From positions 218,205-282,204 of the forward strand of contig NIVC01000399.1 of NCBI GenBank assembly GCA_002269645.1: a stretch of 64,000 bases of DNA, in the 5' to 3' direction. The stretch comes from Macrostomum lignano. Lineage: Eukaryota. Positions within the stretch are counted from its first letter, which is position 1. The number at the start of each line of letters is the position of its first letter. This document shows positions 1 through 64,000 of the stretch, piece after piece. The notes beneath the pieces were generated by a model. It did not search any database. It saw only the letters and a program-made list of their open reading frames with translations, and had not been told where the DNA came from. The position numbers and the translations under genes were made by a program.

Positions 1-839
1 TCTTTTTTTCAAGTTAAAAAATGTTCAAATGTTCTAGCCATAGACTATTACAGCTTTCCAATGTTAGAGGCTTACATTATAACAAGTTTTGAAACATCAA
101 ATTAGTGCTTAGGGTCTAATCAGGCTAAAAACTCTTAAAAAATTTATTTGTACTTAAAATACTTTTCTGGAGCCAAAATAATTTAATAAATAAAATTTGA
201 CAATTACCAATTTTACTATTTTTCCTTTCCTTATATCCTAAAAATGAGTTGTCTATGGTAGGTAGGTGTGCAATAGATTTCAGAAAAAAATGGCTCAACT
301 GATTTTCTTCAAACTTGCACCATTTGATCAGAAATTTTCCTAGGATGGTACATGCATCTTGGCTAAGAAATTGCTCAATTTTAAAAGGATTTAATATTCA
401 AAAAACATGCTTTTTTGCAAAGGTCAAGCAGAAATTTTGACCTGAAATGCATTGTAAGAATGCTAGAAAAAACACTGACTGACTGAATTTTGATTGTGAT
501 AAAGATTGCATCACAAGTTGAAAACAGTGTTGAAGAAATGCACACCCGACTTGATTGAAATTGTGTAGCCATATTGCTAACTTAAATTGGGACTGATACT
601 GGCTGACTGCGAAATTGATTATATTATAACTTTTTACTCTAACCAACTTGCTGTAAGAATTGAATTATAGGGCCACAATTCACATTCTCCAATTAAAAAG
701 AGATAGCCCAGATGCGAATAGACTAGAATGCTAATGTAGCAACCTGGGTTCAAATCTTAGTAGTGCAAAAATTTTTTTATTCAAACACATTAAAAACACA
801 AAATGCTAAACATAAAAGAAGCGCAATGTTAAACATAGA

Positions 840-1047
840 AAACAACCATGTTGAACATTAAAGAGCCACCATATCGAACATTAAAGAGCCACCATGTCAA
901 ACATCAAAGAGCCACCATGTCAAACATTAAAAAGCTACTTTGTCAAACATACAAGTAGAAGAGCCACCATGTCAAACATAGAAGAGCCACCATGTTAGAC
1001 ATTGAAGAGCCACCATATCAAACATAAAAGAGTTACCATGTAGAACA
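840..1047. repeat. ~21-22 bp minisatellite (aaagagccaccatgtcaaacat), resuming at 3602-3660 after the mariner insertion
   Basis: Tandem copies read directly. Removing 1050-3603 restores an intact unit (aacaTAaaagagccaccatgtag). Confidence 0.9.
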
Positions 1048-2275
1048 TACTCAGGGTGCTGCAAAAGTTTCCGGACTGGAGTTCCTGACATGGCACTTTT
1101 TATCAGAGCTGAGTGACATTTGACCCATTGAAACATTAGCCTAGGATGAATGTTGTGTTAAAATTTCAAGCATGTCCATGAACCACAGTGGGCGCTAGAG
1201 CCATAATAAGTTTTATTTTCTCAACTAGCATTTACAATTTCTCACCAAACTAGCGACAAAAAGGAAAAGATGAAAAAATCCTCCACATGCAGAGGTGACT
1301 AGCAAAAGTTTCCGGAGTTTGCCACGGGATATTAATAAACTAGTATCCCTAATTTATTTATTTTATGGATGAACCTCTAACTGAACAAACTGAACAGCAA
1401 CTACAGAATCAGCAAAACAAACAAAACAAACAACTGTGGCATCAGTGTCTCGAGCAAAATCAATTGCTTCTGCACCATTAATCGCTCTCACTCTTGCTGT
1501 TCTCTTCTGAGGAATCAACCGGCTTGGGACTTGCACGCTCCACATATTCTCCATCCAAGGCAATGCACTTCCGATATCGTTCGATCAGCTTGTCGAAGCC
1601 TGTCTACCAGAACTTGGCATTGAACTGTTGCAACGATGCATTGGTGGCATCGATGACTTCCTGCCGAGTTGTGAAGACCTTGCCACGCATTGGCATCTTC
1701 ATCAGACCAAACAGGTAGAAATCGGCAATGGCGAGGTCGGGACTGTAAGCCGGGTGGTTTAGCCGACGGAAGCCAAGCTCTTCCACCTTGGCACAAGTGC
1801 AAGCAAAAGCATGCGGACGCGCATTGTCCCAGAGAATAAAAGGCCTCTGATGCGACGCTTGGACAGAACGGCAGTGCGCAGAAGATTAAGCTGGTTCATG
1901 ATGTAGTCGGCGTTGATCGTCTGACCCTGCGGCAGATAGTCAACAAGCAGCACACCTTGTGCATCGAACCACACAGTGCACATGATGTTCTGCGTCCACG
2001 CCGATTTCATTGCCTTCGTGTGCATATGACGTCCCCTGGGGCCCCATTGCATCGACTGCTGTTTTGTCAGTGGGTTGAACATGGGCAGCGGTGTCTCATC
2101 CATTGTGATGACCAGTTCCTTGAACTTATCATCACCGAGTTCGTTCCACACTGCCCAGTTCTCCGTAGCACATTGCATGCATGCTTGCTTATGCTCAGCC
2201 ATCAGTTCGCGTGGCACCCACTTGGCACAAATCTTCGACCAGTTGATGCACTGCAGAATGCGACACACGGATGAG

Positions 2276-3290
2276 TAGTGATGGATCGAAATTATTTTTC
2301 AAATCGAAATCGAAATCGAAATTTTCGGTTCCTTAGAATCGAAATCGAAATTGAAATTGAAATCGAAATTTTTGAGCTTAACAAATTTTTACTTTTTCGC
2401 TAATCATGCAAAAAGGTTAACACCTTGCCTCTGCATGTATGAGCTTACATGTTTTATAAAAAGTATCTTTGATATGTTTAAACCAGAATACTTAAGATTT
2501 AACTTACTTTAAAAATACGAAATAGAAAATGCTAGTATATTATGTATCATACACTCATACATAGAAATATAGTAGAAGTTGTATTATACTTCACCACTGT
2601 TTAAGCTGAAGATCTAGATACGAGTAGCCTATATCCATTTCATTAAGGCTTTAAGTCTTTAGCCAATTAGAATCCACGCCGATGAGTTCAGCCAGTGGGC
2701 TTGTGGAGGTTGAGGTGGGTGCAGCACAAGGCCTGGAACAGTGTGTGCCCTGCACAATCTTTTTAGTAGAAAAGGCAATTCTCACCCCTATTGCAGCGCA
2801 TGGCTTAAGTACGCCAGACGCCTACACAACCTGCGCCACGCTGTGAAATGACTTACCTGTGAAAGAAACCTAAAGCAAAGTTAACGCAGTTTTGGGTAAA
2901 CGGCAGGAGTAACTATGACTGTCTTATCAAGCCTAAATGCCTCGGCATCTAATTAGTACTGCGCCGCTCCGTACTAATCGCCGCGCGCGTATGCGCCGCG
3001 CCGCGCCGTATTAGATCCGCGCCGGACGCCGTCCGCCAAAATGCCCATGCGCTGCAATCAGGATTCTCACCTCCCCACTGAGTCTTTGAACTGCACTTCC
3101 TTTCACTTCCTATAGATTTTCTTTCTTGTGTAGCATGGATTATCACTGTCTAAATTGTTAAAATATAACCAAAATTTCGAAATGATTTTTGATGAATGGT
3201 GTCAAAATTCGAAATCGAAATTATTTCGATGCAAAATTAGTTTTGGAATTCGGAATATCAAAATTTAAATCGAATTTTGATCCATCACTA
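2276..3290. mobile_element. Non-autonomous hAT-type element nested in the mariner transposase
   Basis: TIRs TAGTGATGGATC / GATCCATCACTA. Perfect 8-bp TSD CGGATGAG (2268-2275, 3291-3298). Subterminal AAATCG arrays at both ends. The transposase frame reads through once the element is removed (IHNSSV|CRILQ). Confidence 0.9.
2894..2957 (+). other. 28S rRNA-derived fragment (helix 69-71, R2/I-PpoI target region), copy 1
   Basis: GGGTAAACGGCAGGAGTAACTATGACTGTCTTA...AAATGCCTCGGCATCTAATTAGT matches the conserved eukaryotic LSU sequence GGGTAAACGGCGGGAGTAACTATGACTCTCTTAAGGTAGCCAAATGCCTCGTCATCTAATTAGT. Not a full rRNA gene. Confidence 0.8.
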
Positions 3291-3774
3291 CGGATGAGTT
3301 GTGGATGCCACACACACTCTCCACTTCTTGCAAGCACACTGATGGATTTGCTGACACATATTCCAGCACTGCAGCAGTATTTTCATTGTCTGTGCTGGAG
3401 TGCGGATGGCTAGAACGTGGGGCATCGCTGGCGGCTATGACACCCTCAGCAGCAAGGCGGTGATGGGCAAACACCTGCGTCCGACCCAACGTCTGAGCCC
3501 CAAATGCAGCACGCCCAGTTGGTCTATGGGTCAAATGTCACTCAGCTCCAAAAAAAGTTCTATCAGGAAGACCAGTCCAGAAACTTTTGCAGCACCCCTC
3601 GTAAAAGAGCCACCATGTAGAACATAAAAGAGCCACCCTATTAAACATAAAAGATACACAATTTCAAACCTGAAAGTAAGCAAATTTTAAAGGAGCCGCT
3701 ATAATGCTAAGGAAATTGTTGCACTAGCTACTTATTGTCTGGTGGATGCTTGCTATTTGGGGATGCTATCTATC

Positions 3775-4366
3775 CCCTATAGGAAAAAGTTGTAAAACCG
3801 CGGACGGTGTCCGGCGCACTTTTGAAATTTTTCTAAAGTGCAGCACGCGCACAGGCGCAGCGCCTGCGCGCGCTGCCCTTTCTTACTGGCTGCTGCTCTA
3901 GCAAATACATATACATGGAAATGGGTATAATACCTCTGTTGAAGGGGCTTATACACTCGTAATTTATTAAGCTTAGAGATGTTCCAAAAATTCAATTTCA
4001 ATTTTCCAAAATTTGAATTTTTTTAGAGCAAATTTCAATTTCGAAATAAAATTTAGAAGTGAAAATTTTGGTAGTGTCTAAAAAGTCGCTAAAAATAAAC
4101 TACTTTCTACTACATATACATGTATTACTTTTTGCTTAAGCAGTAAATAGAAAGTAAAAAAGTGAGTGTTGATCATACTAAACTTTGTTTTTCTGAATTA
4201 TGATTTCGGGAAATTTCAATTTTGATTTTGGAAAGTTAGCGAATTTTGATTTCGACGAAACTGCAGATCTTTCGGAACATCTCTAATAATCCTAAAGCGC
4301 GGTAAAATAGTTTGACTCTTTTCTAAAGCGCGCGTCCGCGGGTTTTTAACATTTATTCCAATAGGG
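3775..4366. mobile_element. MITE with CCCTAT...ATAGGG termini and 8-bp TSD
   Basis: Imperfect ~33-bp TIR (CCCTATAGGAAAAAGTTGTAAAACCGCGGACG vs reverse complement CCCTATTGGAATAAATGTTAAAAACCCGCGGACG). TATCTATC duplicated at 3767-3774 and 4367-4374. Superfamily not assigned. Confidence 0.75.
3974..4285. mobile_element. Small hAT-type MITE nested in the 3775-4366 element
   Basis: TIRs TAGAGATGTTCC / GGAACATCTCTA. Degenerate flanks attaagct / ataatcct (5/8 match). Internal AATTTC/ATTTCG arrays resemble those of the 2276-3290 element. Confidence 0.7.
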
Positions 4367-4374
4367 TATCTATC

Positions 4375-4505
4375 TTGGAGATGCTTGCTATTTGGGGATG
4401 CTATCTATCTTGGAGATGCTTGCTATTTGGGGGATGCTTGCTATCTGGGGGATGCTTGCTATCCAGGGGATGCTTGCTATCTGGGGAATGCTTGCTGTCT
4501 TGGGA
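4375..4505. repeat. ~18-bp minisatellite (gatgcttgctatttgggg), also present at 3745-3774
   Basis: Tandem copies read directly; the array is split by the 3775-4366 MITE. Confidence 0.8.
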
Positions 4506-7500
4506 TGATTTCTTTTTGCATTGCATTTCATTTCATTTGAGTATTTTGTCTATTTTCTTTGTAAAGACTTTATTTGGCTATCTTTTTGTTACTTGTAGAG
4601 AACAGAGATTCTATACAGATGTCCCCCAACGGAGGGTAAAGATTGCTAGTAAATCTCTATATTTAATCCTGGGATCAAAAAATACAGATTTTCAAGCTTA
4701 TGGGTTGAAATTTCAAGGCAAAATATCAGCTAAGCATTTTTTTGCTTTTATTTTTTATTGTTATAGTGATAATGATCTTTTTGTAGGTGAAAAACAGCAT
4801 TATCTTGTGATTTATTTAAGTAAGTAGTATAAAAATGCTAACTAGTAGTAAAGAAGCAAATCATACATCAAAATTTATATTGGAATAAATTTCACATTAA
4901 ATATGTGATGCGGGGTTTAAAAATGTGCCATGCAATGCAAGGCAACTAATAGAAATTAGTGCAATATAATAAACTAGTTGTGGGCCCAATTTTGTTCATA
5001 TTAGGGCCTATAACATTTTTAATAAAAATAATAATAGCAAAAATTAGTCCCAGCCCCAGGATTTGAGACCCCAAATCCCAGGACTGGAAATCCCAGGATT
5101 AGGGCCCAATCTGGGGATTTTGGGATCCTAGGATTGCAATACTTATTTAAATGATTGTATAACAAAATTGAATATAGGGGCCTAAGCTACATTCTTAATA
5201 AAATATAAAAGTTGATGCTACAATACTGCATTTAGAAGTAGGCCCTAAGTCTTCTTCTGAAGTTTGATTTTAAGAATAATTTTAAGTTAATTTTGCTATC
5301 TTTGTAATTGAAGGTCATATATCAAAATTCTTGACTCCCATATTGGATAGGCCTAGTGCTAGTGCTATGTGTATGATTGTAAAATAAAAGAATGCCAAGT
5401 TTAAAAAAGTACTTTAAAGAAAATTGATTCAAATATATTTTATATTTTGTATTTTAGTATTTATATTTTATAGAATTATCATAATCAAATTAAATCTCAA
5501 GGCCTTAAAGTAATTAAGTCAGATAAATGTGAGATTTTTCATCTCTTTAGACCTATGGCCATAGCCTACACTAGGCCTAAGCTAGCCTAGCAATGTAGCA
5601 AGCAACAGCAACAGGCCTTAGGCCTACTACTACTGCTAGGCCAATACTTGTATTAAAATAATCAAAAACTACTAGTAGTATATGGCCAATGGCCATTAGG
5701 CCATGGAAAGTTTTTGTAGTAGGCCTAAGCCTTGCTAGCCCTAAGTATAGATCTTATATTCCTAGGCCTATAATACGCTCGTATAATAACTATGGCCTTA
5801 CCTAAGGCAAAGGCTATGTTTTGATGGGAAATGTTTTGCAATCACTACGACACTAGCATTCTGTATTATGAGTATACCGATCTGCATGAAATTGTGTGTG
5901 ATACTGTACTGTGGTAGGCTGGTAGCCATAGTCGAGATTGTGTCCTATGTGCTGGACTAAATAAATAAATTACATTATTTAGTCGCACGAACGTACGTTG
6001 CGTGTTGCGTGCAGTCAGACCTCGGCCGCGTCCGCCGGGGTCTCTTCAAAAAATTACGCTGTTCTAAGGAAGTAAAACGTAAACAACAACAAACCTTGCT
6101 TTTCTCCATTGTTAATACCCCCAAATCCATACAATAGAAAATCAATAGTAAATTTATACAGGTTTAATAAAACAATGTTTTTACAATATCAATTGTGCTA
6201 GTATAATGTACATGTTTTTGTATTATTATCACATCAAAATTTATCGACACATGTATTTTTCCGGTATGTGCGGCGCAGTATAAAGATAGATATAACGTAC
6301 GTAGTTATACTTATAAATCTACGAATTGCAGACTTATTGTTATTCCCAAAGCATTCGATGCACCATATGAGCCATGAGAGAGATCGTCGACAAAAGACAC
6401 CGTGTGTGCAAATGGAGGGAACCGTAGTACGTTGTGTTGGAATTTTCCAAGCAAATGGACACAGCAGAAGGGTTGAGTTACATTGGACCGGATCCAGTGA
6501 CACCGTTTATAGCTCTATTGACACGGGTATAACTTAACTCCAAGGACCACTGTACTTGATATAGCTATATCAAGCGATATACAGTAGCTATATAGCTATA
6601 TACAGTGGTCCTTGTACATGTATAACTCCAGTCAGTCACAAGCTGGGTATAACTTTAGTGACACTTGGTATCACTTCAGACACGTACCTACTCCAGGTGC
6701 ATGACGCGGGTAGCAGTCCAGTGGCACAGATATCACTTTAGCTATTGACACAGAGAATACAACTAGTCTCGCCAGTTTTGCAAGAGTTGCATGCATCCAT
6801 CTATAACCATACCATATGATCTTTTTTCGTTGCTATACTGTAAAAATATATTGTGTGTATTAATAAAACTGAGACAGTAAAACACACCAACATTTTCATG
6901 TTCGAAAAGACCGAATTTAGCATCTAAAATTAGCTACACAAGCAACGATGAACTATCAATGTAAATATTTAATATATTATAAAAAATGGTTAACAAGAAA
7001 ATCTCTTTAACCGTAAATAATTTTATCTAATCCAAGGACCATTGTAGTTAAAAATACATGCGTGGGCTTCAGTAGTCCTTGGAATAAATAAATCCTTACA
7101 AAAATTTTTAAGCAATTCTGAAACTAACCAATGGCGATTGGGGAAAGGAGAGGCAAAAATGACAGCAGTAATTATATTGATTGATTGATGAATTGATCAG
7201 CGTGCGGCATTGGCCATTGGATCTGTTAATGAATTCAAATTGATACGCATAAGTAGTTCAGCAGTAGTATCAATAGCGTATGCGACTGCGGTAATCAATA
7301 AATGGGAAAAGAGAGGAACAGAAGCAGAGGATCTCGAGACTTAAGAGAGGTAGACATAGGGAAAGAAAAAAGACGATAGTCGAATGACCACTGATCGTTT
7401 CTTGGTAATTTTTGAAGGCTCAATATTTAAAAACATTGTAATAAACGAAAGCCTCCATTATGAGACGTAGCTTTGGTAAACTTAAGCCTTCAAATATATT

Positions 7501-7939
7501 TCCAAAAAACCTACTTGAATTTCTCTTATTACGTGAACGTGATCATTGAAGCTCGAGGCAAAAGATCATTCAAAATTTAATATATTTCCTATAATTCCTG
7601 TGGTCATTGAACAGAACTTGGGGAGTAGATGTTAGGTGAAGTGCAATGGAGGCAAGATAATCTGATGTGTAATGATAAAATCCGTACGGTTGGTAAATAA
7701 TCGTCAGCCAATTAAAGCCAGCAAGCCAAAGCCAAACTGCCAGGTGTGAAAAATTAATAATAAAAAATACCAGAGAAATCGGGAGAGGACAATTGGAAAG
7801 ATATATTGTGCAGACAAAACAGGCAAGATAGGGGGGGGGGGTTAAGTTGCTGTACAATAGCCTCGGCATCTTCAAACTTTACGAGCTTTGATGTCGGAAA
7901 ACAGCAATGGTTCATTAATAAAAGATTGACATTCAAGCT

Positions 7940-8450
7940 TTAGGGTCAGTTCTTAGTTTAGGTTTAGGGGCGACTCTTAGCTTAGGTTTAGAGGCGATTT
8001 TTAGATTCGGTTTTTGAGGCGGTTCTTAGTTTAGGTTTAGAAGTGATATTTAGTTTAGGTTTAAAGGCGATTTTTAGATAAGGTTTAAAGACGGTTCTTA
8101 GTTTAGTTAGCTTAGTTAGGGGTGATTCTTAGTTTTGTTGTAGAGGCAGTTCTTAGTTTAGGTTTAGGGTGATTCCTAGTTTAGGTTTAGGGTGATTCTT
8201 AGTTTAGGTTTAGAGGCGGTTCTTAGTTTAGGTTTAGGGTGATTCTTAGTTTAGGTTTAGAGGCGGTTCTTAGTTTAGTTGTAGAGGCAGTTCTTAGTTT
8301 AGGTTTAGGGTGATTCTTAGTTTAGGTTTAGGGTGATTCTTAGTTTAGGTTTAGGGTGATTCTTAGTTTAGGTTTAGAGGCGGTTCTTAGTTTAGGTTTA
8401 GGGAGATTCTTAGTTTAGGTTTAGAGGCGGTCTCTTAGTTTAAGCTTAGG
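7940..8450. repeat. ~23-bp minisatellite (ttcttagtttaggtttagggtga / gaggcgg variants)
   Basis: About 20 tandem units containing TTAGG and TTTAGGG motifs. Confidence 0.88.
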
Positions 8451-8622
8451 GGCGACGCATCTTTTAGAAAATTAAAAGCAATTATAAAAGCGACTTTTTC
8501 AGCAAACTTCGGGCACGCCACCTTGCCAGAGTTTCAAATTTAGCCCGTACAAATAATTAACGAAATAAAGCATCAAAGTTTTCAAACAACTGGGAGAACT
8601 GCAGCGGCAGCAGCTGGGAAGT

Positions 8623-20160
<11,538 letters not shown>

Positions 20161-20224
20161 CTGCCGGCGGGAGGGACGGGTGAGTAACATTTAATAAATG
20201 CGTGTCTACGCAAGGACATGGAGT

Positions 20225-21557
20225 CCCCTTGTGAGTCCGAGTCCTCAGAGGACACTCAGGTCCAAGACTGACTCCGAGTCCTCAGAGGACACTCAGGTCC
20301 AAGACAATGCGTCTCGAGTCCTCAGAGGACACTCAGGTCCAAGACTATGAGTCCGAATCCTCAGAGGACACTCAGGTCCAAGACTGACTCCGAGTCCTCA
20401 GAGGACACTCAGGTCCAAGACTATGAGTCCCGAGTCCTCAGACGACACTCAGGTCCAAGACTGAGTCCGAGTCCACAGAGGACACTCAAGTCCAAGACAA
20501 TGCGTCCGCGAGTCTCAGAGGACACTCAGGTCCAAGACTATGAGTCCCGAGTCCTCAGACGACACTCAGGTCCAAGACTGAGTCCCGAGTCCTCAGAGGA
20601 CACTCAGGTCCAAGACTATGAGTCCCGAGTCCTCAGAGGACATCAGGTCCAAGACTGAGTCCCGAGTCCACAGAGGACACTCAGGTCCAAGACTATGAGT
20701 CCCGAGTCCACAGAGGACACTCAGGTCCAAGACTGAGTCCCGAGTCCTCAGAGGACACTCAGGTCCAAGACTATGAGTCCCGAGTCCTCAGAGGACACTC
20801 AGGTCCAAGACTATGAGTCCCGAGTCCACAGAGGACACTCAGGTCCAAGACTATGAGTCCCGATCGAGTCTTCAGAGGACACTCAGGTCCAAGATATGAG
20901 TCCGAGTCCTCAGAGGACACTCAGGTCCAAGACTGAGTCCCGAGTCCTCAGAGGACACTAAGGTCCAAGATTGAGTCCCGATCGAGTCCTCAGAGACACT
21001 AAGGTCCAAGATTGAGTCCCGATCGAGTCCTCAGAAGACACTCAGGTCCAAGACTGAGTCCCGAGTCCTCAGAGGACACTCAGGTCCAAGACTGAGTCCC
21101 GAATCCTCAGAGGACACTCAGGTCCAAGACTGAGTCCCGAGTCCTCAGAGGACACTCAGGTCCAAGACTGAGTCCCGAGTCCTCAGAGGACACTCAGGTC
21201 CAAGACTATGAGTCCGAGTCCTCAGAGGACACTCAGGTCCAAGACTGAGTCCGCGAGTCCTCAGAGGACACTCAGGTCCAAGACTGAGTCCCGAGTCCTC
21301 AGAGGACACTCAGGTCCAAGACTATGAGTCCCGAGTCCACAGAGGACACTCAGGTCCAAGACTATGAGTTCCGAGTCCTCAGAGGACACTCAGGTCCAAG
21401 ACTGAGTCCGCGAGTCCTCAGAGGACACTCAGATCCAAGACTATGAGTCCCGAGTCCTCAGACGACACTCAGGTCCAAGACTGAGTCCCGAGTCCACAGA
21501 GGACACTCAGGTCAAGACTATGAGTCCCGAGTCCACAGAGGAACTCAGGTCCAAGAC
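20225..21557. repeat. ~38-40 bp minisatellite (gagtcccgagtcctcagaggacactcaggtccaagact[at]) running into the assembly gap
   Basis: More than 30 head-to-tail units with no unique spacers. Confidence 0.93.
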
Positions 21558-22544
21558 NNNNNNNNNNNNNNNNNNNNNNNNNNNNNNNNNNNNNNNNNNN
21601 NNNNNNNNNNNNNNNNNNNNNNNNNNNNNNNNNNNNNNNNNNNNNNNNNNNNNNNNNNNNNNNNNNNNNNNNNNNNNNNNNNNNNNNNNNNNNNNNNNNN
21701 NNNNNNNNNNNNNNNNNNNNNNNNNNNNNNNNNNNNNNNNNNNNNNNNNNNNNNNNNNNNNNNNNNNNNNNNNNNNNNNNNNNNNNNNNNNNNNNNNNNN
21801 NNNNNNNNNNNNNNNNNNNNNNNNNNNNNNNNNNNNNNNNNNNNNNNNNNNNNNNNNNNNNNNNNNNNNNNNNNNNNNNNNNNNNNNNNNNNNNNNNNNN
21901 NNNNNNNNNNNNNNNNNNNNNNNNNNNNNNNNNNNNNNNNNNNNNNNNNNNNNNNNNNNNNNNNNNNNNNNNNNNNNNNNNNNNNNNNNNNNNNNNNNNN
22001 NNNNNNNNNNNNNNNNNNNNNNNNNNNNNNNNNNNNNNNNNNNNNNNNNNNNNNNNNNNNNNNNNNNNNNNNNNNNNNNNNNNNNNNNNNNNNNNNNNNN
22101 NNNNNNNNNNNNNNNNNNNNNNNNNNNNNNNNNNNNNNNNNNNNNNNNNNNNNNNNNNNNNNNNNNNNNNNNNNNNNNNNNNNNNNNNNNNNNNNNNNNN
22201 NNNNNNNNNNNNNNNNNNNNNNNNNNNNNNNNNNNNNNNNNNNNNNNNNNNNNNNNNNNNNNNNNNNNNNNNNNNNNNNNNNNNNNNNNNNNNNNNNNNN
22301 NNNNNNNNNNNNNNNNNNNNNNNNNNNNNNNNNNNNNNNNNNNNNNNNNNNNNNNNNNNNNNNNNNNNNNNNNNNNNNNNNNNNNNNNNNNNNNNNNNNN
22401 NNNNNNNNNNNNNNNNNNNNNNNNNNNNNNNNNNNNNNNNNNNNNNNNNNNNNNNNNNNNNNNNNNNNNNNNNNNNNNNNNNNNNNNNNNNNNNNNNNNN
22501 NNNNNNNNNNNNNNNNNNNNNNNNNNNNNNNNNNNNNNNNNNNN
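21558..22544. other. Assembly gap (987 N)
   Basis: Run of n. Confidence 1.
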
Positions 22545-22861
22545 TTGACATTCCTGACTGTACAAGTAACAGGGGTGTCGCGATTTTCTGAATCTTTGTC
22601 ATTTTTTAGTTTATCTGCACTTGTCTCTGTTTACTTTGTCTTTTCTCCCTCTCTGGCCAGTCTAAATCTTGTTATTCTTATCTCTGTCCCTCGTTGCCTT
22701 CTGATTGGCTCTTGAATCTCGCATCTTTCCTTAGTCGCGCACTCTGCCCCTCCTTATCTTGCACTTAAACCCCCCCGCCCTAGTTAATGTCTTATAAATA
22801 CAACCGTTGGATCTTGCGCCTCAGTTACTGCTCATTTTTATAAACTCAACTTTAGATAGTG

Positions 22862-23876
22862 TCACTCTTTTCTGTACAAGCAGGGTGCTAAATTCCCGAT
22901 GATCATTGAAGAGGTTGCTGAAAAATCCAATTTCCTTCAAAGAAATCTAAAAGCAGAAAATGCCAGACAAGTCAAGAATCGAACATCAAACACCAGCGGC
23001 GCTCACCAGGCGAATAGACGAAGGCATTCCACAACTCTCGGACAGGATTCCAATTAATCTTAATCTGTCCGATCTTGCCCAGCGGCTTAACCAGTTTGAG
23101 CACCTCTGTAAATAGGTGCTGTCGACTCAGGGCGCGGGCATTCACCAGATAGATGCTGGACTCCTTCTGGCGCCCATTGACAGCGCCGCCAGCCAGAGAC
23201 CATGGCGCCGGCTGCAGCTGGTTGCGGAGGCCGCTCTCAGCCAGCTGGACTGAGAGGCGGCAGCCGTGAAATTCGCTGCCATTAAATCGCAGCACAGCGG
23301 CGTAGGCGCCGTGCGCACAGGCGAAGTCAACGAAAGCGAAGCCGGTCCTGCGGTGCAGGGTGGCGACGCGAGAGAATGCAGAGGCAGGGCGAAGAAAGCG
23401 GAAGTAGAAAATATTCATTTGATGGGATACACTCCCCATATATGGTTATTTATGATGGGATAAACTCCCCATAAATGTTTTATGATGGGATAAAATCCCC
23501 ATAAATGGTTCGTTATTACGGGATAAAATCCCCACCCATAAATCGTTAGTTATGATGAGATAAACTTTCCATAAATGGTTATGATGGGATTATATCACAC
23601 AGATCGCTAAGAAATGAAATCTTCACTGGTGTCTAATCGGAGAAGTCTCATGAATAACTTCAGGACTTTACAATACCAGCCCGAATTGGACAGTTGCACT
23701 CACCCCCCAAAATTATCCTTTCTCGGAGCGCAAACTCGAACGGACATGATTCGGCCGGCGGCCGAGAAAAAAATTTGAACACGGGAGCGGGCGGACTTCG
23801 AATACGGCACCCCAGCGACGTACACGGAGGCCCAGAGGCCGGAATGATCTGGCGGGCACTGGCAGTAGTTCGGCAT
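22862..23876 (-). CDS. Small RRM RNA-binding protein (~189 aa): one clear RRM plus a degenerate second
   Basis: Exons 23704-23876 (ATG after an in-frame TGA; SVYVAGVPY is RNP2-like), 23007-23347 (GFAFVDF...A..RFNGSEFHGCRLSVQLA covers RNP1 and the RRM tail) and 22862-22917. GT-AG with consistent phases. If the last intron is retained the ORF stops at 22972 (182 aa). Confidence 0.78.
23440..23600. repeat. ~27-30 bp minisatellite (atgggataaaatccccataaatggtt) in RRM gene intron 1
   Basis: About 5 degenerate units. Confidence 0.7.
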
Positions 23877-23934
23877 CGCTCAAAGAGTCTGCAAGCAGGC
23901 AAAGAGTAGTCACGATTCGATGCCAAACATACTG

Positions 23935-24445
23935 GGGCTGGCTGAGGCTAAACCAGAGCCAGCCTGGCTAATGATGCCAGCTGGCTGAGGCTAAACCAGA
24001 GCAAGCCTGGCTAATGATGCCAGCTGGCTGAGGCTAAACCAGAGCCAGCCTGGCTAATGATGCCAGCTGGCTGAGGCTAAACCAGAGCCAGCCTGGCTAA
24101 TGATGCCAGCTGGCTGAGGCTAAACCAGAGCCAGCCTGGCTAATGATGCCAGCTGGCTGAGACTAAACCAGAGCCAGCCTGGCATAGCCAGCTGGCTGAG
24201 GCTACCAGAGCCAGCCTGGCTAATGATGCCGGCTGGCTGAGGCTAAACCAGAGCCAGCCTGGCTAATGATGCCAGCTGGCTGAGGCTAAACCAGAGCCAG
24301 CCTGGCTAATGATGCCAGCTGGCTGAGGCTAAACCAGAGCTAGCCTGGCTAATGATGCCAGCTGGCTGAGGCTAAACCAGAGCTGCCTGGCTAATGATGG
24401 CAGCTGGCTGAGGCTAAACCAGAGCTAGCCTGGCTAATGATGAGA
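23935..24445. repeat. 43-bp minisatellite (gctgaggctaaaccagagccagcctggctaatgatgccagctg)
   Basis: About 12 units; period measured 23941 to 23984. Confidence 0.92.
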
Positions 24446-24877
24446 CATTGCTGTTGCTAGCAATGTTACTCCTTGTTAAATAGACAAATAAAATAATAAT
24501 AAGCGTCACATTTAGCCACTGTACACAGCGCGCTAGAAGAGTATTCGTCCAGAGCGCAAGTTGATATGAATAATTATTATATTATAAATTATATATAACA
24601 TATTATAGTGCAACTATTGGTGCAAACAGACAAATAACAATTAATTATATAATAAGCTATCAATATCATACGTAAATACAACAATTTTTACTATCAAACA
24701 CTATAAATTACAGTCAAACAAAAGAACAACACGAAGGAGAAAGGATTATATTATTTGTGTTTAAAAATCGCTTAGGGCAGTAATAATGGTGGTAATCAAG
24801 AAATGCAAAACATCTGGAGGGACAGGGGGCTTCTCGTATTCAGGTTTATCATGAAGGACAACAGTTTTAGTTTAAAG

Positions 24878-25067
24878 CAGGTCGGCAAACTTCGACCTCG
24901 AGTCCTTTGAAACTTCACAATAGCGATCCGGCCCGCTCAAGGTTTCTGTCTCTTCTCAGCTCTCTCTTTCCTCTTATCTCTTCTCTCATGCTATCTCTCC
25001 CCTCTCATCTTCCATTCCTTCTCCTTTCCTCTCTCTGGCCTTGAGGTAAAAAAGTTTGCCGACCTCT
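24878..25067. mobile_element. hAT/Charlie-like MITE with CT-rich core
   Basis: Termini CAGGTCGGCAAACT / AGTTTGCCGACCTC resemble Charlie-type TIRs. Related copies at 31532-31727 and 55341-56736. Confidence 0.65.
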
Positions 25068-25543
25068 AAATTAAACGAATGGAGTTTAGCGTGATTATTA
25101 GAGTGTACATATGTACTAATGAGTGTGCATAGCAAGTCAGTGGAAGTAGCAGGGTAAACACTAATTAGAATTCACTAGCAGGTAGCAGCTCAGAATTTTA
25201 TAAAACAAATTAAATTAAATAGTTTCAATTCAACTATGAAAATGTCAAGCACTTAAGTCTGACGAATTTCCTTTGTACATCACCAGCTAGCCCAAAAACC
25301 TAGAAGTGCCTTTCATTTATGCTTTCTTCTGACTCTGGATGGTTTCTGTTAAGATCCTAAGAATCTTATGCAAAACATCTCATATACTACTAACCAGAAA
25401 TATTATTTATCATTTCATCCTTCCTATTAATAACCACCACATAACTAGATGGGCCACTTAGGCGTATTTGCTTGGTAAAATATTAATTGTAATAAAATTA
25501 ATAATAATTGATTACACCTGCCCCAATGTGCAGATGTGCAATA

Positions 25544-25796
25544 AACAGCTCAGCCGCAGCTATTGCGCGGCGCATCTGAAGGCTGCGTACGGCTGTTCAG
25601 TCCAAGGACTGGGGGGTCGCCACACAGCCTCAATTACCCCAGCTAATGCTGGCACCCATTTTACAGCTGGGTGAACTGAAGCAATGCAGAGTTAAGTGTC
25701 TTGCTCAAGGATACAAATTGTTCCGAGTGGGTCGAGAATCGAACCCCCGACCTATCTATCAGTCGTGAGTCCGACGCTCTAACTAAGCTACAACCC
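25544..25796 (-). mobile_element. tRNA-derived CORE-SINE (MIR-like core), copy 1
   Basis: Minus strand has a tRNA-like head with B box GGTTCGATTC, then TCCTTGAGCAAGACACTTAACTCTGCATTGCTTCAGTTCACCCAGCTGTAAAATGGG, matching the CORE domain. Near-identical to 40490-40739. Confidence 0.82.
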
Positions 25797-26155
25797 CTCC
25801 TTTGGGAAAAAACAGATTCTTTATTACTATTGCCTGAGTAGCAATTAAGGAAAGTGTACATTGGCTGAATCTCATGTACATTAGCGGCGGGGCAGAAATT
25901 TTGTGTGGCAAAAGGCGGTCGCAGGGTTCAGCTGGCGGGTAATAGGGTCAAATAGGTTCCGGTGCTGAAGTATTTCGTAAATTAAATAAGGTTCTATTTA
26001 GCTTTCTACTGAACTGACAGTAGTAGCATGTAAGCAAATCTGCTGAGCGGCCCACCCGATTTTTGTAGTATTTTTATTGTAATAAAGGTGCTTTTGACAA
26101 TTGGCAGAAACATTAAGGAGGAGCAAGGAGGGAACAGGAAGGCTGCCTGCATCTG

Positions 26156-26692
26156 TCAGTTGAAAGAGACAAACACGGTGCCGCCGGCTCCGCCTCCACC
26201 CACAGCGCCGTCGTCACCGCCACCGCCGCTGGCTCCGCCCGCTGCTCCGGTGCCGCCGCCGCCCTGCGGATTGGCGGCCCGTTCGTTGGCCGCCTCCAAT
26301 TTATTGGCCTCCCGATACTTCATCAGGTAGACTTTCAGCGGCTCAATGTAACTGTCTAGGCCGACAGCCTGCATCGCCGTCAGGATGTCCTCGCCGTTCA
26401 TTGTCTTCCGCTTCTCCTCCTGGCATCTGTCCGACGCTTCGGACGTGACAAAGGAGATAAACTCGGACACACACTCTTGCACGCACTCTTTCGCCTCTTT
26501 AGTGATTTTGCCAGTCTCCGGTATTGTTCGCTTCATAATCTTCGATATGTTGGCAATGGGCAGGAAGCGGTCCTGGTCCCGGATTGGCGAGCACCGGCCA
26601 ATCGGTCGGCCATCGTCCAGACTGCCTCCTCCGGCGTTGGCTGTCGCGCCTGGCGTTGCCCCAAACCCGGAGCCAGAGTGCTCGTCTGAGTC
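26156..26692 (-). CDS. NFYB: Nuclear transcription factor Y subunit B (histone fold); 5' exon unresolved
   Basis: [18 protein letters not shown]...[43 protein letters not shown]...[14 protein letters not shown]. Acceptor tttcag at 26693-26698; the open frame extends to an ATG at 26716. Confidence 0.95.
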
Positions 26693-29657
26693 CTGAAATT
26701 TGTGTTTGTATAGCATATGGCAACAAGCTGCAGTGGGATATTATGCCAACTACAGTTACAAGGACATCTCAGAATTATATCCATGGAAAACAAACATTAC
26801 ATATATAGATTCCATGGCCATAAGTTTGTCTCTTTATTTTTTTAAAAATAAATTGTCAACTCTAGAGACACACAATTGTGATATAAAAAACATTCACCTA
26901 AGATTTAAGATATAACACTTGTTACTTTGTCAACCATGAATAGAAATAACTTGTCTTATCAAGTGCCTAATAAACCAATAGAAGTATTATGATGGGACTT
27001 CTAAAATAACTAACAAAGTTATACTAAAGTTATACTAAATCTCTAATATTTGTTTGTATGTTTACTTGTCTATAATGCTCTAGAGATTGCAATTCTTAAG
27101 CAATTTTGATTGAATTTTTGCCAAATGTATATACTATATATCATTAGGCCTACCTATATTGATAAATCTAAATATTTTACTAAATATTTTATATCTAAAT
27201 ATTTAATACCTTAAATATCTATTTAACTACCTAAATATTGTATTGTATTCTCTTGTAGTACTTTCATCCTCTTTTTTATTCTTTTAGGATTAGACAAAGA
27301 AACCAATTTATCATATAAAAACTGAAAGCTTTATTATAAAGAGCAAAAAAGACATTAAAGGTTAAATGAATATTAAATAGGAAATCATCATTAGGCCATG
27401 CCAACATAGACCAAGTCCAAGGGTCAGCAGACTCTAGCCTATAGGCCATATGCAGCTTATAAAGCCATGGCCTATAGGCCATATGCAGCTTACAAAGCCA
27501 TTCTATCCAGCCTTTAAGTCCTTTGAAATGTTACAATGGCAATCAGGCTTATTCAAGATTTGCCTTTCTTCTTAGCTCTTTGTTCTCTAATCTACACTTT
27601 CTTTGTTTTGCTTTTTTTCTCTTTTTTCTATTTTCTTTCCTTTTTGCGTCTTTTTTCTCTTATTAAGGCCCTAGTCTTCTCACTTTTTACCTTGTTATGT
27701 TTTTCCTTTCTTACCTATTTCTTATGTCTCTTCTCTTTCTTTTTCTTACACTAGCTTGCAATTATCAATCAAATATTAGGTTCTTTATTTTGCCTTACAC
27801 TACAGATAAAAAAGTTTTTTAAACCCTATTTTAAACCAAACTAAATTATAACTAATTGCAGTTACTAAACTAAATTAAGTTAGCCTTAAATTATAAAACT
27901 AAAGACAAAATATTATATTATTTTTAGCAATCTTATTTGATGGGATTAAGAAATTTTAATAGGCCTAGGCCTAGCCAATTTTGTCTCAATTATAATATCA
28001 AAATCTTTTAATTAATTTTACCTGACTAAATAACTAATATTAACTAAATTTTATTAGTTAAATTAGTCTTAGACTTAATAATAATAACTTAAATCTTTAG
28101 CCTTGGCTAGTTTAAAAGTTGTCAATTTAATTTACTAAATGCTATATATTTAAATAAAGGTTTTATAACTTGCCAATATGCATAAAAAATCAAATTTAAA
28201 AAAAAATTTCAAAACAATTATGATGCAAACAATTAGGCCCACCTAGTATAGTAGAATAGGCCCTACGGCCTAAGCAACAAATATAGTATATAGGCCCTTG
28301 GACTTAGTACAACATTCGAAAAGCGACTAAAAGTAGTATAATTAGGTCAAAAGTCGTCAGAACAAGAAAAAATGTGGCGATTTATTTCGATCCTAGCTGA
28401 GAGGACTATGGCCCCTGGATTTGCCAATCAGCCCACTTCACTAGGCCTTCACTAGTGTAGTAGAGGGGGGGCCTAAGGTGGAAAAAATTTCCAACGGTTT
28501 TATAATTTAAATTGTTGGCTAAAACAAAATATTTTATTTGTTTGTACATCACTAAATAAAAAATCTAAAAAATCTTGATGTATTTAAAAAATGTTTGGTG
28601 AATACTTTTTTCAGCCTAATTTACGTGTTGCTGCTAAAGATATTTTCTAGTTTAAAAAGTATAATTTCTAAGAACAATGATTACTATCATTCATCATGTA
28701 AACTTAAGCTTATCAGGTGGAGTCCCTAATTGTCCCCTTGATTGTTCTCTTTTATCCCAGGTTCAATTTTTGTAATTTTTTTCTCAAGTCCAGCTTTCTG
28801 GTGTCACTGTGAGCAGAATAGCGTATCATTTGTGTACAATGTACATATGTTTCTTGGGTGTCGGGCTCCACTTTATGAGCCTAGGCTAAGTTGACAGACC
28901 CTTTTGGACCTCGAAACTATTCAACTGAAAGGTTCTTACAACTCCTTTGATTTGATCGGTTGGGTTAATCTAAGATTTAAAGCAAAAAAATTTATTTTAT
29001 GATAAACATGGTATATTTTATAGAAAAAATTATAATACAAACTGAAGTGAATGTGAATATCACTCTTGTTGAAAATAATTTTTATATCCTCTTTTTCATA
29101 GATAGATAAATTGATTAGTATTATATAAATTATTCATATACTTAATTAGTCACTTGTCATATCATGCTAAAGATTATTGCACTAGGGTGCTAGGTTGTAG
29201 CATGGCATGTTGCATTATACTAGCAATTTAGTTTGATAAAAACTGACATTTTTATGTTTATTGCCTTTCTAATATATTGCATTTCACCAAGGTTTTATAG
29301 TACTTTAGTCTACATTACACCAATTATGGCATTGTGTGATAGGCCCTTACATAGTAAAGTAGCTCAAAATTATAATAACCAATATGTTTATTGCCATCCC
29401 TTTTTAATTAGGGACTATAAATATTAAAATCCTAATTTTCGTCTATGCATTTTGAGCAAAAATTCTAACAGGGAAACCTAGGCCTATGCTAGTGCAAATA
29501 TATCAAATTATATAGCACAAGTATAAATGGTTTTAAATTATGAAATAATAATTGTTCATATCATAGATTAAAGAAACAACTTATACTCGAGATTAAAAAA
29601 CATAAATTCACTTTTCAGAAAGCTATTCATATAATCTAGACTATAGATATAAGAGGA

Positions 29658-32600
29658 ATGCAGCCAAAGCAACCAACAAGACCCAATGGGAGCCTTCAAT
29701 TGTCATCTGCTCAAGCTCAGCCAGCTAGATCATTTATGCCTATTGAAACTATGCCTAAAATTCAGCCAAGTCAAACATCAGCTAACCCTACAAGGCCTAT
29801 TTTTGCCTCTACACCTCCATTACAACTTCCTCATGGCTCTTTATTGCATCCAACACCTGTGAGGTCTATGTTGTCTAATCAGCCCAATCAGATGAACTTG
29901 CATGGTCTGAATTCCTCATCTGCACAAGCAGGTATGGCTGCACCTCCATTGCCTCTGCAAAGTCATTTGCCAAAAAGTTCAATGCCTTGTCCATCAACAT
30001 CTTCCTCAGTGTCAGCTCCACACCCTTCTCAGTTGAGACAACCACCTCAAGTTTCATCATTTGAAGTGCCTTCAACTCAGACAGCAGCTGCAAACTTGAC
30101 GTCTCAGGTACACCAGATGAGAATTGGTAGCTCAGCAACACCTGACCATCGATATGTAGGTCCACAGTCCTCAATGATGCCATCGAGCTCAGCAGCACCT
30201 GGCTATCAACCTATTGGACCTCTGCCACCTCCTATGATGCCATCGAGCTCAACGGCACCTGACTATCAACCTGTTGGATGTCCGCCACCTCCTATGATGC
30301 CATCGAGCTCAGCGGCACCTGGCTATCAACCTGTTGGATGTCCGCCACCTCCTATGATGCCATCGAGCTCAACGGCACCTAGCCATCAACCTGTTAGACC
30401 TCTGCCACCTTCTATGATGCCATCGAGCTCAGCGGCACCTGGCTATCAACCTGTTGGATGTCCGCCACCTCCTATGATGCCATCGAGCTCAACGGCACCT
30501 AGCCATCAACCTGTTAGACCTCTGCCACCTTCTATGATGCCATCGAGCTCAACGGCACCTGGCCATCAACCTGTTGGACCTCCGCCACCTGGCCATCAAC
30601 CTGTTGGACCTCCGCCACCTGGCCATCAACCTGTTGGACCTCCGCAACCTGGCCATCAACCTGTTGGACCTCCGCCACCTCCTATGATGCCATCGAGCTC
30701 AACGGCACCTGGCCATCGGCCTATTGGACCTCCAGAACCGCCGATGCATCCAATATCTGCAGCCGCACCTTCGCCCCCTTCATTTGTCCCCGCGCCGCCA
30801 GCACCAATGCCATTCGTAGCGCCGACGCCGCCGCTGCCCGTTGGACCGATGCCTCGACAAATGACTTCGCCGCCGACGCTTCAGCAGCCGCAGTGGTCGA
30901 CTGCAAGCGCTCAGCATCGCGAAAACTCAGTGAATCTTCTGCGCGACCGGCAGCTGCTGCGGACGCACGGCTCCGAGCCCATAGAGACGGTCGCTCCGCC
31001 GCCGTTGGGCCATTCGTTCCCGGCTGAGGCCAACTGCAATCCGGATGTCATGTCCTGCACAATGAACGCCGTGCCGGCCACTGCCGAGTTGTTGCGCCGA
31101 TCTCGCCTACCGTTAGGCCTGGCAATGCACCCGTTTAAGGATCTGCGCAGCCTGGCAGTCATTCAGGCCAACGTCATCGTTCGCTGCCGAGATTGCCGGG
31201 CCTATATTAATCCTTTCGTGCGCTTCTCCAGCCAACAGAGATGGCGCTGCAGTCTCTGCTTTCTTGACAACGATTTGCCAGAAGAGTTTCTTTATGATCC
31301 CATGTCCCAGGTAAGGCAGACTTTTACTTTCGCAGAAACCTTGTAAAAAAATAATACGCGCTTAAATGCTTTAAGATCAACGCTTTTATGCATATACGGT
31401 ATTTATATATAAATGTTCTATTGTACCTAGATCAAGTTCTGTCACTCGTTCTACACCAATCAGAGATCGGCGGGATGCCACATTATACATTTAGAATGGG
31501 TAGAAAACTAGCCTTTATCCCTTTATCTGTCCCTCGGGTCCTTTGAAACTTCACAATAGCAATCCGGCCCGCTCAATGTTTGTGCCTCTTCTCAGCTCTC
31601 TTCTCTCCCCTTACTCTTCTCTCGTCTCTCGTCTATATTTTATTCTCTCCTTGTACTCTCATCTGGCCCGCAGCCATGAGCTGAATTCTTTATCTGGCCC
31701 TTCAGGTAAAAAAAGTTTGCAGACCCCCAGCCCCTCTAGAGAATCACCTAGACCAGTACGAACTCATATTTTGGTCCCGAGTAGTTTTAAGACAACTGCT
31801 CCGCTGGAAACCTATTGCCCCCGCAGACCTACGGCGACCCGAGCCGTCGGCCAGAGATTCGCAACGGCACAGTGGAATTCATCGCCACCCAGGAGTATTC
31901 TGTTCGGCCGCCGCCGCCCGCAACCTACATCCTGGCGCTGGACGTGTCCCAGGTTCTGTCGTCAGACCCGGCCGTTGCCAAGTCGGCAACTGCCTACTTG
32001 ACTGCGGTTAGTCAGACTCTGCTTCGCTGTCTGGACCGTCTGCCAGGCGACACCCGCACCCAGCTGGCCGTCATCACCTTCAATGGCGTTCTGCACCTGT
32101 ACAAACTGGACGGACCCCGTCCCAGCCTGCTGGCCATGCCTGATCTGGACGGCGATTCGGACCTACCAATGCCCGAAGGTCTTCTAGTACCCGTGGCCGA
32201 ATGTCGCGACGCCATCGTTGAATTGTTGGAATCGCTGCCCGAATTGGAGTTCCCTGCGGTGCCCGGCTGCTGTCTGGGATCGGCTTTGGCCATAGCTCAC
32301 AGGTCTGTCTTAAAGATTGGCCTGTGTGTCTCTGGCTGCTTAGTCATTGTGTCTCTTGTAGATTGGCCTGTGTCTCTTGTAGCTTGATCATTGTGTCTCT
32401 TGTAGATTGGCTTGTGTCTCTTGTAGCTTGATCATTGTGTCTTTGTAGATTGGCTTGTGTCTCTGGTTGCTTGATCATTGTGTCTCTTGTAGATTGACTT
32501 GTGTCTCTGGTTGCTTGATCATTGTGTCTCTTGTAGATTGGCTTGTGTCTCTTGTAGCTCGATCATTGTGTCTCTTGTAGATTGGCTTGTGTCTCTTGTA

Positions 32601-35600
32601 GCTCGATCATTGTGTCTCTTGTAGATTGGCTTGTGTCTCTTGTAGCTCGATCATTGTGTCTCTTGTAGATTGGCTTGTGTCTCTTGTAGCTCGATCATTG
32701 TGTCTCTTGTAAATTGGCTTGTGTCTCTGGTTGCTTGATCATTGTGTCTCTTGTAGATTGGCTTGTGTCTCTTGTAGCTCGATCATTGTGTCTCTTGTAG
32801 ATTGGCTTGTGTCTCTTGTAGCTCGATCATTGTGTCTCTTGTAGATTGGCTTGTGTCTCTTGTAGATTGGCTTGTGTCTCTGGTTGCTTGATCATTGTGT
32901 CTCTTGTAGATTGGCTTGTGTCTCTGGTTGCTTGATCATTGTGTCTCTTGTAGATTGATCATTGTGTCTCTTGTAGATTGGCTTGTGTCTCTGGTTGCTT
33001 GGTCATTGTGTCTCTTGTAGATTGGCTTGTGTCTCTTGTAGCTCGATCATTGTGTCTCTTGTAGATTGGCTTGTGTCTCTTGTAGCTTGGTCATTGTGTC
33101 TCTTATAGATTGGCTTGTGTCTCTTGTAGCTTGATCATTGTGTCTCTTGTAGCTTGATCATTGTGTCTCTTGTAGATTGGCTTGTGTCTCTTGTAGCTCG
33201 ATCATTGTGTCTCTTGTAGATTGGCTTGTGTCTCTGGTTGCTTGATCATTGTGTCTCTTGTAGATTGATCATTGTGTCTCTTGTAGATTGGCTTGTGTCT
33301 CTGGTTGCTTGATCATTGTGTCTCTTGTAGATTGGCTTGTGTCTCTTGTAGCTCGATCATTGTGTCTCTTGTAGATTGGCTTGTGTCTCTTGTAGCTTGG
33401 TCATTGTGTCTCTTGTAGATTGGCTTGTGTCTCTTGTAGTTTGATCATTGTGTCTCTTGTAGATTGGCTTGTGTCTCTTGTAGCTCGATCATTGTGTCTC
33501 TTGTAGATTGGCTTGTGTCTCTTGTAGCTCGATCATTGTGTCTCTTGTAGATTGGCCTGTGTCTCTTGTAGACTGTCTTGTGTCTCTTGTGGACAGGTCA
33601 ATCTCTGTCAGTTTTTTACTTTTCGTCGCTATCATTCATCAATTGTGACAGTGATATTCGTTAACCACCTACTGCCAGTAATACACGGGTATTTAATCGG
33701 TCAATTTACTTGTATTCAGACTCGCCCAGTCCAGCGGCGGCCGTCTACTGTTGTTTCTGGCCTCCCGTCCGTCAGTCGGACCCGGCGCCTTGTCCGGTCC
33801 GGCCGGATCAGACTCGGACGACTTGGCTGGCCAGCCGGCCACTGACTATTACAAGCGCCTGGCGTTAGACTGTTGCAGCGCCCAGCTGTCTGTTGATCTG
33901 TTCTGCGTCGGGCCCGGTCACACTGACCTGGCCTCGGTCATGCCCATAGCCGTGTACTCCTCCGGCCGGGTGCACCGCTATCCGCGCCTGCCCGACGATG
34001 CGGACCGGCTGGCTGCGGATCTTGGCCGGCATCTCACTCGCAAGCTGGGATTAGAGGTCTCTGTTATAGCTTTGAGGAATTGCTTTGGAGGCCAAGAATC
34101 GCCCTGAACCATCCTATGAATCGCCCTGAACCATCCTATGAATTGCCCTGAACCACCCTAGGAATCGTTCCTGAATAACCCTCAGAATTGCCCCTAAACC
34201 CACCCTCAGAATCGTCCCTGAATAACCCTCCGAATCGCCCTGAATAACCCTCAGAATTGCCCCTGAACCACCCTCCAAATCGTCCCTGAATAACCCTCCG
34301 AATCGCCCCTGAATAACCCTCAGAATCGCCCCTGAACCACCCTCCGAATCGTCCCTGAATAACCCTCCGAATCGCCCCTGAACAACCCTCCGAATCGTCC
34401 CTGAATAACCCTCCGAATCGCCCCTGAACCCACCCTCCGAATCGTCTCTGAATAACCCTCAGAATTGCCCCTGAACCCACCCTCCGAATCGCCTTTGAAT
34501 AACCTTCCGAATCGCCCCTGAACCATCCCAAAGATTCGCCCCTGAATAACCCTCCGAATCGCCCCTGAACCATCCCAAAGATTCGCCCCTGAACCACCCT
34601 AGGAATCGCCCTGAACCACCCCAGAATCGCCCTAATTCTCCAGGCTGTGCTCCGGGTCCGCTGCTCAAACGGCTACAGCGTGGCCGCCTTCTACGGCTCC
34701 TGTTTCGTTCGCGCCACCGACTTGGCGGCGCTGCCCTGCGCTAGTCCGGACGCCGGATTCGCCATCCAGCTGGCTGTCGGCGATGGCGCCGGCACCGCGG
34801 GAGCCAGCGAGCCGGTGGTGTTCCAGGCCGCTCTGCTGTACACTGGGCGGAAGGGCGAGCGGAGGATCCGAGTGCACACGCTGGGACTGCCGGTTGCTAC
34901 CCGGATTGAGGATGTGTTCGCCGGGTCCGACCAGCGGGCGGTGAGATATTTTTAAGTTCAAAGCTGCTGTGATAGCGTGACTGCCGTTTTCAAGCAACTT
35001 GGATCATAAACAGCCATTCACCCAATCATAAACAGCCATTAACCAAATCGTAAACAGCCATTCACCAAATCATAAACAGCCATTAACCAAATCGTAAACA
35101 GCCATTCACCAAATGTAAACAGCCCATTCACCAAATCATAAACAGCCATTCACCAAATGTAAACAGCCCATTCACCAAATCATAAACAGCCCATTCACCA
35201 AATCATAAATAGCCATTCACCAAATGTAAACAGCCCATTCACCAAATCATAAACAGCCCATTCACCAAATCATAAACAGCCATTAACCAAATCGTTAACA
35301 GCCATTCACCAAATCATAAACAGCCCATTCACCAAATCGTTAACAGCCATTCACCAAATCATAAACAGCCCATTCACCAAATCATAAACAGCGCATTCAC
35401 CAAATCGTAACACAGCCCATTCACCAAATTTGTAAACAGCAATTCACCAAATCATAAACAGCCATTCACCAAATCCTTGACAGCCGATTCACCTAACCGA
35501 ATTATCAAAATCGAATCTTTTCATTAAAGATTATCGGCCTTCTGGCGCAAATCGGCGCCGAGCGCATCATAACCGGCGCCAACCGCCTGTCGGACGCTCG

Positions 35601-38600
35601 CGACGCGCTGGTGAACGCCGCAGCCGATCCGCTGGCCGCCTACGCTCGGGCCACCGGGCAGCGCGGCGCCGGTGGCCTCTGGTCGCCTCCCAACATTCGA
35701 CTGCTGCCGCTGCTGATCCTGGCGCTGCTCAAGTGGCCCGCATTCCGGCCCAGTGTCGGACAGCTGGACGAAAGAGCGGCTGCTTTGGCCGAGGTAAATT
35801 TTTTGTGGGGGGGGGCTGCGCCCGTAATCTGATTTTTTGTTGCAATCCTACGAATGAAACTTTTGCTGTACTTGAAGTAGCAACTTACCCAAAACCCACT
35901 AGTAACGCTCTCCTTAGCAACCGACCCAGTAGCAACGGTCTCTTAGCAACCAACTTAGTAGCAACTGTCTCTTAGGGGTCTACGACAATTTGACTTCCGA
36001 CAAAATGACTGCGGACAAAATGACTGCGGACAAAATGACTGCGGACAAAATGACTGCGGACAAAATGACTGCGGACAATTTGACTTCTGACAATTTGACT
36101 TCCGACAATTTGACTTCCGACAAAGTGACTGCGGACAATTTGACTTCCGACAATTTGACTTCCGACAAAATGACTGCGGACAAAATGACTGCCGACAATT
36201 TGACTGCCGACAATTTGACTGCCGACAATTTGACTTCCGACAAAATGACTGCCGACAATTTGACTGCCGACAATTTGACTGCCGACAATTTGACTTTCGA
36301 CAATTTGACTTCCGAAAATTTGACTTCCGACAATTTGACTTCCGACAAAATGACTGCGGACAAAATGACTGCCGACAAAATGACTGCGGACAAAATGACT
36401 GCCAAAAATGACTGCGGACAAAATGACTGCGGACAAAATGACTGCCGACAAAATGACTGCGGACAAAATGACTGCCAAAAATGACTGCGGACAAAATGAC
36501 TGCCAAAAATGACTGCGGACAAAATGACTGCCAAAAATGACTGCGGACAAAATGACTGCGGACAAAATGACTGCCAAAAAAACACTCCAGGCTCTGACCG
36601 TATTTATGCAAGGCTAGCAATGCTTTTTACATGAACAAAAATGCAAGCTACATTTGGCTTTCAACAATTCGTGCATGTATATCTACTAATGTTCAAACGG
36701 ATCCTCCACATGAAGCTGTGTTCCATGAATGCTCTTTATATAGCTATAGCCGCGCGCTAGCGTATCATTAACTTTAGCTTTGACTAGGCCTAATAAAGCT
36801 TTTCTGATAGGACGAGTATGTGACATTTTTTAAAAATCTGAAAGAATCAATAAGATTCAAGTATGAGATTAATATGACATGGGAGAAAAAAAACTCTATA
36901 AACAGCATTCATTAAACACAGCTACATGCAAAAGATCAGTTTGAACATTGGTAGCAATCCTGCGCCCCCTTCGGGGCGGCCAACAAGCAAGAGACGAAAA
37001 TTATTAATGTATATCCTATTTGTCTTGACATCTCAGCAATTCCCCGTTGTAAGACTTGACATCTTAGCAATTCCCCAGTAAGCCTCGAAATCGCAGCAAT
37101 TGCCGCCGTAAGCCTTAGCATCCCAAGATGTCAACATTTTTAAATGACGCTTCCTTTATATTTTAGATTACGTTTCTTCTATGTGTTACCTTACGCTGCT
37201 TTTATGTTTGATGAAGTTTCTTTTATGTTTTACTTGACGCCTTTTATGTTTGACATGACTTCGCTTCTCTTTTTTGACATGACGCTTCTAATTTTACTAG
37301 TAGATATACATGCACGAATTGTTGAAAGCCAAATGTAGCTTGCATTTTTGCTCATGTAAAAAGCATTGCTAGCCTTGCATAAATACGGTCAGAGCCTGGA
37401 GTGTTTTTTTGGCAGTCATTTTGTCGCCAGTCATTTTTGGCAGTCATTTTGTCGCCAGTCATTTTTGGCAGTCATTTTGTCGCCAGTCATTTTTGGCAGT
37501 CATTTTGTCGGCAGTCAAACTGCCGCAGTCATTTTGTCCGCAGTCATTTTGTCCGCAGTCATTTTGTCCGCAGTCATTTTGTCCGCAGTCATTTTGTCCG
37601 CAGTCATTTTGTCCGCAGTCATTTTGTCCGCAGTCATTTTGTCCGCAGTCATTTTGTCCGCAGTCATTTTGTCCGCAGTCATTTTGTCCGCAGTCATTTT
37701 GTCCGCAGTCATTTTGTCCGCAGTCATTTTGTCCGCAGTCATTTTGTCCGCAGTCATTTTGTCCGCAGTCATTTTGTCCGCAGTCATTTTGTCCGCAGTC
37801 ATTTTGTCCGCAGTCAAATTGCTCCGCAGTCATTTTGTCGGCAGTTAAATTGCTCCGCAGTCATTTTGTCGGCAGTCAAATTGTCGGCAGTCAAATTGCT
37901 CCGCAGTCATTTTGTCGGCAGTCAAATTGTCGGCAGTTAAATTGCTTCGCAGTCATTTTGTCGGCAGTCAAATTGTCGGCAGTCAAATTGCTCCGCAGTC
38001 ATTTTGTCGGCAGTCAAATTGTCGGCAGTCAAATTGCTCCGCAGTCATTTTGTCGGCAGTCAAATTGCTCCGCAGTCATTTTGTCGGCAGTCAAATTGTC
38101 GGCAGTCAAATTGCTCCGCAGTCATTTTGTCGGCAGTCAAATTGTCGGCAGTCAAATTGCTCCGCAGTCATTTTGTCGGCAGTCAAATTGCTCCGCAGTC
38201 ATTTTGTCGGCAGTCAAATTGCTCCGCAGTCATTTTGTCGGCAGTCAAATTGCCGCAGTCATTTTGTCGGCAGTCAAATTGCCGCAGTCATTTTGTCGGC
38301 AGTCAAATTGTCGGCAGTCAAATTGCTCCGCAGTCATTTTGTCCGCAGTCATTTTGTGGCAGTCAATTGTCGTGGACCCGTCTCTTAGCAACCAAACTAG
38401 TAGTAATGGTCTCTTAGCAACCATCTCTTAGCAACCAACATACTAGCAACCATCTCTTAGCAACCAAACCAGTAGCAACAGTTTCTTAGCAACCAAACCA
38501 GTAGCAACGGTCTCATAGCAACCAAACCTTTAGAAAACAACCATTAGCAGCCATCTCCTTAGGAAACAACCCGTTTGCAACCGTCTCTTAGCAACCAACA

Positions 38601-39102
38601 CATGAAGAACGAATTGCACTCGCCACTCACGTCTCAAATGCATTATTCTCGGCTTCAGTTGCGAACCAGCCCGCTGTGCTCCCTGCTGCAGCAGCTGCTG
38701 CCCTCACTATACGCCTTGCACCTGTGGCCACAGCCAGCGGAAACAGATTCCAAGCAGCCAGCCTCCCAGCCTCCATCATCGCCGCCTCGTCTGCATCCGA
38801 GCGCCAGCCAGATGGAGCCGGGCGGAACCTACCTACTGGATGCTGGGCTAAAGATTTTCTTAGTCTTGCCACCGTCCACCGGCTCGGCTGAAGCTGCTCA
38901 ACTGCTAGCGACGAGGGCGCGCGCTTTTGCCGACCGACTGCGCGCCGATCGACCCGGCCTCGTTCCGGTGGTTAAATTGAAACTGACCTCGTCAGCTGCT
39001 TCGATGGCTGCCCTGACGCCGTATCTGATTGAGGATCGGACAGATTCGAGCATGTCCTATTTGGAATTTCTTCAGTACTTGCAGAAACATGTTCTTGGGT
39101 AA
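29658..39102 (+). CDS. SEC24: COPII coat subunit Sec24 (Sec24A/B-like)
   Basis: Exons 29658-31310, 31827-32302, 33720-34056, 34644-34940, 35530-35793, 38659-39102, GT-AG with consistent phases. Pro-rich N-terminus, zinc finger RCRDCRAYINPF...WRCSLC, trunk LALDVS, AVLRVRCSNG, RRIRVHTLGLP, DARDALVNA, C-terminal IEDRTDSSMSYLEFL. Confidence 0.95.
30170..30720 (+). repeat. Coding minisatellite in Sec24 exon 1 (60-bp and 30-bp units)
   Basis: Encodes PPPMMPSSS(A/T)APG(Y/H)QPVG repeats and (PPGHQPVGPP)n. Confidence 0.9.
31532..31727. mobile_element. Charlie-like MITE, related copy lacking the left end, in Sec24 intron 1
   Basis: Shares gtcctttgaaacttcacaatagc...ccggcccgctcaa and ...ggtaaaaaaagtttgc with 24878-25067. 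Confidence 0.6.
32316..33595. repeat. Composite ~21/44-bp minisatellite (ttgtagattggcttgtgtctc / ttgtagctcgatcattgtgtctc) filling Sec24 intron 2
   Basis: Begins about 14 bp after the donor site. Confidence 0.93.
34098..34635. repeat. ~23-bp minisatellite (gaatcgcccctgaataaccctcc) filling Sec24 intron 3
   Basis: Ends within about 10 bp of the acceptor at 34642-34643. Confidence 0.92.
35005..35490. repeat. ~22-bp minisatellite (aaacagccattcaccaaatcat) filling Sec24 intron 4
   Basis: Read directly. Confidence 0.9.
35976..38379. mobile_element. Foldback/MULE-like element with long repeat-built TIRs, in Sec24 intron 5
   Basis: Termini GGGTCTACGACAATT / AATTGTCGTGGACCC. 9-bp TSD GTCTCTTAG (35967-35975, 38380-38388). 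Arms are 15-bp tandem units (GACAAAATGACTGCG) plus an inner ~115-bp unique inverted segment (~36575-36690 / ~37298-37412). Central ~600-bp spacer has no transposase. Confidence 0.88.
38380..38600. repeat. TAGCAAC-containing minisatellite (tctcttagcaaccaaaccagtagcaacgg), continuing 35900-35975
   Basis: The same array lies on both sides of the foldback element. Confidence 0.8.
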
Positions 39103-39139
39103 TGCGAGACTAATGGGATTCTTTTAGAGACGCGATCGC

Positions 39140-39735
39140 TTGTCACATAGCAACCGGGATTCCCGTTAGCTACAGTAAATCCCAGTCACATAGCAACAGG
39201 GATTCCCCTTAGCTACAGTAAACCCCAGTCACATAGCAACAGGGATTCCCCTTAGCTACAGTAAACCCAGTCACATAGCAACAGGGATTCCCCTTTAGCT
39301 ACAGTAAACCCCAGTCACATAGAATAGCAACAGGGATTCCCTTTAGCTACAGTAAACACCACTAGTCACATAGCAACCGGGATTCCCCTTTAGCTACAGT
39401 AAACCCCAGTCACATAGCAACAGGGATTCCCCTTTAGCTACAGTAAACCCCAGTCACATAGCAACAGGGATTCCCCTTTAGCTACAGTAAATCCTAGTCA
39501 CATAGCAACCGGGATTCCCCTTTAGCTACAGTAAACTCCAGTCACATAGCAACAGGGATTCCCCTTTAGCTACAGTAAATCCCAGTCACATAGAAACTGG
39601 GATTCCCTTTAGCTACAGTAAATCTCAGTCAAACAGCAACCGGGATTCCCCTTAGCTACAGTAAATACCACCAGTCGCATAGCAACAGGGATTTCCCTTT
39701 ATCCATAGTAAATCCCAGTCGCATACAACCAGGAT
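39140..39735. repeat. ~42-bp minisatellite (cagtcacatagcaacagggattcccctttagctacagtaaacc) just 3' of the Sec24 stop
   Basis: About 14 units. Confidence 0.9.
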
Positions 39736-40489
39736 TTCTTAGATTTCAACGCTAAGTAAAACAAGCTATGTAACACAGGTACTCAAAATCGTTGGCCTGA
39801 CAACCTTCAAGATAAAAAACAACTGTTTAAAGTACACTATTCATTATTTGACTCACAAAAAAGTGAAATCCTCCACTTTTAGCATAGCTACTACTACTAA
39901 AGTATCGGTTTTTGCATTTCTCTCACCTGGATAGAAGCTTCCCTAATTCTTTGATTGTATAGTTACAACTTGGTTTTCTCTACGCCTATTTTGATTTTTT
40001 GCTGATGGAGCAAGTTTTTTTTTCCAGAAAAAATATCTTCCATAAATATTAGATAGCGGTGGGTTTGGTAATCACGTTAAACTCTTTCTTATTGCATGCC
40101 AGTCTTAAATTTCATGAATTGCCTAGCTTCTTTCCCAAGCGATTTATTGTACATAAATTCATTACTTATCTAGATAAAGTTGTTAATAGAACTGACAATT
40201 ATCAATATAGTGCAATATTTAGCTTCGTAAGTCTACTTCTAACACGATTAAAGCATAAACTCGGTGTAGGTTTTGGGAATTATTCATTTTTGAGAAGTAA
40301 AATTCCGCTAGCTTTGTCAGCTCTTGAGTTAGTACTCAATTGCCCCGTGGGGGGGAGCTTCGGTATTATAAATCTTCTGCGAATCAAAAAACGACTTGTA
40401 CATGTTTTTCATCGCTTTGTAAAACATTACTGTGATTTGAAGGCCATAATCACACTTAAGCCTTGCTCTGATAGGCAGAAGAGCAACCG

Positions 40490-40739
40490 ACAGTTCAGCC
40501 GCAGCTAATGCGCGGCGCATCTGAAGGCTGCGTACGGCTGTTCAGTCCAAGTACTGGGGGGTCGCCACACACCCTCAATTACCCCAGCTAATGCTGGCAC
40601 CCATTTTACAGCTGGGTGAACTGAAGCAATGCAGAGTTAAGTGTCTTGCTCAAGGACACAAATTGTTCCGAGTGGGTCAAGAATCGAACCCCCGACCTAT
40701 CAGTCGTGAGTCCGCCGCTCTAACCACTAGGCTACATCC
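40490..40739 (-). mobile_element. tRNA-derived CORE-SINE, copy 2
   Basis: Minus strand GGATGTAGCCTAGTGGTTAGAGCGGCGGACTCACGAC...GGTTCGATTC gives A and B boxes, followed by the CORE domain. Confidence 0.85.
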
Positions 40740-41062
40740 TTCCCGCTACAAGCCCTCTACGACCTGCGTGTAGTATGAGTACACGTAGTATGACTAAAAC
40801 GAATGTCTTGCCAAGATTGTGGAAGTTCCACCTTGTTAAAACTGTACGGGACAGTTAAAGTTTATTTTGCACAGGTAAAGCAGGCTTAATTGTATCGCTG
40901 GCCTGTTCGCTACAGAGCTAGCAATGTTCGGTTTTTTACCTCTGTACAGTTTGAGAGCAACTTAGAGTGGAAAGCATAATAAACTGTTTTTAGCACAACA
41001 ATATGAGGCTGCTCAGGCCGTTGCAGCTGAGACTTCTGTAGTAAATCTGTGTTTCCAACAGC

Positions 41063-43128
41063 ATGGTGGCTATTCTGGCTGTTTTTACTCTGCTGCTAGT
41101 CCAGCTGCCCGCAGCAGTGCGGTGCAAGCTGACTCAAAATTCACTAGCCGAACTCCATGGCCTGGAGACGAATATTTCGATTGCCTGGCGGGACAATGAT
41201 CGAGTCATGTTTGAGTCGGGCGTTAACACTGCTCTGTTGGCGGAGATACCCGACGCCATCGTTAGCATCACCTCCAGCGCCACAGAGGCCTTGGTAGAGA
41301 TCTTTGAAAAAGATCCGAAGAAAGCCACCAACCCTAACGTACCTACCGATCCGAGGAAAATATCGAGGCTGAAGCGAATATCGGCTATGAAAATTCTCAC
41401 CCCAATCTTCGCCATTCTCTCTGTGGTGGCCGACGTTCTTAGCATGACTGTATTCGCCGAGAATAACCAATTCGAAGATATATACACCTACTTGCAGGAT
41501 CAGTTTATTAAGGTACAATTTGTATGATAAAGACCCGATTTTTAGAACATAATTTAGTAGTATATTTGACTAGACATCAAAGCCCCCCGCTGGGGAGGCA
41601 AAAATAAGGAATTTCCCTTTCATTCTTAGCATCTGTCGGTAGCAAAAGCCATCGATCGGTCTACACTCCCTTACTTTTTGGCCCACTTAGATAAAGTTTT
41701 ATTAGCTCGTAGATTTCATTCTGCCTTTGAATTTTTATATAATTTGTCCCTGACTTTCAGGTAAACGCCAAGATTGAAGCAAACTTCCACGCAATCAAAG
41801 AGTTGGAGAGTATTGTGCTGTGCGGCCAGGTATCAAAGAATTTAAGGTCGCGACAGACTCTCGTCAAAGCCTTTTACAACAGGTATAAGCAGATGCTGGA
41901 ACGAGCCAAGACTGACCGAGGCGAGGCTATGGCCCTCTTTGACACTGAACTGCGTGAGTTTTTCTTAAGTGTGAAATCAACTGCGCCATTATATCGTACG
42001 AGTATCTTTAGTCACTCGGTTTTTCAGCTCAGTACCAGAGCTCGCTTGTCCTGCTGGAGCTGCAACAGATGCTCATTGACAAGTCTGTGTACGCCCAGCT
42101 GCTCACCTACTGCGCTCGCGGCGACCTGATGCAGTACCTGGCTATGATGGTGGAGCTGCATCACACATTCAAACAGGCGATCATGTTGGACGCAGCAGCC
42201 AAAATTCGCCTGTTCAATTTGACCAAGGATGTTCTGGAGTCCGACAGAGGCTTCTGGAGAAATCAGTCGGCATTGGTAAGATTGCTTAAGTATTTCTATT
42301 GATTCCGTGACTTAGAAGCGAAGTGTACCAATGCATGTTCGCGCAATACTTGATGTATCACTGAACGAGTATCTACATGTATTCCAGGTTGTCGACCTAA
42401 TGACGGAAGTTGGATTAGACTTGGCCATTAGTAGCTGGCACAGTTTCTACGTGAAAGACGTAGACAAGTCGCTGAGCAAGACGGTTTCCTTTTCCGGACA
42501 GCAGGCAGCCAACGACCTGAACTCCGCCTTGGTCACCAAGTACTTTTACGTTCGTACTGCTGTGATCGTAGTGCCGCACGACAGCCAGTCCATCGACGTC
42601 ACGGATGCGTTCGGCCAGGACATGCAAACCGTGAGCGCGGACAGCTTCGTTTGCTACAGGAGACACCGAGCGTTCGGCGAGACGGTCATTGTGCTGTGCC
42701 GCAACGTGTTCGTCTACCCGGACGAGCAGGCGGACCTCGACAGCGCATACGCCACCTACACCAGAGGCGTCCTCTCGCTCAGCCTCGTTGATGCGCTGCG
42801 GAACGACCGCTGGGACGACATTGGTAGCGTGATGAAAACCTACCAGGTGTCGTTCTTCGCCGTGAGAGTTGTTGTGTACCTGAACAGCGGCGAAGTGGCA
42901 ACTGCGCAGTCGAGTGCAGCGTCGGATCTGGCGTTCTTCCAGTCCGAGGGGACCGCCTTTCAGGCCCTGGTCACCGCCAAGCTGGTCGGAGGCTCGCCTT
43001 CTTCTGTCAACAAAGTTGTGCCGCCAGCCAAGGTGTCCCCCTCTTCAGGAGGTGCTGCCCTCTCGTGTCAGTGGTCTGCGATTGCGGCTGCGATCTTGAC
43101 CAGCATCGCGATGAAGAATGCGTGCTGA
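41063..43128 (+). CDS. Uncharacterised secreted, probably GPI-anchored protein, paralogue 1 (543 aa)
   Basis: Exons 41063-41512, 41761-41953, 42028-42275, 42388-43128, GT-AG, phases 0/1/0. Signal-peptide-like start MVAILAVFTLLLVQLPAAVRC; hydrophobic C-terminal tail; NxS/T sites. Confidence 0.88.
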
Positions 43129-44002
43129 TGTTCAGAGTATGAACAAATTCGAGTAGTTATTGAGCAGTATGCGTGAAGATTACAGTTGTATTTCTCCTAC
43201 TGATTCATTTTAGGGTACGGGCTTTATTCGTGTGCATGTATTTTTTTCGGCGGAAACTTTCTGAACAGACTTTCTTAAATTTTATTTTATGTTGTTATTT
43301 TTACGCTACATAGGCTCGTATTTTTAGAGGCTTTAAATTTACGGGGTGGCCATTTTGGTCTTTTTAGTAATGACTACGGCCTAAATACTGAATGTACTCG
43401 TTTAAAAACGTTTACGCTGTTTTTTTTGTTTTTGTCTTTGCAAGGTTTACAAAGATCTCGAAGCATAAGGATTTGGTCACCCCTTGGTAACTCTTAGAAA
43501 GCGACGTGTTGTGCGAAAAAAACATGCCCATAAAGTTGATGAGTGACCATTAGAAGAAGCTACTTCATAAATTTCGATGCAGTAATAGAACCTATTGCCT
43601 CATTAGCATGCCCTTTTATTGTACATTACAGCGCTGTTGGCGCTCGCTTCTTTCCACCGCGTGGAGGATTGAGTTTCAGCAAAGAATCGTGTCTTTTTGT
43701 GTTACCAACGGCCCTCCACCCGATTCTTCCATTTGTTTCGTCTGAGTACCTACAAAAATTTTTTTTTACTCGCACTGTCCTCTAAAGTCTACGGTACGCA
43801 GGTCCAGACCCTTAGGAGTGGAAGTTCCACTTTTTTGTGCACATCAGAGCGTCACAGATTCGACCGAGCTTATTGTTCAATATGAGCTTGACTAGCTTAG
43901 GGCGCTCATCTTTGCAGAAGATTATAAATATGCGAAGTGAAGGTGTTTACAGTCAACGCAGAACCACTGATAAATTTCTATAGTAGAATCGCATGTCCCA
44001 CC

Positions 44003-45873
44003 ATGTCTATAGCGGCTTTCATCCTGTTCCTACTTGTCTCTCGGCTGCCCGCCACCTCGAGTCAGCTGGTTACACCAACCCCGAGCCCTCTGGCCCGCCT
44101 GACAGCCCTGGAGACCAGCATCTCCGTCTCCTGGCGAGACAACGATCGGGTCACCTTCCAGACTGACGTTGACGCCGCCATGACTAAAGAAATACCGCAG
44201 TTGGTGCTTGGCATCACCGCCAGTGTTTTTGCGGCCACCGCCTCCGTACTGTCCTTGTTTCCGCCTTTATTGATCCTGTCCGCCGTGTTCACCATTCTTT
44301 CTGTTGTAGCCGACATCCTTGGCCAGATTTTGTTTCCTGAAGAGGATCAGTTCGCTGAGCTCTACGACTACCTCCAAGAGGAATTTAGCAAGGTATTGCA
44401 TTGCTTTCAGTATTATGATGGTGGCTCCTTGCAATGCACAGTTTACATGCAGCTAAGGGGGTTGCCAAGGTTAACCGAGGTTAAACCAAGCATATAGAAA
44501 CTTTCTCAATCTTCAACTCACAGGTAAATGCCATGATTGAGTCGAACTTCCACGCCATAAAGGAACTGCAGAGCATCGTACTCTGCGGCCAGGAGTCCAG
44601 CGAGCTGAAGTCTCGCCAAAACGTAGTCCGCGCCTTCTTTGCCCGATACACTGAGATGCTTAGGCGAGCCAAGACTGACCGAGGCCAGGCACTAGCTATC
44701 TTTGACACTGAGCTGCGTGAGTATCAAATATTGCGACATCTACCTTTCTTACACCTGTTGAGGCATTGTTGTATTTTTCATTCTATAGCCCAGTACCAGA
44801 GCTCGAGAATCCTGTTGGAGCTGCGGCAGATGCTCACTGAGAAGACTCTGTATTCCAAACTGCTCACCTACTGCGCTCAGGGAGACTACTCTAAGTACCT
44901 GAAGATGATGTTTGAGTTGCACCACACATTCAATCAGGCAATCTTTCTGGACACAGCAGCCAAGCTTCGTCTGTTCAATCTGACCAAAGAGGTCCTGTCG
45001 TCTGACCGGGAATACTGGAGGAATCAGTCGTCTCTAGTAAGATATTCTGGACATGTTATGAAAAGTTGATGTTCTCATTGCTAATCCAAAAATAATCACC
45101 TTAATTATCATTTAGCTAGATGAAACATTCTGCTTCAGGTGGTAAATCTGATGACGGAAGTCGGAAACGAGCTGGTCAGGAACACCTGGCACAGTTTCTA
45201 CGTGAAAGACGTGGACAAGTCGCTGAGCAAGACGGTTTCCTTTTCCGGACAGCAGGCAGCCAACGACCTGAACTCCGCCTTGGTCACCAAGTACTTTTAC
45301 GTTCGTACTGCTGTGATCGTAGTGCCGCACGACAGCCAGTCCATCGACGTCACGGATGCGTTCGGCCAGGACATGCAAACCGTGAGCGCGGACAGCTTCG
45401 TTTGCTACAGGAGACACCGAGCGTTCGGCGAGACGGTCATTGTGCTGTGCCGCAACGTGTTCGTCTACCCGGACGAGCAGGCGGACCTCGACAGCGCATA
45501 CGCCACCTACACCAGAGGCGTCCTCTCGCTCAGCCTCGTTGATGCGCTGCGGAACGACCGCTGGGACGACATTGGTAGCGTGATGAAAACCTACCAGGTG
45601 TCGTTCTTCGCCGTGAGAGTTGTTGTGTACCTGAACAGCGGCGAAGTGGCAACTGCGCAGTCGAGTGCAGCGTCGGATCTGGCGTTCTTCCAGTCCGAGG
45701 GGACCGCCTTTCAGGCCCTGGTCACCGCCAAGCTGGTGCGCGGCTCACCGTCGGCTGTCAACAAAGTTGTGCCGCCAGCCAAAGTGAAGGCCAATGGTGC
45801 AGCCATCGCCGGTCTGTGGCCTGCGGCTCCAGCTTTAACCCTGGCTAGCATCCTGATTATGAAATTCTACTGA
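44003..45873 (+). CDS. Uncharacterised secreted, probably GPI-anchored protein, paralogue 2 (521 aa)
   Basis: Exons 44003-44392, 44524-44716, 44789-45036, 45139-45873. Internal exon sizes (193, 248 bp) identical to paralogues 1 and 3. Confidence 0.88.
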
Positions 45874-46540
45874 ATTCATTAACTTGCATAGTTCGCGACT
45901 CCAAAGTAGCCTACAATATTCTTTTTGATCTAATCTAGGTAGCTAACCCTTGAGAAATAAAGAAATATTCGCCTTCTGTTTTTTTCGCTGCTTTTTTTCT
46001 TTTCGAATTCAAATAATCTCATTATAATAAAAAAGGGTAAAAAGCTTTCTAATAAACGCCGTTATTAACAATTCAGAAATATACTGGTAGCTATATAATT
46101 AAGCTAGCTCGTAAGAGTTGGACGATGCTTTCTAAAACAGCTCGTGCCCTCGTATTTTAATTTTTCCTACATTTAAACAAACTGTAATGCAAACAGCAAA
46201 AGCGAAGTTCTCTTTTTTAATACAACCGCTTTGGTTACGAGTAAACAGCTTGTGTTCGTGGAGAAAGACTAGCAAATTTGCTGTACTTGATGTGCAATGC
46301 GACAGGTAGCCAGGTGCTAAAATATAGAGTGAAGTTCCACTTCTATTGTCATTGACCAACTGCGCTGCACTCTAAGATGTATGAGCGCATACGACAAGCT
46401 AATATAAATAGAGCTGGCAGTGATCTGTTTACGCGGCATGACAACAGCGCCAATAGTTCTAGATTCTGTGGTTCTCAGTTCGACTGCATTACAGACTGCC
46501 ATTCAGTTTTAAGTTAAGCCTTAAAAGATACAATTGGCAA

Positions 46541-48925
46541 ATGCTTTTCAAAGCGGCGCCCGTTCTGATCTTGCTGTTTTTGGCCCAGCTGCCGAGCAGC
46601 TCGCAGAACAGTCTGGATCGGCTGTCGGATCTGGAGACGGGAATTTCAACTTCATGGCGGAACAACGATCGTCAGACTTTTCAAGCCAATGTCAGCAGCG
46701 CAATGGAAAGAGAAATTCCAAAGCTTCTACTTGAGGTGACGTCATCTGTGAGCTCGATACTGGCAGATGCGTTCGCTCGAATGCCTGGCAAGCTGAAGCT
46801 TCTGTCACATGTGTTTACCATCAGTTCCGTAGTGACTGACGTTTTAGGAAAGATTCTTTTCAACGAGGCTGACCAATTCGCTGAATTGTACTCTTACCTG
46901 GAGAAGAGATTTATTGAGGTAAGTCACCACTATACATAAGTTCATTAGTTCTTTGGTTTTTAAGTTTCATTTCACTTAATACGTACCGAGCGTGCATCAG
47001 CCAACAAGGCTCTTACACTGTTTTGTACGAGCGTAACTTTAAATGGGCTGATGCGCTTTATACGTGATGCACTTAATGCAATTTCAATACAACTAAGACA
47101 ATTTGGATCACGGGGGTATTGCTGAGATGTCCGCCAAAGCTCACGGGGGGATTACTGAGATTTCAAAGCTTACGGGGGTTGCTCAGCTGCTTTGAGCCAA
47201 AGCTTATAGGGAGTGCTGATATCTGTGGCTAGATAGCTAGCTGGCTTTCAGGGTGGATGGTTTTCTGTTTGAAGCATTATTTTCCTTAAGCCTGACGGGC
47301 GCACATATTGCTTGTCTGTCTACTATAAGTAGAGTAAAACTATTCAAAGCTGAGTTTGCGTTGATATTTCTTACAACGAACTTTATTCAGAGCGACACCC
47401 TGTTTCAATTTTCAATTTCAGTTGAACGCTATGATTGAAGCGAATTTCCACGCCATCAAAGACTTAGAGAGTGTTGTGCAGTGCGGCCAGGTCTCTAGAG
47501 AGTTGATGTCGCGTCAGACTCTTGTCAGAGGTTTCTTTAGCAGGTACAAGGAGATGCTGGAGCGAGCTAAGACTGGTCGAGAGGAAGCATTGAAGATTTT
47601 TGACACTGAGCTGCGTGAGTTTAATCGCATTTGTGTCGCAACCTTTTACTGACAAAAATTAGTGGTCACAAGAAATGCAGCTGATGTCAATCGACATCTT
47701 TTTCAGCTCAGCTCCAGAGCTCGCGAGTTCTACTAGAGCTGCAGCAGATGCTCACTGACAAAACCGTGTTCGCAAAGCTGCTCACCTACTGCGCTCGCGG
47801 CGACCTGATCCTGTACCTGAAGATGATGGTGGAGCTGCACCACACTTTCCAGCAGGCGATCATTTTGGACACGGCCGCCAAAATTCGACTCTTCGGTCTG
47901 ACTAAGGAGAAGTTGACAACGGACAGGCAGGCATGGAGGGAAAAGTCGATGCTGGTGAGATGACAATTTGGTTTTCTTTCTGACTGTACAAACTTACCAA
48001 CTAACTAATGATGATTAGTTATTAGAGCACACGTAATCCACCAGGGCAGGGTACTTTCGCGCCAGTACATGTATCAAACCGTTGGTCTAGTCTGCCCCAG
48101 TGCCCAGTGTAGTTGGCTTTGATTTTTATACGGAGACATATAATTAACTTGTATACCCTACTCTAACCAATCCAGGTGGTTAGCCGAATGGCGGATGTCG
48201 GCAACGACCTGGTAATGAAGAGCTGGTATAACTTCTACAGAGCCGATATTGAAAAGTCGATTGGAACCTCGGCTAACCAGCGGCCTTCGGATGCTGCTGG
48301 CCTGCTAAACTCCGTCCTTAATCAAAAGTACATCTACGTTCGTACTGCGGTGATCATCGTGCCGTACGACAGCAAGTCCATCGACATCACGGATGCGTTT
48401 GGCCACGACATGCGAATCGTGAGCGCGGACAGCTTCGTCTGTCACAGGAGTCGCCGGGCGTCCGGCGAGACGGTCATCGTGCTGTGCCGCAACGTGTTCG
48501 TCTACCCGAAGGAGCAGGCGGACCTCGACAGCGCCTACGCCACCTACACCAGAGGCGTCCTCTCGCTCAGCCTCGTTGATGCGCTGCGGAACGACCGCTG
48601 GGACGACATTGGTAGCGTGATGAACACCTACCAGGTGTCGTTCTTCGCCGTGAGAGTTGTTGTGTACCTGAACAGCGGCAGCTCAGTAGCCACTGCGCAG
48701 TCGAAAATGGCATCAAATCTGGCGTTCTTCCAGTCTGAAGGGACCGGCTTCCAGGCTTTGGTCACCGCCAAGCTGGCTGCTCGCGGTGGCGGTAGTAGTG
48801 TTGTGCCACCAACCAAAGTGAAGTCAGCTGAATCGACTGTCGCGGCTTGTTGGCCAGTTTTGGTAGCTTTGGCTTCGTTAATTATCATCAAAGTGAAGTT
48901 GATCAACGGCGATGCTGCTATGTAA
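46541..48925 (+). CDS. Uncharacterised secreted, probably GPI-anchored protein, paralogue 3 (522 aa)
   Basis: Exons 46541-46918, 47422-47614, 47707-47954, 48176-48925. Same exon structure and motifs (LET.IS..WR.NDR, NFHAIK, LLTYCA.GD, ELHHTF.QAI). Confidence 0.88.
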
Positions 48926-49640
48926 CTGTCGGAATGTTGCTGATTGGTGGAACCCGAGCTATCCGGATATTTAGAAATTGTTTTGAGACTGTAAAACTGA
49001 AAACAAAAACTAAAATGAGGTAGATCTGTAAAGCTAAGAGCATATGTAGCTAAATTTATTATATTTTTATCAATATTATCACATCACTAGATAGAACCTA
49101 GAAGCTAAATTTGTATTACTGAAGTTTCCAGAAAAGTTATAGTACTCGTAGAATTTTTTGCGAACTAAAATAAAATAAAATAAAAAACGTCTGTTTTCTC
49201 TGCACTTGTGACTTGTTGTGACTTTTGACTTGCGAAATCTTGTTCATTTTCCTGTGCTTCCATCACATGCAGCATTTGGTTACAAAAGCACTTTCGAGCA
49301 CAAGTGAACTACCTTATCAAAGCAGCGTATTTGTTATGATGACAGTCAGGAAAAATTTAGCAACATAGAAAATTTGCGTAATTTCGTATATTTTTCTGTC
49401 CCAAAACAAAACTTTGAAACACACGAGAGCAATTGGTTTGCAATACGTTAGTAACTCGTTAAGGCTTTAGAAATCATAATTGTTCTCTTGCTGCTGGAAT
49501 GTTGAAGTCACAGAGTAGTCAATAGCAGCTATTTAAAATGTAGGTTAATTTTGCAGCTTGTCAGAAACAACTTGTGCGAGGCAGGCCAGAATTGTCGCTG
49601 ATAAATTACACGGCTGTCAAAATCTAAATTTATTTTCTTC

Positions 49641-52025
49641 TCAATCGTCGTCCTCGCCGCCCTCCTCGTCGCCGTAGCCCTCCTCCTCGCCCTCCTCGGC
49701 CTGGGCCAGCAGCGCTTTGAGGGCTGCCTCCTCCTCGGGCGTCGGGTCATCGGTCTCTTTGAGCTCCGGGTCGCTGACAAACTCCGCCATGACTGGCGGC
49801 GGCGGGGCCGGGCTGTAGTTCTCGGAGGTGAACTTGTGGCCCCAGCCGATATAGATGTTCTCGCACACTCTGTGGTACAGAGGAGGCGTTCAGTAGCTAG
49901 TGTAAGCATCTGTTTCTACTACTAAAAGTTTTGTGTGTGGCAAGTACATGTCTATCTAAGAACAGAATGAAGCGGTCTAATGTGAGTCCTAGTAGGACTC
50001 ACTACATGTACCAGTTTGTCGCAAACATGATGTCATCCAGTAACTCTGAGTGAGTAATTTACTTTCTTTGAATTTGAACCAGCTCTGAATCTGCGACTGT
50101 CAAGGCATTTGCATCTATGTGTATGCAAAACGAATGTTCTGCCTTGTGCAATAAATAACTCGACGCCCGCCGTTGCTTACTTGCCACTCGCCACAGCGTG
50201 CGCTCCTGGCCACAGGTTGGACGACACGACGGTTACAGCGAAGCGCTGCACCAGGCCACTGGACAGGCGCACAGTCCACGGCTGCATGCCGTCAATTGGC
50301 GCGTCCTCGGACAGTGACGTCAGCAGCGGCGGCCCAACCTCAGGCTGGGGCTGGGGCTGCTCCTCTTTTTCCTCTTCTTCGTCCTCGAGCTCCTCGTCCT
50401 CGTCAATTTGGACGGGGTTCCACCACCGGGTGCGGCCCTGCGGCAGGATGTGCAGCACGTGGTGGGCCCAGGCCTCAGGGTCCGCCAGGGCGCGCACAGG
50501 CGGCGGCTCGTACTCGGGATTCTCCGCGCACGACTCATGCCCGACGCCGTCCTCCTCCTCTTCTTCCTCTTCGCCGAACGTGTAGAAATCCTTCGGCGAG
50601 ACGTGCGTCCCGGCTGAGATGCGCGCAATCTGGGCGCGCAGGTAGTTTGCCTCGGTGCCGGGGAACGGCGGGTAAGTCACGATCGGCGCGTCCAGCCGGC
50701 CAGTGAAGAACTTCTTGATTCGCCGGGCCACGTGAATCTGGGCTGGCGTGGCGTTCGGCAGGCGGATCCAGGCCTTTCCGGGCTCGTTGCACACGAAGTA
50801 AGCGTACTTGTTAGCGCCAGTTCCGGGCTCCTCTTTTGGTACCGGCGGAGCCGGCTTAAAGTTCGGCTTGGGAGTGTCATCCTCCGTCTCCTCTTCTTCG
50901 CCCTCCTCGTCGTCCTTGTCGTCGCGCTCCGGCTCGGCCTCCTCTTCGGCCTCTTCTTCGCCTTCGCCTTCGCGGAATTCAACCTCGGCAACGTAGTAGT
51001 TCTGCTCAGTGCCCAGCACTTTGCCCCAGAAGCGCAGCTTCTCGATCGGCTTCTCGTCTACCAGCTTCTTGAGCGACAGCCAGATGCGGTAGATCTCGTC
51101 CTTGTCGATGCCTGCAATGGAGGAGAATTTTATGGAAAATAGACGTGAATTATAGAATCAGGGAATATCTCGGAGTGATTTTATACCACCTGCTCTCTGT
51201 CTAAGATCGGCGAAAAGTGGCTGACGTCTCGTAAAATTCCTGGGTTGCTACTCGTATAATCTTACTTGTGCGATTAACGCTCATAAGGCCTGATGTTAAG
51301 AAGGAACTACAGGGCAGGTGCAAACAACTGTGGGAGTTCGGTACCTAATTGCTGCCTCAGTGAGTGCAGGTTGGCTGTCGCAAGGAGTTGCGGAGGTCAT
51401 CTATTGCCCACAACAAAACAACAAGACTTCCCATTTGCGGTGTTCATTTATTGGTAAAGACCTGACATAACGTAATTAAAGGCATCTCTACTCACCTACG
51501 CCGCCCTGCTCAAAGAAGAAGGCGAGCTGCAGAAGATTGGGCAGCCTCGGATCAGCGTCGTCCTCGCCCATCGCTTCGTCATCGTCGCCGTCGGGCCTCT
51601 AGAATAAATTAGAACTATTCTAGTCAGTTAAAACAGTCCAACAAGTCCTGACTGACAAGTAACAATGTACAGCCAAGCCAAGCGCTTACGTTAAACAGTC
51701 GCTTCTGAATTTCGGCCAGAGCGATCTCAGTGCTGCGGTCGAGCTTTCCGCGTAGGGAGTCGCCATCGCCGGCGAGACGCGATCGCTTGCACTCCTTGCT
51801 GATGTCCTCGAAGATGTCGACAACGTCCCGTGGACGTTCTTCGAGAATCTTACGCAGGCAGGTGACCAGGTGCTCGTAGAGGTTGATGCCAGTTGAGTTG
51901 GTGGTTGAGAGCAGGTACGTCTTATCGGTGAGGAAGTTCTGCTCCTTTGTGGTCGGCTCCTGGGCTCCATCTGGCACTGGAGTCTGTGGCTGAGATGACT
52001 TGCGGCTCTGAGTGTCCGACATCAT
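49641..52025 (-). CDS. RSPH4A: Radial spoke head protein 4/6 homologue (532 aa)
   Basis: Exons 51690-52025, 51496-51598, 50181-51111, 49641-49869, GT-AG with consistent phases. [84 protein letters not shown]4A and RSPH6A cannot be distinguished. Confidence 0.95.
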
Positions 52026-53330
52026 GCAAATAATCAATAGTAAATAAGATTAACATAATTGCCCAGTTAGTATTTTCTATAAAATGAAATTAAATAGCTG
52101 GTTATTAACCAAGCAATGAACCAAGAGGTAGCAGCCACATCTTGGAATCGACTTGATTGTAAGATAAAGCCATGGAAAATATGGATCAGTATCAGCAGCT
52201 CCTTACGAATAAATATTGCTTTTATAGATAGCCGTTATAATAAATTTTCTAATTGCTAAATTCACTAAAATATTACAATAATCTAGTCAGCTCACATGAG
52301 GGGAAGTGACAATTGAATTCCTGTTACAGAAAAAGTATATTCTCTTGCATAAACTAGGCATTAAAAATGGCCAATGATAAGTGTCATTTTAATTGGAACT
52401 AAGCATGGAAACAAGATTGCCTTCCCTTTTTGAATGTATGGATCGAAAGGACCAAAGCAACATTCTTTCAATAAAAATTGACGGAATAAGTCTTACGCAG
52501 CTTTTTATTGAGTCTTAGTTTGAGTCCTATTTTCAGTAGCTTTTTTGAACACAATTTTTTAACTAATAAGAAATTAAACAAAAGCAAAAAATCCCAAGTT
52601 AGAAATTCAGAACCTGAAAATTGCACCAAAAGGAATAGACCATTCAAGTTATGATAAACAGTATAACTGTATCACGAAATTGACATGTTTTTCTAATGTA
52701 TTAGAAATGTGCTGCCAACTGCAAAATTGTGTTATTAAAGAAATAAATTAAAAAAGACAGTAAAACTTTTCAACAATTCTGCGTTTATATAACTCCAAAA
52801 ACTTATTCTATTAAGAAGTATAAAAATTAAGCCAAAATTTATTGCATAGCAGGTAAATAAAAACTAAATAATAATTGGCGCACTGCCACTTTAGAATATT
52901 CTGTTCTGTAGTATTGAATAAATGCGTACAAATCTAAATAACTTTGGGCTTGTTTTCTATGCCACATTCTCAAATAATGACAGAATTATTTTCAAAAATT
53001 ATTCCTAAATATCCTGAATATTTATAAATAACAGGCTTACTCCCGTGGGATTAGGTGGAGATCTCACTATTAGTTTTAGCTCACTGGAAAGCGCAGCTCC
53101 ATGAATAATGTAAAATTTGCCAATTAAACTTTTGATTGCTTACATAGAAACGGTCTTTAAAGCAGTGAACTTAAAATTCTTATGAAAAGAAATATTTTGT
53201 AGATGAAAGTTTCTTGTTTTTGCATAAAATTACAATTTTACTTTTTAAGCTTTTCAAAATTTGCTATAATCAGTAACGCGAAAAATTTAAATAACTGTTT
53301 TTGGGCCTTTTCATATTGCTTGCTCTGGTT

Positions 53331-53541
53331 CCAGAACCAGAACCAATTTGTGAAGTATAACTTTTTGTCTCCATAACTAGAGGGAGATACGTGCTATAAA
53401 GTTTTTATTATTGAATGACAATCGCCAAGAAGAAAGTGAAAAATTGTGCTAAGTTAGGTTGTTAAGGCAGTCAAATATTAACAGAGTTTAATAGTTATAC
53501 TGCTGTTTTTCTTGGAATTCCGAACCGATTCTGGTTCTGGA
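53331..53541. mobile_element. Possible small MITE (TTCCAGAACCAGAA / TTCTGGTTCTGGAA inverted ends)
   Basis: 14-bp perfect, ~20-bp imperfect inverted repeat; no clear TSD. Confidence 0.35.
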
Positions 53542-53901
53542 ATTGGTAATATGAAAAGGCCCTTTGTAGAAAAGGCTGGCCAGAGTGACTTCAGTGAGTC
53601 ACTTTATGATGAAACCAAAGGAATATTCAAGCGATTTTCAGTTTCAGATGGATTTTACGGACACAAAAGCTATGTGCTTTACAATACACAAACACGAAGC
53701 CTAGTAGCAGTAGCCTTAATTAGCACGCACGTCTAGTAAAGACGCCCCACTTAACAACTCTAGCCCAAATCAATTCTGTTATCTGTAGTGTGTAGTATGT
53801 ATAGCCGAACCCAAATAGGAAATAAATGAAACTTGAGAATAAATAAATTTATCAAATAGGACCGTATCTGCCTGCTGCCACCTAAAAATTCCTATCTTTT
53901 T

Positions 53902-54079
53902 CAGTGGCGCAACCAGGGGGGGGGGGGGGGCGGTCGCCCCCTTAGGCGGAGACCAAAAAAATCAAAGGGGGACCAAGCGAATTTTCGCAAAAAACAGAGC
54001 CACCCTTCCGCCCCCTCCCCCTCCCGGGACTTTACCCCTAGAATCCGCCCCCCTCAAAAAATTTCTGGTTGCGCTACTG
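53902..54079. mobile_element. hAT-type MITE
   Basis: TIRs CAGTGGCGCAACCAG / CTGGTTGCGCTACTG. 8-bp flanks ATCTTTTT / ATCTTTTA. Confidence 0.82.
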
Positions 54080-54394
54080 ATCTTTTACTTTTGAGTCCTT
54101 GAATGTTTGTATTCATCCCCTGCTCTATTAACCTGTGTGTATGCAGCATTTTTGTTTGAGGTGAATTTAATTCTACTTTTTTCTAGGCTTTTGATTTTTT
54201 TAGGATAGTGCATACTACCTATGTCAGGCCCTAGACCTTATCTCTAATATAAGCATAATCATACAGTGTCAGTCTTTTTGGCATACATTGCAATCCCCCT
54301 GATTTACACTGGCCATGCCCATATGACTTACTTTTTGACCAAAAATGCAACTTATCTGTAAAAAAAACCCTAAAGCAAAAATTTATGCTATTTT

Positions 54395-54458
54395 GGGTAA
54401 ATGGCAGGAGTAACTATGACTGTCTTATGGAGACATAATGCCTCAGCATCTAATTAGT
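54395..54458 (+). other. 28S rRNA-derived fragment (R2/I-PpoI target region), copy 2
   Basis: GGGTAAATGGCAGGAGTAACTATGACTGTCTTA...AATGCCTCAGCATCTAATTAGT; shares about 40 bp of upstream sequence with copy 1. Confidence 0.78.
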
Positions 54459-55340
54459 ATTTAGTACTACATCTGTACTTTTAGGCTAGGCATTTATACG
54501 ACTTATCCCTGGTCTACCACAATTTACAGTGGCTGGATTGGCCAGGTTGGTTAGCAGTTGCACATGTATGCTTTTTGGTGACATTTTTTGGATTGATCTT
54601 ATAGCTTTATCTATCTATCTAAACCCTATTTATTGTGGCTATAGTTTAGAGATATAGCTTTAAGAATGGATTATATAATATAGTCATTTTAGTGACATAA
54701 AAATAAAAAAAATTTTGGTGATAAACTCATAGACTCTTTAGTGACAACTGTTTTGGTTGCAAGCAAAAAATTGTTCTAATAATCCTAAGTGACAAGTTTA
54801 TTTAGAGGTTTACTAAAACAATTAAACAATAACATTTAGGCCTAATTTTGCTTATTTGCTAGGACAAAAATTAAATGTAGGGCCTATGCCAATTTTAATT
54901 TTTTCTAAATATTCAAAAGACACAAATATATTGATCTTCTAACAAATTTTTTGAAATATGCAAAATTTAAATACCAACAAAATAAGTATGCTTATAAACT
55001 TAAATTGTTACATGCTTTCTCCTATCACAAAATGAATAGTTGTAATCTTTATTTTTTACCTCAGATAAAATGTATTTATATTTATTGTACAAGCTATTGA
55101 AACCCGCAGATTTTGAACCTAGGAAACTCCAATCCCCAGAACCATTTTTGCATGTATTCTAAAATCTGAGGTCAAACTCAAACAAAAACTTGTTAATAGT
55201 TAGGATAGAGTTAAACAAAATAGAGTACACTCGTGTAAAATTAGGATTTGAAGCAAGCATTGATATTGTTGGCTAGGATGCTACGCAGAATGTCAGGCAA
55301 ACTCTGGCCTCTGCCCTCTACCTCTGCCTTTCCCTATGTC

Positions 55341-56736
55341 CTTTGGATCCTTTGAAGCTTCTATCTTCTCTTTTGTTTCCTCTCTTCTTTCTTCTCTCCT
55401 CTCTCCCCTCTTCTCTCGTTTCTTCCCTCTCCACACCCTCAACACTTCCCTTATCTCTCCTCTCTCTTTTTCCTCTCTTCTCTCTTCTCTCTTCTCTCAA
55501 CTTTCTCCTCCCTTCTCTCTTCTCTTTGCTCTCTTATCTCTCCTTTCTCTTCTTTTGTCTTTTCTCTATCTCTTCTCATTTCTCTCTGCTCTCTCTCAGT
55601 CTCTCTCTGCTCTCTCTCTCTCTACTCTCTCTCCTCTCTTTCTCTCTCCTTTCGTCTCTCCCCTCTTTCCTTTCCTCTCTCCTCCTTTTCCCCTATCTCC
55701 CCCGTCCTCTCGATTCCCCCCCTCCTCTCTCCTCACTCACTTCTCTCTCCCTTTGTCTCACCTCTCATCTCCCATCTCTTATTTCTTATCTCTCCTCTTC
55801 GCTCTACTCTCCCATCTCTCGTCTGTTCACTCTCGTTTCTACTCTCTCATCTCCCTTCTCTCATATGTCATCTTTACTCTCAGATGTTCTCTCACATTTC
55901 TCCTCTGTACTTTTCTCTTCCCCTTTTTTGATTCCTCTTTCCTTTCTCCTTTCTTCTCGTCTTTTCTCTTCCCTCTTCTATACTCTCTCCCTCTCTTGTC
56001 TTCTCTCTTCTCTCTCCACTCTCCTCTCTCCTCATATCGTCTGTTCACTTTCATCTTTGATCTCTCATCCCTCTCTATCTTCTGTCATCTCTACTCTCCT
56101 CTGTCCTGTGTACTCTTCTCTTCCTCTCTTCTGACTCCTCTCTTTCCTTACTCCTCTCTTCTCTTCCCTCTTCTATACTCACTCCCCTCTATTCTCTTCT
56201 CTCGTCTCTTTGCACTCTGCTCTCTCCTGCTTCATCTCTTATCTCTACAATTTCATCTCTTTCCACTCTTTCCCTCTTCCCTTTACTCTATCATCTCTTC
56301 TTTCTCAACTCTCTCCTCTCTCTCCCTCTCTCCCCTCTTATCTCCTCTCTTCTCTATCCTTTCTAGTCTCTCCTCTCGATCCTCTCTCATCTGCCTCTCT
56401 GCTCTCTCATCTCTACTCTCTTCTCACTCTTCTCTACTCTCCTCTCTCATCTATCATCTGTCTCATCTCTCCCCTCTTCTCTCTCCCTCTTCTCGCCTCT
56501 ACTCTTTCCTCTCCCTCCTCTCTCCCCTCCTTTCGCTTCTTCCTCCCATATTCTCTGCTCTCTCCTCACCCCTGGCCCCCTCGTCTCTCCTGTTATCTTC
56601 TATATTTTCTCTTATCCTCCTCTCGCCTCTCCTCTCTTCTAACAGTCTATTCCTTCTCTTTTCCACTCTCATCTGGCCTGCAGCCATGAGCTGGATTCTT
56701 TATCTGGCCTTTGAGGCAAAAATCTACCGATCCCTG
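55341..56736. repeat. ~1.3-kb C/T tract bounded by Charlie-like MITE end sequences
   Basis: Left ggatcctttgaagcttc and right atctggcctgcagccatgagctggattctttatctggcctttgaggcaaaaatctaccgatccctg match the 31532-31727 copy. Confidence 0.7.
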
Positions 56737-57984
56737 CTTCGAAAGCCAGTTTTTGGGACGTAGTACTCTCATTGTTGTTATCATTTCTCATGCTTTAATC
56801 ACGTCACCTTTCTGGCCAATTAGCAGTCCTGAGGGGAATTTGTGTATCTCCAGCTCCATCACCACCACCACAGTCTGCACTCTGCAGCAGTCCAACACAA
56901 CCAAGGAAATACGCATTTCTTAGGAGCCATTAAATTTTAAAGTTTTGAACCTTATGCGAAACTTAGTTAAAATTTTGATGGTGTAACTAATTTAGTAGGA
57001 TTGTATTGTAATCAATAACCAGTTATTCATTTATTTTTCGCTATTTTTATCCCACACCCCCGCATCGCCTTGATTTGCCATCCACTGTTAAACTGCTGCA
57101 GACTTGTCTATACAGAGGACAGTGGTTTGAATCTCTCGCTAAGCGGCTAAACTGTCATGGCTAAACGTAGCCAGGTAGCCTCTCGTCTACACGCGCGGGG
57201 GTGCAGGGAAGGAAGGCTATTAAAAAGTTATTCCAAAACACTGTACATTCGCTATGTACATTCAGCTCTATCGCCTGACCCTTGGTCTGGCTCTGGGGGA
57301 ATGAGTGAGTGAGCGGCACAAACAACAGAAAAAGCAGACAAACTTCACATGCTTACAGTTTCCGTCCTGATTGAGATACAGAGTTGAGACTTTACATTTA
57401 GACAGAGATTAGAGATTTAGTATATTTAGATGAGTCAATAAAGAATTGTGTCAAATTTGAAGTCAATTGCTTCACTTGGAGCAAACTTATGGCAGCCGAA
57501 AATAGTCATTTTAAAACCTATTTACCCTTTGCCTAGATCGGGAAAGAGAGGCAGGCGGGCGGAGGTTGGGGTGGCTGCCTTGCTGAAAAAAACAGCCTAA
57601 CTTTAAAAGTGCACAGCGCCGTTCAGGATTAACTTTGAGACTCGAAATTTTACACGATTGTGTCAAAATAGTTGAAGATTGATTGTGTCAAATTTGAAGA
57701 GGATCGGTAGAAGTGGAGCGGCGCTATGGAGGATTTAGTAAAAAAATCGCGAATTTTGAGCAGTTTTTTGCACTTTAAGGTAGGAAGACTTGGATTTAGG
57801 AAATTCAAAGGTAGCCTAAGACATTCTTCGTAGTGAATTTAGGGCGGGTGCAAAATTTGGTGGCATTTGGTTGGGCGGTTTGGGAGTCCATAGCAAACAA
57901 AATTGTCCACAGACACACACACAGAGTTTTGATTTTTATATGTAGAAGAGATTTATTGTAATAAAATTTATTACAAACGAGTGG

Positions 57985-60900
57985 AACTCCTCCTCCGGAG
58001 GAGAAAGGGGAAGAACTCCCATCACCGGAATTCCATTCCCTGAAATCCATCAGCTGAAACTCCATGACTTGAATCCCATCTTCCAAATCGTCTCCAAATT
58101 CTTTACAAAATCTTTGAAAGACCATAGCTCAAAGACTCTCACGTCTCTCATATCTCCTCTCTCTTTTATTCGCTATTATCGTGACTCTTCTCTCTCCTCT
58201 CTCTCATCTCATCTCTACCCCTACTCCCTTATTTATCTCTTCTCCCTCGTCTTTCGTTTGTACCCTCTCCTGTCTCTTGTCTCCTCTCTTCTCTAATATC
58301 TCTCCTCTTCACTTCTGTCTCCTGTCTCCTCTTCTCTCTTATCTCTCCCTCTTCTCTCCTCTCTCATATGTCATCTCTCCTTACTTATCTATCGTCTCTC
58401 TTAACCCTCTCTCTCTTCTCTTTTCTCTCCTATCTGCTTCTCATTTCTCATATCTCATATTCGCTCTCACACTCTACTTTCTTGTCTCCCATCTTTCTTT
58501 CCTCCTTACCACTATCCCCTGTCTCTTCTCTTCTCTCTTTTCTATCCTCTCCATTCTCTCTTCTCTCCTCTCCTTTCTCCTTTCATCTTCTCCCCTCTCT
58601 TCTCTAATCTCTAATCTCTTCTCTCTTATGTTCTCACTCATCTCTTTTCTCATCGCATCTCTCATCTCTCCTCTCCTCATTACTTTCCTTCTCTTAACTC
58701 TCTTATCTCTGATCTTTCATCTCTTTCCTCTCTCCTCTCTCTCTTCTCCTCTCGCTTCTCTCTCTCCTCTCTCTCCTCTCATCTATACTACCTTATTTAT
58801 ATCTTCTCCCTGGTCTTTCGTCTCTACTCTCTCCTGTCTCATTTCTCCCCTCTTTTCTCCTCTCTTCTCTCTCCCCTCCTCTCTCATCTCTCATCCCTCA
58901 TCTCACTCCTTCTTTCTCCTCTACTTTCCCCTCTTTTCTATTACCTCTGTACGCTCTTATCCCTCATCTCTATTCTCTCTCCTATCATCTCTCTTGTCCC
59001 CCTCTGCTATCTCACATCTCCCCTCTCGTCTCCTCTCTCATCTTCTCTTCTCTCTCCTTCGTTCCCGCCTTATTCCCCTCTTCTCTCCCATCTGTCATGT
59101 CTAATCTCTCCACTCATTTCTACTCTGTTTTCTATCATCTCATCTCTCTTCTCTTTTCATTCTTCTCTTTACTCTCTTCTCTGACTCTGACTGATTGAAG
59201 ATGCCAAATCCATCAAGATCCTCTCCACGAAACAGAAATCCTCTTCGTCAAAATTAAAACATTGAAATCGTCTCCGCTAAACTGGACTCAATCGAATTTT
59301 TTTCGTCAAACATCTGAACTCTCCGGATTCATTGGTTAGGGTTAGGGTTAGGGTTAGGGTTAGGGTTAGGGTTAGAACTACGCACAGCTTCGTGTTAAAA
59401 GGCACTGATAAAAATATTGAACTAATTGAATCAATTCATTGCGCAACTGATTTCACAGTCAGTCAGTCAATCTAAATCAACCCTCCAATACACAGCAGCA
59501 GTGAGAAGTTGAACCCTCCCCCCAACTTTATCTATTACGTCTCGCAAAACTAAGTACAATCTTTGCAGAAAGTTAAAAGTATGAAAATAGTTTTTCAAAT
59601 GCTGTGCTTTTTCTTTTCATATATAAAGCAAACAACTTATATCCCCAAACTCAGCGTTGCAAGATCTTTCCAGCAATATAAGTCTCTCCTCTCAAAGTTT
59701 AAAACTCGAGGAACAGTTAGCGTTTGAAATTTACCGATTTCCCGACTGCTTGCTAGAGAAGCTCGCAGTCGCAATTCATTGAATTTCACTGCCAAGCTAA
59801 TACACAGGGCTGGCTGCCTATGGAGAAAAAAGGCGCCGATAATAAAACCAAATGAATTTCGACACAGTCTATCTATTTACACTGTACAACTGCTATGTAC
59901 ACTCAGCCCAAGCCCAACCCCCGTTCTGGGGGAAGCATTAAATTTAACTCGACCCCCCCAACACGCGGGGGTTTTATTTGCATTGAACGCAGAACACGCG
60001 CACCACCACCCCTCAATACACAGCGGCCCGCGGGCGGAGGTTGGGGTGGCTATTTTTACAAACTGGCTGAAGCCCCAGGCAGAGTGACCAAAGAAGGTTA
60101 TTGGGGGTTAAAAAAGCAGTTTTCTGCTTTTTTAGGGATGTTAAAATGTGAAAATTAAAAATTAAAATAGCCTAAAGCCTGCTCCGGAAAATTTGCAGTT
60201 TTCCCATATAAGTTTCGACGTTGACTTGGCAGAATTGTAGGAGTTCACTTGCTACATACAGACAGACAGACATACAGACAGACAAACATCGCGTCGGTTT
60301 TAGTATTAGGACGAGGCCAACTCCTCCTTCGGAGAAGAAAGGGGAAGAACTCCAATCAGCGGAATTCCATTCCCTGAACTCCATCAGCGGAATCCCATTT
60401 TCCAACACCTCTCCGCGCAACAGAAATCGTCTCCGTGAAACTGAACACTATCGAAATCCTCTCCGTGAAACTGAACACCATCGAAATATTCTCCGCGAAA
60501 TAGAAATCCTCTCCGTGAAACTGGACTAAATCGAAATTTCTCCGTCAAACAGCCCAGCTCTCAGAATTCATTGGTTAGGGTTAGGGTTAGGGTTAGAGCT
60601 ACACACAGCTGCGTGTTGAAAGGCGCCGTAAAAACATTGAACCAATTAAATTGCGCAACTTATTTCTCAGGCAGTCAGTATCAGCGTCGGTTAAAGTTAA
60701 CAAAAAGATTGCGCAATCTAAATCAGCCCTCCAATACACAGCAACCGACCCCCTTCCAATACGCAGTGCAGCTAGAAATTGAACCCCCCCCCCCTACTAA
60801 CTATTGGGGGGGGTCGGTCGAACCCCCATTGAACTCCAAAATGAGCAAAATCTTTGCAGAAAGCTAAAAGTATGAAAATCTTTTCTTGAATGCTGTGAAT

Positions 60901-62870
60901 TTAATTTTCATATTTAAAGCAAAAAACTTATATCCCGAACTCATCGCAGCAAGATCTTTCCAGCAATATCAGTCTATCCTCTCTAAGTTCAAAACTCGAG
61001 CAACAGTTAGTGTTTGAAACTTTCTGATTTTAAGCATTGAAATATCGAGTGTACGTTCACTGCCTGCTAAAGATGCTCGCAAGTTTATGCATTAAAATGC
61101 ACTGAATTTCACTGTGCAAAAAATTACACAGGGATTCCTGTTAAAAAACAGAACACAAATAGTTGCGCAATTGTCTATAAAGTCAGCCAGTGAGCCAGGG
61201 TCCAATTGTACACACGCCGCCAATGAGAACGCGCCCATTCCCCCACAGGAGAGAAAATGCACTGGCGACATAGGAAAAAGTTGTGGCGTAATCACTCAAA
61301 ATTCATGCAAATTTTCAGCTCCGAGCAGAAAAAGGGTACAATTAAGATTATCAAAGGTCAGAATTGCCGTTTTCTGCTTTTTTAGGGATCTTAAAATGTA
61401 AAAATAAAAGATTAAAATAGCCTAAAGCCATCTCCTCGAAAAATTTGCAGTTTTCCCACATAAGTTTCAACGCTGACTTGCAAGTATTCTAGGAGGAGTT
61501 ATCCAACAAACACACACACACACAGACAAACAACGCACCAACTTTAGTATTAAGAAAGTATTAAGACGAAGACGAGACGAAGACGAGGCCAACTCCTCCG
61601 ATGGAGGAGAAAGGGGAAGAACTCCCATCACCGGAATTCCATTCCCTGAACTCCATCAGCTGAATCCCAAGACCCGAATCCCATTATCTAACTGTTCTCC
61701 AAATCCATCAAAATCCTCTCTGAGAAACTGAACACGATCGAAATCCTCTCCGCGAAACAGAAATCCTCTCCGTGAAACTGGACTCAATCGAAAGTTTCTC
61801 CGTCAAACAACTAAACTCTCAGGATTCAGTGGTTAGGGTTAGGGTTAGGGTTGGAGCTGCACAGAGCTGCGTGTTGAAAAGGTCCGATAAAAAATGAGAT
61901 AATTGAATCAAAAGATTGCGCAATTTACGCTCGTATTTCTAAGTCAGTCAGTATCAGTCTCAGTTAAAGTTAACAAAAATATTGCGCAATCTAAATCAAC
62001 CCTCCATCCAATACACAGCGACCGACCCCCTTCCAATACGCAGTGGCAATTAGAAATTGAACCCCCCCCCCAACTGTTGGGGGGTCAGTCGAACACCATT
62101 GAACTCCTAAAATGAGTACAATCTTTGCAATAAGTTAAAAGTATGGAAATAGTTTTTCCAATGCAGAGCATTTAGTTTTCATATTTAAAGCAAACAATTT
62201 ATATCCCCGAACTCAGCGTTGCAAGTTCTTTCCAGCAATATAAGTCTCTCCTCTCAAAGTTAAAAACTCCAGCAACAGTCTGAGTTTGAAATTTGCCGAT
62301 TTATAGCATTGCAATATTGAGTGTACGTTCATACGTTCACTGCCTGCTAAAGAGGCCCGCAAGTTTATTCATTGAATTTCACTGTCTAACCAATGCACAG
62401 GGCAGTCAATTGAAAGGCGCTGATAATAAAACCAATTGAATCTCAGCACAATAGCCATATAATTGCGCTTACTTACCCACCACCCCACGAAATACACACA
62501 GTTCAATTTTTCAGCCGGGGTCCGCTTGTACACACGCTGCCACTGAGAACGCGACCAACCCCCACTGGCGAGAAAATACACTACAGAGATAGGAGAAAGT
62601 TGTGGCGCAATCGCTCAAAATCATGCAAATTTTCGGCTCCGAGCAGAAAAAGTGTCCAGAGAAGGTTAGGAAATCAGTTTTCTGCTTTTTTAGGGATCTT
62701 AAAATGTGAAAATAAAAAATTGAAATAGCCCACTGCAGTCCCCGGAAAATTTGCAGTTTCCCCATATAAGTTTCAACGCTGACTTGCAAGTATTCTAGGA
62801 GGAGTTATGCAACACACAAACAAACAGACAAACAAACAAACAATCATCGCACCAACTTTAGTATTAGGAA
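57985..62870. repeat. Three tandem copies of a ~1.25-kb unit, each with (TTAGGG)n and an (ACAG/ACAA)n tail
   Basis: Shared head ggagaaaggggaagaactccc at ~58000, ~60335 and ~61605. TTAGGG tracts at 59336, 60575 and 61833 (spacing 1239 and 1258 bp). Copy A is split by a C/T tract (~58130-59190). Confidence 0.85.
58130..59190. repeat. C/T-rich low-complexity tract
   Basis: Read directly. Confidence 0.85.
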
Positions 62871-63293
62871 GGAGGAAGGAGGAAGCAGCTTATCACCAAA
62901 ATGACCTGTACTTTACAGGATATTTCTTATACCTTAAAATATTTAGTCAGTCACATAATAGGTGTCTTGAATGGCTTAAAAAACCATGGCATTAAAACTT
63001 TGATTTCATAGCTAGAGATAGAATAATGAAACTTATAAATTTTGCCAATTTTGATTTTGAAAATATAATTTTCAACTTGTATAAGATTCCAGAATTAAAG
63101 TTGATGTGTCATGACATACAGTATGACACAAAAACACGAGGACTAATCAGTTGCTTTGTTATTTAATATTTAGACTGACTTAATCACTTGTTATCTCTGG
63201 CTCAGTTGCTTAAGACTGACCCAGTCACTTGTTAACTCTGGCTCTGGCTCAGTCAGTCTATAGGTGCAGACCCTACTCGCTCATTCCAGGTCC

Positions 63294-64000
63294 ATGTCGC
63301 AGGCTTTCCACCAGCGGCATGGCGCTTCATCCGGCTTAGCAATGGCGGCCAGACAGCCACCCGGACGCGCAGTTTTGCTCACGGCCTCACGTTCAGCGCT
63401 GAGCCGTTGCGCGCAGGCGAGCTGTTTCTAATTGAGGTGCACAGACTGAGTCCGGCTGGAGTGGCGACCTCCGGGTGGGCATCACGCAGGTGAGATTTAA
63501 TTGCATTTGAAGAAAAATTTATATTAAAAATTTTCCTTGTTTTCTAAGGCATCGATCTTAGGGACCAGGAAACTGGGAGAAGGGTGGGGGCAGAAACAGA
63601 TCAGTGCTTAGTGGTGCATCTGCTCTCTCCGCATCAAAGTACCCGACTTAGATTCTGTGCTCGTGCTTGCAAAATTAATTTGCCTTGGCTCCCGCAGTTC
63701 TCGAGCATAAGGCAGACCACCCCCCTAACTAACTAACCAGAGAAGCAGGCAGTGGTTCAGTCCTAAAGTGGCCAAAAATATGGTATTAATGCCAGAGATG
63801 CACTAGTGAAAATAACCTATTATTGTATGAATTGTAATGATTCTACATTGTTCCTGTACTCAAGACCGCTGGCGCCATTCTCTTTCTTGGTTGGAAAAAG
63901 AACTTATTGTCCTAAATAACTATCGCCTTCCCCAGGTCCGCCAGACGCTGATGCCCCGGCTGCCCAAAGTTCGCCGTGCCGACCTCAGCAGCAGATTCGG
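63294..64000 (+). CDS. NEURL2: Neuralized (NHR)-domain protein, NEURL2-like; 5' part only, with apparent 1-bp indels
   Basis: Exon 63294-63489 gives FHQRHG.FIRLSNGGQTATRTRSFAHGLTFSAEPLRAGELFLIEV...ESGWSGDLRVGITQ after correcting deletions near 63325 and 63444. Next exon starts at 63936 (LP.FAVP.L). Pseudogene versus sequencing error unresolved. Confidence 0.75.

Follow-up and report, generated by a model that had tools for sequence, protein, structure and literature searches.

Three tandem paralogous genes for putative membrane-tethered glycoproteins, so far found only in Macrostomum

The analysed window, a 64-kb stretch of Macrostomum lignano DNA taken as a whole, contains three adjacent and intact four-exon genes on the + strand (g1, g2 and g3; Table 1). 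The initial annotation had described them as intact paralogues with identical internal exon sizes, lying between the housekeeping genes Sec24 and RSPH4/6, and our results agree: each gene has internal exons of 193 and 248 bp and splices to an open frame of 1566-1632 nt with three canonical GT-AG introns, and the cluster has a gene with Sec23/Sec24 domains on one side and a radial spoke head gene on the other. The copy-number check proposed there, done by tblastn of the window, detected exactly three copies of the family.

Table 1. Positions of the genes and sequence features in the 64-kb window
Feature	Position	Strand	Details
Sec23/Sec24 gene	29658-34955	+	zinc finger, trunk and beta-sandwich domains
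g1	41063-43128	+	exons 41063-41512, 41761-41953, 42028-42275, 42388-43128 (450/193/248/741 bp); 543 aa
g2	44003-45873	+	exons 44003-44392, 44524-44716, 44789-45036, 45139-45873 (390/193/248/735 bp); 521 aa
g3	46541-48925	+	exons 46541-46918, 47422-47614, 47707-47954, 48176-48925 (378/193/248/750 bp); 522 aa
Radial spoke head gene	50177-52037	-	
Palindromic promoter element, g1	40819-40831	+	GTGGAAGTTCCAC; 241 bp 5' of ATG
Palindromic promoter element, g2	43818-43830	+	GTGGAAGTTCCAC; 182 bp 5' of ATG
Promoter element, g3	46329-46340	+	GTGAAGTTCCAC, one G shorter; 210 bp 5' of ATG
TATAAATA box, g2	43923-43930	+	80 bp 5' of ATG, 102 bp 3' of palindrome
TATAAATA box, g3	46403-46410	+	138 bp 5' of ATG, 72 bp 3' of palindrome
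Conserved hydrophobic helix, g1	41390-41455	+	aa 110-131, KILTPIFAILSVVADVLSMTVF; preceded by g1-only basic insertion with RLKR
Conserved hydrophobic helix, g2	44270-44335	+	aa 90-111, LILSAVFTILSVVADILGQILF; preceded by g2-only second hydrophobic helix
Conserved helix, g3	46796-46861	+	aa 86-107, KLLSHVFTISSVVTDVLGKILF; 19-residue Kyte-Doolittle mean <1.6
Gene-conversion tract, g1 exon 4	42435-42986	+	partner g2 45186-45737; 552 bp, one mismatch, 524 bp identical
Gene-conversion tract, g2 exon 4	45186-45737	+	partner g1 42435-42986
Exon 4 stretch, g3	48463-48679	+	30-column windows match g1 and g2 at 93-100%; runs of 89, 54, 30 and 23 bp are identical
C-terminal tail, g1	43048-43125	+	ends in SPSSGGAALSCQWSAIAAAILTSIAMKNAC; GPI-signal-like layout
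C-terminal tail, g2	45793-45870	+	ends in KANGAAIAGLWPAAPALTLASILIMKFY; GPI-signal-like layout
C-terminal tail, g3	48833-48922	+	ends in KSAESTVAACWPVLVALASLIIIKVKLINGDAAM; 11 partly charged residues after the hydrophobic stretch

The splice junctions are supported by a transcript-like contig from another sample (L001), since this contig is intron-less, bears UTRs and is colinear and ungapped over all three junctions. The dN/dS ratio was below 1 (0.11-0.62) for every exon and every pair of g1-g3 with usable dS, indicating that purifying selection acts on the reading frames. Strong divergence is confined to the first ~110 residues (36-53% identity), where dS is saturated. Between g1 and g2, dS is 0.14 in exon 4 and ranges from 0.7 to saturated in exons 1-3, and the near-identity of the exon 4 tract points to gene conversion. 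In g3, conversion left a tract that is either older or shorter. The family had been called diversifying, a description that we do not retain, because all usable ratios are below 1 and the C-terminal domain has been homogenised by gene conversion.

We give a very slim chance to an artefact reading, in which the three genes are chance open frames, pseudogenes or the product of an assembly duplication. The sole public protein model (P0002) is a truncated one, with a short stretch that differs from g1 at the exon 2/3 junction, and the long identical run in g1 and g2, two genes 2.7 kb apart, might also be taken as a sign of duplicated assembly; however, g1 and g2 diverge strongly outside this tract, including the introns and flanks, which fits gene conversion and not assembly duplication. 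This divergence, the three full open frames, each over three canonical introns, the dN/dS values far below 1 and the colinear homologue in another sample largely refute the artefact reading, and g1-g3 are real, intact genes.

The genes also have a palindromic promoter element in common, and the exact 10-mer GAAGTTCCAC within it has only three occurrences in the whole 64 kb, one 5' of each of g1-g3. The boxes found between this element and the ATG of g2 and g3 are the only TATAAA sequences on the + strand from 40500 to 49600. The common element suggests that the three genes may be switched on together.

Relatives of g1-g3 among billions of proteins were limited to a truncated UniProt model of g1 (UniRef100_A0A1I8HNU5, from Macrostomum lignano, nearly identical to the first 264 aa of g1) and the full-length product of one L001 contig. 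The latter is a 529-aa homologue in which signal peptide, internal helix, all four Cys residues and hydrophobic tail are retained; the orthologue (P0001) has 58% identity to g2, covering 93% of the length. We take g1-g3 to be tandem paralogues of a lineage-restricted family, so far found only in Macrostomum.

By inspection and hydropathy, the N-termini of the three products resemble signal peptides (19-residue Kyte-Doolittle mean of 1.7-2.4 within residues 1-23), as had been noted at first, and a conserved (Q/R)LP closes the h-region, small residues occupying positions -3/-1, as they also do in the orthologue (P0003). Simple hydropathy counts one to three more hydrophobic segments, depending on the paralogue. 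What is conserved inside the chain is a single helix of moderate hydrophobicity, in which one Asp is invariant in the alignment of five sequences; its 19-residue Kyte-Doolittle mean is 2.0-2.4 in g1 and g2, and in g3 it stays below the threshold of 1.6. The hydrophobic helical hairpin of the initial annotation is present only in g2, and as a conserved trait it reduces to this single helix.

The four conserved Cys motifs reported earlier correspond to four invariant Cys columns in the five-sequence alignment (VLCGQ/VQCGQ, TYCA/THCA, FVC/FIC and VLCRN). The NxS/T sites are present but few (three in g1, two in g2 and one in g3), and two of them (N258 and N273 of g2), shared by g1, g2 and the orthologue, are missing from g3. 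The segment from the internal helix to the tail holds the invariant Cys residues and these two sites, which four of the five sequences conserve, and we therefore argue that it is probably lumenal or extracellular. An AF2 model of the protein was poor (mean pLDDT 50.6, pTM 0.38), so the domain layout is taken from its secondary structure only: helices run to about residue 305, and a mixed alpha/beta part follows. The products are accordingly predicted to have some 300 aa of helical structure and an alpha/beta C-terminal domain.

The tails consist of small residues, a spacer of about eight residues that includes an invariant Trp, and a hydrophobic end of 12-16 residues (Kyte-Doolittle 2.0-2.9). 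Only 1-4 residues follow this end in four of the five sequences, g3 (11 residues) being the exception. By rule of thumb the tails probably fit a GPI signal, as first proposed with KANGAAIAGLWPAAPALTLASILIMKFY, the end of g2, as an example. The layout holds for g1, g2 and the orthologue (P0001/P0003), whereas the 11 trailing residues of g3 are unusual for such a signal, and the tail of g3 is just as compatible with a transmembrane anchor that has a short cytoplasmic end.

No named family was matched by g1-g3 in local Pfam, NCBIfam or PDB sequences, and Foldseek with the low-confidence AF2 model as the query returned nothing with E <0.09. The statement that the proteins belong to no recognised family therefore stands for these collections, with two caveats. 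One is the UniProt label of the truncated g1 model, 'NIT domain-containing protein' (seen from UniRef only). The Pfam model of the nitrate/nitrite-sensing (NIT) domain (PF08376) was unmatched by g1-g3 at E up to 1 and by P0001 at E up to 10, and the likeness is confined to an all-helical prediction for the NIT domain and the truncated model alike; the label was probably assigned automatically from a borderline profile match. The other is a weak precomputed match of P0001 to PF27742 'CTXL_M', a model outside the local Pfam copy. Our guess is that this name may stand for the middle domain of cephalotoxin-like proteins. Cephalotoxin is abbreviated CTX in cephalopod papers, and SE-cephalotoxin (1052 aa; PMC3748352) is about twice as long as g1-g3. 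Models for Endotoxin_N, the ClyA/Hbl/XaxA type and other toxins gave no match in Pfam, NCBIfam or PDB sequences, and the Foldseek search with the low-confidence model likewise gave no match to solved structures of three-domain Cry or ClyA-type alpha pore-forming toxins.

On balance, we think it somewhat probable that the products are secretory-pathway glycoproteins tethered to the outer face of a membrane, with ER entry, disulfides, anchoring and topology being inferred from sequence rules. An N-terminal signal peptide would bring the chain into the ER, where the four conserved Cys residues would form two disulfides (in g2, C151-C223 in the helical part and C366-C381 in the C-terminal alpha/beta domain), and a GPI anchor would take the place of the hydrophobic peptide at the C-terminus, which in g3 may instead be retained as a transmembrane anchor. 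The mature protein would then have an elongated, mainly helical ectodomain of ~300 aa above a compact domain of ~170 aa, which a short Pro-containing linker, VVPP[AT]KV, would connect to the membrane. The fast-diverging first ~110 residues would be membrane-distal, and the domain homogenised by gene conversion membrane-proximal. The roles first suggested (defence, toxin, adhesion or self-recognition) are conjectural, and our own guess is that such proteins serve in cell-surface interaction or as a protective coat, and not as a free toxin. Against a tethered ectodomain speak, besides the g3 tail, the internal helix of g1 and g2, which simple methods would call transmembrane, and the weak PF27742 match, whose name hints at a toxin-like family.

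If both the internal helix and the C-terminal stretch did span the membrane, the products would be integral membrane proteins with about residues 115-490 in the cytosol. The hydropathy of the helix in g1 and g2 and of the tails in g2 and g3 (1.8-2.3) would allow this, but the helix has an invariant Asp and falls below the threshold in g3, a tail of 12-16 hydrophobic residues is short for a membrane span, and four invariant Cys residues and the conserved NxS/T sites would be cytosolic with no obvious role. We consider this topology quite improbable. Less so, but still unlikely, is that the products are secreted alpha-helical proteins for defence or prey capture which insert into membranes like pore-forming toxins. 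In the soluble protein a helical bundle would shield the hydrophobic helix, which would then enter target membranes, and binding to the target would fall to the C-terminal domain. The hydrophobic tail would act as a pro-piece that can be removed, or would tether the protein for a time to the cell that makes it.

The parallel with jellyfish toxins (JFTs; CfTX, CaTX, CrTX, CqTX and relatives), which are described as cnidarian-specific and were filtered for a signal peptide and 0-1 predicted transmembrane segments (PMC8214413), speaks for such a toxin. Like g1-g3, they have a signal peptide (a signal-peptide-like start in g1-g3), ~300 N-terminal residues that are mostly helical, a Cys pair in the C-terminal part and a similar overall length (450-540 aa; PMC6024933, PMC8214413), as well as one conserved hydrophobic helix, about 90-150 residues in (about residue 90-130 in the architecture of g1-g3), with a similar residue pattern and a following acidic stretch. 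JFT sequences were taken from the supplement of PMC8214413, and in each comparison with them the top HMM and hhalign alignments fell on the conserved-helix region. Local alignment of this helix to 30 sites of 'TSR1' (MEME motif 2, in the N-terminal third of JFTs; PMC8214413) beat 2000 composition-preserving, core-only shuffles (P 0.0005-0.01), with scores of 38-44 as compared with 16-32 for the family's own signal peptides and tails; however, this test was post hoc, was made on a hydrophobic segment and needs an insertion of 3-4 residues. The profile comparison was non-significant and weakened with a more diverse toxin profile (hhalign of A1 with 6 JFTs, P 0.035, probability 1.5%; with 14 JFTs, P 0.11, probability 0.5%), and hmmsearch of family versus JFT gave ~0 bits in both directions, so that homology to JFTs was not detectable in sequence. 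The PF27742 match also favours a toxin, but this annotation is absent from JFTs. The lack of toxin-model and structural matches argues against it as well, as does the membrane-anchor-like tail conserved in all five sequences, a feature that free toxins, JFTs included, do not have.

For the favoured reading, a tethered surface glycoprotein, the trypanosome variant surface glycoproteins offer an analogy only. The ectodomain of these GPI-anchored coat proteins is long and helical, and g1-g3 resemble them in the order of parts (signal peptide, most-variable helical N-terminal domain, smaller Cys-containing C-terminal domain and GPI-type tail) and in gene conversion between clustered copies. However, g1-g3 are only three copies, are under purifying selection throughout, have no sequence similarity to any GPI coat family in Pfam, and belong to a free-living animal without evidence of antigenic switching.

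We also see a small chance that this bilaterian family is related to, or has converged on, the membrane-inserting alpha-helical toxins of cnidarians or cephalopods (jellyfish-toxin-like or cephalotoxin-like) while being membrane-tethered, with the conserved Asp-containing hydrophobic helix as the inserting element. If this were true, a flatworm would display pore-forming modules on its own cell surface via a GPI anchor. As they stand, g1-g3 show nothing unusual for a lineage-specific gene family, and are of modest interest as a real, lineage-restricted family of surface proteins.

We read the sequence from 40500 to 49500 and spliced models for the three tandem paralogous genes (g1, g2 and g3; positions of all features are summarized in the table). 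Each gene has four exons and GT-AG introns, and the internal exons are exactly 193 and 248 bp in all three, so that the three intact four-exon paralogues described in the initial annotation were reproduced, together with the C-terminus and the four cysteine motifs quoted there. A tblastn search with the three proteins located g1, g2 and g3 and no other family copies within the 64-kb window. An intron-less, transcript-like contig encoding an orthologue from another sample (L001; 2405 nt, with an 85-nt leader, an uninterrupted 529-codon frame and a trailer of about 730 nt) behaves like a spliced mRNA, and in a five-sequence protein alignment it is colinear with g1-g3 and free of gaps over all three exon junctions, which supports the splice model. 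The observation is correct and g1-g3 are real genes; that the models are an artefact is essentially excluded. In the first intron of g3 (503 bp, versus 248 bp in g1 and 131 bp in g2), a unit of about 30 bp, …CACGGGGG(T/G)ATTGCTGAGAT…AAAGCT…, is repeated three to four times in degenerate form.

The Sec24-type gene and the radial spoke head gene, which had been named as the neighbours, were both found on either side of the cluster, and a further housekeeping-type gene lies upstream of the Sec24-type gene. Minisatellites fill the interval between the Sec24-type gene and g1. The two arrays of a 15-bp unit are mutual reverse complements and form a large inverted pair, about 800 bp apart, because of which long spurious open frames occur there in all frames. 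Four other minisatellites lie in or after the Sec24-type gene, some of them in its apparent introns, and a tandem repeat in its long first open frame encodes a Pro-/Gly-rich repeat before the zinc finger. The minus strand of a stretch shortly upstream of g1, which ends ...GGTCAAGAATCGAACCCCCGACC...CTCTAACCACTAGGCTACATCC, looks tRNA-derived (SINE-like); ARAGORN and Rfam found nothing in the window, this stretch included.

Positions of the three genes, their near-identical tracts and the surrounding features
Feature	Position	Strand	Remarks
CBF/NF-Y histone-fold open frame	26156-26716	-	PF00808, E 1.6e-26
Sec24-type gene	29658-34955	+	zinc finger, trunk and beta-sandwich domains; upstream of cluster
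Tandem repeat in Sec24-type gene	30174-30733		60/30-bp unit
Minisatellite	32314-33590		44-bp unit x29
Minisatellite	34096-34632		23-bp unit x23
Minisatellite	35003-35493		22-bp unit x22
15-bp-unit array	35983-36575		CGACAAAATGACTGC x40
15-bp-unit array	37411-38365		GGCAGTCATTTTGTC x63
Minisatellite	39142-39736		44-bp unit x13.5
SINE-like stretch	40600-40745	-	
g1	41063-43128	+	543 aa; spliced model
Basic segment, g1	41330-41385		residues ~90-107
Near-identical tract, exon 4 of g1	42435-42986		552 bp, single mismatch to g2, 524 bp identical
g2	44003-45873	+	521 aa; spliced model
Near-identical tract, exon 4 of g2	45186-45737		552 bp, single mismatch to g1, 524 bp identical
g3	46541-48925	+	522 aa; spliced model
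Intron 1 of g3	46919-47421		503 bp
Similar stretch in g3	48463-48679		217 bp, 93-100% identity per 30-column window to g1 and g2
Radial spoke head gene	50177-52037	opposite to g1-g3	downstream of cluster
Exact 10-mer	241 bp (g1), 182 bp (g2) and 210 bp (g3) upstream of start codon		one per gene

The divergence between the paralogues is very uneven along the genes. In exon 1 the products share 36-53% identity and the synonymous sites are saturated, while dS in exon 4 is 0.14 for g1 and g2 and 0.42 for g3 versus either. Exon 4 of g1 and g2 shares the near-identical tract, to which a shorter stretch of g3 is also similar, and on both sides of these tracts the identity falls to 40-60%, in the tail-coding ends and introns as well. 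Tracts bounded in this way bear the signature of gene conversion, which homogenises the core of the C-terminal domain. The cluster is a clean small example of mosaic evolution, in which the N-termini have diverged past synonymous saturation and gene conversion keeps the C-terminal domain identical. The three genes are under purifying selection: dN/dS (Nei-Gojobori) was 0.11-0.62 in every exon and pair with estimable dS, and no positive selection was seen at the whole-exon level among four sequences. The description of the family as diversifying is thus unsupported at this resolution.

The upstream regions of the three genes show no general alignment. They share the putative promoter element GTGGAAGTTCCAC; an exact match to the 10-mer GAAGTTCCAC is present at just three places in the window, one ahead of each gene. 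With its flank, the 10-mer forms the palindrome GTGGAA-G-TTCCAC, which lacks one G in g3, and a TATAAATA box follows the palindrome 102 bp downstream in g2 and 72 bp downstream in g3. The shared palindrome would be a putative site for a dimeric factor, from which co-regulation of g1-g3 would naturally follow.

Searches for relatives recovered very few sequences. A single-protein query matched one entry among 5.8 billion proteins, an orthologue of 496 aa (P0001; 58% identity over 93% of g2), to which a profile of the family added none, and an exhaustive phmmer search with this orthologue against 1.84 billion cluster representatives returned only itself and UniRef100_A0A1I8HNU5 from Macrostomum lignano. 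Both the orthologue and P0003, a cluster mate with the full-length sequence (529 aa), originate from sequencing runs assembled by Logan; L001 is the contig of the former and belongs to run SRR28338164. No relative turned up when degenerate patterns were run against metagenome contigs and a set with one genome for each prokaryotic species. The lineage restriction proposed initially was upheld by these results, and the family appears to be confined to Macrostomum-like flatworms as far as the searched collections show. The UniRef entry (264 aa) is a truncated model of g1, from which it departs at residue 90 (D instead of N) and in a short stretch at the junction of exons 2 and 3, reading ...GEAMASLTLNCYQSS where the window (41063-42275) gives ...GEAMALFDTELPQYQSS. 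This stretch would fit a 1-bp difference shortly before exon 2 ends, compensated by the use of an acceptor 5 nt downstream (intron end ...cagCTCAG). The close agreement with g1 otherwise identifies the window as M. lignano or as an extremely near relative. The truncation and discordance of this entry mean that the public annotation of the family is incomplete. Its name, 'NIT domain-containing protein', is doubtful, and the Pfam NIT model matches neither g1-g3 nor the orthologue.

The family could not be named from standard libraries. No credible family emerged from Pfam with g1-g3 and the orthologue, from NCBIfam with all five sequences, or from PDB sequences with single-protein and profile queries; matches to GtrA, TsaD, DUF2430, PatB and a coronavirus S2' fragment (E 0.12) were hydrophobic or due to chance. 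AlphaFold2 predictions for the orthologue reached a mean pLDDT of 37.8 alone and of 50.6 with twelve exon translations as alignment rows, too poor for fold assignment, and Foldseek with the low-confidence model gave no credible match in PDB or BFVD. That no named family was recognised initially holds for these libraries. The sole naming lead is a precomputed 'weak' Pfam match of the orthologue to PF27742 (CTXL_M), for the meaning of which we found no explanation in the literature.

The proteins begin with a hydrophobic N-terminus (19-residue Kyte-Doolittle means of 1.7-2.4), which is closed by (Q/R)LP, a conserved motif with small residues after it, also in the cluster mate. A strongly conserved first helix (L..LE..IS..WR.NDR..F), a variable stretch and a conserved hydrophobic helix with an invariant Asp (LSPVFTILSVVTDILGVTLF in the orthologue) follow. 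In g1 and g2, but not in g3, the hydropathy of this helix exceeds a transmembrane-type threshold. The hydrophobic helical hairpin reported earlier is not a family feature, because a second hydrophobic helix, ahead of the conserved one, is present in g2 alone. In g1 only, the variable stretch has a basic insertion, …PNVPTDPRKISRLKRIS…, immediately ahead of the conserved hydrophobic helix; g2, g3 and the orthologue show no conservation of this segment. Its RLKR fits the R-x-K/R-R pattern of proprotein-convertase sites, and any cleavage there would expose the hydrophobic helix near a new N-terminus. Both low-confidence AlphaFold2 models agree in secondary structure, with long helices to about residue 305, about 150 residues of mixed alpha/beta structure and a terminal hydrophobic helix. 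Four cysteines (g2 C151, C223, C366 and C381) and about 190 further columns are invariant in the five-sequence alignment. The NxS/T sites noted initially are present but few; g1, g2 and the orthologue have two in common (g2 N258 and N273). The C-terminus consists of a VVPP[AT]KV linker, small residues, a spacer of about eight residues that includes an invariant Trp, and a hydrophobic stretch of 12-16 residues. In g3 this stretch stops 11 residues short of the C-terminal end, in g1, g2 and the orthologue 1-4 residues short of it. By its layout, the tail is a putative GPI-attachment signal.

On the strength of these sequence features, we lean towards the reading that the three genes encode lineage-restricted glycoproteins of the secretory pathway, held at the outer face of the membrane by a GPI-type signal or, in g3, possibly by a transmembrane end; that they are secreted and anchored is reasonable, though we infer it. 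The far end of a long helical ectodomain would then be the most divergent part, and the conserved, conversion-homogenised domain would adjoin the membrane. A protein spanning the membrane twice seems quite improbable; the position of the invariant cysteines and of the glycosylation sites speaks against it.

A toxin-like, helical membrane-inserting protein would fit the conserved hydrophobic helix and some weak leads, but not the conserved anchor-like tail, and we consider it unlikely. A first guess at the meaning of 'CTXL' was a family like the cnidarian jellyfish toxins, and we compared the proteins with that family, its defining features being as described in PMC8214413 and PMC6024933 and its comparison set being the 14 family sequences in the supplement of PMC8214413. 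Homology to these toxins is unsupported and was rejected as a claim, because hhalign was non-significant (P 0.035 and probability 1.5% for six toxins; P 0.11 and 0.5% for fourteen), HMMER gave about 0 bits in both directions and PF27742 is not annotated in the toxins. Only a tentative resemblance at the motif level remains: in a post hoc comparison of hydrophobic segments, the conserved helix aligned to the hydrophobic toxin motif TSR1 with higher scores than its own shuffled versions (P 0.0005-0.01) and than the signal peptides and tails of the same proteins. A second guess is that 'CTXL' may stand for 'cephalotoxin-like', since cephalotoxin is abbreviated CTX in cephalopod papers. If the leads were true, this type of protein would extend beyond cnidarians and cephalopods; such an extension to the present family is unlikely on present evidence.

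The preferred reading of anchored surface glycoproteins places the family, on present evidence, in a familiar class, that of ordinary taxonomically restricted, tandemly duplicated surface-protein genes. Regeneration, stem cells, bioadhesion and sexual selection are all studied in the laboratory with Macrostomum lignano as a model. The gene catalogue of this species would gain a conserved, putatively co-regulated and surface-anchored family, of which public annotation has only a single truncated model under a misleading name, and which may have a surface function specific to its lineage.
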